From a bacterium (GTDB lineage Bacteria; Zhuqueibacterota; QNDG01; JABMRT01): a stretch of DNA of 51,337 bases. A model generated the notes under the pieces. It made no database searches. It was not told the origin of the DNA and was given only the letters and a program-made list of their open reading frames with translations. The stretch is from contig DSAP01000185.1 in assembly GCA_011046415.1 (NCBI GenBank), forward strand, positions 1 through 51,337. The letters are read 5' to 3'. How positions within the stretch are numbered: position 1 is the first letter of the stretch; the number at the start of each line of letters is the position of its first letter. Made by a program: the position numbers and the translations under genes. Of the stretch, positions 1-51,337 are shown in pieces.

Positions 1-481
<481 letters not shown>

Positions 482-544
482 CGAATCATTTTCTAACAAA
501 CGGAAAGTCGAATCCATCAAGATCGAGAGCCGTGCACGCGAAAA

Positions 545-556
545 TTTCAGAGAACA
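545..556 (-). promoter_or_regulatory. boxA-like antitermination element in the rrn leader
   Basis: Minus strand TGTTCTCTGAAA lies between the promoters and 16S and resembles the boxA consensus (T)GNTCTTTRAMA. Confidence 0.55.
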
Positions 557-598
557 AAATGACTTTGGATTAATTTCGCCTTTCTAAAGGCGTTCATA

Positions 599-627
599 AA
601 TATAAATCTTTATTTTCCCGAAGTCAA
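599..627 (-). promoter_or_regulatory. rrn promoter P2 (sigma70-type)
   Basis: Minus strand TTGACT (627-622), 17 nt spacer, TATATT (604-599); AT-rich UP-like tract upstream. Confidence 0.8.
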
Positions 628-689
628 GCTTTTTTTAATTATTGATGTTTTCTTCATCTTAAAAGCAACCCTCGTCTTCGAGGCGTATC

Positions 690-718
690 AGTATACATAA
701 TTCAATAAGAAAAGTCAA
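690..718 (-). promoter_or_regulatory. rrn promoter P1 (sigma70-type)
   Basis: Minus strand TTGACT (718-713), 17 nt spacer, TATACT (695-690). Confidence 0.8.
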
Positions 719-755
719 GCTATTTCATCGCTGTTTATCGGAGAACTTGCATTTT

Positions 756-1853
756 TTATACGCGCGGCGCTTTATCGCGTTCCCAGGCCAACACCTGAGA
801 GGCCGCATCGAGAAGATCTTCGGCCCGGGCATCGGGTTCTCCCTGAAATTCCCCGTCTTCCCCACGAAAACCGGTATTAACCAGGATGATTTTCATGCCT
901 GCACGCCGGCCGGTTTCCATGTCTGAAGTCTTATCGCCTACAAAAACACTCCGGGTCAAATCGATATTCAAATCCTTTTCCGCACGCCGGATCAGGGCCT
1001 GGCCCGGTTTGCGGCAGTCGCATTGTTCGGATTTGGAATGGGGGCAGAAATAGATCTTATCGACGAGGACGCCGACATCCGACAGCTGCCTCAACATTTC
1101 CCGGTTCACCGCATAAAAATCTTCCTTGCCGAAGTAACCCATGCCGATGCCCGGCTGGTTGGAGACGATCACGATCCGGTAGCCCATGTCCTGAAACATG
1201 CGTATCCCGGCCGCCGCATTGGGCAGCAGCCGGAATTTTTCCGGTTCATGCAGGTAGAGCACCTCCTCGTTGATCGTACCGTCCCGGTCGAAAAATACGG
1301 CGGGCGCCTTTCGTGCGGGACGTTGCGTAATATGCGTTGCGCCGTCTTCATCGAGGACCCGGGAACTTGTTTCGTCCCCTCCGTCACGTATTTTTTCGAT
1401 GATCCGTGTCGTCGAAATGGATTGGGTGACGGGGATCAGGCGAACCTCTCCGCCGTATTCTTCCGCGGTGGACCGGGATGTCAGGTCCTCATGGGAATAG
1501 TCTCCTGCCTTGATATAATAATGGGGTCGCAGTGTCCCGATATTTTCCCGGTTCCGCCGTTCGTCGAACAGAAACACATAATCGACGGATTCCAGCGCCG
1601 CAACCACGCGCACGCGGTGCGCGTCGGGAACCACGGGACGGCCCGGACCCTTGTAGGATTGGACGGAACGATCGGAATTCACGCCGACGATCAGCACGTC
1701 GCAGATTCCCTTCGCCTTCTCCAGATAGTCCGCGTGCCCCGCGTGAACGATATCGAAGGCGCCCGAGGTGAATCCGATCTTTTTCCCCGATGCCCGGAGA
1801 TGTTCGCAGAGCGTCCCGAGCTCATCGCGTGTCTTTATCTTATCCTCAATCAT
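756..1853 (-). CDS. Bifunctional ADP-heptose synthase domain (RfaE domain II/HldE-C nucleotidyltransferase) fused to D,D-heptose-1,7-bisphosphate phosphatase (GmhB, HAD-IIIA)
   Basis: N-half: FTSGAFDIVHAGH, VGVNSD..V..YKG..RP, KAGDY, STTRII. C-half: FFDRDGTIN, VSNQPGIG, CPH..CDCRKP, VGDKTSDM. Confidence 0.9.
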   Translation of the reverse strand: MIEDKIKTRDELGTLCEHLRASGKKIGFTSGAFDIVHAGHADYLEKAKGICDVLIVGVNSDRSVQSYKGPGRPVVPDAHRVRVVAALESVDYVFLFDERRNRENIGTLRPHYYIKAGDYSHEDLTSRSTAEEYGGEVRLIPVTQSISTTRIIEKIRDGGDETSSRVLDEDGATHITQRPARKAPAVFFDRDGTINEEVLYLHEPEKFRLLPNAAAGIRMFQDMGYRIVIVSNQPGIGMGYFGKEDFYAVNREMLRQLSDVGVLVDKIYFCPHSKSEQCDCRKPGQALIRRAEKDLNIDLTRSVFVGDKTSDMETGRRAGMKIILVNTGFRGEDGEFQGEPDARAEDLLDAASQVLAWERDKAPRV

Positions 1854-1854
1854 G

Positions 1855-4800
1855 TCACAATGTCTCTCTGATGCCGTCGAGAAGCCTGTCCACCCGGTAA
1901 TCCGACAGGGATTCCGCCTTCCCGATGGCTGAAAAAAGGGCGTCGATTCGTTTCAACCGTTTCCGCTTGCGCGGTTTCGGGCATTCTGAATCCGCAAGAA
2001 CAAGGATGACCCCGGACACGATCAGCCAGCGCATGAGATCCTCAAAGGATTCCTTATGGAACCAGACCGCCTCCTGATGGCGATGGATTCGCACGAACCG
2101 GCGGGCGTCCGGATCGCGGAGCAACTCCTCAAGGAATGCATAAGCCGTGACCTCCTCGGACCGACCGGACATGAAGTCCTGATGCGTGGTCAGGATCCGT
2201 ATGAGCAGTCCGGCTTCCCAGACCCGTTCCGAATCTGGATGAATTTCCGACAGGACATCGGCGACGATCTTGCCGAGCAGCCACTCGTCGATCCAGCTCC
2301 TGCTGACGGCGGCGGCTTCGTGAGGAGTCTGAACGGAACCGAGCCGGTGCAGGACGATCCAGGGAAACAGGACGCCTGCGGCCCGGACCGGCTCATCGTA
2401 AAGGGATTGAATCGCTTCCTGGATAACCGGCGCCTTCGCCTCTGTGAGAAGGGGAAAATGGGTCGCGTGTGCCGGCAATCCGAGGAGTACGGCCAGTTCA
2501 TCCCGCGCGGCTCTTCCCAACCCGGTTTCAGGCGGAGTGACCCGGATGAATCCGGAAATCCCGGCGCCGATCTGATCCATGCTCTGTTCGAAATCATCGA
2601 GCAATGCCCGGTTGAGCGGTTTTCGTAAGTCCGTGATGGCGCCGGTTACGGCGTGGAATGTGACCACGTTGACCAGAGATTTGAAGACGCCGTGCACGGG
2701 CTGCAGGAAAATTTCAGTCAGGGCCTCGGCAATGCTCGGAACACCGCGTCCGCCGAGATAATCGGCCAGCTGATGATAGGGCCGGTCTTCCCGGACCTGT
2801 ACGATCCGGAAATCCATGAAAACCTGATAACGATACCCGTTCAGTTCGATGAAGAGGCCCTGATCGTGAAGGGCCCGGGTGTTGCGGAGGTATTCCAGGC
2901 CGGATATCCGGTCGCGGAACACCACATAGGCGTCCGGGTCGGCAGGCAGGGCGAGCCCCTGGCTGAGGTTTTGGTGAACTATCCTGCGGGACTTTCCCTT
3001 TTCGATATATCCCGCCGACACCCTGATCCAGCCCGCGGTTCCGGCGTAGGCGTTGTTGTATACGACCAGGGCCCGTTCTTCTCCTGCGCGGTTCGAATAG
3101 GCGAATACATTCTCATTGACCGATCCCCCGTCCGTGAAGAAATCATAAAACAAAAAATGCCGGACTTCGGAAAAGAGGAGGCGGTTACGCAGGATCGGGA
3201 AAATTTCCCGTTCATGCCGCTGGATCAGCCAGGGATCGGGCTGTTCGTCCCAGTAGGCGCGGCGAAATTCCATGCCGTATTTTTCAGACAGCCCCTCGAT
3301 CTGTCCGTGTCCGAACATGGGGAGTCCCGGCAGGGTGGCCAGCATAATACAGACACCGAAATATTTATCCTCCTTGCCGAACTGAACGACCGCGGCATCC
3401 TCGTCCGGATTGTTCATGAAATTGACATACCGCTTGAGTATTTCGGGGTCGAAGGCGAGTGTATTCTTGATGACGCTTCGGTATTTCGCGTTCTCTTCGT
3501 TCTTGAGCATGTTCATAAACGCGCTGTTGTATACCCGGTGCATCCCGAGGGTACGCACGAAATAGCCTTCCAACAGCCAGAACGCCTCGGCCAAAAGGAG
3601 GGTATCGGGTGCTTCCCGGGCGACACGGTCGACGACCTCCCGCCAGAATTCTTCGGGAATGGCCCTGTCGAAATCGGTTCCGGACAGGCCGTGCTCGGCA
3701 CGGGAAGGGATGGCGCCACCCGTGCCCGGCTCGGGAAACCAGAGCCGCTGAATATGCTTCTTGGCCAGGGTCATGGCCGCATCGAACCGGATGACGGGAA
3801 ACTGCCGCGCGACGTGGAGTATGTTCTGGATGACCGCCTCGCGGGTCTCGGGATTCAGATAATCGAGCTGAGCCGTGTCGTTCCAGGGCATACTCGTGCC
3901 GTCGTTGCCGTGATAGATGTATTTGACATCCCCGGTCCAGTGATCGACACGTTTGAACACCACGGCCGCATCAGTCCGGGTGTAATAGTGGTCTTCGAGA
4001 TAAATACCGACGCGGTGATCGGAGGAAAGATCGGGTCCGTTGAAGGAATAGGACGGAAAGGGGGAATCCTGGAGTGAAAGAAACCGGCCTGGATGTTCGA
4101 TCACCCAGCGGCCGTCGATGCCGACATGATTGGGCACCATGTCGCCGGACATGCGGATGCCCCGCTTCCAGACGCGCTCCTTGAGGTTCAGGAAGGATGC
4201 TTCGCCGCCGAGATCCGCGGAGATTACATAATCCTTCAGGGAATAGGCGGAGGCCTCGGCCTCCGGATTGCCGCACATCTGCTTGATGCGACGGGAGGCT
4301 TCGCTCCGCTCCCAGAGTCCGATCAGCCAGAGTGCCGTGAATCCCCACCGGGACAGCAAATCCAGTTCCTCATCGGGAATCTGGTCGAGACGGCGGATTT
4401 CGCGCCGGTATTTTTTGGACAACTGATCCAGCCACACATACGTGTTCTTCGCCATCATGACGACGCGGGGCATCCACTCGGCGTCCCGGCTGAATCGTTC
4501 CGTGTCGGTCGTGAGGGCGGAAAAGTCGTGCACATCGGACGGCCCCGGCCCGGTGAAACCCGTCTTGCGTTCTTCCTGTATCAGATCCAGTCCGCGGAGC
4601 AGCCGGTACAGGTATTTGCCGAGCAGTTTGCCCCAATGCCTTCGAATATATTCGAGTTGACCTTCTAGCGAGAACGGTTCAGCAATCGCCGGGCTGCGCA
4701 GCATCGTTAGCAGGGACCGGTCTTCCGGCCCGAAATGGGGCTGTGATTCGAAAAATGTGTCGAGGACGGGCATGATCTCGCGGTAAGCGGTCATCTTCTC

Positions 4801-5310
4801 GAGTCCGGCATCGTCGAACAATTCCAGATAGGGTGAAAATGCGGGATTGAGGTTCGCCAGCCAGAGCATCAGCATTTCTTCGAGCGCGCCGGCCGCATTT
4901 GGTATGCCGTCCGTATCGCCACCCAGGTAGTTTTCGATGGAGATTTCCCCGCGATAAACGGCCACGGGCGGAAACTGGTCCGTGAAATGGCGGATTGCCT
5001 CGGCCGTCCTTTCCTCCCCGATTTTTACCTCTGCGACCCTGAGCGCATTGACCATCGCCACGGGATTGATCTGCTCGCAATACAAGCGGACGACCAGATG
5101 GAGGATCTCGTCGATCAACCCCATCGCATGGATGTCACCCGCACGCACGGCGAGTTCGGGAAAGCGGATCAGATCGCGCCGGGCATTCATGTTCTGGACG
5201 AATTTCCGGACGCCCAGGAAATTGGCGAAAATGACATTGCCGTTCAAGGCATACAGGATTTCGTCGAACCGGTAATAATCACGCGCCTTGCGGGAAATGT
5301 GGAATTCCAT
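1855..5310 (-). CDS. Large alpha-amylase family (GH13) glycoside hydrolase with long N- and C-terminal extensions
   Basis: DMVPNH, RFDAAM (nucleophile), LAEAFW (acid/base), FMNNPDE. Start placed at ATG 5310 (MEFHIS) with GAGGG upstream. Confidence 0.85.
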   Translation of the reverse strand: MEFHISRKARDYYRFDEILYALNGNVIFANFLGVRKFVQNMNARRDLIRFPELAVRAGDIHAMGLIDEILHLVVRLYCEQINPVAMVNALRVAEVKIGEERTAEAIRHFTDQFPPVAVYRGEISIENYLGGDTDGIPNAAGALEEMLMLWLANLNPAFSPYLELFDDAGLEKMTAYREIMPVLDTFFESQPHFGPEDRSLLTMLRSPAIAEPFSLEGQLEYIRRHWGKLLGKYLYRLLRGLDLIQEERKTGFTGPGPSDVHDFSALTTDTERFSRDAEWMPRVVMMAKNTYVWLDQLSKKYRREIRRLDQIPDEELDLLSRWGFTALWLIGLWERSEASRRIKQMCGNPEAEASAYSLKDYVISADLGGEASFLNLKERVWKRGIRMSGDMVPNHVGIDGRWVIEHPGRFLSLQDSPFPSYSFNGPDLSSDHRVGIYLEDHYYTRTDAAVVFKRVDHWTGDVKYIYHGNDGTSMPWNDTAQLDYLNPETREAVIQNILHVARQFPVIRFDAAMTLAKKHIQRLWFPEPGTGGAIPSRAEHGLSGTDFDRAIPEEFWREVVDRVAREAPDTLLLAEAFWLLEGYFVRTLGMHRVYNSAFMNMLKNEENAKYRSVIKNTLAFDPEILKRYVNFMNNPDEDAAVVQFGKEDKYFGVCIMLATLPGLPMFGHGQIEGLSEKYGMEFRRAYWDEQPDPWLIQRHEREIFPILRNRLLFSEVRHFLFYDFFTDGGSVNENVFAYSNRAGEERALVVYNNAYAGTAGWIRVSAGYIEKGKSRRIVHQNLSQGLALPADPDAYVVFRDRISGLEYLRNTRALHDQGLFIELNGYRYQVFMDFRIVQVREDRPYHQLADYLGGRGVPSIAEALTEIFLQPVHGVFKSLVNVVTFHAVTGAITDLRKPLNRALLDDFEQSMDQIGAGISGFIRVTPPETGLGRAARDELAVLLGLPAHATHFPLLTEAKAPVIQEAIQSLYDEPVRAAGVLFPWIVLHRLGSVQTPHEAAAVSRSWIDEWLLGKIVADVLSEIHPDSERVWEAGLLIRILTTHQDFMSGRSEEVTAYAFLEELLRDPDARRFVRIHRHQEAVWFHKESFEDLMRWLIVSGVILVLADSECPKPRKRKRLKRIDALFSAIGKAESLSDYRVDRLLDGIRETL

Positions 5311-5469
5311 GGAAACCCTCAAAAATCTTCTGTATTTTCAAACTCCTGGAAGTTCACCCCCCGGAAGTGAATCGATATCCCGATTCATATTAAAGAACCT
5401 GAAAGTAAGATACAGAAAATAATCAGGGCAATCAAATTGAAAATGATTTTCCGGACCTTAGACACATAA

Positions 5470-5500
5470 ACCACCGGTTGGTTCCGAACCTCCCGGCGGT
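5470..5500 (-). terminator. Hairpin downstream of the TolC-family gene, possible terminator
   Basis: Minus strand ACCGCCGG-ga-GGTT-cgg-AACC-aa-CCGGTGGT followed by TTAT; the U-tract is weak. Confidence 0.35.
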
Positions 5501-5570
5501 ACATATCAACTGCATATCTTGACTGTATTTAAAGAGACGGGAAATGAATAAAAATGATCGTGGCTGAATT

Positions 5571-7070
5571 TTAAAAGTCGAGCGCCTCCTGAATCGTCAT
5601 TCCTTTTTCAAAATCGTAATACGTCTGGACCGTCAACTCCAGACAAGCCCGTTTGTATCCCAGATAGGCCTCCAGCAGTTTCGTCTCGGTTTCTTTGCGT
5701 CGTGTGATCATCTGGAGCAACTCCTGAAAAGAGGTCTCTCCCCTGCGGTAATCGTCGAGACCGATCACTGTAACTTCTTCCGCCAATTCGAGACTTTCCT
5801 GCATATTGTAAAAGCGGGCGCTGTATTCCATCAAATTGGTATAGGCATTGATGACGCTTTTCCGGATGATGTCTTCCCGCTCTTCGATATCAATCATCCG
5901 CTGTTCTAAACCCCGGCGTTCGGCATCGATCTGATAGCGACGTCTCCCCCAGTCCCAAACGGGTAAATACGCTTTCAGGGTAACGGAGTTGCTGTTATCA
6001 TAACCCATCCATATATTCGAGAAACTGTGATTGGATTTCTCGAGTCCGTATGTCATCTCCAGCCGCATATGAAAGGCGTCATGGCCCCGGATGTTCTCAA
6101 GATCAATCTCGGATTTCCGTTTCCATATCGCAAGCCGCCTGAGCCAGGGATTGAGGGTAAATCCGTAATGGATGGCCTGATCCAGATCGATCGATGCGGG
6201 TTGAACGGTCAGCACAGGATTGATATAGAGTGAATCCCGGATATCCAGATTCAGTTTCTGCTTCAGATTTGCGAGTTTCATGCGAAGCCTGCCCTGGTTT
6301 TCGAGCAGATTCTCCCGCATATGGGCGATTTCCAGCCGCAACTGGATCGGGTCTCTGCGCCGGTTGTTTGTTACTTCCGCAACCCGGAAGACAACTTCAT
6401 GGACGGAATCCAAAATGCCAATTTGACGATTGAAAATGATGTTGAGATAAGCATATTCAAATGCGTCATAATAATCGCTGGCGATATCATTCATGATGAC
6501 CATGCGTTCAGAGAGATAATTGAGCCGTACGTCTTTCAGATTCGCCTCTGCGACTTCCAGGTCATTTTTCAGTTTATTGGGCAGGAAGAAAGGTTGTTCA
6601 AACTTGATAAACAGCCTGTTGTAATAATCAATATCGTAACCGCTTGCTTCCTGCTGGGCATATCTGTACAGATTGTAATTCAGGGAAATGAATCCGTTTG
6701 TCGGATATCCGAACAGAATGACCGGCTGCCGGATGGAAAGCTGAGACTGCCATAACTGGCTATTAAGCCGGACAATCTCGTCGCGGTAGAGCGCCGAATT
6801 CCACCGTGTATCTGAAATCTGTTTGAGGTCGGGCGACCTGAGATCCACAGAAACATGAGATTTCAGACCCGCCTTCCGGGCCTGAAGCCAGGATGTGCTG
6901 CGTTCGATGCCGAGTTCGAGCCGTCTGATTTGATAACTGTGGCTCATGGCGATCTCGACGGCATTCTCGAGTGTCAGGGAAATTCGGTTTCCGGCATGGA
7001 GAAATGAAACGGACGACCACAACAGATTGAAAAACAAAACACCGGATGACAGATTGAATCGATGAACCAT
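5571..7070 (-). CDS. TolC-family outer membrane efflux protein
   Basis: Signal peptide, LTLENAVEIAM, two OEP-like coiled-coil repeats, LPVWDWG, Y..GETS..ELL motif near the C-terminus. Confidence 0.85.
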   Translation of the reverse strand: MVHRFNLSSGVLFFNLLWSSVSFLHAGNRISLTLENAVEIAMSHSYQIRRLELGIERSTSWLQARKAGLKSHVSVDLRSPDLKQISDTRWNSALYRDEIVRLNSQLWQSQLSIRQPVILFGYPTNGFISLNYNLYRYAQQEASGYDIDYYNRLFIKFEQPFFLPNKLKNDLEVAEANLKDVRLNYLSERMVIMNDIASDYYDAFEYAYLNIIFNRQIGILDSVHEVVFRVAEVTNNRRRDPIQLRLEIAHMRENLLENQGRLRMKLANLKQKLNLDIRDSLYINPVLTVQPASIDLDQAIHYGFTLNPWLRRLAIWKRKSEIDLENIRGHDAFHMRLEMTYGLEKSNHSFSNIWMGYDNSNSVTLKAYLPVWDWGRRRYQIDAERRGLEQRMIDIEEREDIIRKSVINAYTNLMEYSARFYNMQESLELAEEVTVIGLDDYRRGETSFQELLQMITRRKETETKLLEAYLGYKRACLELTVQTYYDFEKGMTIQEALDF

Positions 7071-7251
7071 ATAACGACTCCACGTTGATCTATCAAAAGA
7101 TATCTGGGAAATGACTCCGATGTGTCATCGATCCGTCAAAAAGTGTAAAAGAATATCGAACCGAAGCCATGATATGATCTGTTGGCAGACCGGGATGCCG
7201 ATCCAAATGGCGAGTCGGCTCAGGACTTCAGGTCCTCAAACCGGGAATTTC

Positions 7252-7278
7252 AAAAAAAGACAGGATAACATCCTGCCT
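7252..7278 (-). terminator. Rho-independent terminator downstream of asnA
   Basis: Minus strand AGGCAGGAT-gtt-ATCCTGTCT followed by a T-run. Confidence 0.65.
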
Positions 7279-7363
7279 GAAAACTACTCCGACGCGCTTT
7301 CCCTCACCGCATCCGCTCATCGCACTGCCGGCCGGGGGCGCCTATCCGGATTCCGGTGTCGTC

Positions 7364-8437
7364 TCACAATAGTTGGATCCTGTGTTTTTTACATGCCGCC
7401 ACCATCTCTTCCGGCCAGATCGCGGACTGGACCTCGCCGATATGCGCCTTACGTAAAAAGATCATACACAACCGGGACTGCCCGATTCCACCGCCGATGG
7501 TCTGCGGCAACGCATCTTTCAGGACACGTTGATGGAAAGGCTGTCCGGCCTTGTGAAGCTCATTCCGGATTTCGAGCTGTTTGTACAATGATTCCTTATT
7601 CACACGGATCCCCATCGAACTGAGCTCGACGGCCCGTTCGAGTATGGGATACCAGACCAGGATATCGCCGTTCAATCCCCGGTAGCCGTTGATCGTCTCC
7701 GTAATCCAGTCGTCATAATCGGCGGCCCGGGAGTCATGGGGTGTGCCGCTCCTGAGTGCGGCGCCGATGCCGATGATGAAGACCGCGCCTTTTTCACGAC
7801 AGACGGCATCTTCCCTTTCTTTCGGGGTGAGTCCGGGATACATTTCTTCCAGTTCTTCGGCATGGATGAAGGTGATCTTGTCGGGCAGGAAAGGCGCCTC
7901 AATCCTGGGGAAATGCATGCAGATTGCGGCCTCGGTCAGCTTTAACGCCTCATAGATCCTGCGGACGATCGTTTTCAGGAAATCAAGATTGCGTTCATCC
8001 CGATGCATGATCCGTTCCCAATCCCATTGATCGACATAGATGGAATGCAGATTATCCAGCGCCTCATTGGGACGCAAAGCGTTCATGTCCGTATACAGCC
8101 CTTCGCCCGGCTTGAATCCGTATTCACCCAGGGCATTCCGTTTCCATTTCGCGAGTGACTGGACCACCTCGCCGCGTTCCCCGTTCATGAATGGGATCGG
8201 GAATCCGACCGGTTCTCCCGTTCCGTCGAGATAATCATTGATACCCGTCCGGCCGAGGACCACCAAGGGCGCCGAGACCCGTCTCAGATGGAGGGCTTCC
8301 GAAAGATTCTTCTGAAATTGCTCCTTGACCAGGACGATGCCTTCTTCGGTGTCGATCAGGAATAGCGGTGAATGATACCTGGGGGGGTATTGCATCCTTC
8401 CGTTCGGTATGACGGAGTCGGTTTTCTGTTTTCCCAT
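7364..8437 (-). CDS. asnA: Aspartate--ammonia ligase (asparagine synthetase A)
   Basis: EVVQSLAKWKR, GLYTDMNALR, HSIYVDQWDWE, HDSRAADYDDW, ELSSMGIRV, TIGGGIGQSRLCM. Confidence 0.96.
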   Translation of the reverse strand: MGKQKTDSVIPNGRMQYPPRYHSPLFLIDTEEGIVLVKEQFQKNLSEALHLRRVSAPLVVLGRTGINDYLDGTGEPVGFPIPFMNGERGEVVQSLAKWKRNALGEYGFKPGEGLYTDMNALRPNEALDNLHSIYVDQWDWERIMHRDERNLDFLKTIVRRIYEALKLTEAAICMHFPRIEAPFLPDKITFIHAEELEEMYPGLTPKEREDAVCREKGAVFIIGIGAALRSGTPHDSRAADYDDWITETINGYRGLNGDILVWYPILERAVELSSMGIRVNKESLYKQLEIRNELHKAGQPFHQRVLKDALPQTIGGGIGQSRLCMIFLRKAHIGEVQSAIWPEEMVAACKKHRIQLL

Positions 8438-8518
8438 GCGTGCTCCACAAGTTCAAATCAAATTTTGTTAATATACAACAAAACAATCACCGGTTCAACC
8501 GCTTTTGAGTCCTGAATA

Positions 8519-8569
8519 AAAAAACCTCCCCCCTCCGGTCATCAAGTCAGCATTCCCGGAAAGGGGAGG
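8519..8569 (-). terminator. Rho-independent terminator of the dcw/ftsZ transcript
   Basis: Minus strand CCTCCCCTTTCCGG-(17 nt)-CCGGAGGGGGGAGG-TTTTTT; 14-bp stem including two G-U pairs. Confidence 0.75.
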
Positions 8570-8572
8570 GCC

Positions 8573-8637
8573 GCACCCGAAAATTCGAGTCGTCGCCACA
8601 ACTCCGAATCATTGCCTTAGAGGGAAAGGCCGGGTGC
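8573..8637 (-). ncRNA. Candidate structured 3'-UTR element (three-way junction) immediately downstream of ftsZ
   Basis: P1 GCACCCG/CGGGTGC encloses P2 GCCTT/AAGGC and P3 ATTC-G-GAGTTGT-ggcg-ACGACTC-GAAT. It starts 4 nt after the stop codon. Confidence 0.5.
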
Positions 8638-8641
8638 AAAT

Positions 8642-9847
8642 TTAACGCACGATGTTTCTCCGCATATAAGCCGGGATGTTCAAATCACTCTCCGACTCAA
8701 AGTCTACGGTACCGTCATTGCCCAGAATCTCACCCCAGACCTCTGCGAGCGGCTCGGATTTGAGTCGTTCGACGAGGGGGATATCTCCGTTGCTTTTCAA
8801 GTCGAATTCCCGGGCCGATACGCCCGTTCCAAACCGGTTGCCTTTTCCTTTCTGAAAACCCGTGGCGATCACCGTCACACGGAGCTCTCCGTTCATCGAG
8901 GGATCCTTGACCGCGCCGAAAATAATGTTGGCATTCTCACCTGCGCTGTTCTGGATGACCGTGGTCGCCTCGCTGATGTCATTGAGAGTCAGATCGCTGC
9001 CCCCGGTGATGTTGACCAGTACGCCGAGCGCCCCGGAGATGGAAATGTCTTCAATCATCGGATTGGCAATGGCCTTTTCGGCCGCTTCCTGTGCGCGGTT
9101 CTCGCCCGAAGCAATACCGGATCCCATGAGCGCATCACCCATCTGACTCATCACGGTCCGGACATCCGCAAAATCGACGTTGACCAGACCGGGCTTGTTG
9201 ATGACGTCCGAAATCCCCTTAGCGGCATGCATCAGAATCTCGTCGGCGATACGAAAGGCATCATCCAGGGGTGTGTTCCGGGGAACCAGGGAAAGCAGTT
9301 TCTGATTGGGCACGACGATCAGTGTGTCCACGACCTCCTTTAACTCATTTAAACCCTTTTCGGCCTTGTTCTTGCGGATAGCCCCCTCGAATTCAAAGGG
9401 TCGGGTGACGATACCCACTGTCAGGGCGCCGAGATCGCGCGCGATCTCGGCCACCACCGGTGCGGCTCCCGTTCCCGTGCCGCCCCCCATGCCGCAGGTG
9501 ATGAACACCATGTCCGAATCTGAAAGTGCATCGATAACCGCATCCTTGTTTTCCTCGATTGCCTTCCGTCCCATCTCGGGGTTTCCGCCGGCCCCCAGGC
9601 CTTTGGTCAGATTCTTCCCGATCTGGATTCGGTAGGGTGCCTTGCTCTGATCAAGCGCCTGCAGATCGGTATTCATCACATAGAACTCAACCCCGGTCAC
9701 CCCATCTTCGATCATCCGGTTGACGGCGTTTCCCCCGGCGCCCCCGACACCGACAACACGGATTGTCGCGATCTGCCGCGACTGCTCGACGAAATCAAAA
9801 GCCAGCAGATTCCCCTTGTCCTGTTTCCGATTTCGATCTCCCACCAT
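8642..9847 (-). CDS. ftsZ: Cell division protein FtsZ
   Basis: GVGGAGGNAVNRM, GMGGGTGTG tubulin signature, NVDFADV, C-terminal DLNIPAYMRR. Confidence 0.99.
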   Translation of the reverse strand: MVGDRNRKQDKGNLLAFDFVEQSRQIATIRVVGVGGAGGNAVNRMIEDGVTGVEFYVMNTDLQALDQSKAPYRIQIGKNLTKGLGAGGNPEMGRKAIEENKDAVIDALSDSDMVFITCGMGGGTGTGAAPVVAEIARDLGALTVGIVTRPFEFEGAIRKNKAEKGLNELKEVVDTLIVVPNQKLLSLVPRNTPLDDAFRIADEILMHAAKGISDVINKPGLVNVDFADVRTVMSQMGDALMGSGIASGENRAQEAAEKAIANPMIEDISISGALGVLVNITGGSDLTLNDISEATTVIQNSAGENANIIFGAVKDPSMNGELRVTVIATGFQKGKGNRFGTGVSAREFDLKSNGDIPLVERLKSEPLAEVWGEILGNDGTVDFESESDLNIPAYMRRNIVR

Positions 9848-9864
9848 TTTCGGCCTCCTTGTTT

Positions 9865-11133
9865 TTATTTGAAATTCTTCCTAATATAATTCATCGCTTT
9901 GTCGATCCATTGTCTGGGCCAGAGACTCCGACGTCCGGCATCCGCAATCTGCGACGGGCAGGTATTTTTGATTCCGAATAAAACGAGTCCGACACCCGTG
10001 GCCATCATCGGACTCTGTACCGATTCGATCAGCCCGCCGAATCCCTGGGGAATGCCGAGTTTCGATTCATGTCCGAACACCTGATCGGCCAGCTTTTCAC
10101 TTCCGGAAAGGAGCGCACCGCCCCCTGTGAGAACGATGCCGGCCGCCAGCCTGTCGCCGAAATCGGAACGCTTGATTTCTTTCGATACGAGGCTGAAGAT
10201 TTCTTCCATTCGCGGCTGGATGATCGCCACGAGAGCCTGGAAAGACACCTCACGGGATTCACGGCCGCCGATTCCCTTGACCCAGAACGACCCGGCCTGT
10301 TTGAGCGCATCCTGATGGGCGCACCCGTAGTTGCGTTTGATGGCCTCTGCACTCTCGACCGGTGTTTTCAGTCCGAGCGCGATGTCGTTGGTGACATTCT
10401 GGCCGCCCAGGGTAATCACGGCCGTATGCCGGATCGTGCCGTCATAGAAGATGGCCAGGTCCGTCGTGCCGCCACCGATATCGATCAGCGCCACCCCCAG
10501 TTCTTTCTCGTTTTCGTCGAGCACCGCACAACTCGAAGCCAGGGGTTCCAGCACCAACCCGACCACATTCAGCCCCGCCCTGCTCACGCTGCGGATGATA
10601 TTCTGGGTGGATGCCGCGGCGCCCGTGACGATATGGACCTCGGCCTCGAGGCGGACTCCCGAGATGCCGACAGGATTCTTGATACCGCCCTGGTTATCGA
10701 CGACAAACTCCTGGGGGATGACATGCAAAACCTCCCTGTCCTGCGGCAGGGCGATCGCCCTGGCCGCCTCGAGCACACGATCGACATCCTGGTCGATGAT
10801 TTCATGATCCGGCCTTGAGACACCCACCACGCCCCGGCTGTTTACGCTGTGTACATGTTCTCCCGCGATACCGACGATCACATCCTGAATCTGGATACCC
10901 GCCGTAAGCTGGGCTTCCTGAACCGCCTTCCGGATGGACTGGATGGCCTGGTCAAAATTGATGACCACCCCATGCCGCAGACCCTGGGAAGGGGCGAGAC
11001 CCACGCCCAGTATCAGTGGTTTGCCGTCCGGCCCGACCTCACCGATTACCATCCCGATCTTGTGTGTCCCGATATCGAGACTCGCGATGATTTGTTGCCC
11101 GGACGATCTTCCGAATTGATGTGGGAGTACCAT
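9865..11133 (-). CDS. ftsA: Cell division protein FtsA
   Basis: LDIGTHKI, IDIGGGTTD, LTGGGALL; lies between ftsQ and ftsZ. Confidence 0.98.
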   Translation of the reverse strand: MVLPHQFGRSSGQQIIASLDIGTHKIGMVIGEVGPDGKPLILGVGLAPSQGLRHGVVINFDQAIQSIRKAVQEAQLTAGIQIQDVIVGIAGEHVHSVNSRGVVGVSRPDHEIIDQDVDRVLEAARAIALPQDREVLHVIPQEFVVDNQGGIKNPVGISGVRLEAEVHIVTGAAASTQNIIRSVSRAGLNVVGLVLEPLASSCAVLDENEKELGVALIDIGGGTTDLAIFYDGTIRHTAVITLGGQNVTNDIALGLKTPVESAEAIKRNYGCAHQDALKQAGSFWVKGIGGRESREVSFQALVAIIQPRMEEIFSLVSKEIKRSDFGDRLAAGIVLTGGGALLSGSEKLADQVFGHESKLGIPQGFGGLIESVQSPMMATGVGLVLFGIKNTCPSQIADAGRRSLWPRQWIDKAMNYIRKNFK

Positions 11134-11136
11134 GAA

Positions 11137-11886
11137 TTATGTCCTTATGCCTATAATGACCTGTCCCTGATAACGCAGATCGACATACCGGATATCGCCC
11201 CCCTGCGAGGCAACCTCTCCAAGCACCGCCTCGAGACAACGAATTTTGGTTGCATGCTGTTTTTCACCCACGAGTACGCGAAGTCCGGACCGGCTCGTGT
11301 ACAGGACAATGCCTTCTGCTTTGCCGGGAAGCACCTCAGAGATCTCTTTATAAAGATATTCCCGATCGCTCTTAACCAGTTTGAGAAAATCGAGTCCGGC
11401 CTGAACCTGCTCGCTGTCAATGTGTTTTCCAAGACGGGGTTCTCCGGGCAGGGGGCAGGAAATCACCGGCATGTCGTACAGCCTGCCCGGCCGGGTGGGC
11501 AGAACCAGGCCGCTGTCATCCACGGCGTAAAATATTTTTTTGGATTTCAGGAGTGCCAGCGCCTGTTTTTCCTGGATCCGGATGTCGAGAATGTCCGGGA
11601 AACGCCGGGAGATCCGCGCCGATGCGACAAACGGGTTAGACCGGATACCCTGTTCGGCTCTCTCCAGACACACGCTCCAGATCGATCCGGCATCATCCAC
11701 ACCGGCCAGCTTTCTGATCTCAGCGTCGTCGATCAGATCATTTCCCCTGATTTCGATGCGCCGGATTTGAAAGACATCGGCATTCCGGAGCCAGCGTGCA
11801 TACCCGCGCATCACGAGTACGGACATAAACGCCGCCATGCAAATCATAAAAATTTTTTTCATAACCTGGAACATACTTTTGAACAC
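11137..11886 (-). CDS. ftsQ: Cell division protein FtsQ/DivIB
   Basis: N-terminal TM, POTRA domain (IEIRGN, RRFPDIL.I.I.E), C-terminal YVDLRYQGQVII. Confidence 0.93.
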   Translation of the reverse strand: MFKSMFQVMKKIFMICMAAFMSVLVMRGYARWLRNADVFQIRRIEIRGNDLIDDAEIRKLAGVDDAGSIWSVCLERAEQGIRSNPFVASARISRRFPDILDIRIQEKQALALLKSKKIFYAVDDSGLVLPTRPGRLYDMPVISCPLPGEPRLGKHIDSEQVQAGLDFLKLVKSDREYLYKEISEVLPGKAEGIVLYTSRSGLRVLVGEKQHATKIRCLEAVLGEVASQGGDIRYVDLRYQGQVIIGIRT

Positions 11887-11973
11887 CCGATTCCTGATGA
11901 AAATACTTCAACACGGAATTTTCGATCGCATTCCCCTCGGCCTTTTCCCAACCGGTTACCGTGTTCCTTGTTT

Positions 11974-12008
11974 TTTTTGAATTTTGAGTCTCGAATCCTC
12001 AATTTTCT
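11974..12008. repeat. Degenerate heptamer tandem repeat between murB and ftsQ
   Basis: TTTTTGA ATTTTGA GTCTCGA ATCCTCA ATTTTCT. Confidence 0.5.
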
Positions 12009-12054
12009 TCCCTCTGCCCGCAAGGACTGATTTCCCGACCTCTCACGCACAGGA

Positions 12055-12978
12055 TCATGGAACCGTTTCCTCGAATCCCACAAAATGGATCTCGGGCTCC
12101 AACCGGACACCGAACCGTTCGAAAACGCGTTCCTGCACCTCGCGGATCAGGTGCAGCACATCCCGTGCACTGGCCACATGTACATTCACGATGAAATTCG
12201 CATGTTTTTTCGAGACCATGGCATCGCCGATGCGCAGCCCTTTCAGCCCCGCCTCCTCAATCAGACGGCCGGCATAATCGCCTTCAGGACGCTTGAACAC
12301 GGAACCGGCCGACGGCAAGGAGAGCGGTTGCCGCTCCCTCCGGCGTTTGAGGATATTATCCTGGACCGCCTGCATCTCGGTCGGATTCCCGTCGTGCAAA
12401 GTCAGTTCCGCTTCGATGACGACGATTCTCCGGGGCAGATCTGTCTGCCTGTATCCGGCACGAATTTCCGCCCGCTCGCGTTTCTCTACGATGCCGGTCG
12501 GATCGAGGAATTTAATCCGGCTGATCGTGTTGAAAATCTCCTCTCCGAACGCGCCTGCGTTGAGCCTGACCGCTCCGCCCAGACTGCCCGGAACACCCGA
12601 CAGCTCTTCCAGACCGGACAGGCCGAATTCGGTACAATACCGGAGCAGATCCCAGAGCAGCACACCGGCTCCGGCCGTCACGACGGTCCCCCTGGAACTG
12701 ATGTGGTTGAATGCATCCGAGACGTCGATCACGATGCCGCGAAACCCCGTATCGCTCACCAGCAGGTTGCTCCCGCGTCCGATCACGAACCAGTCGAGTG
12801 ACTCGGCATGACAGATATCGAGAAGCAGACGCACATCATCGAGATCGCCGGGCAGGGCGAAAAGATCCGCCGGTCCGCCGATCCGGTAAGACGTGTGACC
12901 GGAAAGCGGTTCATCGGCCAGGAGCGATCCTTTGAAACGCTGTTTGATTTTCTGGATAATCCGGATCTTGTCCATCAT
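12055..12978 (-). CDS. murB: UDP-N-acetylenolpyruvoylglucosamine reductase
   Basis: HTSYRIGGPAD, GRGSNLL, PGSLGGA..NAGA, QP...PSAGSVFK, KHANFIVN, LEPE. Start placed at MMDK, after the murC stop. Confidence 0.96.
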   Translation of the reverse strand: MMDKIRIIQKIKQRFKGSLLADEPLSGHTSYRIGGPADLFALPGDLDDVRLLLDICHAESLDWFVIGRGSNLLVSDTGFRGIVIDVSDAFNHISSRGTVVTAGAGVLLWDLLRYCTEFGLSGLEELSGVPGSLGGAVRLNAGAFGEEIFNTISRIKFLDPTGIVEKRERAEIRAGYRQTDLPRRIVVIEAELTLHDGNPTEMQAVQDNILKRRRERQPLSLPSAGSVFKRPEGDYAGRLIEEAGLKGLRIGDAMVSKKHANFIVNVHVASARDVLHLIREVQERVFERFGVRLEPEIHFVGFEETVP

Positions 12979-12997
12979 AACGTCTCTGATCGTCCAT

Positions 12998-14410
12998 TCA
13001 TGATTTACCGGTCGCCGACCTGTTTCTTTCCTCGAGCAACCGGACAAACTGCTCTCCGTATTTCCAGATATCGCCTGCACCGAGGGTAATGACGATGTCG
13101 CCTGCACAGACGATTTTTTCGAGACGCGACGGCAGTTCGGATTTCTCGGGAATGTAAACGACGTGCCGGTGCCCGAAATCACGCGCCGACTCGGCCACCA
13201 GTTGCCCCGAGACATCTGGAACCGGCGTCTCACGGGCCGGATAGATATCCGTGACCACGAGCACATCCGCGTCGAAAAACGATTGCCCGAAATCCTGACA
13301 GAAATCACGCGTCCGGCTGTACAGGTGCGGCTGAAAAACCGCGACGATGCGCCGATTCCATCCGCCGCGGGCCGCCTGGAGCGTGGCGACGATCTCGGTC
13401 GGATGATGTGCGTAATCGTCCACCACCATCACATCCTGGATATGGGCCTTGATCTCGAATCGGCGATGAACCCCGGAAAACCTGGACAGGGATTTCCGGA
13501 TGGTATCGAAGGGAATCTCCAGTTCGAGCCCCACCGCCAGCGCGGCCAGGCTGTTCTTCACGTTATGGTGACCGGGAAGCTGCAGCGACACCTTCCCGAG
13601 CTCACGGCCGCGCCAAAACGCCGTGTATTCGCTCTGCGCTTCGCGAAACTCCGGATGAACGGCACGGACTTCGGCCTGGGGTGTCAGCCCGTAGGTCACG
13701 ATCCGCCGCTCGAGGCGGGGCATGATACCCTGAAGAGAGTCTTCGTCGAGACAGAGGATGACCGTGCCGTAAAAGGGCACCTTGTTCGCAAAGGTCACGA
13801 AGGCGTCCTTGATGGCATCGAGATCGTCGTAACAGTCCAGATGTTCGGTCTCGATATTGGTGATCACGGCGAGGGTCGGCGTGAGCGTGAGGAAGGACCG
13901 GTCGAATTCATCGGCCTCGGCCACGAGATAGTCGCCCGCACCCAGCCGTGCGTTGGTCTTGAGATGACGGATCTTCCCCCCGATGATCAGGGTGGGATCA
14001 TAACCGCCGTCCTCCAGGACGAGCCCGACCATCGAACTCGTGGTCGTCTTGCCGTGCGTCCCGGCCACGGCCACGCCCTGTTTCATGCGCATCAGTTCGC
14101 CGAGCATCGCGGCGCGCCGGATGACGGGAATTTTTTGTTCTAGAGCAGATTCGACTTCGGGATTCTGGCGGTTCACGGCGGAGGAGATGACCACCACGTC
14201 CGCGCCGGTAACCTGTACGGCGGAATGTCCTTCATGGATCACGGCGCCCTGTCCGGCCAAATGGTCGGTGACCGGGGTAAGCTGTTTGTCGGATCCGGTC
14301 ACCTCGAATCCGAGATTCAGGAGCACCTCGGCGATCCCGCTCATTCCGATGCCGCCGATGCCGACGAAATGGATCCGTCGGGTGCGGCCCAGCAGCCCGT
14401 TGGCTTTCAT
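12998..14410 (-). CDS. murC: UDP-N-acetylmuramate--L-alanine ligase
   Basis: HFVGIGGIGMSG, AGTHGKTTT, EADEFD, DDYAHHPTE, FQPHLYSRT. Confidence 0.98.
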   Translation of the reverse strand: MKANGLLGRTRRIHFVGIGGIGMSGIAEVLLNLGFEVTGSDKQLTPVTDHLAGQGAVIHEGHSAVQVTGADVVVISSAVNRQNPEVESALEQKIPVIRRAAMLGELMRMKQGVAVAGTHGKTTTSSMVGLVLEDGGYDPTLIIGGKIRHLKTNARLGAGDYLVAEADEFDRSFLTLTPTLAVITNIETEHLDCYDDLDAIKDAFVTFANKVPFYGTVILCLDEDSLQGIMPRLERRIVTYGLTPQAEVRAVHPEFREAQSEYTAFWRGRELGKVSLQLPGHHNVKNSLAALAVGLELEIPFDTIRKSLSRFSGVHRRFEIKAHIQDVMVVDDYAHHPTEIVATLQAARGGWNRRIVAVFQPHLYSRTRDFCQDFGQSFFDADVLVVTDIYPARETPVPDVSGQLVAESARDFGHRHVVYIPEKSELPSRLEKIVCAGDIVITLGAGDIWKYGEQFVRLLEERNRSATGKS

Positions 14411-15522
14411 GACGCCTTCCTTCCGTCTGAACCGGTTCGCTGCAATTGCGTGAGGATGTCGGCCGCGATATCCCGGGCCGCTTGCGGCCTTCCGAACGTT
14501 TTGGCTTTCTCGCCCATCCCGCGGCGCAAATCCGGATTATCCATCAACCCGAACAGACGGCTCAACAGCCGCCCCTGAACCTCGGATTCACACACCATCT
14601 CGGCCGCCCCGGCATCTACGAGGACCCGGGCATTGGCCTCCTGATGTCCTTCGGCCGCTGCGGGAAAGGGAATGAAGAGCACGCAGAGCCCGAGCCGTGT
14701 CACTTCCGAGACCGTGGTCGCGCCCGCACGGCAGATCACGAGGTCGGCCGCGGCATAGGCCGCGCCCATCGCTTCGATATATGACAACACGCGGATCCGT
14801 TTACCCCAGTCCAGGCAGGCGTCGCGGATCTCGTTTTCCCACCGTGGTCCCGCTGCCCAGAGCACCTGCCAGTCGTCCGCCTGCATCAGGGCGGGCAGGA
14901 CGGACACCATCGCCCGGTTCAAACCCCGCGCCCCCTGGCTGCCCCCGAAAATCAGGAGTGTCTTCCGTCCCGGGTCCAACCGGAACATTTGAATCGCCGT
15001 CTTACGGTCCGTTTCCTGAATCGCTTCCCGGGTCGGATTGCCCGTCACGCACAGATTGTCCTGCCTTTTGAACACGGAACGGCTCCCCTCGAAACTCAGA
15101 TACAGCCGCCGTACCCTTTTCGACAGGATCCGGGTCACGAGTCCGGGAAGCCGGTTCTGCTCCTGCAGGAAGGTCGGTTTACCGAGTATCTGACCGGCTC
15201 GGAGAACCGGCCAGCTCACGTATCCGCCCGTGCCGATCACGGCGTCCGGCCTGAAACGGAGGATCATACTGAGAGACTGGATCAGAGAAACCCCCATCTT
15301 GACGGGGAAAAGCAAATTACCCCACAGACGCCCCCGGCTGATGCCGCTGATCCAGACCGGTGTGAACGGAATGCCCTCCCGGGGAATCACGCCGGCCTCG
15401 ATGCCGCGGCGTGTCCCCGCGAAGAGCGCCTCCACCTCTGTCTGTTCACGAAGCGCCTCGAGAATAGCCAGGGCCGGATACAGATGTCCGCCCGTGCCGC
15501 CGCCCGTCAGGATGAGTCGCAC
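14407..15522 (-). CDS. murG: Lipid II GlcNAc transferase MurG
   Basis: GGGTGGH, GTGGY, EQN, GNP.R, GGSQGA, RAGA.T..E, HQEANA. Confidence 0.98.
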   Translation of the reverse strand: MRLILTGGGTGGHLYPALAILEALREQTEVEALFAGTRRGIEAGVIPREGIPFTPVWISGISRGRLWGNLLFPVKMGVSLIQSLSMILRFRPDAVIGTGGYVSWPVLRAGQILGKPTFLQEQNRLPGLVTRILSKRVRRLYLSFEGSRSVFKRQDNLCVTGNPTREAIQETDRKTAIQMFRLDPGRKTLLIFGGSQGARGLNRAMVSVLPALMQADDWQVLWAAGPRWENEIRDACLDWGKRIRVLSYIEAMGAAYAAADLVICRAGATTVSEVTRLGLCVLFIPFPAAAEGHQEANARVLVDAGAAEMVCESEVQGRLLSRLFGLMDNPDLRRGMGEKAKTFGRPQAARDIAADILTQLQRTGSDGRKAS

Positions 15523-15524
15523 GA

Positions 15525-16679
15525 TCAGCCTCCGGGTATCACATATGCCCGCCTGCTGCGGGCGCGGGTAAATTCGGAAAACGTCACATCCACCTGCCTC
15601 GAGATATTGATCAGGATGCCCCCCCCCATCATCATCACAATCAAATTCGAACCGCCGTAACTGATGAAAGGAAAGGGCAGTCCGGTTGTGGGCAGCAGAT
15701 TGACCACCACCCCCGCATTGATCAGGGCGTTGAACAGGATCATGGCCGTGATGCCGCCGGCCAGGAGGAACCCGTACCGGTCCGGCGCATGGAGGGCGAT
15801 CCGCATCCCGCGCCAGAGCACCACACAGAACAGGATCATGATGAAGGCCAGCCCGAGGAAACCGAGCTCCTCGCCCGCATGGGCGAGTATGAAATCCGAA
15901 AACGGCTCCGGGAGGAACAGGAATTTTTGTTTCCCCTCACCGTATCCGACACCCGCCAGTCCCCCGCGCGCCAGGCCGATGATCGACTGCTCCACCTGAT
16001 GACTCATCCGGCCGCCCTGAAACGCAGATTGAATATAATCCGAGATCCGCTTTTTTTGGTAGGGGAACAGCGCCAGGCCCAGCAGGACCATCGGCGCTAT
16101 TCCCCCGACCATCCGAGCCATCTGCCCCCAAGGCACCCCGGATAAGAAAAAAATCGAAAACCCGAGAAAGAAGAGGATCAGAGCCGATCCCAGATCCGGC
16201 TCGATGAAAACCAGCGCGACCGTCGCGATGAGCAGGCCGTAATGAATATAGATGGATCTGGAATCGGGCATTTCTGTTTCCGAATCCCTCGAGAAGATCG
16301 CGGCCAGGAAAAAAATCATCACAGGCTTCATGAATTCGGACGGTTGAAACCGTTTGCCAAAAATTTCGAGAGACCGCCGGGCCCCGTGAAATTCCGGGGT
16401 GAACAGCACCGCGACCAGCAGCCCGGATGCCGCGAGAAAAAGGACGGGCGTCAGCGGCCGGAAAAGATGGTAATCGATCCGTGAAAAGAGAACCAGCAGG
16501 AAGGCGCCCAGAACGACGCGGATGAAATGGTTGCGGAGATAGAGCGTCGCATTGTCGTACTTCTCGCCCCCCCAGAACGCGCTGGAACTGTACACCATCA
16601 GGATGCCGATCATCAGAAGGAGGATGATCGCGGAAAGCAGGATCCGGTCGCCCTGCCTTTTTGGGCTGGATGCTCTCAT
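15525..16679 (-). CDS. ftsW: SEDS peptidoglycan glycosyltransferase FtsW
   Basis: MVYSSS, FQPSEFMK, EPDLG, LPEPFSDFI, EELG, PTTGLPFPFISYGGS. Confidence 0.97.
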   Translation of the reverse strand: MRASSPKRQGDRILLSAIILLLMIGILMVYSSSAFWGGEKYDNATLYLRNHFIRVVLGAFLLVLFSRIDYHLFRPLTPVLFLAASGLLVAVLFTPEFHGARRSLEIFGKRFQPSEFMKPVMIFFLAAIFSRDSETEMPDSRSIYIHYGLLIATVALVFIEPDLGSALILFFLGFSIFFLSGVPWGQMARMVGGIAPMVLLGLALFPYQKKRISDYIQSAFQGGRMSHQVEQSIIGLARGGLAGVGYGEGKQKFLFLPEPFSDFILAHAGEELGFLGLAFIMILFCVVLWRGMRIALHAPDRYGFLLAGGITAMILFNALINAGVVVNLLPTTGLPFPFISYGGSNLIVMMMGGGILINISRQVDVTFSEFTRARSRRAYVIPGG

Positions 16680-18037
16680 AATCGCCGCACCGCCTCCCTG
16701 AACCGGTCTCCCCGGTCTTCATAATTCCTGAACATGTCGAAACTCGCGCAGGCCGGTGAAAGCAGCACCACATCTCCCGGCTCCGCCTCCCGTTCGGCCA
16801 GACGGATGGATTCTTCCAGGGTCCCGGCGATGCGGATCGGACGGAGACCTGCGAACGCCCGTTCCATCTTCCGCGCCGCTTCACCGATCAGAATGATCGT
16901 CTTCACCCGTTCCCGGATACGTGGTTCGAGGATGCTGAAATCGGAATCCTTATCCCGGCCGCCCGCGATCCAGATGACCGGATTCGTGAAGCTGCCGAGC
17001 GCATGCCACACGGAATCCACATTGGTGGCCTTGGAATCATTGATCCAGCGCACGCCGTTCCGCTCCCGGACGAGTTCCAGCCGGTGAGGCAATCCCCGGA
17101 AGGATCGCAGCACCTGCCGGAGGATCTCGGCGGGGACCTCCATGAGCCGAGCAGCCAGCGAGGCCGCCAGGGCGTTGAGGTGATTGTGCGGACCGCGGAT
17201 GCCTGTTTCGGAAACCGGTATCAGGGACTCCTCCACACCGTGGATGGAGAGCGTGAGCATGCCGTCCCGGACGAAACCGCAGGTACTTCCGGAAGGATCG
17301 AACCCGAAAGCCGCCTTCCTGCTTTTCGCGGAGGCGCACAGTTGGATGACCCGGGGATCTTCGGCAGAATGGATCAGCCAGTCCGAAGCGGCCTGGTTTT
17401 GGAAAATCCGGGCCTTGAGCCCGCCGTATACCTCCATGCTGCCGTGACGGTCGAGATGATCGGCCGTGAGGTTGAGAAAAACGGCGATTTCCGGATGAAA
17501 GCTCTCCACGGTCTCGAGTTGAAAATTGCTGACCTCGAGGACGGACACCCCGTCTTCCCGCGTGTCGAGGACGGAACCGGAAAAGGAATGGCCGATGTTC
17601 CCCGCCACCACGGTCGGCCTGCCGGACTGCCTGAAGATTTCTCCGACCAGGGCCGTGGTGGTCGATTTGCCGTTCGACCCGGTGACGGCGATCATCCGTG
17701 CCCGGTTGAACCAGCTCGCCGCCTCCAGTTCGCCGTACAGGGGAATGCCCCGGCTTTGTGCTTCCTTCAGGATCGGGCTGTCGACCGGAATGCCCGGACT
17801 GACCACCCAGAAATCCGCCTGGAACACCCGGTCGGAATGACCGCCGGATTCGACATAAATGCCCTTCTTTATCAGATCCCGGATTTCCCCTGCATCCCGG
17901 TCGATGATGCCGGAATCGCTCAGGAAAACCTCGGCGCCCTTCGCCGCAAACAGTCCCGCCGCCCCCCGGCCGCTCAGCCCCGCGCCGAGCACCGTGACCC
18001 GCAATCCCTTGATTTCTTTCGGAGACGGATGCATCAT
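16676..18037 (-). CDS. murD: UDP-MurNAc-L-Ala--D-glutamate ligase
   Basis: SPGIP, TGSNGKSTT, EVSNFQLE, DHLDRH, NDSKATN, LLSPACASFD. Confidence 0.98.
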   Translation of the reverse strand: MMHPSPKEIKGLRVTVLGAGLSGRGAAGLFAAKGAEVFLSDSGIIDRDAGEIRDLIKKGIYVESGGHSDRVFQADFWVVSPGIPVDSPILKEAQSRGIPLYGELEAASWFNRARMIAVTGSNGKSTTTALVGEIFRQSGRPTVVAGNIGHSFSGSVLDTREDGVSVLEVSNFQLETVESFHPEIAVFLNLTADHLDRHGSMEVYGGLKARIFQNQAASDWLIHSAEDPRVIQLCASAKSRKAAFGFDPSGSTCGFVRDGMLTLSIHGVEESLIPVSETGIRGPHNHLNALAASLAARLMEVPAEILRQVLRSFRGLPHRLELVRERNGVRWINDSKATNVDSVWHALGSFTNPVIWIAGGRDKDSDFSILEPRIRERVKTIILIGEAARKMERAFAGLRPIRIAGTLEESIRLAEREAEPGDVVLLSPACASFDMFRNYEDRGDRFREAVRRL

Positions 18038-19119
18038 CTGACCTTGAATGTGGCCAGCGTAATCAGGGCGAAGAGGATACCCACGATCCAGAAGCGGGTC
18101 ACCACTTTTTCCTCGGGCCAGCCAAGCAGTTCATAATGGTGATGGATCGGCGCCATTTTAAAAACCCGTTTGCCGCGCAGTTTGAAAGACCAGACCTGCA
18201 CGATGACGGAAAGGGCCTCGGCCATGAACACGCCGCAGACCACCGGTAGCAGCAGCTCTTTCTTGAGAAGGACGGCCATCGTGCCCATCGCGCCGCCGAG
18301 GGCCAGCGCGCCCGTATCGCCCATGAAGACCGAGGCCGGATGGCTGTTGTACCACAAAAAACCGAGGGCGGCTCCGATGAGCGCCGCACAATAAACGGTC
18401 AGCTCTCCGGAACCGCGGAAATACTGGATCTGCAGGTAGTGACTCAGCGTGGCGTGTCCGCTGACATAACTGATTCCGGCCCAGGCGAGCGTCGCGATCG
18501 CGACGAGTCCGATCGCCAGTCCGTCGAGCCCGTCGGTCAGATTCACGGCGTTCGACGTGGCCGTGATCACGAAAATCACCATGGGGATGTAGAACCAGCC
18601 GAAATTGATCATCAGATCCTTGAAGAAAGGGACGGCCGTGGACCAGCACAGCGGGCTGAAATCACCGGACAGGGTCACGGTCAGCCCGACGATGAGTCCC
18701 CAGGTAATCTGTCCCGCCAGCTTGTACCGGCCGACCAGCCCTTTCGGATATTTCTTCACCGCCTTGAGCCAGTCATCGAGGAACCCGACCCCCCCCATCC
18801 AGAGCGTCGCCCCGGTCATGAGCAGGATATAGATGTTGTTCAGCCTGGCGAAAAGAAGCACGGGAATCAGAATCGCGGGCAGGATGATCAGGCCGCCCAT
18901 GGTGGGCGTGCCCGCCTTCAGCCGATGCGTTTGGGGTCCGTCTTCGCGGATCTCCTCCCCGATCTCGCGCCGCCGCAGCCATCGCAGAATGGCGGGCCCG
19001 ATGAGGAAGGTGAAGAGCAGCGCCGCGATTGCGGCCGAGGCCGCCCGGAAGGTGATGTAGCCGAACAGATTGAACCCGAAGAAATAGACCCGCAGGGGGT
19101 ACAGCAGATGATAGAGCAT
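18034..19119 (-). CDS. mraY: Phospho-N-acetylmuramoyl-pentapeptide transferase
   Basis: KAGTPTMGG, NAVNLTDGLDG, FMGDTG, MAPIHHHYEL. Confidence 0.98.
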   Translation of the reverse strand: MLYHLLYPLRVYFFGFNLFGYITFRAASAAIAALLFTFLIGPAILRWLRRREIGEEIREDGPQTHRLKAGTPTMGGLIILPAILIPVLLFARLNNIYILLMTGATLWMGGVGFLDDWLKAVKKYPKGLVGRYKLAGQITWGLIVGLTVTLSGDFSPLCWSTAVPFFKDLMINFGWFYIPMVIFVITATSNAVNLTDGLDGLAIGLVAIATLAWAGISYVSGHATLSHYLQIQYFRGSGELTVYCAALIGAALGFLWYNSHPASVFMGDTGALALGGAMGTMAVLLKKELLLPVVCGVFMAEALSVIVQVWSFKLRGKRVFKMAPIHHHYELLGWPEEKVVTRFWIVGILFALITLATFKVR

Positions 19120-19122
19120 CCC

Positions 19123-20535
19123 TCACCCCGATTCTGTTTGTGCCAGGATTTTGCCGAATAGCACGATCACCCTTTCCATCCGCATCCCCCGGCTGCCCTT
19201 CACCAGGATCCCGTCACCCGGACGGATCTCTTCGGCCAGCAGTTCCGCGATATCCGCATGGCTCCTGAAATGGCCGGCCCGTCGCAGGCCTTTCTCCCTG
19301 GCCCGGGACACCGCTTCGCGCATCAGGGGACCATAGGCGAAGAATCCGTCGAAAGACAGTCCGGCGATCCGCTCCCCCAGCCTCCGGTGTTCCGTTCCGG
19401 CGGAATCGCCCAGTTCGAGCATGTCGCCCAGGACGACGAATCGCCTTTTGAGCGACGGCATGCCGGCCAGGGTTTCCAGGGCGGCCTCTACCGAAGTGGG
19501 ATTGGCGTTGTAGGCATCGTTCAGCAAGGTGATCCCGTGAACGGCCTGGACTTGCATCCGCCGGTCGAACGCGGCATGACTTTCGAGGATTTCCCTGATC
19601 CGGACGTCCGGAATCCCGAAATAGCGGCCCACGGCGGCCGCGGCCAGCGCATTGGCGGCCTGGTGGCGTCCCGGAATCCGAAGCCGGACGGTCTCGTCGC
19701 CGAGACGGAACGCCGGACATCCCGAATCGTCGAGTCCCGCGAATTCGGCCTGGACGTCGCAGCCTTCGGAAAACCCGTAGAGTATCGTGTGATCCCGCTT
19801 CTCGTGCAGGGGACGGAGCAGGGGATCGTCGCCGTTCAGGAACGCCACGCGGTCCCTCGTCAATCCTTCGATCAGCTCGGTTTTCGCGCGCAGTACCCCG
19901 TCGAGCGATTCTAAGAATCCGATGTGTCCCTTTCCGATATTCGTGATCAGGCCGTGTGTCGGCCGGGCGATTTCGCAGAGCCGGGCGATCTCTCCGAAAT
20001 GGTTGGTGCCCATCTCGACCACGGCAATCTGTGAATCCTCCGGCCAGTTGAGAATGGAAAGCGGCACGCCGATATGGTTGTTCAGGTTGCCGAAAGACCG
20101 GGCCGTGCGGAAGGCGATGGAGAGGATGTCGGCCATCATTTCTTTGGTCGTGGTCTTGCCGTTCGACCCGGTGATCCCGATCACGGGAATCCGGAACCGG
20201 TCCCGGTACGCCGCCGCGAGTGTCTGGAACGCGGACAGCGGATCATGGGTCCGGATGACCGGCCCGCCGGCCTCTGAAGGTTGGTAGTCAGACCGGACAA
20301 GGGCCGCCGCCGCATGCTTTTTGAAGGCCAGGGGGACGAATTCATGGCCGTCGGACCGTTCCCCTTTCAGCGCGACGAAAAGATCACCCGCTTTCAGTGT
20401 CCGCGTATCGATGGACACGCCGGCAATGGGATGATCGGGCATGCCGGACCGGCTACCCAGAATCCGGGCCGCTTCCTGAAGCGTCCACCGCGTCTGACCG
20501 TTGTTAGAATGTTTGACGGATGAATTGACACCCAT
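19123..20535 (-). CDS. murF: UDP-MurNAc-tripeptide--D-Ala-D-Ala ligase
   Basis: GSNGKTTTKE, GNLNNHIGVP, EMGTNH, DAYNANP, GDMLELG, KGSRG. Start ATG 20535 has a GGAGG RBS. Confidence 0.97.
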   Translation of the reverse strand: MGVNSSVKHSNNGQTRWTLQEAARILGSRSGMPDHPIAGVSIDTRTLKAGDLFVALKGERSDGHEFVPLAFKKHAAAALVRSDYQPSEAGGPVIRTHDPLSAFQTLAAAYRDRFRIPVIGITGSNGKTTTKEMMADILSIAFRTARSFGNLNNHIGVPLSILNWPEDSQIAVVEMGTNHFGEIARLCEIARPTHGLITNIGKGHIGFLESLDGVLRAKTELIEGLTRDRVAFLNGDDPLLRPLHEKRDHTILYGFSEGCDVQAEFAGLDDSGCPAFRLGDETVRLRIPGRHQAANALAAAAVGRYFGIPDVRIREILESHAAFDRRMQVQAVHGITLLNDAYNANPTSVEAALETLAGMPSLKRRFVVLGDMLELGDSAGTEHRRLGERIAGLSFDGFFAYGPLMREAVSRAREKGLRRAGHFRSHADIAELLAEEIRPGDGILVKGSRGMRMERVIVLFGKILAQTESG

Positions 20536-20814
20536 GCGATCCCTCCGTCTCAGAAGGAAAGAATGATACAGTCCCATGTTGATCGCCGCCTGCCGCGCGG
20601 CGTACCCGGTCTCAAACAAGACCTGTCGATGATGAACCGTCCCGGAAATCAATTCCATATCGAATCCATCCTGTCTGTCCAGATTGTTGCATATCTGCAC
20701 GTTGTCTCTTTCTGTCCGCCTCAACATAGAGACGGACACGTCGCCTCAAACCGTATTCACACCGACCGTTCCGTGATCCTGTCTTCAATTTTCCCCGCGC
20801 CGGTTTTGACTGTT

Positions 20815-22260
20815 TCAGGACAAATACGCTTCGGCCACCTCACGATCATCGAAGAGATACCGCACCCCGCCGATCTCCTGATAGGATTCATGTCCCTTCC
20901 CCGCGATGATCACCGTATCCCCCCCCCGCGCCGCATCCAGCGCGGCGTGAATCGCCGCACGCCGGTCAGGGACCACCGTACGGGAAACCGGACCGGTCAT
21001 GCCTTTAATAATATCCCGGAGAATCGCCTCCGGATCTTCGGTGCGCGGATTATCGGAGGTCACGAAAACCCGGTCGGACAATTCCGAAGCGATGCGGCCC
21101 ATGACCGGGCGTTTGCCCCGGTCCCGGTCGCCTCCGCACCCGAAGACCATGATGAGCCGTCCGGCCGTGAAGGCCCGCGCCGTCTTCAGGACGTTCTCGA
21201 GCGCATCGGGTGTGTGTGCGTAATCGACCACGATGCGGAATCCGGCCGGGGCGGTCCATCCTTCCATCCGACCCGGAATCCTTCCGACGGCCCGGATGCC
21301 TTCGGCCACGCATCGGGGATCGTATCCGTGCGCCAGGGCGGCCGCGGCCACGCCTGCGGCGTTATACACGTTAAAGCGCCCCCAGAGCGGCGTGAAGAAC
21401 GGAAAGGGTCCGGACGGCGTCCCGAGGGAAAATCCCGATCCGGCTTCACTCTCGCGGATGTTTCGGATCCGATACTCCGCCTCTTCACAGGCGATTCCAA
21501 ACCGGACGACCGGCCCGTTTGCGGAACGGATCATGGTCTCCGACCCGGGATCGTCACCGTTTACCACCCCGATTCCGTTTCGGATCATGCCGAAAAGCCT
21601 GGATTTCGCCTCGGCATAGGCCTCGATCGTGCCGTGATAATCCAGATGATCGTGCGTCAGGTTCGTGAAGATGGCCGTTCGGAACGGAATCCCGTCGACA
21701 CGCCGCAGATCCAGTGCGTGCGAGGAGACCTCCATGGCGACCGTCCGGACCCCTTCCCGGGCCATGCGGTCGAACAGCCTCTGGATGTCGATCGCGTCCG
21801 GAGTCGTCCGGACCGCGGTTTCTTCATGACCTTTCCAGCGGTACCGGACCGTGCCGATCAGTCCCGGCTCGAAGCCGCAATGACGGAGCACGGACTCCAT
21901 GAGATAGGCGGAGGTCGTCTTGCCGTTGGTGCCCGTGATGCCGTGTACGCCGAGCCGTTCCGCTGGAAAATCGAAGAACCGCGCCGCGATCAGCGCCTGA
22001 ATCCCGCGCGTATCCGGCACGCGGATGAAGAGGGCGCCCGGACCGACCGCCTGTTTCTCGGATACGATGACGGAAGCGCCCCTTTCGAGGGCGTCGGGAA
22101 TGTAATCATGGCCGTCCGTCTCGAATCCCGGAATCGCGATGAACAGTATGCCGGGTCCGGCCTGCCGTGAATCGGAAACAACATCCGTAACTTCGGCATC
22201 CCAGTTCACGGAACCGTCGAGCGGTATCAATCCTTCAAACAATTTGCGTAACGTCTTCAT
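20815..22260 (-). CDS. murE: UDP-MurNAc-dipeptide--meso-diaminopimelate ligase
   Basis: TGTNGKTT, MEVSSH, DHLDYH, DYAHTPD, DNPR (meso-DAP-type motif), AGKGHE. Confidence 0.98.
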   Translation of the reverse strand: MKTLRKLFEGLIPLDGSVNWDAEVTDVVSDSRQAGPGILFIAIPGFETDGHDYIPDALERGASVIVSEKQAVGPGALFIRVPDTRGIQALIAARFFDFPAERLGVHGITGTNGKTTSAYLMESVLRHCGFEPGLIGTVRYRWKGHEETAVRTTPDAIDIQRLFDRMAREGVRTVAMEVSSHALDLRRVDGIPFRTAIFTNLTHDHLDYHGTIEAYAEAKSRLFGMIRNGIGVVNGDDPGSETMIRSANGPVVRFGIACEEAEYRIRNIRESEAGSGFSLGTPSGPFPFFTPLWGRFNVYNAAGVAAAALAHGYDPRCVAEGIRAVGRIPGRMEGWTAPAGFRIVVDYAHTPDALENVLKTARAFTAGRLIMVFGCGGDRDRGKRPVMGRIASELSDRVFVTSDNPRTEDPEAILRDIIKGMTGPVSRTVVPDRRAAIHAALDAARGGDTVIIAGKGHESYQEIGGVRYLFDDREVAEAYLS

Positions 22261-22385
22261 GCCGGCCGTTTATTTTATTTTCACCCTATCTCAGACAGCC
22301 AATACCTTTATGGTTTGGACAGGACATACCGGATTGTTTTTCCTTTCACCGTAACCCTGTTCCATCCCATTTTCGTATCCCCGTG

Positions 22386-24410
22386 TCATGGACCACACCG
22401 GATCCGGCAAACCAGACCCGGATTAATCCGGGTGCCGGCCCTGGGTTCCTGGGATATCACCCGTCCGCTGCCTTCCGCCTCGACGGCGATTCCGCCGCTG
22501 CCGCACAGTTTCATGGCCTCTCTCAGGCTCATGCCGATCAGATTCGGAACGTGATATTCAGAGACGGCGCGGCTCTCCAATGCCGCGGGATAATATCCGC
22601 CGGCCTCCGGCGACCGGGTTCCGGAACCGGAAACCGGCGCGGACGTGAATGCAAACAACCTGTCGCGGCGTTTGCGAACGGGTTCACTTTCGTGATAACG
22701 GGGTCGGACAGGGAGACTCACGATCCGGTCGACCATTCGTGAGAAAATCGGCGCCGCCGACCGGGACGCCCAGTACTGTTCCCGGGGTTCATCCAGCACC
22801 ACGACCAGCACATATTGGGGGACATCGGCCGGCCAGAACCCGACAAATGAACTGACATGGATGCCCGGCGTGTATCCCCTGACCCCGGGAGATGACTTCT
22901 CGGCGGTTCCCGTCTTCCCCGCGACCGACACCCCATCCACGGCGGCGAGTCTCCCGAGGCCCCGGCTGACCGTCTTCTCGAGGATGACCCGGAGTTCGGC
23001 GGAGGTTTTCTCTGAAATGACCCGGCGGATAACCTTCGGCCGGCCGGTCAGATGAACGCTTCCGTCGGTCCTGAGTATGGAACGTATCAGATAAGGCTTG
23101 ACCAGTTCGCCGCCATTGGCCACAACGGCCGTCATACATGCCATCTGCAGGGCGGACACCGACAGTCCCTGGCCGAAAGCGATGGTCGCCGTGCCGAAAT
23201 CATCCCAACGGTACACCGGGGCCAAAATGCCGGGCACTTCACGCGGGAGATCGATTCCGGTCCGCGTGCCGAATCCGAAATTGCGCACGTACTGGCACAG
23301 TTTCTCCTTCCCCATTTTTTTGGCAATCTTCACCATGCCGATATTGGAGGACAGCTCCATGACTTCCGAGAAAGTGAGCCATTCGTACCTTTCGTTGCGG
23401 TCATGGATGGTATGGGAGCCGACCCGGTACACCCCTTTCTCGCAATAAATCAGGGCGTTCGATTCGAAAAGTCTCTCCTCGAGCGCCGCGGCCGCCGCCA
23501 CAATCTTGAACGTAGAACCCGGTTCGAAATCCCATTGTACGGCCCGATTCTCGACATACTCCTCATAACTCAGTTTGTCTGTATCCGGACGATTCGCCCA
23601 GACGGTCGCCATGGCGATGATTTCTCCCGTATAGGGATCCATCATCACGGCGCATCCGTTCTGCGCCTTATAGGTCTTGATCCCGTTCTGGAGTTCTTCC
23701 TCGAGGATCGATTGGCAGGCATGATCGAGCGTCAGCACGAGATGATGACCGTCGGTCGGCGGTTCAGAGGGCAATTCGAGAGAAGAGAAACTCTGATTAT
23801 GGGCGTCCCGCTGATAGAAGGCCCATCCGTCCGCGCCGCGGAGGTACCGGTCGCAAGCCTGTTCGACTCCGCCGATGGATTTCTGACGCGAATCGATCAC
23901 CCCGATCACCTGTCGCGCCAATGTGCCGTAAGGACGGATCCGTCTCGGTTCTTTCTCCAGGATCAAACCCTCGATCTTCTCTTCGGTAAGCCTGCGGAGT
24001 TCGAGATCCGTCAATCCCCGTTTCACATAGACAAACCGTTTGCCGTCCGATTTTTGGATGAGGTCAAGATACTGTTTTGGGCTACCGCCGAGTATGTCGG
24101 CCAGGACATCGGCCGCCGCATTCACATCCGCAATCAACCTCTGATCGAAAGCGAGATGGTAAACCGTTTGGTCCATGGCAAGGACATCCAGATTCCGATC
24201 ATAGATCTGTCCGCGTTCGGCCGGCATCGGAATCCTTTTCTGATGTTGCTGTGCCGCTTTCTCGATCCAGGGACTGCGGTCGATGACTTGAATGGTAAAG
24301 GACCGGAACAGAATCATCAGAATACCCAGGAAGAAGACCGCGACGAGCTGATGCAATCGTCCCACGGAAACGTGCCGTAACGTTCTGCGGCGCGTGTGTC
24401 GGTACTCCAT
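22386..24410 (-). CDS. ftsI: Class B penicillin-binding protein FtsI/PBP3 with C-terminal PASTA domain
   Basis: ERGQIYDRN, EPGSTFK (SxxK), SSN, KTGT; PASTA VPNLIGMSLREA...GSGRVISQEP. Confidence 0.95.
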   Translation of the reverse strand: MEYRHTRRRTLRHVSVGRLHQLVAVFFLGILMILFRSFTIQVIDRSPWIEKAAQQHQKRIPMPAERGQIYDRNLDVLAMDQTVYHLAFDQRLIADVNAAADVLADILGGSPKQYLDLIQKSDGKRFVYVKRGLTDLELRRLTEEKIEGLILEKEPRRIRPYGTLARQVIGVIDSRQKSIGGVEQACDRYLRGADGWAFYQRDAHNQSFSSLELPSEPPTDGHHLVLTLDHACQSILEEELQNGIKTYKAQNGCAVMMDPYTGEIIAMATVWANRPDTDKLSYEEYVENRAVQWDFEPGSTFKIVAAAAALEERLFESNALIYCEKGVYRVGSHTIHDRNERYEWLTFSEVMELSSNIGMVKIAKKMGKEKLCQYVRNFGFGTRTGIDLPREVPGILAPVYRWDDFGTATIAFGQGLSVSALQMACMTAVVANGGELVKPYLIRSILRTDGSVHLTGRPKVIRRVISEKTSAELRVILEKTVSRGLGRLAAVDGVSVAGKTGTAEKSSPGVRGYTPGIHVSSFVGFWPADVPQYVLVVVLDEPREQYWASRSAAPIFSRMVDRIVSLPVRPRYHESEPVRKRRDRLFAFTSAPVSGSGTRSPEAGGYYPAALESRAVSEYHVPNLIGMSLREAMKLCGSGGIAVEAEGSGRVISQEPRAGTRINPGLVCRIRCGP

Positions 24411-24466
24411 GACGGGTTCCCCGGGTTAAACTGTGATTCCCTCACGACGCATCGGGAGGGTCAAAA

Positions 24467-24877
24467 TCAATGATCGAGACGCAACGGCTGAAACCCGGCC
24501 TGATGCCATCCGGAACGTGACATCACCGTATAAACAGACAATCCGGAGAGATCGACGGGCAGTTCGCCGATGTCGCGGCTGCGTACGGAGACAAGCCCCT
24601 GATTCCGGGCGAGTCGTGATATGCGTTCATAACTCCTCAGTCCGTTCAGTTGAATCCTCAAATCACCGGTCTTTTGCTCCAGGAAAATTTTCTCCTGCCT
24701 GAGACGGTCCGTCTCACGCAACACTTCTTCGATCTGGACCCTTGCCCCCAGATGCAGGACGACCAGTACAAATCCCGAGAGGGTCAGCAGGATGACGGCT
24801 CCGTTCCCTGCGTTTTTACGCGGCGAAACGGCTTTGCGCCGAACGGGTGTTCTCTTCTGCCGGCGCATCGGATTCAC
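24467..24877 (-). CDS. ftsL: Cell division protein FtsL-like
   Basis: Basic N-terminus, one TM, coiled coil ending L.SYERI..LAR; lies between rsmH and ftsI. Confidence 0.8.
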   Translation of the reverse strand: MNPMRRQKRTPVRRKAVSPRKNAGNGAVILLTLSGFVLVVLHLGARVQIEEVLRETDRLRQEKIFLEQKTGDLRIQLNGLRSYERISRLARNQGLVSVRSRDIGELPVDLSGLSVYTVMSRSGWHQAGFQPLRLDH

Positions 24878-25821
24878 CCTCCCCTTTTCTCGGCGGCGCG
24901 CAGGACGGCGCTTCGCGCACGCGGATTCTTTCGGATTTCGGATTCCGAAGCACGGATGCCCCGGGGTGTCAAACTCCTGAAATCGAACCGTTTTTGTCCG
25001 AAAGCGAGTTCCGACCGGGTAAAAGACGGTTCTTCGCCCCGGAAATACCGTTTGACGACTCGGGATTCGAGCCCGTGATACATGATCACCGCCACGCGTC
25101 CGCCGGTTTTAAGAGAGGGATAGATTTTGACGAGACAGTCTGCGAGCTCCTCCATTTCCCCGTTTACGGCGATGCGGAGCGCCTGAAATATCCGCGAAAG
25201 CGATTTGATGTGCCAACGTGCAGGAGTGCATGCCCTGACCGCATCCGCGAGATCGGTCGTGGATTCCAGTGGCGTTTTTTCCCGCATATACACGATCCGT
25301 CTGGCGATTTGACGTGATTTTTTCTCTTCTCCGAATACAAAAAATAAATCGGACAACTTCTTTTCCGGCCAGCCGTTCACGATATCCGCCGCGGTCAGGC
25401 CGCTCCGCCCATCCATACGCATGTCGAGCGGCCCCTCTTTGGAATAACTGAATCCCCGCCGGGCCGCATCGATTTGACGGGAAGAGACACCGAGATCGAG
25501 CAGGAGTCCGTCGATGCGGCGAATGGAAAGTGTGTCGAGGACGGCGTCGATCCGTCCGAACCGGTCATGGATACAGCACAGGCGGTCCCCGAAACGGGAA
25601 AGCCGTTTTCGCGCGGAATCGATGGCCTCCGCGTCCCGGTCGATGCCGATGACCCGCCCGTCCTCCGACAGCCTTTCGAGCAGGGCCTCGCTGTGTCCGC
25701 CCCCCCCGAGCGTCCCGTCCACATAGACACCGGACGTGTCGTTGACCACACAGCCGACGGCTTCCTCCCGGAGAACAGGAACATGATATTCGTTTTCCGG
25801 AATATTCTGCGTGATGCTCAT
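24874..25821 (-). CDS. rsmH: 16S rRNA m4C1402 methyltransferase RsmH (MraW)
   Basis: HVPVL, DGTLGGGGHS, DLGVSS, PLDMRM, FQALRIAVN, NPRARSA. Start placed at MSITQ. Confidence 0.97.
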   Translation of the reverse strand: MSITQNIPENEYHVPVLREEAVGCVVNDTSGVYVDGTLGGGGHSEALLERLSEDGRVIGIDRDAEAIDSARKRLSRFGDRLCCIHDRFGRIDAVLDTLSIRRIDGLLLDLGVSSRQIDAARRGFSYSKEGPLDMRMDGRSGLTAADIVNGWPEKKLSDLFFVFGEEKKSRQIARRIVYMREKTPLESTTDLADAVRACTPARWHIKSLSRIFQALRIAVNGEMEELADCLVKIYPSLKTGGRVAVIMYHGLESRVVKRYFRGEEPSFTRSELAFGQKRFDFRSLTPRGIRASESEIRKNPRARSAVLRAAEKRGG

Positions 25822-25973
25822 GACACGCACCCGATCCGTTCGGCCGGACAGGAGAGGACTGAACAATCTTTCAACCCGGAAATCCATACCGCATCCCGGC
25901 GACCCGCCTGCGGTCGGACCGGCTTCCCCTTGCTGTTTCCCCTGCCCCAAGATTTCATGGCCGATTTTTCCGG

Positions 25974-26405
25974 CTAAATATATTTTTTAAACGTCTCGGG
26001 ATTCCAGAGTTCGATCCGGTTTCCCATGCCGACGATCAGCACCTCGTTCTCGATACCCGCATGCTCAATGTGTTCTTTAGGAACGACGATACGGCCCTGC
26101 TGGTCACATCGTACCGGCTGGGCGAATGACATCACGCGCCTTGAAAGCTTGAGTTGATCTTCGTCTACGTTGCCCATAAGCGGATTACTGATCGACCCCA
26201 TTTTATCCATTTCCACCTTGAATTCCGACCTCGGATAGACGTACAGACAGGGTTCGGTGCCGTATGTGATGTGAAAAAAAAGATTGTCGTGCGAATCGGA
26301 TCCGTCCTCGCGTTTTTCCTGAAGCTGTATCCGGAACGGCGCGGGAATGTTCACCCGTCCCTTCGCATCGAATGTGTATTTGAATTGTCCGCTGAAGACC
26401 GGCAC
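25974..26405 (-). CDS. mraZ: Division/cell wall cluster transcriptional repressor MraZ
   Basis: Two SpoVT/AbrB motifs DAKGRV.IP and DQQGRI..P, and IELW; first gene of the dcw cluster (GTG start). Confidence 0.95.
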   Translation of the reverse strand: MPVFSGQFKYTFDAKGRVNIPAPFRIQLQEKREDGSDSHDNLFFHITYGTEPCLYVYPRSEFKVEMDKMGSISNPLMGNVDEDQLKLSRRVMSFAQPVRCDQQGRIVVPKEHIEHAGIENEVLIVGMGNRIELWNPETFKKYI

Positions 26406-26450
26406 GACGCTCTCCGTTACGCTCAGGATACGAAATTCCCCGCACCCCTC

Positions 26451-26506
26451 TTAAGGAATATTCAGGGATGCTAAGGGAAATTAAGGTTTAAACACGTGAA
26501 AGTCAA
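26451..26506 (-). promoter_or_regulatory. mraZ/dcw promoter with overlapping 10-bp-phased direct repeats (candidate MraZ operator)
   Basis: Minus strand TTGACT (26506-26501), 17 nt spacer, TAATTT (26483-26478). Plus strand TTAAGGAATA/TTCAGGGATG/CTAAGGGAAA/TTAAGGTTTA at 26451-26490. Confidence 0.6.
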
Positions 26507-26543
26507 GAAAAAAAAGGGAAATCGGAAAAAAATGGGATGTTCA

Positions 26544-26565
26544 GGATTTCTGATTCCTGATTCTG
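26544..26565. repeat. Heptamer repeat ATT(T/C)CTG, sharing 19 identical nt with 49229-49247
   Basis: GG ATTTCTG ATTCCTG ATTCTG. Confidence 0.6.
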
Positions 26566-26682
26566 TCATCGTCCTCCTTTTCCCATTTTATCCATACCGG
26601 AATCACACTCATTATGAATCTCGTCAGGAAAGTCCATACTCGTCAATCTGTATCAATTCGGAACGGAAAAAGCCGTTTCCCC

Positions 26683-26711
26683 TTGACAATGATGTTTCAA
26701 ATCTGTAACGT
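26683..26711 (+). promoter_or_regulatory. Sigma70-type promoter divergent from mraZ, upstream of the large lipoprotein gene
   Basis: TTGACA (26683-26688), 17 nt spacer, TAACGT (26706-26711). Confidence 0.55.
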
Positions 26712-26914
26712 TCAGTGATTAACGATTTGGAATGTACCTGTTTTTCAGAATCCCGGCCTTTTTTACCAGGAGCCAAGGAAAGGGATTCACGATCGTTTTT
26801 CAGATTACATATTCCCGGAACATAATAAATTCATGGCAAGACCCGTCCGGCCTTCTGAAAAGAACCGCCGCCCGGCAGGCAGGCGGTGCGCCATTCAAAG
26901 AAAAAGGTTCTGTC

Positions 26915-29163
26915 GTGAATGCGTCAAACGGCTATCCCCTCGCAGTCATCCTTTTTCTCTGCGGCCTGCTGACCGTCGGATGCTCGAAGAAATCCGATCA
27001 GATTCTGGATCCCTCGGACGGGGAAAAACCGTCCGCCACGGTCACGATCGGCCCGTCCGGAGGCGTCCTGGAAATGGAAGGAATATCGGTCCACATCCCG
27101 GCCGGGACCCTGGATCAGAACACGACGCTTACCGTTTCGGAGTCGGATGCGGAAAACCCGTTCGGAGAGGCGGGTGTGACCGGCCTGTTCCTGATCGGGG
27201 GCCTGCCGGATAACCTGGGTAAACCCCTTCACATCCGTCTGAGGATCCGGGATGGAGCGGAGGTTGACGAAGGCGGCATCGCATACGGCCTCCCGGGAGA
27301 GGCCTTCCTGACCGGAGAACCCGTCACCGTCTACAGCGTCCACGCCGCGGGAGATTCGGCCGGGTATCTGGTCAGCCGGACGGACGATCCGGCAAAAGCC
27401 GGCAAGAGAATGCCGGCCTCGCCCGGGAAATCCTCCGTGAAGGACGCCCTCAATGTCCTCGGCATCGGGAAGAAAACACTGGAATATGATGTCTGGAACA
27501 TCACCTACTGCGGCATGCTGGATCCCTCGCGATTCACGGAGGAGCTGGACCGGGTGTGGATGATTGTCACCGGCGAACTGAATCTGCCCTTTCAAAATAC
27601 GCCCGACCGGTGGGATCCTTATATATTGTATCACTTGCCTTATCAATCCTGGGAATTCCCGATCCGTATTGTCGCGCTGTCGCGACCAGAGCAGATTGTA
27701 AACCTTCGTTACGAGATCATCCTATACAATGCTTTCCCCCCTTTTTTTCCTGTGCTCAACATCGATGAAACCCTGCTCGGCATACAACGATCCGCGGACG
27801 TAGTCCGGTGTCTGGGTCCGGCCGTTCTGGCGTTGTCCCTCAACACGTATCACCCGCCGTACATCTGGTTGAATCTCGCGGTGATCGCCTGGTCTGGAGA
27901 ATTCTTTTCCGATCCGGATACCGAGGCCGGATCCGTTCAGGGGAATAATCAGATGGCCCCGTTCCGGGGCATGGAGGCCGGTTTTTCAGGCGATCGGGTA
28001 AACCGCCACGGACACAGCCTCGGGATGGCGGCGGTGATCAAATACCTGGTGGACCGGCCCTCCCTTTTCGGAAAAGAGGGACTCCGGAGAACCTATGACA
28101 GACTCCTGGACGGACGGGAGAACCACAACGCCGCCCTGCTCCGAAGCATCGACGCGCTGCCCGCGGAATGGTGGCCCGATTTCTTCAAATCCTATATCGG
28201 CGGAGAGATCTACGGCGTCCCGCCGTCCGTGTTCACGGAAAACGCCTCCGGCACCTGGATCCTCGCGTCGGAAGAGGATGAGCAGACGACCTTTGCCTCC
28301 GATTATCCCGACATGTCGGCCGAACTCTTCCTGGTGGATGTCCAGAACCCGGATATTCACGACGGCGATCGTCTCATCGTCGACGTGTCGGGCACCGTGG
28401 CCGGACAGGGGCTGACGGCGATGATTTTTGCGGTCAATGGAAACAAACTGGACTTCCTGGGCATGGAACACGCGGCTTCTGCCGGACTCCGGCTGACCGG
28501 CATGAAGGCGAAATATGACGCCGGGATCCGCCGGTATCTCGTCGCGGTCGTGAACAGCAACCGGAATGAAACATACACGGGTTCGACGCATATCGAACTG
28601 ACCCTGCGGCATGAGAAAGCACCCGATGAGGTCCCGGGTTTCGTCCAGTGCGATGTATATCTGAATATTCTGATGGAAAGGGAGGACTGGAATACCTATG
28701 ACGGACGAAACACCATCATGACCACACTCAACATCTCGGACGCCGTCTCGATGGCCGGAACTTTCTCAAACAACCGATTCGAAGGAAGCCGGACCTATGA
28801 CATCACGGGGGGATTCTTCGCCGAGAGCGGAACCTGGACCGATTCGGTCGCCCTGACGCTCGGCTCGGACTTTCAGAGTATTTTAAGTCTTGATTATACG
28901 GGCATCGGAACGATACTGAACAAGGACGGGACCACCACCCATACGACAAGACATTTCACCGCCGCGAATATCCCGCACAGCCGAGAGACTTCGATGATCC
29001 CCATACCTACCATATCGGGGAGGAGGGAACCTGTTCCGTGATCACCGGCATTTTCTTTGAGAGTCTCGACTACCGCGGCGAATCCCTCGTCGGATCCAGG
29101 ATCGGCACGGGATATTATGAGTGTGATACATGGAGCGCGATTACGGTGCGGTTGCGGAATTGA
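26915..29163 (+). CDS. Large multidomain lipoprotein (ZU5-like N-domain, degenerate zincin-like core, beta-rich C-domain); apparent -1 frameshift near 28980
   Basis: GTG start with AAAGG RBS, lipobox LTVG-C, TIGPSGGVL...IPAGTL. The -1 frame continues DFDDPHTYHIGEEGTCSVITG...ECDTWSAITVRLRN to TGA 29163, just before a terminator. Confidence 0.75.
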
Positions 29164-29180
29164 TCCCGATTCTGCTCTTT

Positions 29181-29219
29181 CAGGATTCAGGATATCCGGA
29201 TCCTGATCTCCTGTTTTTT
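29181..29219 (+). terminator. Terminator built from inverted heptamer units
   Basis: CAGGATTCAGGAT-atccgg-ATCCTGATCTCCTG-TTTTTT. Confidence 0.6.
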
Positions 29220-29325
29220 CAACAGGCGGGACGCCATTTCGCTGGTTTTAAATCGGTTTTCATCTTAACTTGGGTGCGGATGTACCGGTTCCATCAGACT
29301 CACCTGAAAAATTGTCGGTAAGGGA

Positions 29326-30633
29326 GTGATGACAAAGATCCATTCCCGCGATGCCGGAAATCCCGCATACGACTGGTATACCCTGGACAATGCGGCCAAG
29401 ATTTATCCGTCGACCGCCTCTGAACATTCTCCGGCTGTGTTCAGACTTTTCGTGACACTGAAAGAACCTGTTAAATCTTGGATCTTACAGCAAGCGATCG
29501 AAGCAGTCATGCCCCGCTTTCCGTATTTTCAGGTCTATCTGAGGCGGGGATGGTTTTGGTATTATCTTCAAAGGCACCATCACATACCCCGGATACGGCC
29601 ACTGGAACCGACACCCGTATCCCGAATACCTGTCCGCGCCGGATCCTCGCATTTACTCCATGTCAGTGCCGGCAGGAACATCATCGCCGTTGATTTCTCG
29701 CATATCCTGACCGACGGGAACGGCGGAATCCGGTTTCTGATCTCATTGATCGCGGAATATCTCAGGTTATGTGGCATGCCGATCGGGTCGCATGAAAATT
29801 TTTTGCATCCTCAAGATCCGCCCCATCCAGAAGAATATGAAGATGCATACAAAAGATACTTCATAAAGGGGGCTCCGGGTCCGGGACACTATTCTCCCGC
29901 CTATCATATCCCGGGAAGACCCGCTCAGGCCGGCCGTTTCCGGACAATCACAGGTAGAATCTCCGTCGACCAGATGCTGGATCGAACAAGAAAAGAGGGC
30001 GTGACTCTGACCGAATATCTTGCGGCGTTGATGATATATTGCCTGGCCCGGATTTACCAGGAGGAAGTCGACCAAGGGAAAAAACATCGAAGGTCCATCA
30101 TCCGGCTTGAGGTGCCTGTCAATTTAAGGTCCTTTTATCCCTCGGGCACCATGAGGAATTTTTCTCTTTACGTATCCCCGGAGATTGACATGAAACTGGG
30201 GCCGTACGATTTTGAAGAACTGTTGAAGCACGTCCATCACAGCATGCGGATCCAGATCAATCGGAAAGAACTCAGCAGGCAGATTTCCCGTAATGTGGGT
30301 GCCGAGTTCAATCCGTTGATCCGTTTTTTACCTCTTTTCATAAAAGACCGTTTTGTAAACTGGATTCATTCAAGAATGGGAGAACGGCTCTATTCCGGGG
30401 TGCTTTCGAATCTGGGCAAGATCTCTCTCCCGGCGGAAATGGAATCCTCGGTTCAATCCATTCATGTTGTGCTGAGCCCCAATCGGATGATGAAAACAAG
30501 CTGTACGGTTATCGGTTATCAAAACGATATACATATCAACTTCTGCAGCCTGGTGGAGAGCCGGAATCTGGAGAGACTGTTTTTTACACACCTCGTTGAA
30601 TACGGTATTTCTGTACACATCAAGGAGTCGTGA
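29326..30633 (+). CDS. Alcohol acetyltransferase-like / condensation-fold acyltransferase
   Basis: WY.LDNAAKIYP N-terminal signature, HILTDG (HxxxDG), PVNLR.FYPS.TMRNF, SNLG. Confidence 0.8.
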   Translation: MMTKIHSRDAGNPAYDWYTLDNAAKIYPSTASEHSPAVFRLFVTLKEPVKSWILQQAIEAVMPRFPYFQVYLRRGWFWYYLQRHHHIPRIRPLEPTPVSRIPVRAGSSHLLHVSAGRNIIAVDFSHILTDGNGGIRFLISLIAEYLRLCGMPIGSHENFLHPQDPPHPEEYEDAYKRYFIKGAPGPGHYSPAYHIPGRPAQAGRFRTITGRISVDQMLDRTRKEGVTLTEYLAALMIYCLARIYQEEVDQGKKHRRSIIRLEVPVNLRSFYPSGTMRNFSLYVSPEIDMKLGPYDFEELLKHVHHSMRIQINRKELSRQISRNVGAEFNPLIRFLPLFIKDRFVNWIHSRMGERLYSGVLSNLGKISLPAEMESSVQSIHVVLSPNRMMKTSCTVIGYQNDIHINFCSLVESRNLERLFFTHLVEYGISVHIKES

Positions 30634-30636
30634 GTC

Positions 30637-31330
30637 ATGCCGGTCTGTAAACATTGCGGTGTCGAGATCGAAGAAGATCTGCCTTGTTGTCCTCTGTGCC
30701 GTTCTTCGATCCATGGAGGAGATCCTGTCGGCGAACAGAACATCCGGACTCCCTTGCCGGAAACGGCAGCCCATCAAAAAAGCTGGTTTTGGGGCTTGAT
30801 CACCTTGTTGGGTCTGGGAGGGGGAGCCATTGTATCAGCCGTTGATCTGGCTTACGGCATGTCGATCACCTGGTCCAGATATCCGTTGATATCGATTGCA
30901 TACCTGTGGCTGACAGTCTCCCTTTTTATCTACCTGAGAAAACACATTTATTCTCTGCTTCTGTTTGAAACAATCAATCTCGGGCTGTATTTGTGGATTT
31001 TAAATTCATTGACACCCATCACGCCCTGGTTTTTTTCACTGGTTATTCCTCTGTATATTCTGGTGAGTGTTTTTTATCGGTTTGACGCTGTTCATCGTCC
31101 GCAAATTCAAACTGGCGATTACGGGGATTGTGGTGACCGGGATGATCAGCATGGGGCTTTTTCTCCTGCTTCTGGAAATGATCCTCAACAGGTTTATTTT
31201 CGATAAAATATTCATCAGCTGGTCTCTGATCATTTTCGCCTGTATTCTTACGTTTTCCGCAGCTTTTCTCTTTATTCAAAAGCGGTATGGATTACACAGG
31301 TCCGAACTGAAAAAAAAATTTCATGCTTGA
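30637..31330 (+). CDS. Zinc-ribbon membrane protein (DUF6320-like), split by an apparent +1 frameshift in a T6 run at 31070-31075
   Basis: CKHCGV...CPLC, multiple TMs, TWSRYP. The second frame supplies the remaining TMs and the ELKKKFHA terminus. This family is the usual partner of the upstream acyltransferase family. Confidence 0.75.
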
Positions 31331-31458
31331 ATATCCGGATGATAATGATGCCATGATATATTCCCCAGGAACAAAACTCGGAATCCTGAATCATCGTGTA
31401 GTAAATAAGGCAATAATTCCCTATTATATTCAGTAATTCAAAAAAAAGGAGACCGGAA

Positions 31459-31749
31459 ATGGAAGACAGAAAAATTTTCATCGACAAGATGTCCGCGAAA
31501 CTGAAAGAATGGGACGCGGAAATCCGGAAACTCGAGGCGAAAGCGGATACCGTCAAGGCAGACGCCAAGGCCGGATATCTCCGGCAAATCGATGAACTGC
31601 GCGGCAGGAAAGAGGAGGCGCGGCAAAAACTCGAAGAAATCCGGGAAGCCGGCGAGGAGGCCTGGGAGGATCTGAAAGAAGGCGCCGAGCAAAGCTGGAA
31701 AATCCTGGGAGATTCCGTCAGGAATGCTTTCGAAAAATTCAAAGGATAA
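31459..31749 (+). CDS. Small coiled-coil protein (Sll1863-like stress family)
   Basis: KLKEWDAEI.KLEAKA...EAWEDLKEGAE..W; GGAG RBS. Confidence 0.75.
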   Translation: MEDRKIFIDKMSAKLKEWDAEIRKLEAKADTVKADAKAGYLRQIDELRGRKEEARQKLEEIREAGEEAWEDLKEGAEQSWKILGDSVRNAFEKFKG

Positions 31750-31756
31750 CCCGGAA

Positions 31757-32533
31757 ATGAAATTCATCAAAAGAAAGACGCCAAAAAAGAAGATCGGATT
31801 GGCACTCGGGGGCGGCGCCGTGCTCGGCGCCGCCCATATCGGCGTCCTGAAGGCGCTCGAGGAATATGACATCCCCATCCGGTATATTTCAGGGACGAGC
31901 ATCGGAGCCTTTATATCCATTTTTTATGCGTTCGGCAAGCGATGGAAAGAGATTGAGGAAATCGCCAAAGAGTTAAACTGGCTGGACGTTTCCGGCTTAT
32001 CGCTTTCGAAACTCGGGCTGCTGTCGAATAAAAAATTGGGAGAACGCATCAAGGAAACGATCGGTGATGTGACCTTTGACCAGGCAGATATTCCCCTTGC
32101 CATGATCGCCACGGACATCACCAGCGGCGAAAAAATTGTTTTCAAAGAAGGCGATGTGATTACGGCCGTCATGGCGAGTACGTGTATTCCCGGAATCTTT
32201 ATTCCGGTGGAAATGGACGACAGATTGCTGGTCGACGGCGGACTGGTCGAGAATGTCCCGGTCTCGCCTTTAAAAGAGATGGGGGCGGATTTCATCATCG
32301 GCGTGGATTTGAATGCCGAGTATTCCCGGAAGAAACCCGAGAATATTGTCGATATTCTGTTGAGATCTTTTGTTTTTACTTTGATGTCCGCAACGGAATC
32401 GCAAAAGGAAAAAGCACATATACTCATCCAGCCGGATTTGTCCGCATTCAACATGGTCGATATCGGCCAGGCGGATGCGTTGATAGAAACAGGATATGAC
32501 GCGGCAAGAACCGTTTTACGAAAGGTGTTTTAG
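31757..32533 (+). CDS. Patatin-like phospholipase (NTE/RssA family)
   Basis: LALGGGAVLGAAHIGVL, GTSIG (GxSxG), LVDGG. Confidence 0.92.
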   Translation: MKFIKRKTPKKKIGLALGGGAVLGAAHIGVLKALEEYDIPIRYISGTSIGAFISIFYAFGKRWKEIEEIAKELNWLDVSGLSLSKLGLLSNKKLGERIKETIGDVTFDQADIPLAMIATDITSGEKIVFKEGDVITAVMASTCIPGIFIPVEMDDRLLVDGGLVENVPVSPLKEMGADFIIGVDLNAEYSRKKPENIVDILLRSFVFTLMSATESQKEKAHILIQPDLSAFNMVDIGQADALIETGYDAARTVLRKVF

Positions 32534-32566
32534 GGAATTTTTATCGGGGAAAGAGAGAGGTCGGAA

Positions 32567-32686
32567 TAAACGACCACCGGCATAGCCGGCGGCTTTTGAT
32601 TGCGGCCAAAGGCCGCGAGTAAAAGAAGGCACGTTCAGTGCCGACCTGTTTAAGATCGTGAACCACTGGCAAAGCCAGTGGTTTGC
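32567..32686. mobile_element. Miniature non-autonomous IS200/IS605-like palindromic element (PATE/MITE-like)
   Basis: Four hairpins: CCACCGGC-ata-GCCGGCGG, GCGGCC-aaa-GGCCGC, GGCAC-gttca-GTGCC, AACCACTGGC-aaa-GCCAGTGGTT. The two terminal hairpins resemble each other and IS200/IS605 subterminal palindromes. No transposase is present. Confidence 0.6.
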
Positions 32687-32854
32687 AAATGATCAATCAA
32701 GGGGCCGCCCGGATCCGGAAATATCCGGTCCCCCGAATCGGGTCGCCTCGCAATCCGTCTCACGGGTCCGGCTACGGGCTGATCCCGGCCCTGGATCAGC
32801 CCGATACTCTGCCTGGACTGCAGACACCCTCTGCGAACCAAGCGGAACCTGACT

Positions 32855-33069
32855 ATGAAACACACTGCGCTTTTCCTGATGTTTATCCCGGGGATTCTTC
32901 CTGCGGCGGAACACCCCCCGCCCCGATCCGCGTCATGACCTTCAATATCGATTACATTTTCGTTTCCGCGGGCATCGCGGTGCTGAAGCACGCCGCCCTC
33001 CCCCATTTCGAGGAAGGACGGCTCCCCTCGGACCATTATCCCGTGTTCGCCGAGATCGTGCTCAGATAA
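32855..33069 (+). pseudogene. Endonuclease/exonuclease/phosphatase (EEP) family remnant with the core deleted and the signal peptide frameshifted
   Basis: First EEP motif PIRVMTFNI is joined directly to the last motifs DYIFVS...PSDHYPVFAEI. The signal peptide MKHTALFLMFIPGIL is one frame off. Confidence 0.8.
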
Positions 33070-33249
33070 TCCGGATGACACCCTCCTTCCGTTTTCCGCT
33101 TGCATTTTTCACGGGCATTGATTATCCTTTGGACATACAAAAGACGTCCGGGCGACAGGATACGAACCGGATTTCGGGCGTCCAACCCGGCACAGGAACA
33201 AGGGTGCCGAATGAGGCATATGAACCGCATCCCGTTAACGACGGGGAAC

Positions 33250-33945
33250 ATGATCTTAAAACTTGCCATACTGATCCTGATGTCGTGCGGCTTTTTATCC
33301 TGCCGGGACAGGGCGGCCGGCCCGGAACCCGAAAGCGACCCTTTCGTGATCGAGAATCTGGGTGTCGTCTTCGGGCCCTGGAACAGGGAAACCGGCCGGG
33401 CCGGAGATTTTCTCTTCCGGGATATCGGCAGTATCCCGAAAATCGTATCCGAATTCGGCACCGAAGTGGTCGCCCATGACGGGTCGACGAAACGGCTGCC
33501 CACGATCGACTTCGTCGTCCGGGAGGATGCGCCCGTCCTCGCCGCGGCGGAGGGACGGGTGGACCGTATCTTTTATCAGGAGGGTGCGCGGGACTGGGAG
33601 ATCATCGTCCGGTCATCGAACGATCCCGATTTCGAGGTGATCTACGACCACCTGGTCGGACTGCGGGTCGAAACGGGAGACCGGATCGCACCCGGCGACA
33701 CGCTCGGTCATCCCCGGCCCCTGTTCGGGGGTCTCGGCGTCTTCGAGCTCATGGTGACGAACCGTGCGACGGGACTCGCCTATTGTCCCTTCTGTTTTTT
33801 CGATCCGGAACGGATCGAAGAGGCCCGGGAGCAACTTCTCAGGCTCATTCACGACTGGGAAACGTTCCGAGACGACATCACGATTCACGATGAATCCGCC
33901 TATGTCTATGCCGGCTGCCTGATGGAATCCATGATGAGTTATTGA
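33250..33945 (+). CDS. Lipoprotein with degenerate M23/LytM-like domain
   Basis: Lipobox FLS-C; IDF....APVLAAAEGRV, YDHL..L.V..GDRI..GDTLG. The canonical HxxxD and HxH histidines are absent. Confidence 0.7.
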   Translation: MILKLAILILMSCGFLSCRDRAAGPEPESDPFVIENLGVVFGPWNRETGRAGDFLFRDIGSIPKIVSEFGTEVVAHDGSTKRLPTIDFVVREDAPVLAAAEGRVDRIFYQEGARDWEIIVRSSNDPDFEVIYDHLVGLRVETGDRIAPGDTLGHPRPLFGGLGVFELMVTNRATGLAYCPFCFFDPERIEEAREQLLRLIHDWETFRDDITIHDESAYVYAGCLMESMMSY

Positions 33946-34085
33946 GACAATCGCCGGTGCGCAAAAACCGGATCGTGAGAACTTCTCAAGGCGCTTTAGG
34001 GAAACAGAATAGGCCGAACCGGTTCAACCCGAGAGAAAGGATAATCCCGGGGATTCCTCCGGATTTCCGGGATGAGACACATTTC

Positions 34086-35174
34086 ATGGAATACAGACCT
34101 TACGGAAAAACAGACGCGAAAGTCTCGGTGCTGGGATTCGGCGCGATGCGGTTCGCACATCCCGAAGACACGGAGGATTCGGCCGCCACGGTACTCCATG
34201 CCTTCGAGAAGGGCGTGAACTATTTCGACACGGCGCCCGGGTATTGTGAAGACCAATCCGAAATCATCATCGGACGCGCCGTCGTCGAAATGATAAAGAG
34301 CGGCAGGCCCTTCTATGTCTCCACCAAATCCGGCGGCAAAACAGCGGGGGACGTCCGAAGGGATCTGGAGACATCGCTCAGGCGGCTGGGTCTCGAGACG
34401 ATCGACTTCTATCATTGCTGGTGTGTGATGACCCTGGAGGACTGGCGGAACCGCCTGAGCGGCGGGGCGGTCCGGGAAATCCTCAAGGCCCGGGACGAAG
34501 GGCTGATCCGCCATTCGGTCGTCTCCACGCATCTGCCGGGACCGGAGATCCATCATCTCCTGGAAGACGGCTATTTCGAAGGGGTGACGCTCGGATATTC
34601 GGCGATCAATTTCATCTACCGGGAAGCGGGCATCCGGGCCGCGGCCGATCGCGGCCTCGGGGTGACGGTCATGAATCCGCTGGGCGGCGGGATCATCCCG
34701 CAGAATGAAGAAACATTCTCCTTCATCAAGACAAATCCGGATCAATCCATGGTCGAGGCCGGATTGCAATTCCTGAAAGCCCAACCCGGAATCTCGACCC
34801 TGATCGCGGGATTCCGGAACCGGGCCGACGTGGACGATGCGGTCCGGGCCGTCGGACAGGACGCCCCCTATCCCGCCGGTCACATGGAAAGTCTGCGCCG
34901 GAAGCTCAGGGACCATTTCGACCGGCTGTGCACCGTGTGCACGTATTGCCGGGACTGTCCCGAAGGCATCGAGGTCTGGAAATACATGGAGGCCGCGAAT
35001 TACTTCATGATCCGGGCGTCCGATACGCCCTTTGACCGGCTGAAATGGCACTGGGACAAGAAGATCGACGAACTGGACCGGTGCACGCAGTGCCGGCTGT
35101 GCGAGGAGGTTTGCACCCAGCGGCTCCCCATCCTCGAACGGTTCGGGCAGTTGCGGACCGGGAAACCCGGATGA
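34086..35174 (+). CDS. Aldo/keto reductase with C-terminal 4Fe-4S dicluster domain
   Basis: VSVLGFGAMR, YFDTAPGY, STK, MNPLGGG; CTVCTYCRDCP and CTQCRLCEEVCTQ. Confidence 0.92.
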   Translation: MEYRPYGKTDAKVSVLGFGAMRFAHPEDTEDSAATVLHAFEKGVNYFDTAPGYCEDQSEIIIGRAVVEMIKSGRPFYVSTKSGGKTAGDVRRDLETSLRRLGLETIDFYHCWCVMTLEDWRNRLSGGAVREILKARDEGLIRHSVVSTHLPGPEIHHLLEDGYFEGVTLGYSAINFIYREAGIRAAADRGLGVTVMNPLGGGIIPQNEETFSFIKTNPDQSMVEAGLQFLKAQPGISTLIAGFRNRADVDDAVRAVGQDAPYPAGHMESLRRKLRDHFDRLCTVCTYCRDCPEGIEVWKYMEAANYFMIRASDTPFDRLKWHWDKKIDELDRCTQCRLCEEVCTQRLPILERFGQLRTGKPG

Positions 35175-35180
35175 CCCGGT

Positions 35181-36184
35181 ATGTCTAAAAATCCCGGAAA
35201 AAAGAAACGTGCCTTACCGGTTTTATTCAGTCCGCCGGTCCTGGCCGTCCTCTTCATCACGACCACGGCCGGCGCACAGAAAGTTTGGATGACGGATCCC
35301 GGAATGATACATGCTTGTGAGGATGAATCCGGATCTCTAGCCTTCAGGGAGGCCGGTCCGGATGAATTTGCCTTCGATACCGGCGTCCTGCGCGGCAGGC
35401 TGCGTGCCGGCGGCAGGCCCGCAGGCCTGACTGCGGTGATCCATGTACCCACCGGACTTTCCGTGGACCGCAGCCACGGCCTGGTCAACCATTACCGCGT
35501 TTTCACCACGGGTGAACGCTACGGCCGCGGCATGCGGGACACGCCGGGAGAGGCGCGCCTGCTTGCGGACGGCGGAGTGGAGGCGCTCTGGCCCGCGACC
35601 GGGGACCGGCCCTTCGAATTGCGGACGTGTTACCGGTGGGCCGGTCCGGCTATCCTCGACATTTGGACCGTCGCGACCGCAAAAGCGGATCTCACGGCAT
35701 TCGAAGTGTTTCTCGCCTCCTATTTTCAGGAGGGTTTCACCCATTCGCTCGTTTATTCCACGACCCCGGAGACAGCAAACAGGGAGAATTCATCGCCGCG
35801 GACAGGATGCTCGGTGACTGGCTCATTTTTCCCCGGGATTCGTCGGTCATCCCCGTGATACGGGACGGCCGCTGGAACCGGCCGCCCAGCCCGATCGGAT
35901 GGACCGTCATGCCGCCGTTTTGCCTTCCGCTCGGAGTCCGCCGCGATCCGATCACCGGCCTGACCGCCCTTTTGATGTCGCCGCCCGAATATTGTTTCGC
36001 CGTGTCCACACCCTACGGGACGGAGAGCCATTATTCCCTCTATCTCTCCCTGTTCGGCCGCGATCTCGGGGCCGGGGAAACCGTCGTCTCGCGATCCCGC
36101 CTGTTGATCGGACTCGGATTATCCGAGGAGGAAATACAAGACGCGTACAGGACCTATGTGGCCGGTTTGGACTCTCACCCCTGA
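35181..36184 (+). CDS. Exported hypothetical beta-rich protein, split by an apparent -1 frameshift at about the C4 run 35764-35767
   Basis: Signal-like N-terminus. ORFs 35181-35858 and 35627-36184 join into ...VYSTTPGDSKQGEFIAADRM... if one C is added. Confidence 0.65.
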
Positions 36185-36268
36185 ATGACACCTGAGAGTC
36201 ACAAAATATAACACGGAATTCAACACGTCGGTTTTTTCAGGAAAATATTTACCCGAACAAGAGGGTCT

Positions 36269-38125
36269 ATGCCGAACGATCAGATCGTCATCCTTATCGT
36301 GCTGACTGCGACGATGGTCCTGTTCCTGTGGGGACGCTGGCGCCATGATTTGGTGGCCATGGCCGCCCTGATGATTTGCGTGATGTCCGGCATCGTCCCG
36401 GGCAGGGCGGCTTTCTCCGGATTCGGCCATCCGGCCGTGATCACCGTGGCGAGCGTGCTCGTACTCGGTTACGGCCTCCGGATTACCGGCGCGGTGGATG
36501 TACTCGCGCGGCGCCTGCTCCCGGCATCGGCCGGAATTATGCCCGGTATCCTGGCGCTCTGCGGTCTGGCCGGTCTCCTTTCCTGCTTCATGAACAACGT
36601 GGGCGCCCTCGCGCTGCTGATGCCGATCGCCATTCAGATGGCCGGCAAACACGACCTGCCTCCCGGCAAGTTCCTGATGCCGCTCGCCTTCGGTTCGATC
36701 CTGGGCGGCATGACGACGCTGATCGGACCCCCCCCGAACCTGATCGTCTCCGGATTCCGGGCGACCTCCGGGATGGGACATTTCGGAATGTTCGATTTCA
36801 CGCCGGTCGGCCTGTCCGTGGCCGTGATCGGCATTCTCTTCATGGGTCTGATCGGATGGCGGCTGGTTCCCCGGCGAAAACAACACGCCGACGGGGGGTT
36901 TGAATCCGGCGCATACCTCAGCGAAGTCCGGATCGTGGAAGGCAGCCGGGCGGCGGACAAGCGGATCCGGGAGGTTGAACAAATACTCGACGAAGCGGAT
37001 GCGCAGATCATCGCGATGGTGCGAAATGACGTCCGCATACCCGCCCCGAATCCCTCCCGGATCCTCCGGGAGGGAGACATTCTGGTCGTCGAGGTCGAAC
37101 CGGAATCCCTGTCGTCGGTGCTTTCGGATCTGGGAGTGAAACTGGAAGGAGATATGCCCGCCGACGCGGAGGAAACCGACGAAGAAGCCGTAAAAGAAAA
37201 CACGGACAAGGAAAAAAACCAAAACCATTCCCGGGATGAGGACAGGGCGACGGAAAAAACCCAGTCGGACGAGATCACGATCCAGGAACTGGTCGTAACG
37301 CCGAACTCGGCCCTGGCCGGTCGTTCCGCATCGGATATCCAATTACGCACCCTGTATGGCATCAATCTGCTGGCCCTGTCCCGCAAGGGACGGCGCTCGG
37401 TCAGACGACTCAAATCCACTCCGGTCCGTGCCGGCGATGTCTTGCTCATGCAGGGCGCACGGGAGGCGTTGTCCGGTTTTGCCGCCGATTACAGATGCCT
37501 GCCGCTGGCCGCACGCGATATCCGGATTCCGAAAAAGGGGCTGGCGCTCACTGCGGTGCTCATCATGGTCCTCGCGGTCGGCGCGGCCGCACTGGGACTG
37601 CTTCCCGCGGCCGTCTCGTTCACGGCGGGGGTGGTCGTCTTTGTCGCGCTCGGCATCGTCCCGCTGCGCTCCGTCTACACGGCGATCGACTGGCCGGTGA
37701 TCGTCCTGCTCGGCGCGATGCTGCCGGTCGCCGATGCGATGGCGACAACCGGCGCGGCCGACCTGATCGCGCGCTTCCTGATCGAGACCGTCGCGCGTGG
37801 ACACGCCGTCGCCGTGCTGACGCTGCTGCTGGTCATGACCATGTTCCTTTCAGACCTGATGAACAACGCCGCCACGGCCGCCGTGATGTGCCCGATCGCC
37901 CTCGGCGCCGCCCACCGGCTCGGCGTGAACGGAGACGGCTTTCTGATGGCCGTCGCCGTGGGGGCCTCATGCGCCTTCCTGACACCCATCGGCCACCAGA
38001 ACAACACCCTCATCCTCGGCCCGGGCGGTTTCCGCTTCGGCGATTACTGGCGTCTGGGTCTGATTCTGGAGATCATCGTCATTGCGGTCGGCATCCCCAT
38101 GATTCTCCGGATATGGCCGCTCTGA
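36269..38125 (+). CDS. SLC13/CitMHS-type anion permease with two TrkA-C (RCK_C) domains
   Basis: FSGFGHPAVITV, MNNVGA, GG..TLIGPPPNL, two RCK_C repeats, LTPIGHQNN..I.GPGGFRFGDYWR. Confidence 0.92.
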   Translation: MPNDQIVILIVLTATMVLFLWGRWRHDLVAMAALMICVMSGIVPGRAAFSGFGHPAVITVASVLVLGYGLRITGAVDVLARRLLPASAGIMPGILALCGLAGLLSCFMNNVGALALLMPIAIQMAGKHDLPPGKFLMPLAFGSILGGMTTLIGPPPNLIVSGFRATSGMGHFGMFDFTPVGLSVAVIGILFMGLIGWRLVPRRKQHADGGFESGAYLSEVRIVEGSRAADKRIREVEQILDEADAQIIAMVRNDVRIPAPNPSRILREGDILVVEVEPESLSSVLSDLGVKLEGDMPADAEETDEEAVKENTDKEKNQNHSRDEDRATEKTQSDEITIQELVVTPNSALAGRSASDIQLRTLYGINLLALSRKGRRSVRRLKSTPVRAGDVLLMQGAREALSGFAADYRCLPLAARDIRIPKKGLALTAVLIMVLAVGAAALGLLPAAVSFTAGVVVFVALGIVPLRSVYTAIDWPVIVLLGAMLPVADAMATTGAADLIARFLIETVARGHAVAVLTLLLVMTMFLSDLMNNAATAAVMCPIALGAAHRLGVNGDGFLMAVAVGASCAFLTPIGHQNNTLILGPGGFRFGDYWRLGLILEIIVIAVGIPMILRIWPL

Positions 38126-38159
38126 CGCTTTTTGTTAAAAACGAACCCCGGGAGGTCTT

Positions 38160-38879
38160 ATGAAAACCACGCATGAAAACGAACATCCGAATCGCCTCAG
38201 CCGCCGTGACTTCCTCGCCGTCTCGACGGGCGCGGCACTTCTGTTATCCACGGACGGATTTCCGGAACAATTGGAAACCGGGCGGGCATATCTCCTCCCG
38301 CCCCTGCCGTATCCCGGCGAAGCCCTCGAACCCGTGATTTCGCAGAGAACCCTCGAATTTCATTTCGGCAGACATCACCGGGGATATGTGGACAACCTGA
38401 ACCGGCTCGTGGCGGGCACGAAGCTCGAAGGATTGTCTCTGAAAGAAATCATCCTGGAAACGGCGGAAAAGGCGGATAAGGCCTCGGTGTTCAACAACGC
38501 AGCGCAGGTCTGGAATCACACATTTTACTGGCACAGCCTGCGTCCGGGAGGCGGGGGCGAACCGCCCGAGGCCCTCAAAGAGAGGATTGAGGCATCCTTC
38601 GGGACCGTGGATGCGTGCAGAAAGGAACTGGCGGCCGCGGCGGCGGCACAGTTCGGAAGCGGCTGGGCCTGGCTGGTTCAGGACGGCGGGAAACTCCGGG
38701 TCACCCGGACCGGAAACGCGGATGTGCCCTTCACCGCCGGGCTGATACCGTTGCTGACGATCGACGTGTGGGAGCATGCCTATTATCTCGATTATCAGAA
38801 CCGGCGCGGCGATTATGTGGAAGCGGTTCTGGATAAGCTGATCAACTGGGATTTCGCGGCGGAGAATCTCGGCGGATAG
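38160..38879 (+). CDS. sodB: Superoxide dismutase, Fe-type signature, with Tat signal peptide
   Basis: SRRDFL leader; [32 protein letters not shown]. Confidence 0.92.
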
Positions 38880-38955
38880 GCCAAAGAGATCCGGCAACCT
38901 GTCACGGGATGAGTGGGAACGCCGAGCCCGCCAAACTTAACCGGATCGGCCCGGT

Positions 38956-40215
38956 TCATCCGGCGGCGGACTGGCCGGCCAGCCAGCCGGTCGAAAATGC
39001 GGCCTGCAGGTTGTATCCCCCGGTGTCGGCGTCGACATCCATCACCTCGCCGGCAAAATAGAGCCCCTTCACGATGACGGACTCGAGCGTCCTGGAATGG
39101 ATTTCGTCCAGCGCCACGCCGCCGGCCGTGATGATGGCCTCCTGCCACCCCCGGTGTCCCGTGATCCTGAGCCGGAAACCTTTGAGCCAGAGACGGAGTC
39201 GCTTGCGTTCGTCCGCGGTGATCTGATTGCCCGGCTTGTCCGGATCAATCCGGACGGCATCGAGACAGACCGGAACGACCCGCTGGGGAAGCAGTGATTT
39301 CAGGGTAGATTTCAGGTGTTGTTTTCCGTGCGCCTCGAATTCCCGCAGCAGCCGTGCATCGAATTTCTTCTCATCGAGCGCGGGTTTGAAATCGACGGCG
39401 ATTTCCGGGGTCTTTCCCCCATCGAGCAGATCGACCGCCCGGCGGCTCAGCGTGAGGATGATGGGCCCGGAAAGCCCGAAATGGGTGAAGAGCATCTCCC
39501 CGAATGCTTGTCCGGCCTTTCTTCCGTCACACCAGAGCGAGGCGTTCACGTTGCGCAGACTGATTCCCTGGAGGCGCTGCGCCTGATCACCGTCCGTGAT
39601 CAGCGGAACCAATGCGGGTCGGACGGGGACGAAGGCGTGACCCGCGGCTTTCGCCAGCCGGATCCCGTCGCCGATGGAACCCGTGGCGGGATAGGAAGAT
39701 CCGCCCGCGGCCAGGATGACCGCATCGGCCGGCCACTCGCTTCCGTCCCGGCAGACCACGCCCCCCGCACGGTTGTCCTGCACGACCAGACTCCGGACGG
39801 GGTGTCTCGTGACGATCCGGACTCCGTTTTTTTCCGCGAAATGCGTCAGGGCGGCCACCACATCCCGTGCATCCTGGCTGGCGGGAAAGACCCGGCCTCC
39901 CCGTTCCGTCACGGTCGCCACGCCGAGTGAATCCAGCAAATCGATGAGCTTCTCGCTGAAAAACGCACCGAATGCGGGCTTCAGGAAACGTGCGTTCGGG
40001 CCGAAATGGGAGAGAAATGCCTGAACCGGTGAGATGTTGGTAAGGTTACATCGCCCCTTGCCCGAGATGCGCAGCTTGCGGCCGCAGGCGGGCATTTTTT
40101 CGAGGAGCACGACATCCGCCCCTCTCTGTGCCGCCCGCCCGGCGGCGAGGAGACCGGACGCCCCGCCGCCGACCACGATGATTCTCTTCCCGGAATTCGT
40201 CATCGATTTTCTCAC
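38956..40215 (-). CDS. HI0933/YhiN-family NAD(P)/FAD-dependent flavoprotein
   Basis: GGGASG, ISGKGRCNLTN, LFTHFGLSGP, TAGGV, GEVMDVDADTGGYNLQAAFSTG. Confidence 0.95.
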   Translation of the reverse strand: MRKSMTNSGKRIIVVGGGASGLLAAGRAAQRGADVVLLEKMPACGRKLRISGKGRCNLTNISPVQAFLSHFGPNARFLKPAFGAFFSEKLIDLLDSLGVATVTERGGRVFPASQDARDVVAALTHFAEKNGVRIVTRHPVRSLVVQDNRAGGVVCRDGSEWPADAVILAAGGSSYPATGSIGDGIRLAKAAGHAFVPVRPALVPLITDGDQAQRLQGISLRNVNASLWCDGRKAGQAFGEMLFTHFGLSGPIILTLSRRAVDLLDGGKTPEIAVDFKPALDEKKFDARLLREFEAHGKQHLKSTLKSLLPQRVVPVCLDAVRIDPDKPGNQITADERKRLRLWLKGFRLRITGHRGWQEAIITAGGVALDEIHSRTLESVIVKGLYFAGEVMDVDADTGGYNLQAAFSTGWLAGQSAAG

Positions 40216-40226
40216 CGCCGCCTTGC

Positions 40227-41261
40227 TCAGCGGTTTCCGGTCAGCCGGTCGACATCGAAGCCTTCGCGTTCGAGCAGCGTCTTGTGTTTCCGGAGGACTC
40301 CGACGATCGACTCGGCCGGGACCGCGATGCTGAGCCCGTAATTGATGTTTTCCCGATACCGCACATAGACCGGGCCTTCATAGGGCGTCTGTGCATCGTA
40401 ACCGATATCCGTCTCGGGAACGAGGATATTCTCGTTGTCGGAATAACTGGATGTGGCCATGCCCACGATCTCGAAGTTGGGCACACCGTCCCGGATGGCC
40501 AGGATGAGCCCGCCGCTGAATCCGCGGTTAAAGAGCGCATCGACCAGAAAAGGCTGATCTCCCCGCGGGCTGGGACCGCTTACGAGCCCTTTGGTGATGA
40601 CCTGCCGCCCCTTGGGATAACCGGCCAGATAGACGAAAGAACCCCATTCGAGATCGGCTGCCCGCCCGATCGGATAGCCGATGACCGGCACGGGCACTGA
40701 CGGCGGACGGTCGAATGTTTTCACGATCAGTGCCACGTCCGCCTCGTCATCGCGGACCAGAAGCCGCGTGGGGCCGTGCTCCTTCAGGTCGGTGCTCGAG
40801 ATGTCCTGACCTCTCTTGACCGAGACGCACTGGATGTAAAACGGCAATCCGGTCTTCTCGTCGCGAAAATAAGTTTGGGTCGTATCGGGTTTCCTGAAAA
40901 TATGGGCGCAGGAGAGGAGCAGGACCTTCCGCTCTGTGTAGGCCAGGATTGTGGCCGTCCCGCCTACCGTGGTTTGCGAGAAACGGATCTTGTATGCTTT
41001 TTTCAGGCTCTCGGGATCGATCTGCCCGGGCGGCAGGGCATCCGCTTTCGTGAACAGATAATCGTCATATCGGGTCATTGAGAGGATACGGACCACGCTC
41101 CGCGTGATTTCTCCGAGTTCCCCGGATGCGTTCCGGTATGGGAATTCGGTATCATATTTTCCGTCCCGCAGCGTCGGGTAGGCGGCATGGCGGATGGTTC
41201 GTGTGCATGCGGCGAGACACAGCAGGACCGCCGCGATTTCGAAGTATCGAAAAATTCTCAT
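40227..41261 (-). CDS. Trypsin-like (S1) serine protease lipoprotein
   Basis: Lipobox LAA-C; SCAH, DVAL and GFSGG triad motifs; GYP.G. Confidence 0.8.
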   Translation of the reverse strand: MRIFRYFEIAAVLLCLAACTRTIRHAAYPTLRDGKYDTEFPYRNASGELGEITRSVVRILSMTRYDDYLFTKADALPPGQIDPESLKKAYKIRFSQTTVGGTATILAYTERKVLLLSCAHIFRKPDTTQTYFRDEKTGLPFYIQCVSVKRGQDISSTDLKEHGPTRLLVRDDEADVALIVKTFDRPPSVPVPVIGYPIGRAADLEWGSFVYLAGYPKGRQVITKGLVSGPSPRGDQPFLVDALFNRGFSGGLILAIRDGVPNFEIVGMATSSYSDNENILVPETDIGYDAQTPYEGPVYVRYRENINYGLSIAVPAESIVGVLRKHKTLLEREGFDVDRLTGNR

Positions 41262-41345
41262 GGCCGTTTCCTCGATGGACACTTGTCGGAATTTAGATCA
41301 AATCGATCTGATTTAAAAGGATTTTATCCGGATGCAGGAAAAAAA

Positions 41346-43697
41346 TCAGGAACCGCCGGATTCTCTCCGGTACGCGGTAAACCGGATCGTCCGGGAGAAC
41401 CCTTCCGTATCCTGCACGGTGAGGCGGTGAACGCCCGGGAACAGGTCGACCGCGAGTTCATGCCGGTGCCGGGGTTCTCCGATGATGGTGCCGTCCAGAA
41501 TCCAGAAGAGGACGGCATCCGGGTGCTGGTGGCGGGCCTGGAATACGATCCGCTGATGCCGTCCGTCCAGATCACGCGGGATGAGGATGCGAAGGTCGTT
41601 CACCGGATAGATCAGCGCGAGACGATCCGGGTCGTTCGTGACCGGACACCGGTCGGCATGGAGAGGAATCGCGTCCATGCGGCGGCCGGCGCGCCCCAGG
41701 ATATCCCGGGCCTGGGCAGGCACGATGTAGCGGATCGCGCGGACCGTGTCGACCCCCGTCCAGCAGAGCGAACAGACGGATCGCCCCGTCTTCCGGTCGA
41801 GCACATACCGCCGATGAAACCGGCAGACGCCGGCCCGCCATGCGCATACGGGACGCATATCGATCACGGTTCCGGGACAGTATGGGCCGGCCGGATATCC
41901 GCTTTCGGTGCAGCATGGGATTTCGGCCAGGTCATGGAGCGGCTCCTCGAACCAGACCGGTTCGGACGGATCCGTGAGTTGATTGAAGAGCATGAAGAGG
42001 AGGGGCGCCGCCGAATTCGCGCCCCCGATTTCGGCATTTCCCTCTCCGGTAAAATTGCCGGCCCAGACGCCGATCGTCCATTGCCGGTTCACACCGACGG
42101 CCCATCCGTCTTTCTGGCCGTAACTGGTCCCCGTCTTCCAGGCCACCGGCACCCGCCCCCCGAACTGACGCCAGTAATATTCCACACCCGGCCTGGCCAG
42201 CCGGGTCAGGGCGTTCAGGACCAGCCAGGCGGCGCCTTCGCCGCAGATCCGCTCCGGTCCCGGGGTAATGTCATCGTCTCCAAACAAAGTCAGGGGTATC
42301 CGCTTTCCCAGATTGCCGAGCCCGAGGTAGAGTCCGGTCAGTTCCCAGAGGGAGGCTTCCGCCCCGCCGAGGATCAGCGAGAGGCCGTACCCGTCGGCGG
42401 AACGGAACAGGTAATTCAGTCCGTTCTGCTTCAATGCGGCATGAAAATCGTGCAGCCCGTATTCGTTGAGCAGGCGAACGGCCGGGACGTTCAGCGAATG
42501 GAGGAGCATCTCCTCGAGCGTGACCAGGCCGCGGAAGCTTTTCCCGGCATTCTGCGGCGCGAACGTGCCGTAAAAGGTCGGCACATCCTGGATCACGGAC
42601 CGGAGTGTGTACGGACCACGGTCGAGACACAGGGCCGCAAGGAAGGGTTTGAGCAGGCTGCCCGTCGAACGGGGTGCCTGCACCCCGTCGACCTGACCGC
42701 TGTATTGGTCGTCGAAAAAGGATTCCGAACCCACATACGCCCGGACACGACCCGTCCGGGTCTCGACGGCGAGCACGGCCATGTTGAAGATACCCCGTTC
42801 CCGGAGATCCCGCGAGACGGGACGGATCAGGGACTCGACCCGGGCCTGGAGGGCGCGGTCGAGCGTGGTGCGGAGGGATCTTTGGTCGGACAGCCGGGAT
42901 GCGCGGAGTGTCGCGTGCGGCGCGAGGAAGGGCAGGCGGTTGCCGCCTTCGGGCAAAGGCTCGTCCCGGGCGATCATGCAGGACACGGAATCCAGGACGC
43001 CCGTATCGCGGAGCCGTTCCAGCAGGCGGTTACGCCTGATGAGGAGGAGATCGCGTCCCTGATCGAGATTGATCAGGGACGGCGCATTGGGAAGGATGAC
43101 GAAAAGCGCCGACTCGGCCCAGGTCAGTTCCGTGACGGGCCTGCCGTAATAGCGGTAGGATGCCGCCTGGATGCCGACGACATTCCCGCCCATGGGGACA
43201 TTCGAGGTATACATCCGCAGGATTTCGGATTTATTGAAATGGACGGAGAGCCGCAGCGCCGCGGCGGTCTCGCGGATCTTGTTCCACACCGTCCTCGGTT
43301 TGGGGTCGGCGAGCCGGGCCACCTGCATCGTGATCGTACTGCCGCCGCGCACGATCCGTCCTGCGCGGATGTTCGTGATCAAGGCGCCGGCCAGGGCCCG
43401 GATATCCACGCCGGGATGGGAGAAGAAACGCCGGTCTTCCCATTCCCGCAGCGCCCTGAGATACTTGTCGGGAAGCGGCATATCCTCTGCCGGAAACCTG
43501 AGCTGTTCGTCCCGGGGCAGGAAGATTCGAAGGAGATCTCCGTGCCGGTCGAACACGACCGTCGCCGTGTCGCCGCGGAAGGGACAGGCCATCGGCCTCA
43601 ACAGCCAGACCAGACCGGCCAGGAAAAATACGGCCGGCAGGCAAAGCCGGTGGTGACGGGACAGGCGTTTCAGCATCTTTTTAATGATTTTTCGCAT
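41346..43697 (-). CDS. pbpC: Penicillin-binding protein 1C
   Basis: EDRRFF.HPGVD, GGSTITMQVAR, STGSLLKP, SLN, WKTGTSYG.KDGW, C-terminal BiPBP_C-like domain. Confidence 0.95.
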   Translation of the reverse strand: MRKIIKKMLKRLSRHHRLCLPAVFFLAGLVWLLRPMACPFRGDTATVVFDRHGDLLRIFLPRDEQLRFPAEDMPLPDKYLRALREWEDRRFFSHPGVDIRALAGALITNIRAGRIVRGGSTITMQVARLADPKPRTVWNKIRETAAALRLSVHFNKSEILRMYTSNVPMGGNVVGIQAASYRYYGRPVTELTWAESALFVILPNAPSLINLDQGRDLLLIRRNRLLERLRDTGVLDSVSCMIARDEPLPEGGNRLPFLAPHATLRASRLSDQRSLRTTLDRALQARVESLIRPVSRDLRERGIFNMAVLAVETRTGRVRAYVGSESFFDDQYSGQVDGVQAPRSTGSLLKPFLAALCLDRGPYTLRSVIQDVPTFYGTFAPQNAGKSFRGLVTLEEMLLHSLNVPAVRLLNEYGLHDFHAALKQNGLNYLFRSADGYGLSLILGGAEASLWELTGLYLGLGNLGKRIPLTLFGDDDITPGPERICGEGAAWLVLNALTRLARPGVEYYWRQFGGRVPVAWKTGTSYGQKDGWAVGVNRQWTIGVWAGNFTGEGNAEIGGANSAAPLLFMLFNQLTDPSEPVWFEEPLHDLAEIPCCTESGYPAGPYCPGTVIDMRPVCAWRAGVCRFHRRYVLDRKTGRSVCSLCWTGVDTVRAIRYIVPAQARDILGRAGRRMDAIPLHADRCPVTNDPDRLALIYPVNDLRILIPRDLDGRHQRIVFQARHQHPDAVLFWILDGTIIGEPRHRHELAVDLFPGVHRLTVQDTEGFSRTIRFTAYRRESGGS

Positions 43698-43777
43698 GGT
43701 CCCTTTTACAGTGATTCAGGGAAAACGGACATTGGTTGTCATTCAAAGGAACCGTGCAAACCGATCCTCGCCCTTTC

Positions 43778-45130
43778 TCATCCGCCGTCTTCGGTTTTGC
43801 GGAGGGTAAAACAAAAAGTGCTGCCTTTGCCCTCCCCGCCCGATTCCACCCAGATTTTTCCCCCGTGCCGTCCCACGATCTTCTTGCACAACGCCAGGCC
43901 GGCCCCGGTACCCGGATAATCCCGATCCGTGTGCAGACGTTTGAAAATCAGGAATATCCTTTCGAAATATTCGGGATCGATGCCGATGCCGTTGTCCCGG
44001 ATCAGGAACCGATAATCCTGTTCGCCCGTTTCCGCCCGGATATAGATCCGGGGAATCGGGGCGTCACAGAATTTGACGGCATTGTCGACCAGATGAATAA
44101 ACACCCGGTACAGCTGTTTTCTGTCGCCCATGACCGTCGGCAGGGATTCATACGATAAAGACGGTTTTCTCTCTTTGTATTTATTTCGGATCTGCACATC
44201 GACCGTCTCGACCAGTTTTGTACAGTCGACCGGTTCGAAAGGCCTGCCGTGCGTGTTTACCTGTGAAATAACACGCACATCATTGACCAGGTCCTGGATG
44301 CGAAGACCGCCCTCGACGATGAATGTCATGAAGGTGTCGGCTTCTTCGTTAAAATAGTCTTCATGACGCCGTTTGAGCAGCTGGGAATAGCTGACGATGT
44401 TGCGTATGGGTTCCTGAAGTTGATGGGAGGCGATAAAAAAGAATTGTTCCAGTTCCGCGTTGGTACGGGCCAGCTCCTCCGCCTGACGTTCCAGGGTCCG
44501 TTCCGCCTCCATGCGTTCTTCGATCTCTTTCTGAAGGGCGAGATTGAGTTCGGTCAGTTTTCGCGTCCTCTCCCGGACGCGCATCTCCAGCTCATCCCGC
44601 GGCAACAGCGCGATCCGCTCTTCTTCGAGTATCCCTTTCGGCAAATGCCTGAGTATATCGAAAGCCAGCGGAGAATCGGTGTACCGGTTCCGGATCTGCG
44701 TAAACCCCTGGACCAGGGCCTCCTCCGAACGTTCCGGGGAAACCGATACGGAGTGAAGTTCATGCAGCCGGGATAAAAGGTCCGAGAAAACCATATTGAT
44801 TGCTTCGATACGCCCGGTTTCGGGGAGTCTTTCGACATTCAATATCACCGGCTCCAGATCGACTTCGCCCCCCCGACCCGGACTGCATCCTTCAAAGAGT
44901 ATGGGATTCAGTTCAAAATATTCGGCCAGGAATGCTTCCGACACGTTATTCGCTTCGAACTCTTTGAGGTAGAGCGGGATCAGGCTGCAATAGGCTTCGG
45001 CAAGAAGCGCATCGTCTTTGGGAGAAATGGATTTCTTGCGTTTCCGTTTTCTGTTAAAACCGTGCGCAGGGAAAAGGCCCCGGCGGATCGATCCTTCCGC
45101 GTGATGGAAAAGCTGTCGCAGGACATTCAT
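43778..45130 (-). CDS. Soluble sensor histidine kinase (unrecognised N-terminal domain, coiled coil, HisKA, HATPase_c)
   Basis: H-box ASHQLQEP, N-box HLVDNAVKF, DNGIGI, F.RLH, GAGLALCKKIV..HGG. ATG overlaps the upstream TGA (ATGA, 45127-45130). No TM seen. Confidence 0.92.
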   Translation of the reverse strand: MNVLRQLFHHAEGSIRRGLFPAHGFNRKRKRKKSISPKDDALLAEAYCSLIPLYLKEFEANNVSEAFLAEYFELNPILFEGCSPGRGGEVDLEPVILNVERLPETGRIEAINMVFSDLLSRLHELHSVSVSPERSEEALVQGFTQIRNRYTDSPLAFDILRHLPKGILEEERIALLPRDELEMRVRERTRKLTELNLALQKEIEERMEAERTLERQAEELARTNAELEQFFFIASHQLQEPIRNIVSYSQLLKRRHEDYFNEEADTFMTFIVEGGLRIQDLVNDVRVISQVNTHGRPFEPVDCTKLVETVDVQIRNKYKERKPSLSYESLPTVMGDRKQLYRVFIHLVDNAVKFCDAPIPRIYIRAETGEQDYRFLIRDNGIGIDPEYFERIFLIFKRLHTDRDYPGTGAGLALCKKIVGRHGGKIWVESGGEGKGSTFCFTLRKTEDGG

Positions 45131-46308
45131 GGAGACTCGACTCCTGTCAATGCGCCGACGAGATCCGCCCACTCTTCACGGTCGAACAATCCCGGAGAGA
45201 TGGACAGCAGGACAATCGCATCCGTTTCGGAACACAATGTAGTCAAATCCGAGAGCAAATCGCGGGTTTTTTTTAACCCGTTGACGAGTTTGATCTGATC
45301 GATGCAATCGACGAACAGGATGGGCGCTTGGGTTTGCCTGACGAACTGGGATACGATCGCGGTCAATCCGTCCAGGTCTTTCGGGGAAATCGTATCCGGT
45401 TTCCCGTCGAACGTCAGGTGGAAAACCGGCGTCTTCGCGAGCCGGTATCGCTTTCTGATTTTATCGGGTGCCAGCTTGGTGATGCACAATCCGGAACGCC
45501 GATGGGTGATCTGATCGAAAAAGACGTCATATCCCCGATCGGGCCTGACCTCCCGGATATAATAACAGCGTCCGGGAAGAAGTGAATACTTCAATGGGAC
45601 GTCCGACGGCTTCTCGGCTGAGGGAACCACGATGAATAACTTGTGTTTCAGTACGGCGTAGAAAACAGAGACCGTCCAGATGATGCTCAGGGTGGTCCCG
45701 ATCTCCGGGGTCGATTTACCCGGATCGGGCAGGATCACATTGCTCAGCGTGGCCAGCAGCAAGAAAACCGCACTGCCGAACAGGAGCGGTCTGGCCTGTT
45801 TTTTCTCGATGAGGATATTCTTCCGGATGACTCCGATCAGCAGATAGGTGGCAAAAATGTATAAAAACAGATAATAAAGGGCATAGGCGCCGACGGCCTT
45901 CCCCGGAAGGGAAGTATATCCGTAAAACATGCGATAGGGTTCCGGCAAATAGATCAGATCGGTGAATAAAAACAGGATCAGGAAGAGGACGGCGGGACCA
46001 TAGAGGATGAAACAGGTCGCATTCTTCTGAAGGATTCTTTTTCGGTCCGCAAACACCAGGACAAAATGGACCCAGAGGCTCTGCATGAAACACCATCCGA
46101 AACCGCCGGCCCGGATCAGGATCAATGCGGTTCCCTGACCGACATCGAGCCGGTGTCCGAATTCGGTGAGACACCAGATCGCCAGCGACAGGGAATACAT
46201 CGCAAAAATCCGGCTCAACAGGCTGCGCGGTATCAGGAAGAAAACATAGATCCCCAGCATGACATGGAGAACACCCGGGACCAGCGATAAAAACGCCCAT
46301 ATGGACAT
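45127..46308 (-). CDS. Membrane sensor: HisKA_7TM-like N-terminal domain fused to DUF835 (inactive KaiC-like) domain
   Basis: About 7 hydrophobic segments with LAIWCLTEF, HFVLVF and YAVLKHKLF. C-domain GLCITK..P..IR.RY.L..TPV.HLT, ISP..L, LFVDCIDQI..VNG..T..LL..L. Confidence 0.8.
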   Translation of the reverse strand: MSIWAFLSLVPGVLHVMLGIYVFFLIPRSLLSRIFAMYSLSLAIWCLTEFGHRLDVGQGTALILIRAGGFGWCFMQSLWVHFVLVFADRKRILQKNATCFILYGPAVLFLILFLFTDLIYLPEPYRMFYGYTSLPGKAVGAYALYYLFLYIFATYLLIGVIRKNILIEKKQARPLLFGSAVFLLLATLSNVILPDPGKSTPEIGTTLSIIWTVSVFYAVLKHKLFIVVPSAEKPSDVPLKYSLLPGRCYYIREVRPDRGYDVFFDQITHRRSGLCITKLAPDKIRKRYRLAKTPVFHLTFDGKPDTISPKDLDGLTAIVSQFVRQTQAPILFVDCIDQIKLVNGLKKTRDLLSDLTTLCSETDAIVLLSISPGLFDREEWADLVGALTGVESP

Positions 46309-46494
46309 ATGCCACCCCGTCGAATGATCAAGCCGGCTTTGACGGCTTCATTGAATTTTTAAATCTGCGTGATCTCATGCGCCCCGCCTCAAAATGGTGA
46401 AAGTGCGGTAGCCCCTCGTCGCTCGCATCCAACCGCTGACCATCGCTTTGGATACCCCGAAACCCTCCCTCACGCCATTCGCGAATCTTTCAGG

Positions 46495-47694
46495 TTAAAT
46501 GACTCCCGACTCTTTTCCGACTTCCCGGAAAATATCCAGGGCGCGGTCGATCTGGGAGAAGGTATGCGTGGCGATCACCGTACACCGGATCCTGCTCTGG
46601 TTCGCGGCGACGGCCGGCCAGGAGATGGCCGAGGCGAGAATCCCCCTCTCGAACAGCAATCTGGACATCCGGATCGTCTTCTCTACATCCCCGATGATGA
46701 TCGGAATAATCTGGGTTTCACTGTTGGACAGGCTGAAACCGATTTGTTTCAATCCCTCTTTGAAACGGTGCACATTCTTCCAGAGATTGTCTCTCAACCC
46801 CGGATTGTTCCGGATGATCCTCAGCGCGGCCAGGATGCCGGCGGCCTGTTCCGGAGGCAGGGAAGAACTGAACATGAAGGGGTGCGACCGCATCCGGAGC
46901 GTCCCGAGCACATCCGGAGGACCGGTGACAAATCCCCCCATGGCCCCGAGAGCCTTACTCATCGTCCCCATCTCGAAATCAATTTCCCCCTCTACATGAA
47001 AAAATTCGGGAGTCCCCCGTCCGTTCTCGCCGATGATTCCCGTGGCGTGTGCATCGTCGACCATTACCATGGCGCCGTACCGGCGGGCCAGGGAAACGAT
47101 GTCCGGCAGGGGCGCGAAGTCGCCGTCCATGCTGAACACGCCGTCGGTGAGGATCAGTTTCCGTTTGGCCTGACTCCGCTTGAGAATCATTTCCAGATGG
47201 TTCATGTCATTGTGCTTGAACGTCTTGGTCGGCGACCGGCTGAGCCGGCAACCGTCCACCACGCTGATGTGGGACAAATAGTCCTTGATGATCAGGTTCT
47301 CGTCGTTGTCGATCGTCGGCAGTCCGAGTCCCTCGAAACTGTCCATGATGGCGGGAATGATGCCGATGTTGGCCGCGTATCCGGACTGAAAGATCAGGGC
47401 CGCGGGCTCCTTCTTGAACTCCGCGATCGCCGCTTCCAGTTCTTCCAGGATTTTCAGGTTTCCGGCGACCCATCTCGATTCGCAGGTACCGATCCCGTAC
47501 CGTTCGACGGCCTCGACGGCGGCCTTCTTCACTTCCGGATGCGTGGCGAGACCCAGATAATTGTTCGAACAGAGACAGAGATAGGGTTTCCCTCCGATGA
47601 CGATTTCGGGATACGGGATCTCATCCACGACCCGCAAGTCCGAATAAAAATCGCGGTCCTGAGCGGCTTTATGCAGTTGTCTTAAATATTCCAT
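46495..47694 (-). CDS. PLP-dependent alpha-oxoamine synthase family enzyme (BioF/Kbl/SPT/CqsA-like); substrate unassigned
   Basis: SNNYLGL, F.SGY.AN, DGVFSMDGD, DDAHATG, GTMSKALG (PLP Lys). Atypical DYLSHISVVDG and GTCESRWVAG. Confidence 0.88.
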   Translation of the reverse strand: MEYLRQLHKAAQDRDFYSDLRVVDEIPYPEIVIGGKPYLCLCSNNYLGLATHPEVKKAAVEAVERYGIGTCESRWVAGNLKILEELEAAIAEFKKEPAALIFQSGYAANIGIIPAIMDSFEGLGLPTIDNDENLIIKDYLSHISVVDGCRLSRSPTKTFKHNDMNHLEMILKRSQAKRKLILTDGVFSMDGDFAPLPDIVSLARRYGAMVMVDDAHATGIIGENGRGTPEFFHVEGEIDFEMGTMSKALGAMGGFVTGPPDVLGTLRMRSHPFMFSSSLPPEQAAGILAALRIIRNNPGLRDNLWKNVHRFKEGLKQIGFSLSNSETQIIPIIIGDVEKTIRMSRLLFERGILASAISWPAVAANQSRIRCTVIATHTFSQIDRALDIFREVGKESGVI

Positions 47695-48205
47695 TCCGCA
47701 GTCTCCTCTGGAGCATCCCCATCATGCAGGTCCGGGTCACGACACAGGCCGAACAGATCAGGAACACGTGTGTAAACACGTATACAACGCTGAAAACGGG
47801 ATAAACGATCGCGTAAATCGGATGGAGTTTGTACAGCCAATAAATCGGAAAGAGAATCAATGAGACCGCGACGGCGGTGGCGCCCAATTCGAGGAACCAG
47901 TTGAGCCCGGCCCCGGTTTTCTCCATTTTATTGTAGAAAAACAGACGGTAAAATACCGGGGCGAGGATGAAGCCTCCGATGGGATGGCATCCTTTGCCGG
48001 CATGGGGGCATTTCAGGTCTTCACAGCAATACGCCTCGAGGAGATTGGCGACCAGCCAGATGGCGATATAGATCAGCGAAAGCAGAGGAGCGAACCGCCA
48101 CAGAGCGATGATCACCAGGATCATGACCGTAAAAACCGGGACCATGAGTATCCAATACAACGTTTGTCTTTCACAGCGTGCACAGGGCTGTTCGCTTTTT
48201 GTCAT
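47669..48205 (-). CDS. Cys-rich four-TM hypothetical membrane protein
   Basis: CARC, two TM hairpins each followed by a Cys cluster (CCEDLKCPHAGKGC; CSACVVTRTC). GAGGA RBS before MTKSEQ; overlaps the downstream gene by 26 nt. Confidence 0.7.
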   Translation of the reverse strand: MTKSEQPCARCERQTLYWILMVPVFTVMILVIIALWRFAPLLSLIYIAIWLVANLLEAYCCEDLKCPHAGKGCHPIGGFILAPVFYRLFFYNKMEKTGAGLNWFLELGATAVAVSLILFPIYWLYKLHPIYAIVYPVFSVVYVFTHVFLICSACVVTRTCMMGMLQRRLRNGIFKTTA

Positions 48206-48283
48206 ATGCAATCGTCCTCTCTGTTTTCGTATGGGATTTCGGGTTTCACCGGCCTCCGGCGCCATATTCATATTTTCGGAATC

Positions 48284-49156
48284 TCAATCCTTCTCGGTCT
48301 GGATCTCGAACGGATTGAGCAGCGGGCTGTAGGATGCCGCGAGACGGTCGCGGAAGGGCTCGAGCGACTGCCGGATCACCCCGGGCAGGCCGTCCGCCCA
48401 GACCAGGCGCCGGCGATCCAGTTCGAGTGCATCCATCTCGCGCACGAGTGTGCGCTGCCATCCGGTGCCGGTCTGACCGGAGGCTTTGAATGATTTCAAC
48501 TGGCAGTCGAGCCATCCCAGGGAAAGGCGGCGCACCCTGAGGATGATCTGATCCGCCCGTTCCGTACGCAACCGCTCGTTTTTCTCCGGATCCGCATCGT
48601 CCCAATCGAAATCCCCTGTATCGTGATATCCGAACAGGGGGAAATCGGGACCGTCTCCGGGATGATATCCCAGAAACGCATAATACGCCGTGATATAGAG
48701 GTACGTATATTCCCCGGGTCCCATGCCGGCATCGAGCAATGCCTCGTTACGGCGGGTGTAATATTCGGCCAGTCCGGGCAGGGCGCCGAATCCCTTCCGG
48801 ACGAGCCCCAGGATCTTCCAGAACGGCGACCCGGTCTCCCGGACATCCTTGAAATCCCGAGAAAGTTCTTCGACTCCCTCTTCCATCAGGCTTCGCGAAT
48901 CCGCCGTGTTTTCCCGCACCGAGAGGAAAGTCTCAATCCGGTCCGCGGGGATGCGCCCGTCCGCGGGGGGACAATAGTCCTCGATCCGCCCGTAACGCTC
49001 CTCGATCGCCCTCATGGTCGTCCCGGTCTCTTCGAACGATTTCACCGTATCCTTGACCAGGAAAAATCCGGTCCCGCAGAGCAGCACGAAAAGCATCAGG
49101 ATCACACCGCATCCGATGCCGCATCCGATCATCACTTTCTTGGTGGTGTCTGTCAT
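48284..49156 (-). CDS. Hypothetical membrane-anchored protein
   Basis: KKVMIGCGIGCG-type N-terminal anchor, helical body; GAGGGAG RBS before MTDTT. Confidence 0.75.
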   Translation of the reverse strand: MTDTTKKVMIGCGIGCGVILMLFVLLCGTGFFLVKDTVKSFEETGTTMRAIEERYGRIEDYCPPADGRIPADRIETFLSVRENTADSRSLMEEGVEELSRDFKDVRETGSPFWKILGLVRKGFGALPGLAEYYTRRNEALLDAGMGPGEYTYLYITAYYAFLGYHPGDGPDFPLFGYHDTGDFDWDDADPEKNERLRTERADQIILRVRRLSLGWLDCQLKSFKASGQTGTGWQRTLVREMDALELDRRRLVWADGLPGVIRQSLEPFRDRLAASYSPLLNPFEIQTEKD

Positions 49157-49230
49157 ATCTCCCTCACGATGTGAACGGAATCTGTTTGTCGGACAATCCC
49201 CGCATCGCATGATTCACGGACGGGTTTTGG

Positions 49231-49272
49231 ATTTCTGATTCCTGATTTCTGATTCCTGATTTGAGATTCCCG
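49231..49272. repeat. Heptamer tandem repeat (6 units)
   Basis: ATTTCTG ATTCCTG ATTTCTG ATTCCTG ATTTGAG ATTCCCG. Confidence 0.85.
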
Positions 49273-49346
49273 ATCCGGTTTCAGCCATTTTCTCCGTTTC
49301 CCGTTCCACTTTTCCGTCCCGGAATAATCGAGGCGGTCTTTTGATC

Positions 49347-50082
49347 TCACCATTCCCGGCGCAGATTCTGTTTCAAATACCGTTCCATGATGCGACGGAT
49401 GAACTCCTCCGTATCTATCGTCATGCCGATTTCACAATTGGGGGGCCGGCTTTCATCGAGAACCGTATACCCCTCGTCGGTGACGCGCACATGCGCCTTA
49501 CGCGTGGAGAACAGCTCGGGCCAGAGCGCCATGCCCACGGCCACCACGTCGAACAGGGTCGGGTCCGGCCGGGCATACTCCTCATACAGCCACAGGGTAT
49601 ACAGGCCGCAGAGTGCATTCGTCAGCGGCGACTGCCGCATGAGAAGCCGGAGCCGGTTCGCCTCATCGAGGCGGACGAAGGTCGTGATGTCGAGTCCCGC
49701 CAGGGTCGGATTCGCCCCGGAGGAGACGAATTTCTGCGCGGCCGGGATGTCGGCGCGGACGTTCCATTCGGCGTCGATGACGGGACCGGTCGAATATCCC
49801 ATGTAAAAGGAGCCGAACATGGCGATCACCCTTTTGGCGAGTTTCAGCGCTTCGGGATCCTTCTGGATCACATCCCGCATGTTCGGAACCGGTCCGACCG
49901 TGACCAGGATGACCTCCCCGGGATATTTACGCAGATTCCGGACTCGCAAGGATCAGGGCGACCGCGAACGCATCGTCGATGTCGCCGCCCAGGTCGCAGT
50001 CGAATATGATTTTCTGTCTTCCGGACGCATGGGAAAAAACCGCCAGGCACGTTGCGCACAACAGGATCCCCCAGTGTTTCAT
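49347..50082 (-). pseudogene. Secreted inosine/uridine-preferring nucleoside hydrolase, disrupted by an internal out-of-frame deletion at ~49935-49942
   Basis: AAGGAGG RBS, signal peptide, KIIFDCDLGGDIDDAFA...ASPE then stop. The other frame resumes at NLRKYPGEVILVTVGP.PN, MFGS, AEWNV..D, GLDIT, LFD. The intervening family segment is missing. Confidence 0.8.
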
Positions 50083-50147
50083 CTGATATGCCTCCTTGAT
50101 TCTGTCCAAGAGTGCGGGAGACTTTCTGGATATCAGTTCCCCGCCCG

Positions 50148-51337
50148 TTATTTCCGTTTCGCGTTTCCCCCCGGCCTTTCCGCACCGAACAGCCCGAGCT
50201 GTCCGTCCCCGCGCCGCCGGGACCGCCTCTTTCCGGCGGATTCGAACGCGGCCAGCGCCTCCTCGATGTCGTCGAGGAAGGCGCTCCGCGGCAGGCGGAC
50301 GGGTTGTCCCCGGAGGAACCGTTTTCCGGCATGGGTCAGGATGAGCTCGGACCGGGCGCGCGTCATGCCGACATAGAGCAGCCGGCGCTCTTCTTCGGGA
50401 TCGGACTCCCGGCCGAAAAGGCGGTAGGGAATGAGTCCCTCCTCGCAGCCCGCGATGAACACGCATTCGAATTCGAGCCCCTTGGACGCGTGCAGCGTGA
50501 GCACGGATACGGACTCGGTATCGGGACGCAGGGTGTCCTGTCCCGTCCCGATCGCGGTGGAGAGTAGGAATTTTTCCGCGTCCTCCCCGAATTCCCCGGC
50601 CAGATCGAGGAGGCGCCGGACCGCCGGCTGCGCGTTCTCGGGGATCGGGACCGACCCGCGCGCGATCAGGTCCCGGAAGAGCGCAGGGACGGATTCCCGG
50701 CCGACGCGCGACACCCAGTCCGCCCGTTCGGATTCCGGGATGCCATACCGGTCCGCCACGGGCCGGGTTAGCGGTCCGTCGCCCGCGCGGCACAACGCGC
50801 GGAACAGCGCCACGAGGGAACGGACGGGTTCCTGGTCGAAAAAAGGCCTCTCCCCGGCGGTCTGGAACGGGATGCCGTGATCCTGAAAGGCTTTCTCGAT
50901 CGCCGCGGTCTGGCGGCCGGTGCGGCAGAGCACGGCGAAATCGGACAGGCTCAAATCCGCGGTTTCATACCCCGTCGCGACCGCGCTGTCCATCGAGAAG
51001 AACCGCAGCCCGCCCATCTTCTCCTCGATGCGGCGCGCGATAAATTCGGCCTCGCTCTTGTCGGTCGCCTCGTGCCGGATACGGATCCGGAGACCCCGGT
51101 TCAATCCTTTCAGGGTTTCGGATTTCAGCGACCCGCCGCCGAGAATGCGGCGCGAGGCCGACAGGACGGTCTCCGTGCAGCGGTAACTCAGCGGGAGACG
51201 GTACACACGGGCGTCCGGATACTCCTCCTGAAACCGGCGGATATGCGAGGCGTCCGCGCCGCGGAATCCGTAGATGGCCTGATCCGGATCGCCGATGACG
51301 AAGAGATTCGATTCCGGTCCGGGCATGAGCAGCCGGA
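50148..51337 (-). CDS. UvrD/REP superfamily 1 helicase, C-terminal part (5' end outside the window)
   Basis: GDPDQAIYGFRGA, YRC, AVLCRT, TLHASKGLEF, EERRLLYVGMTRA. Confidence 0.93.
   Translation of the reverse strand, partial: RLLMPGPESNLFVIGDPDQAIYGFRGADASHIRRFQEEYPDARVYRLPLSYRCTETVLSASRRILGGGSLKSETLKGLNRGLRIRIRHEATDKSEAEFIARRIEEKMGGLRFFSMDSAVATGYETADLSLSDFAVLCRTGRQTAAIEKAFQDHGIPFQTAGERPFFDQEPVRSLVALFRALCRAGDGPLTRPVADRYGIPESERADWVSRVGRESVPALFRDLIARGSVPIPENAQPAVRRLLDLAGEFGEDAEKFLLSTAIGTGQDTLRPDTESVSVLTLHASKGLEFECVFIAGCEEGLIPYRLFGRESDPEEERRLLYVGMTRARSELILTHAGKRFLRGQPVRLPRSAFLDDIEEALAAFESAGKRRSRRRGDGQLGLFGAERPGGNAKRK

Follow-up and report, generated by a model that had tools for sequence, protein, structure and literature searches.

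In the cyanobacterial KaiC–SasA system, the activity of a histidine kinase is under the control of a KaiC-family protein, which binds the kinase's N-terminal domain. KaiC is a soluble protein, an active ATPase and autokinase, and the docking domain of SasA is KaiB/thioredoxin-like. Protein contact is also used in "three-component" systems, such as UhpC–UhpB, where a membrane protein that is not a kinase signals to a histidine kinase. In the consulted excerpt of PMC5847659, DUF835 is presented as an inactivated KaiC-like signal-transduction domain, fused in archaea to receiver domains, and MEDS (= iKaiC) as an inactivated KaiC-like domain fused to histidine kinases. The pairs CqsA/CqsS and LqsA/LqsS serve alpha-hydroxyketone quorum sensing, according to excerpts of PMC3285556 and PMC3376566. 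No binding partner or mechanism for DUF835 or other inactivated KaiC domains was found in the literature searched.

The window, i.e., the whole stretch of 51,337 nucleotides analysed here, contains a receptor gene with a DUF835 domain directly followed by a histidine kinase gene, whose product carries a helical N-terminal domain, below called domain X. In our opinion, sequence comparisons and structural models make it probable that these proteins form a split sensor kinase, in which DUF835 docks on X and relays a signal from the 7TM part, and that they are not a chance juxtaposition. The features of this gene pair are as follows:

45127..46308, minus strand: receptor gene, 393 aa, 7TM sensor with a putatively cytoplasmic DUF835 pseudo-ATPase (open reading frame and Pfam domains)
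45622..46284, minus strand: HisKA_7TM domain, receptor residues 9–229 (PF16927)
45166..45540, minus strand: DUF835 domain, receptor residues 257–381, with a predicted RecA/KaiC/FlaH-like fold without P-loop (PF05763, AF2, Foldseek)
45141–45145, minus strand: AGGAG, 10 nt upstream of the kinase ATG (read from the sequence)
45127..45130, minus strand: ATGA stop/start overlap of receptor and kinase (read from the sequence)
43778..45130, minus strand: histidine kinase gene, 450 aa, without TM segments (ORF list, Pfam, NCBIfam, hydropathy)
44603..45028, minus strand: domain X, kinase residues ~35–176, helical, proposed DUF835 docking site (AF2, profile searches, complex prediction)
44453..44602, minus strand: conserved linker helix, kinase residues ~177–226, from X to the phospho-acceptor helix (alignment and AF2)
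43793..44452, minus strand: kinase core, HisKA 227–290 and HATPase_c 335–446 (Pfam, NCBIfam)

The initial annotation had described the receptor as a 7TM input domain ending in a DUF835-like domain, and both parts were recognised by Pfam. The HisKA_7TM match covers model positions 3–224 of 224 with 43.7 bits (gathering score 28.6, E 3.9e-11), and a crude hydropathy scan gave seven hydrophobic regions. Loops 87–98 and 168–175 are rich in K and R, and the topology derived from the positive-inside rule makes the conserved loop of HisKA_7TM around residues 116–137 (GYTSLPG) probably extracytoplasmic. Invariant columns were seen in the alignment of the receptor family, and the same two-domain architecture (HisKA_7TM and DUF835) was found in 70 receptor homologues.

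DUF835 was matched with 64.8 bits (gathering score 33.1, E 9.2e-18) and reached 67.6 bits in a six-frame genome search. The AlphaFold2 model of this domain (pLDDT 93.4) gave 139 PDB matches at E<=1e-3 in Foldseek, the best being FlaH (4yds, E 6.5e-6, TMq 0.66), with KaiC (TMq 0.57–0.62), RecA and RadA among the others; a sequence profile search returned FlaH alone (E 0.013). The Walker A motif GxxxxGK[ST] was found in 0 of 25 members of the DUF835 family, and a bare GK[ST] tripeptide in 4 of 25, lying just before the first strand in the 2 of these 4 cases visible in the printed segment. In the receptor, the segment equivalent to the P-loop is SGLCITKLAP, with only about three residues between strand and helix, and the Asp at the Walker B position (D334) is invariant in the receptor family. 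Judged by profile and model, the C-terminal domain is an inactivated KaiC-like (iKaiC) domain, with a RecA/KaiC/FlaH-like fold and a lost P-loop, just as had been proposed; a C-terminal domain unrelated to DUF835 or KaiC, named beforehand as fatal to the proposal, is at odds with the family match and the fold.

The kinase ATG at 45130 overlaps the receptor TGA. The ORF list also has an earlier start, GTG at 45172 (464 aa), and in the related locus L003 the kinase start corresponds to the ATG form, likewise with a 4-nt overlap. HATPase_c was matched with 90.4 bits (cut-off 26.4) and HisKA with 24.5 bits, slightly below its cut-off of 26.9; NCBIfam kinase models cover residues 204–445 with E down to 5.8e-43, and the H-box SHQLQEP lines up with the histidines of relatives in the alignment, so that by its domains the protein is classed as a class I histidine kinase. 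The hydropathy scan revealed no hydrophobic segment in its 450 residues, in keeping with the TM-less, ATGA-coupled kinase of the initial annotation, which overlooked that most relatives of this kinase have 4–5 TM helices of their own. Pfam gave no other sensor domain in the protein. The linker helix (178–199 in the AF2 model) has invariant L181, E182, V185, R188, T189 and L192 and would act as a signalling helix. None of the 88 receiver-domain matches of the genome lies on the window's contig, consistent with the remark that no response regulator is adjacent.

Residues 1–200 of the kinase gave no match at E<=1 in Pfam or NCBIfam; at E<=1e-4, Pfam again returned nothing for residues 1–200, and residues 1–175 are left uncovered by all NCBIfam models. 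AlphaFold2 predicts an all-helical domain at residues 37–199 (pLDDT 85.7), where DSSP found only two short bridges besides helices, and the earlier view of a helical domain that resists assignment was thus upheld. This domain is rare: 263 representatives at E<=1e-3 were found among 1.84 billion, and a word-indexed search returned 6 proteins, too few for taxonomy. Its conserved loop is E-x-N-P-x-L-F (residues 73–79), and its invariant residues include no Cys or His, which makes a metal or haem sensor less likely. Foldseek with X against PDB gave no matches at E<=1e-3. A glutathione transferase or globin fold was rejected, since the best Foldseek rows (E 0.27–1.5, TM ~0.2) are noise. The best VIA-align matches, to the phage Mu baseplate 9ki1 (Z 6.3, rmsd 4.4, 112 aligned) and to spidroin N-domains and other helical bundles (Z 5–6), were also set aside, their Z lying under the level that the tool deems meaningful for helical proteins. 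ESM Atlas gave no feature match with X; structural look-alikes there (TM 0.62–0.63) fall in clusters with PatA_N, the aligned part being without a family, and are a lead only. As far as these profile and fold searches go, X is a helical domain without a described family or fold match.

The pairing of the two domains was surveyed from both sides. Starting from the receptor, the gene that immediately follows DUF835 encodes X in 7 of 9 genome loci; for the remaining two, X-kinases are found elsewhere in the same genome, and X was present in 5 of 5 genomes tested. Starting from X alone, a DUF835 gene was found immediately upstream on the same strand in 26 of 33 metagenome loci, or in 26 of the 27 informative ones, as six had upstream DNA too short to judge; the one true negative is L044. 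An X-kinase of G167 (L053) has no DUF835 gene within ~7 kb. The genes overlap or are separated by <=20 nt in 23 of 26 related loci. This co-occurrence had been suggested as a check, and an independently occurring, known sensor at the kinase N-terminus would have spoken against the proposal; X is almost never found away from a DUF835 gene. Chance pairing is no concern, given dozens of independent loci with this pair.

Other parts of these systems vary. The outputs after X comprise HisKA, PAS-HisKA, PAS-HisKA_3, HisKA_2/HWE, hybrids with one or two receivers and one HD, and many X-kinases have their own PAS or GAF sensors. TM helices are absent, as in the window, from 15 of 81 X representatives. 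The receptors are of a short 7TM form, a long 7TM form with a ~150-aa linker, or a form of 250 aa; that linker was considered as a copy of X, and its matches are weak (E 0.046–1.1), so this is not claimed. The pairing of DUF835 and X is conserved, and they are the only constant parts across the loci. Among the 150 X representatives listed, nine unite X with DUF835 in a single polypeptide, all above the Pfam cut-off and with X before DUF835, the reverse of the gene order; a relative, P0078, has the arrangement TM-X-PAS-PAS-DUF835. Proteins of 689–2000 aa, searched with the DUF835 portion, yielded no fused 7TM-DUF835-X-kinase, which is weak evidence by the tool's own account.

Such adjacency could be nothing but the inherited synteny of one mobile island. 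The patchy distribution of the cassette, with one X-bearing genome among 167 in the window's phylum, and its G+C of 0.542 against 0.615–0.619 in the flanks are consistent with spread as a block. However, gene order and spacing hold even where identity between loci falls to ~40% for the receptor and ~28–30% for X, X has stayed beside DUF835 through many exchanges of the kinase output, and there are independent X–DUF835 fusions, so we regard adjacency without functional meaning as very improbable. The near-constant pairing, as read from sequences and models, rather suggests that DUF835 and X dock together.

Prediction of the DUF835–X complex gave a score of 0.89 (0.88, 0.89 and 0.89 in separate runs), whereas the best of three controls had 0.00; the score expresses model confidence and is not a measurement. 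Of 157 solved complexes, 116 reached the score mark, as did 2 of 215 mismatched pairs, these counts being only rough because our own alignments were used in the complex prediction. Contact agreement between runs was at least 88%, and partner pLDDT was at least 82. The predicted contacts of X are residues 70, 73–78, 101–103, 106, 109–110, 113–114 and 117, including the conserved NPxLF motif, and those of the receptor lie on loops following parallel strands, with invariant K278 and G344 and near-invariant F300 and K310. Thus modelled, the conserved loop of X meets DUF835 at its vestigial nucleotide face. Interface positions were not significantly more conserved than others on the receptor side (entropy 1.28 vs 1.64 elsewhere, permutation p=0.056) or on the X side (2.46 vs 2.19, p=0.88).

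The absent enrichment of conserved positions on X would also suit a pathway in which the two genes are co-transcribed and DUF835 and X never touch, the coupling going through membrane domains or a third protein, or the two proteins sensing separately. Both partners are membrane proteins in most relatives, so contact could alternatively run via the membrane, where the 4–5 TM helices of the kinases are able to touch the 7TM domain. Orphan X-kinases, as in G167/L053 and L044, point the same way, and DUF835 may have other partners, given its fusion to receiver domains in archaea in the excerpt of PMC5847659. Nevertheless, the kinases of the window, L003 and L027 have no TM helices and keep both X and the adjacency. 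Together with the constancy of X and DUF835 alone across loci, their fusions and the difference between the complex score and its controls, this makes a pathway without contact unlikely. Docking of DUF835 on the kinase N-domain, the central idea of the initial annotation, thereby gains computational support from adjacency, spacing, the constant pair, fusions and the predicted complex.

According to the proposed mechanism, the 7TM protein would sit in the membrane with DUF835 facing the cytoplasm, and this dead ATPase would bind X, a dedicated helical domain at the kinase N-terminus, its contact face being the place where an active relative holds the nucleotide and where the loop E-x-N-P-x-L-F would be received. 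A signal sensed by the 7TM part may change its state and pass to DUF835 and then to X, from which the conserved helix would carry it to the phospho-acceptor helix and alter autophosphorylation; the kinase would then act on a response regulator encoded at another site. The signal is perhaps the product of a co-encoded acyltransferase of the BioF/Kbl family. We infer binding in cells, signal direction, ligand and regulator. If DUF835 and X do bind, the flow could be reversed, the kinase controlling the 7TM protein, or the receptor could be a static membrane anchor, which a soluble kinase like that of the window would need; many X-kinases with PAS or GAF domains also do not require a 7TM input. 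We consider this quite improbable, because HisKA_7TM is catalogued as a kinase input domain (Pfam; excerpt of PMC5847659), the window's kinase lacks any other sensor domain and most relatives are already anchored in the membrane, so that anchoring alone fails to explain the pairing.

Returning to the docking-and-relay reading, the genes upstream of the receptor bear on its possible signal:

46495..47694, minus strand: PLP-dependent acyltransferase of the BioF/Kbl family (alpha-oxoamine synthase; Aminotran_1_2)
47669..48271, minus strand: membrane protein of 200 aa, rich in cysteine, whose gene overlaps the start of the acyltransferase (homologues in the cassette)

In 4 of 9 genome loci (L005, L006, L008, L009) and 13 of 33 metagenome loci, the gene immediately preceding the receptor encodes such an acyltransferase; it is a cassette member that travels with the receptor, and it was overlooked earlier. 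The cassette enzymes are 61–67% identical across 14 loci, whereas identity to paralogues within the genome itself is 42% and 36%. The enzyme of the window is below all NCBIfam equivalog cut-offs. With 221.4 bits against the cut-off of 428 for NF005526 (CqsA/LqsA-type), it was not accepted as a CqsA/LqsA autoinducer synthase. A housekeeping BioF was rejected as well, since TIGR00858 gave 402.6 bits (cut-off 426.45; the L008 copy is just over it, 428.2) and no bioB, bioA or bioD was found above cut-offs in the 92%-complete genome. The linkage hints at a synthase–receptor pair. The 200-aa protein has no family in Pfam or NCBIfam; in L008, L009 and L043, homologues with 46% identity immediately precede the acyltransferase, and it is possibly a fourth cassette gene.

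The named members of this conserved, apparently mobile cassette are mostly bacterial, with one archaeal locus (L010), and they do not show the suggested joining of archaeal KaiC-type to bacterial two-component signalling. The phylum of L010 comprised only two genomes, one of them with X, too few to inform on the archaeal distribution. In the window's phylum, a DUF835-like-PAS-GAF-kinase fusion was also observed (G046). A bolder and rather doubtful extension would see in the cassette a self-contained circuit of novel type for cell–cell or lipid signals. The acyltransferase, perhaps helped by the cysteine-rich membrane protein, would make an alpha-amino- or hydroxy-ketone, which the 7TM part would sense in the membrane and the DUF835/X docking pair would relay to the histidine kinase, the whole unit moving horizontally between uncultured bacteria and archaea.

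The locus gives DUF835 a first testable candidate partner, a helical kinase domain of ~140 residues, and the predicted interface singles out residues for mutation. If the docking is real, it would show how a pseudo-ATPase works as a signalling adaptor, establish X as a new family of kinase input domains and provide an example of a 7TM sensor connected to a kinase through two separable adaptor domains. With the linked acyltransferase, uncultured sediment and marine lineages may possess a new system of signal synthase and receptor.

Compared with KaiC–SasA, the likeness is that a KaiC-family fold would act on the N-terminal domain of a kinase in both systems, but DUF835 has no P-loop, unlike KaiC, and X is all-helical and not KaiB/thioredoxin-like, which places it outside KaiC–SasA docking. 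The families of UhpC–UhpB are unrelated to those of the window, where the contact would be made by a dead KaiC-like domain with an undescribed helical one. Histidine kinases with a fused HisKA_7TM (PF16927) share the 7TM input domain with the receptor; here, in contrast, it does not sit on the kinase core, and a pseudo-ATPase and a docking domain would stand between them, divided over two polypeptides. MEDS kinases, too, receive input from an inactivated KaiC-like domain, but MEDS is fused to the histidine kinase and belongs to another Pfam family than DUF835; Pfam gave no MEDS match in the receptor at E<=1. As in CqsA/CqsS and LqsA/LqsS, as far as the excerpts of PMC3285556 and PMC3376566 describe them, a gene of the alpha-oxoamine synthase family adjoins a membrane sensor kinase system, but the receptor of the window is a 7TM-DUF835 protein and not a kinase like CqsS or LqsS. 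Finally, the DUF835 of response regulators in the excerpt of PMC5847659 has PF05763 and the reading as inactivated KaiC in common with the receptor; there it is a response-regulator output for which no partner is known, whereas here it is the output of a bacterial 7TM sensor, and a specific histidine kinase domain is its candidate partner.

The cassette is real and conserved; it comprises three genes and a possible fourth, the last in the list:

43778-45130, minus strand: histidine kinase, 450 aa (HisKA and HATPase_c)
45130-46308, minus strand: receptor, 393 aa (HisKA_7TM and DUF835)
46495-47694: PLP-dependent acyltransferase of the BioF/Kbl family, 399 aa, directly upstream of the receptor gene
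47669-48271, minus strand: cysteine-rich membrane protein, 200 aa, overlapping the start of the acyltransferase gene

In the receptor, HisKA_7TM (PF16927) covers residues 9-229 (43.7 bits, cut-off 28.6) and DUF835 (PF05763) residues 257-381 (64.8 bits, cut-off 33.1). Seven hydrophobic regions were found by a crude hydropathy scan, and the Lys/Arg-rich loops 87-98 and 168-175, which alternate with the strongly conserved loop 116-137, place DUF835 probably in the cytoplasm by the positive-inside rule. The receptor TGA overlaps the kinase ATG in the ATGA at 45127-45130, with AGGAG 10 nt upstream of this ATG; each gene is single-copy in the genome. The kinase has HATPase_c at 90.4 bits and HisKA at 24.5 bits, slightly below its cut-off of 26.9, and many NCBIfam kinase models match residues 204-445. 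No Pfam or NCBIfam match was obtained for its first ~200 residues, the hydropathy scan detected no hydrophobic segment in it, and none of the 88 receiver-domain matches of the genome lies on the contig. Thus, the initial annotation, which had described a 7TM domain ending in a DUF835-like domain, an ATGA overlap, a TM-less kinase with an N-terminal domain of no assigned family and no adjacent response regulator, was right in every point of its observation.

DUF835 is known as a signalling domain of archaeal regulators, and Galperin et al. 2018 (PMC5847659) class it as iKaiC where it forms part of REC-DUF835 regulators. The AlphaFold2 model of the window domain (35-row alignment) is a confident alpha/beta structure with pLDDT 93.4 and pTM 0.89. 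Foldseek matched it to 139 PDB chains at E<=1e-3, with the archaellum protein FlaH at the top (4yds; E 6.5e-6, TMq 0.66), followed by KaiC (TMq 0.57-0.62), RecA, RadA and Rho; FlaH was also the sole match shown by a sequence-profile search (E 0.013). The P-loop position reads G-L-C-I-T-K, with ~3 residues to the next helix, and GxxxxGK[ST] was present in 0 of the 25 family members checked, while D334, at the Walker B position, is invariant. The "dead KaiC-like" label taken from Galperin et al. 2018, also used in the initial annotation, is therefore supported by the KaiC/FlaH-like fold together with P-loop loss.

The N-terminal domain of the kinase (residues ~35-176), designated X, was modelled by AlphaFold2 (54 rows) as all-helical over residues 37-199 (pLDDT 85.7, pTM 0.75). 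When 1.84 billion representatives were searched exhaustively with an X profile, only 263 matched at E<=1e-3, of which 108 reached E<=1e-10 and 48 reached E<=1e-30, so the family is rare. Among 81 near-full-X representatives, 65 carry 2-6 hydrophobic helices ahead of X (five in 26 and four in 25), one carries a single helix, and 15 have none, as in the window, some of which may be fragments. Residues invariant in eight diverse X-kinases are D40, L78, F79, R101, R107, I159, L160, P164, G166, E169, L175, L176, L181, E182, V185, R188, T189 and L192, with no Cys or His among them.

Pairing was followed from both sides. In a receptor-side scan with one genome per species, X is encoded directly downstream of the DUF835 gene in 7 of 9 loci. 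The other two (L004, 4001-6397, and L007, 2766-5173, in bacterial genomes) contain tandem duplicate 7TM-DUF835 receptor genes without an adjoining kinase, and beta-propeller proteins bearing a type IX secretion sorting tail are encoded on either side; X is absent within 4 kb of these receptor genes. Both genomes have X-kinases elsewhere: one (L052) with a receptor upstream, another (L053) with no DUF835 within about 7 kb, and a third whose contig is too short for a decision. When metagenomes were scanned with X alone as the query, DUF835 was immediately upstream on the same strand in 26 of 33 loci; six had <600 nt upstream of X, too short to judge, and L044 was a true negative. An additional DUF835 gene follows the X-kinase in two metagenome loci (L018, 3025-3474; L029, 5796-6248).

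DUF835 and X are the constant elements across the loci. X is followed by HisKA-HATPase, PAS-HisKA, PAS-HisKA_3, HisKA_2/HWE, hybrids with one or two receivers or, once, an HD domain; DUF835 is preceded by short 7TM receptors, long receptors with a ~150-aa linker or a 250-aa form, one variant being archaeal (L010). Both domains occur in one polypeptide, X ahead of DUF835, in 9 of 150 listed X representatives, all above the Pfam cut-off. Beside such exchange and fusion, inherited synteny as the only cause of the pairing seems very improbable. In a separate arrangement from the window's phylum (L046, G046:C2:82073-85414, ORF 1-2013, minus strand), a DUF835-like domain, at 26.2 bits below the cut-off, is joined directly to a kinase, PAS-GAF-HisKA-HATPase_c.

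For 23 of the 26 loci with DUF835 upstream of X, the receptor gene overlaps the earliest possible X-gene start, called mechanically, or ends <=20 nt from it. A rival reading is co-transcription of two proteins that never touch, which we consider unlikely beside the predicted complex. Receptor 235-393 (25-row alignment) and kinase 30-200 (54-row alignment) gave scores of 0.88, 0.89 and 0.89, the best of three controls 0.00; in the calibration of the tool, 116 of 157 solved complexes passed the score mark, as did 2 of 215 mismatched pairs, counts that are only rough here because own alignments were used. At least 88% of contacts agreed between runs, with partner pLDDT of at least 82. The prediction favours binding rather than demonstrating it.

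The predicted receptor contacts (254-255, 278-280, 299-300, 309-310, 337-338, 341-344, 371, 373-374) lie on loops at the C-terminal ends of parallel strands in the DUF835 model, probably the face where active relatives bind nucleotide. Those of X (70, 73-78, 101-103, 106, 109-110, 113-114, 117) include the conserved E-x-N-P-x-L motif. By a simple, weak test, the interface is slightly more conserved on the receptor side (entropy 1.28 vs 1.64, p=0.056) and not more conserved on the X side (2.46 vs 2.19, p=0.88).

The acyltransferase does not reach any NCBIfam equivalog cut-off (BioF 402.6 vs 426.45, Kbl 407 vs 460, CqsA/LqsA-type 221 vs 428). Among the genome loci, 4 of 9 (L005, L006, L008, L009) have this gene upstream of the receptor, as do 13 of 33 metagenome loci and a sister genus (G033). 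Receptor-linked copies from 14 loci are 61-67% identical to that of the window, and the receptors beside the four genome-locus copies about 40%; the other two paralogues of the genome, one clearly Kbl and the other serine-palmitoyltransferase-like, are 42% and 36% identical to it. No bioB, bioA or bioD was found above cut-offs in the 92%-complete genome, so a housekeeping biotin role is unlikely. The 200-aa membrane protein has several Cys pairs, no family match, and homologues upstream of the acyltransferase in L008, L009 and L043. In L008, a long 533-aa and a short 386-aa DUF835 receptor (648-2246, 4001-5161) flank the small membrane protein and acyltransferase genes, followed by only one X-kinase and by a receiver-bearing hybrid kinase.

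G+C is 0.542 in the cassette (43778-48271) vs 0.615 and 0.619 in the flanks, and among 167 genomes of the phylum X occurs in one and DUF835 in three, one below cut-off; this points to horizontal spread, with the reservation that membrane genes tend to lower G+C anyway. Nearby, the gene for an inosine-uridine nucleoside hydrolase seems to be split (49347-50793, minus strand): ORF 49347-49949 covers only profile positions 105-296 of 297, and the aspartate-rich N-terminal motif with a signal-like start is found in a different frame, where the overlapping ORF 49927-50793 ends, which may reflect a frameshift or assembly error. Two large plus-strand ORFs beside the cell-division/cell-wall cluster, 26732-29041 (769 aa) and 29326-30633 (435 aa), matched no Pfam family at E<=1e-3.

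Summarizing these data, the docking of DUF835 on X proposed in the initial annotation has good in silico support and can be tested cheaply. The 7TM protein would sense a signal in or at the membrane, and its cytoplasmic pseudo-ATPase domain would hold the kinase via X; a change would pass through the conserved helix (kinase residues ~177-226) to the phospho-acceptor helix, and phosphate to a response regulator unlinked to the locus. The window kinase has lost the TM helices of most relatives, which would leave this contact as its only membrane link. In our opinion, this sequence of events as a whole is probable; real binding with a reversed or merely anchoring function is improbable. A literature text search found neither a DUF835-kinase pairing nor X, an earlier mention in Makarova et al. 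2017, the primary iKaiC paper, being possible. The system would work like KaiC-SasA and like kinases relying on an accessory membrane sensor; it differs from both in that its KaiC-like part is dead and fused to a 7TM sensor, and in that docking would rest on a helical fold not described before.

Follow-up and report, generated by a model that had tools for sequence, protein, structure and literature searches.

In this study we describe a bacterial gene cassette in which an alpha-oxoamine synthase (AOS) of a distinct clade is encoded beside a membrane protein that combines a seven-transmembrane (7TM) domain with DUF835, and beside a histidine kinase. From sequence comparison we consider it slightly more probable than not (roughly 55%) that the product of the AOS gives rise to a small signal derived from an aminoketone and that the 7TM-DUF835 protein senses this signal and relays it to the kinase, making the cassette an analogue of CqsA/CqsS assembled from different parts. 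A literature search found no published description of an AOS/7TM-DUF835/kinase cassette. The window analysed, i.e., the whole stretch of DNA of 51,337 nt (contig DSAP01000185.1), contains the following features:

47669..48205, minus strand: CysTM, a Cys-rich membrane protein with four to five helices (178 aa), accessory gene of the cassette
46495..47694, minus strand: AOS of a distinct clade, PLP-dependent (399 aa), the proposed signal synthase
46309..46494, minus strand: spacer between the AOS and receptor genes (186 nt)
45127..46308, minus strand: 7TM (HisKA_7TM) plus DUF835 membrane protein (393 aa), the proposed receptor/transducer
43778..45130, minus strand: soluble histidine kinase (about 450 aa from the ATG) with Xdom, coiled coil, HisKA and HATPase_c
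44474..45040, minus strand: Xdom, an all-helical domain of about 190 residues without a Pfam model, the proposed DUF835 docking/input domain

The original prediction described four co-oriented genes in two overlapping pairs separated by 186 nt, and this layout is confirmed: all four open reading frames are on the minus strand, the AOS gene overlaps the stop end of the CysTM gene by 26 nt, the 7TM-DUF835 and kinase genes share an ATGA overlap if the likelier kinase start is taken, and the spacer between AOS and 7TM-DUF835 measures 186 nt. The CysTM reading frame is open upstream to position 48271 (47669-48271 in full), and the ATG at 48205 is favoured as its start by homologues and by a GAGAGGA ribosome-binding site. 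For the kinase, the reading frame of which extends over 43778-45172 from a GTG start, the ATG at 45130 is the likelier start because of the AGGAG site upstream of it and the ATGA overlap with the 7TM-DUF835 stop. The spacer has no match in Rfam, and a scan of it for terminators and promoters yielded no more than in shuffled sequence; in other loci the AOS and receptor genes overlap by as much as 4 nt or lie up to about 160 nt apart. The four genes are neighboured by the dcw cell-division cluster, PBP1C, a protease and others. As predicted, no biotin or threonine-catabolism genes occur among the 28 other open reading frames of the window and four neighbours scanned, and this set also held no receiver domain or response regulator.

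In metagenomes the 7TM-DUF835 gene lies directly downstream of the AOS in 23 of the 25 informative loci of the clade and in none of 47 non-clade, mostly BioF, AOS loci (39 of which have at least 1 kb of downstream sequence). The reverse search, from the receptor, found an AOS directly upstream in 7 out of 9 genome loci. Only two clade loci (L034 and L047) have no receptor, and a transposase occurs near the latter. Because of these counts the gene arrangement is far beyond chance, with the qualifications that the loci are not independent, many being near-copies so that roughly six or seven sublineages remain, and that the metagenome loci were collected by means of two peptide patterns, which left out insertion-bearing AOS groups at 44-53% identity. 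Linkage of the AOS to the 7TM-DUF835/kinase pair is conserved in at least five differently labelled lineages. Since it is, and since the AOS falls outside the BioF and Kbl groups (see below), the fallback of the original prediction, that the synthase is an unrelated neighbour, is rejected.

The AOS matches Pfam family PF00155 (185.7 bits) but falls below every NCBIfam equivalog cut-off tested: BioF (402.6 bits, cut-off 426.45), Kbl (407, cut-off 460), serine palmitoyltransferase (SPT; 355.5, far below the cut-off of 640), ALAS (268, cut-off 338.55) and CqsA (221.4, cut-off 428). It has the same fold and catalytic motifs as BioF and Kbl, and the catalytic-motif columns are invariant in the alignment (H142, S188, D213/D214, H216, T244, K247, and R370). 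It is set apart from both by a 12-residue insertion, which results in a spacing of 30 in 29 of 31 rows vs. 18 in 28 of 33 BioF-like rows, and by its position in the tree, where the cassette AOS and a 403-aa subgroup form a clade (support 100/98) with BioF (E. coli, Azospirillum) and Kbl outside it. Its identity to equivalog-level BioF from metagenomes is 38-46%. In public annotation most members of this clade are labelled 8-amino-7-oxononanoate synthase.

That label would fit an ordinary BioF or Kbl encoded beside a two-component sensor by coincidence, as would the shortfall of only 24 bits against the BioF model and the identity of the best solved relative by sequence, the bifunctional BioF/Kbl enzyme of Thermus (284 bits, vs. 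134 bits for the solved CqsA). However, neither BioB nor a BioA over the cut-off is present in any of the six cassette-carrying genomes, i.e., the present one (completeness 91.8%), where BioD over the cut-off is also lacking, and five others. Furthermore, a true tdh-kbl pair occurs on a separate contig of the genome, and its Kbl scores 606.7 bits against the cut-off of 460. The biotin-synthase-like AOS is thus evidently not used for biotin, and an accidental neighbourhood of an ordinary BioF or Kbl is, given also the tree and the contrast in receptor linkage between clade and other AOS loci, strongly disfavoured and in our view highly improbable.

The third gene matches HisKA_7TM (43.7 bits, cut-off 28.6) and DUF835 (64.8 bits, cut-off 33.1), an architecture common to about 70 homologues. 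The original prediction regarded this receptor as archaeal-type, but the architecture is not specifically archaeal and occurs commonly in metagenome bins of bacteria. Fused 7TM-PAS-HisKA-HATPase kinases (604 and 647 aa) are encoded in two genomes of the same order, showing that one-piece histidine kinases in related genomes use the same kind of 7TM domain as a sensor; in the cassette, this domain is instead joined to DUF835, and the kinase is encoded by a gene of its own. The receptor is the only DUF835 protein of its genome, and a profile search linked it weakly to FlaH, the KaiC-like protein of the archaellum (E 0.032).

The fourth gene matches HATPase_c (90.4 bits) and, just under the cut-off of 26.9, HisKA (24.5 bits). 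The kinase was predicted to be soluble; this holds for the window kinase, in which a Kyte-Doolittle scan revealed no hydrophobic segment, and for one relative, whereas the majority of versions carry about five transmembrane helices at the N-terminus. An Xdom kinase follows the 7TM-DUF835 gene in all seven genome loci and in all 14 metagenome loci with enough sequence, and the only Xdom gene of the genome adjoins its sole DUF835 gene. Xdom matches 47 clusters at E < 1e-10 among 1.84 billion representatives; its AF2 model is all-helical (pLDDT 79.7), and a search of solved structures with it gave no significant match. Because of this strict gene pairing and one Xdom-PAS-DUF835 fusion (P0084), we infer that the cytoplasmic DUF835, an inactivated KaiC-like module, would pass its state to the kinase by contacting Xdom. 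This resembles in concept the docking of the histidine kinase SasA on KaiC via an N-terminal domain with a KaiB-like thioredoxin fold, as in both cases a KaiC-family module would be partnered by a kinase whose N-terminal domain is dedicated to this role, although binding is a prediction for the cassette. Xdom, however, differs from the SasA domain in being modelled as all-helical, and DUF835 differs from KaiC in that the Walker A motif GK[ST] is absent from the consensus of the 7TM-DUF835 homologues. DUF835 (iKaiC) has been described as an output domain of archaeal response regulators (Galperin et al., 2018, PMC5847659). As far as that description is drawn on here, the cassette protein is similar in using DUF835 for signal output, and different in that the input is a 7TM domain rather than a receiver domain, the hosts are bacteria, and a linked dedicated kinase and a synthase are added.

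In the mechanism that we propose, the cytosolic, PLP-dependent AOS has probably left primary metabolism and would form an alpha-aminoketone by condensation of an amino acid and an acyl-thioester. The signal may be this compound or a spontaneous or enzymatic derivative (hydroxyketone, pyrazine), small and probably lipophilic, which the 7TM domain would sense in or at the membrane. The kinase would then phosphorylate a response regulator encoded outside the window. In Desulfobacteraceae-type cassettes (L011, L012, and L018) genes for a hybrid kinase, Hpt and a sigma-54 response regulator come next in the locus, and the phosphate may there pass along this chain to the sigma-54 activator within one operon. 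L042 and L043 show this gene order as well, and L036 and L037 part of it. A sigma-54-like promoter precedes the AOS, judged from a motif match, in lineages that also encode a sigma-54 regulator (9 matches in 18.7 kb vs. 0.055 per kb, from only three or four independent sequences); in Desulfobacteraceae-type cassettes positive feedback would therefore arise.

CqsA/CqsS-LuxU-LuxO in Vibrio and LqsA/LqsS in Legionella are alpha-hydroxyketone quorum-sensing systems, and CqsS is a single hybrid kinase with six transmembrane helices. The cassette shares with them an AOS-family enzyme whose gene directly adjoins that of a polytopic membrane sensor acting on a histidine-kinase phosphorelay, and the predicted analogy is strengthened by the Desulfobacteraceae-type order of hybrid kinase, Hpt and NtrC-type regulator, which parallels CqsS, LuxU and LuxO. 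The analogy does not extend to kinship of the synthases, as the AOS is no relative of CqsA/LqsA and lies outside the CqsA clade (221 vs. 428 bits). Moreover, the sensor is split into a 7TM-DUF835 protein and a separate kinase with a new N-terminal domain, and the accessory genes, CysTM or F3, are different.

CysTM is an optional accessory, present in a minority of cassette loci; its gene immediately precedes that of the AOS in the window and in L008, L014, L015, L016, L033, and L044. It has 9 Cys in 178 aa, and seven Cys and two His are invariant in nine sequences (C60, C61, C66, C73, H74, H146, C151, C154, and C160). It belongs to no Pfam or NCBIfam family, and only five clusters of homologues were found among 5.8 billion proteins. 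The AF2 model is a helical bundle (pLDDT 72) with no clear solved relative. In this lineage, CysTM is probably translationally coupled to the AOS and may be a helper in metal or redox chemistry, acyl handling or export.

The presence of two membrane proteins, CysTM and the receptor, alongside the AOS would also agree with a role in membrane-lipid homeostasis. The AOS would then supply an aminolipid with its long-chain base, e.g., a sphingoid-like or sulfonolipid-like one, or with its head group, and the 7TM-DUF835/kinase pair would monitor membrane lipid content and adjust synthesis within one cell rather than between cells. The wider insertion-bearing AOS group is sister to the SPT-like enzyme of the genome, and the closest non-cassette relatives are coupled to a downstream short-chain dehydrogenase (L073), as in long-chain-base synthesis, which hints at a lipid-base ancestry of the AOS; in addition, the cell-envelope genes PBP1C and the dcw cluster neighbour the cassette in the window. 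We nevertheless consider such a lipid loop unlikely. The 40 cassette loci mapped contain no conserved reductase, N-acyltransferase, ACP or acyl-CoA ligase beside the AOS, the SPT score is far too low, and an SPT-like paralogue is already encoded in the genome. Furthermore, the cassette is patchy, which would be unusual for a core lipid pathway: out of 41 related genomes, G000 and G002 alone have the clade AOS, and the same holds for the full-length receptor and for CysTM, a sign that these genes are inherited together.

Two-component genes frequently adjoin their targets, and the AOS could thus be the regulated output of a sensor pair that reads an external nutrient or stress, acting as a catabolic or detoxifying enzyme on, e.g., an amino acid or acyl-CoA. 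The sigma-54-like promoter before the AOS where a sigma-54 regulator is co-encoded would fit this, and F3, a secreted protein of about 190 aa placed divergently in 17 loci, could be another target. Yet the AOS is the first gene in the transcription unit of its supposed regulators, often with a 4-nt overlap to 20 nt between them, and no conserved transporter or further catabolic enzyme was found in the cassette loci mapped. The AOS and receptor distances also track each other (r = 0.97 over 253 pairs, reached by none of 2000 Mantel permutations), although shared descent alone could suffice to explain this. Finally, a GH3-like biosynthetic enzyme occupies the position of the AOS next to another TM-DUF835 protein with an Xdom sensor, in bacteria and an archaeon; enzyme-receptor pairs therefore fit better than one shared stimulus, and a role of the AOS as regulated output seems distinctly improbable.

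We therefore favour signal synthesis and sensing as the role of the cassette, which may be a self-contained, horizontally mobile signalling unit. The retention of the AOS beside a receptor and a kinase in several unrelated bacterial lineages points to a chemical signalling system that has not previously been described.

The region at 43778–48271 on the minus strand consists of four ORFs:

47669–48271, minus strand: first gene, encoding a hydrophobic, cysteine-rich membrane protein (CysTM)
46495–47694, minus strand: alpha-oxoamine synthase (AOS), 399 aa, class I/II aminotransferase fold
Third gene, minus strand: receptor, 393 aa, with HisKA_7TM and DUF835 domains
Fourth gene, minus strand, probable ATG at 45130: histidine kinase, in ATGA overlap with the receptor stop

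The first two ORFs share an overlap of 26 nt and a spacer of 186 nt separates AOS from the receptor gene, so that the four-gene arrangement of the original prediction holds in every detail (ORFs, strand, spacer, and domains). Its remark that biotin and threonine genes are missing nearby also stands; neither these nor receiver-domain genes were found in the rest of the window. Because homologues of CysTM align from residue 21 or 23 of the window ORF and a GAGAGGA site lies upstream of the ATG at 48205, this gene likely starts there and encodes a protein of 178 aa, in agreement with the end coordinate originally predicted. The kinase, in which no hydrophobic segment was detected, probably starts at the ATG at 45130. 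Rfam models gave no match over 43000–49500 at E-values up to 0.1, and a promoter and terminator scan of the region gave counts not above those of shuffled sequence. Immediately upstream, a gene co-oriented with the CysTM ORF (48284–49210, minus strand) encodes a 308-aa protein that has one N-terminal transmembrane helix and matches no family in Pfam or NCBIfam, and stops 12 nt ahead of the first in-frame ATG of that ORF; since it belongs to no family and was not found at any fetched locus, we rejected it as a cassette member. Elsewhere, the window holds an ordinary, complete-looking dcw cluster (8642–25950, minus strand; mraW, ftsI, and mur genes through to ftsQ, ftsA, and ftsZ) and two plus-strand ORFs of 769 and 435 aa (26732–29041 and 29326–30633) lacking Pfam matches at E-values up to 1e-5.

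AOS belongs to the alpha-oxoamine synthase family (PF00155, 185.7 bits; cut-off 19.7), whose members have PLP fold type I and resemble class II aminotransferases, and it can be aligned over its full length with chains of known structure from BioF/Kbl, Kbl, and SPT. Residues H142, S188, D213, D214, H216, T244, K247, and R370 are invariant in the group of cassette synthases (hereafter the clade) and in Kbl and SPT-like paralogues; the motifs of such enzymes comprise a stacking His, Asp-x-x-His, the Schiff-base lysine of Thr-x-Ser-Lys, and a carboxylate-binding Arg. The window protein nevertheless scores below every NCBI curated cut-off tried, i.e., those for BioF (TIGR00858, 402.6 bits vs. 426.45; clade members of five other genomes reach 408–414 bits), Kbl (NF005394, 407 vs. 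460; TIGR01822, 331.9 vs. 493), the BioF/Kbl subfamily TIGR01825 (423 vs. 535), SPT (NF047600, 355.5 vs. 640; NF047599, 319.8 vs. 500; NF047603, 279.2 vs. 670), ALAS (268 vs. 338.55), and CqsA/LqsA (NF005526, 221.4 vs. 428). Among solved structures, CqsA was matched with 134 bits vs. 284 bits for a BioF/Kbl.

The genome from which the window derives (3.1 Mb, 91.8% complete) contains two further AOS paralogues. One is a true Kbl (606.7 bits) that adjoins Tdh on contig C57 (L003:37–2440; L numbers denote fetched loci), and the other is SPT-like (566 bits, cut-off 640; contig C53, L002:1328–2542). Its biotin genes are lacking at the level of the curated models (BioA 244 bits vs. 405, BioB 33 vs. 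225, BioD without a match), and at this completeness the gene content suggests that the organism is auxotrophic for biotin. In the genomes of five other carriers, likewise, no BioB and no BioA over the cut-off were found. With none of BioA, BioB, and BioD over the cut-off and with a separate Kbl present, there is no biotin pathway in which AOS could act, and the role of Kbl is already filled; these results show that it lies outside biotin and threonine metabolism.

A maximum-likelihood tree of 73 rows, containing no CqsA sequence, places the window AOS outside BioF and Kbl; a phylogeny of the synthase was among the checks suggested with the original prediction. The cassette AOS form one group with a subgroup of 403-aa proteins (support 100/98). 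In clade AOS, the stretch from the SGxxAN helix to the PLP-stacking histidine is lengthened by an insertion of 12 residues; the spacing between these two elements is 30 in 29 of 31 clade rows vs. 18 in 28 of 33 BioF-like rows, where the remainder are pattern misses. Insertion-bearing AOS as a whole are supported at 99/97, and Kbl (100/100) and the BioF of E. coli and Azospirillum fall outside them. The SPT-like paralogue of the window's genome is the sister of this whole insertion-bearing group and does not fall inside it. The sister of the group formed by the cassette AOS and the 403-aa subgroup is a small group including the AOS of locus L073. At L073:121–2117 an insertion-bearing AOS is followed, at a 4-nt overlap, by a short-chain dehydrogenase, an arrangement reminiscent of long-chain-base synthesis. 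The cultured Lucifera butyrica possesses a 403-aa AOS (WP_165865981.1; 58% identity) that the tree places within the cassette clade. An ancestry on the SPT side and a sister group linked to a dehydrogenase would both be in line with a function of the cassette in a lipid-homeostasis loop, an explanation that we consider unlikely; the scores of AOS itself against the SPT models stay below their cut-offs.

The association of the synthase with the receptor was approached from both sides. An alignment of 24 receptor homologues led to 11 loci from species-representative genomes, nine of which contain a full-length receptor orthologue. At seven of these nine, an AOS with 59–64% identity ends 1–20 nt before the receptor (at L009 the contig covers just the C-terminal 34 residues of AOS), and the remaining two (L010 and L013) have tandem receptor copies without AOS. 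In G002, a genome of the same family as that of the window, the order of CysTM, AOS, and receptor is identical. Starting from the enzyme, an alignment of eight clade AOS led to 80 metagenome loci, of which 33 encode a protein at least 58% identical to that of the window and 47 one at most 46% identical, a clean gap that is partly a sampling effect because the scan with two peptide patterns missed other AOS groups (44–53% identity) with a similar insertion. Eight of the 33 clade loci end too early to judge; a 7TM-DUF835 gene lies directly downstream of AOS at 23 of the 25 informative ones, the exceptions being L034 and L047, the latter near a Mutator transposase. By contrast, no such gene was found downstream of AOS at any of the 47 non-clade loci, 39 of which have at least 1 kb of downstream sequence; 29 of the 39 non-clade AOS scanned out of these 47 pass the BioF equivalog cut-off. 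Many clade loci are near-copies, and the independent lineages number about six or seven. The bins carrying the cassette are labelled KSB1, CSSED10-310, Poribacteria, Marinimicrobia, and Desulfobacteraceae. A further instance of AOS-receptor adjacency comes from a Poribacteria-labelled bin, in which a clade AOS and a DUF835 protein (P0192 and P0017) have consecutive NCBI accessions and share a contig of 8,980 bp.

Among 41 genomes related to that of the window, clade AOS (>750 bits), full-length receptor (>590 bits), and CysTM are each confined to the window's genome and G002. Pairwise distances of AOS and receptor across 23 loci correlate with r = 0.97, a value reached by none of 2000 permutations, which shows that the two are inherited as one unit, although this alone is no proof of binding. 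Taken together, the comparisons show that the genes for enzyme, receptor, and kinase are conserved as a unit and passed on jointly. The gene-neighbourhood analysis called for at the outset thus speaks against the possibility, left open in the original prediction, that the synthase is an unrelated neighbour. It is highly improbable that we are dealing with an ordinary BioF or Kbl that came to lie beside a sensor by chance; its position on the tree and its conserved linkage speak against this. We also regard as quite unlikely an arrangement in which the sensor merely regulates the adjacent AOS.

The receptor contains both HisKA_7TM (43.7 bits, cut-off 28.6) and DUF835 (64.8 bits, cut-off 33.1), an architecture shared by ~70 homologues. 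In PMC5847659, DUF835 is treated as an inactivated KaiC (iKaiC) that serves archaeal response regulators as their output domain. Our receptor alignment agrees with this label: in its DUF835 part, neither the consensus nor any set of invariant columns contains the GK[ST] of the Walker A motif (GxxxxGK[ST]) that marks active KaiC/RecA-type ATPases. A profile matched the KaiC-like archaellum protein FlaH only weakly (E-value 0.032). The kinase is of the HisKA class, with HATPase_c at 90.4 bits (cut-off 26.4), HisKA at 24.5 bits, slightly below its cut-off of 26.9, and an SH-containing H-box; many curated kinase models hit its C-terminal 240 residues (e.g., at 146.9 bits).

The first ~190 residues of the kinase form a helical domain (Xdom) without a Pfam model. 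Xdom opens the kinase downstream of the receptor at all seven genome loci and at all 14 metagenome loci with enough sequence, and in the window's genome the only DUF835 gene and the only Xdom gene are adjacent. An exhaustive search retrieved 47 Xdom clusters at E-values <1e-10 among 1.84 billion representatives. In the 21 clusters scanned, Xdom is followed mostly by PAS domains and HisKA, HisKA_2, or HisKA_3 cores, and one protein is an Xdom-PAS-DUF835 fusion. Most of the kinases downstream of the receptor have ~5 transmembrane helices ahead of Xdom, whereas the kinases of the window and L009 have none. The AF2 model of Xdom (pLDDT 79.7) is all-helical with a long coiled coil at the end; Foldseek found nothing in the PDB at E-values up to 0.001, and the best match in a wide VIA-align search (Z 6.2) was mostly coiled coil and within noise for helical models. 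The lack of a solved relative does not show that Xdom has a new fold. Two genomes of the same order encode kinases of the type 7TM-PAS-HisKA-HATPase, in which the same Pfam 7TM domain is part of a single protein, which supports reading the cassette as a putative split sensor kinase.

Other parts of the cassette vary. CysTM was present in the window and at six of the 40 other cassette loci mapped. At 17 loci a gene divergently upstream of AOS encodes a protein of ~190 aa (family F3) that has a signal peptide and matches no Pfam family:

L043:4750–5316, minus strand: F3 protein (example; 16 further loci)

CysTM and F3 never occur together in the window and the 40 mapped loci, and we rejected CysTM as a core part of the cassette on account of this distribution. 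A shorter relative of F3 (f12) was observed at L025, L027, and L032. In the ESM Atlas, F3 weakly resembles outer-membrane beta-barrels, on a poor model. CysTM is rare (five clusters among 5.8 billion proteins) and is represented in the ESM Atlas by unnamed clusters only; its seven invariant Cys and two invariant His would fit a site for metal binding or redox chemistry. Its best match in a fold search (Z 7.4) was within noise. DHHC palmitoyltransferases (Z 5.9 and 5.0), four-TM proteins with a Cys-rich loop, also appeared and are considered a lead only.

Cassettes of the Desulfobacteraceae type continue with genes for a two-receiver hybrid kinase, for Hpt, and for a sigma-54 activator. Nine loci, representing 3–4 independent sequences, have the motif TGGCAY-N5-TTGC 130–390 nt upstream of AOS, at a density of 0.48 per kb vs. 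0.055 in the background (~nine-fold); these sigma-54-like motifs occur in lineages whose cassette also encodes the sigma-54 activator:

L011:5476, L012:1473, L036:1586, L038:1008, L043:5868, L056:1295, and copies of these loci: sigma-54-type promoter-like motifs

A second cassette type starts with a GH3-like adenylating enzyme (GH3_M, 32.7 bits) and a TM-DUF835 protein of ~530 aa, followed by an Xdom sensor or an AOS cassette:

L014:3–3154, L015:2044–5255, L044:2262–5473, and L017:448–5326: GH3-like cassette type

At L014, L015, and L044 the GH3-like enzyme and this second TM-DUF835 protein (533 aa) precede the AOS cassette. The trio of GH3-like enzyme, TM-DUF835, and Xdom sensor was also encountered in an archaeal bin labelled Hydrothermarchaeota, its enzyme and TM-DUF835 having 45% and 32% identity, respectively, with the bacterial proteins. 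On the receptor tree the GH3-linked TM-DUF835 proteins are a branch of their own, and the tandem copies that lack AOS cluster in a single branch within the AOS-linked receptors, next to that of L016, a full cassette from the same genome as L010:

L010:7001–9397 and L013:5766–8173: tandem 7TM-DUF835 pairs without AOS or kinase

The genome containing L013 yielded no clade AOS. Both tandem pairs adjoin predicted T9SS-secreted beta-propeller proteins.

In the scheme that we favour, an aminoketone-type product of AOS would be the ligand of the 7TM domain of the receptor, DUF835 would pass the signal to the kinase via Xdom, and the output would run through a regulator encoded elsewhere. Judged from sequence, we put the probability of this scheme as a whole at roughly 0.55. 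The cassette would then work like CqsA/CqsS-LuxU-LuxO, but it does not belong to that family, because its enzyme falls below the defining CqsA model and its receptor is built differently. A description of the cassette was not found in the full-text literature searched, which leaves most subscription journals outside its coverage and does not prove absence from print. More tentatively, the cassette could be the first example seen of a wide class of prokaryotic modules for chemical communication that has yet to be described and that combines an enzyme forming a small molecule with a dedicated TM-DUF835 (inactivated KaiC) receptor. The enzyme may then be, depending on the lineage, a clade AOS or a GH3-like amido synthetase, including in an archaeon, and the receptor may signal via a histidine kinase that bears a new, helical domain for docking. 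The product of AOS would represent a new autoinducer chemotype, e.g., an aminoketone, hydroxyketone, or pyrazine, and the synthase-less receptor copies of L010 and L013 would be eavesdroppers.

To our knowledge, few autoinducer chemistries are known, nearly all of them from cultured Proteobacteria and Firmicutes. If the proposed scheme is correct, the little-studied groups carrying the cassette would provide a testable synthase-receptor pair for signalling, and both DUF835 and a kinase input domain that lacks a name could be assigned a role. Enzyme, receptor, and kinase would also constitute a compact set of parts for rebuilding in a laboratory host. Furthermore, the proteins annotated as “8-amino-7-oxononanoate synthase” would include a signalling clade not involved in biotin synthesis, and metabolic reconstructions would need correction where they assign a biotin step to these organisms.
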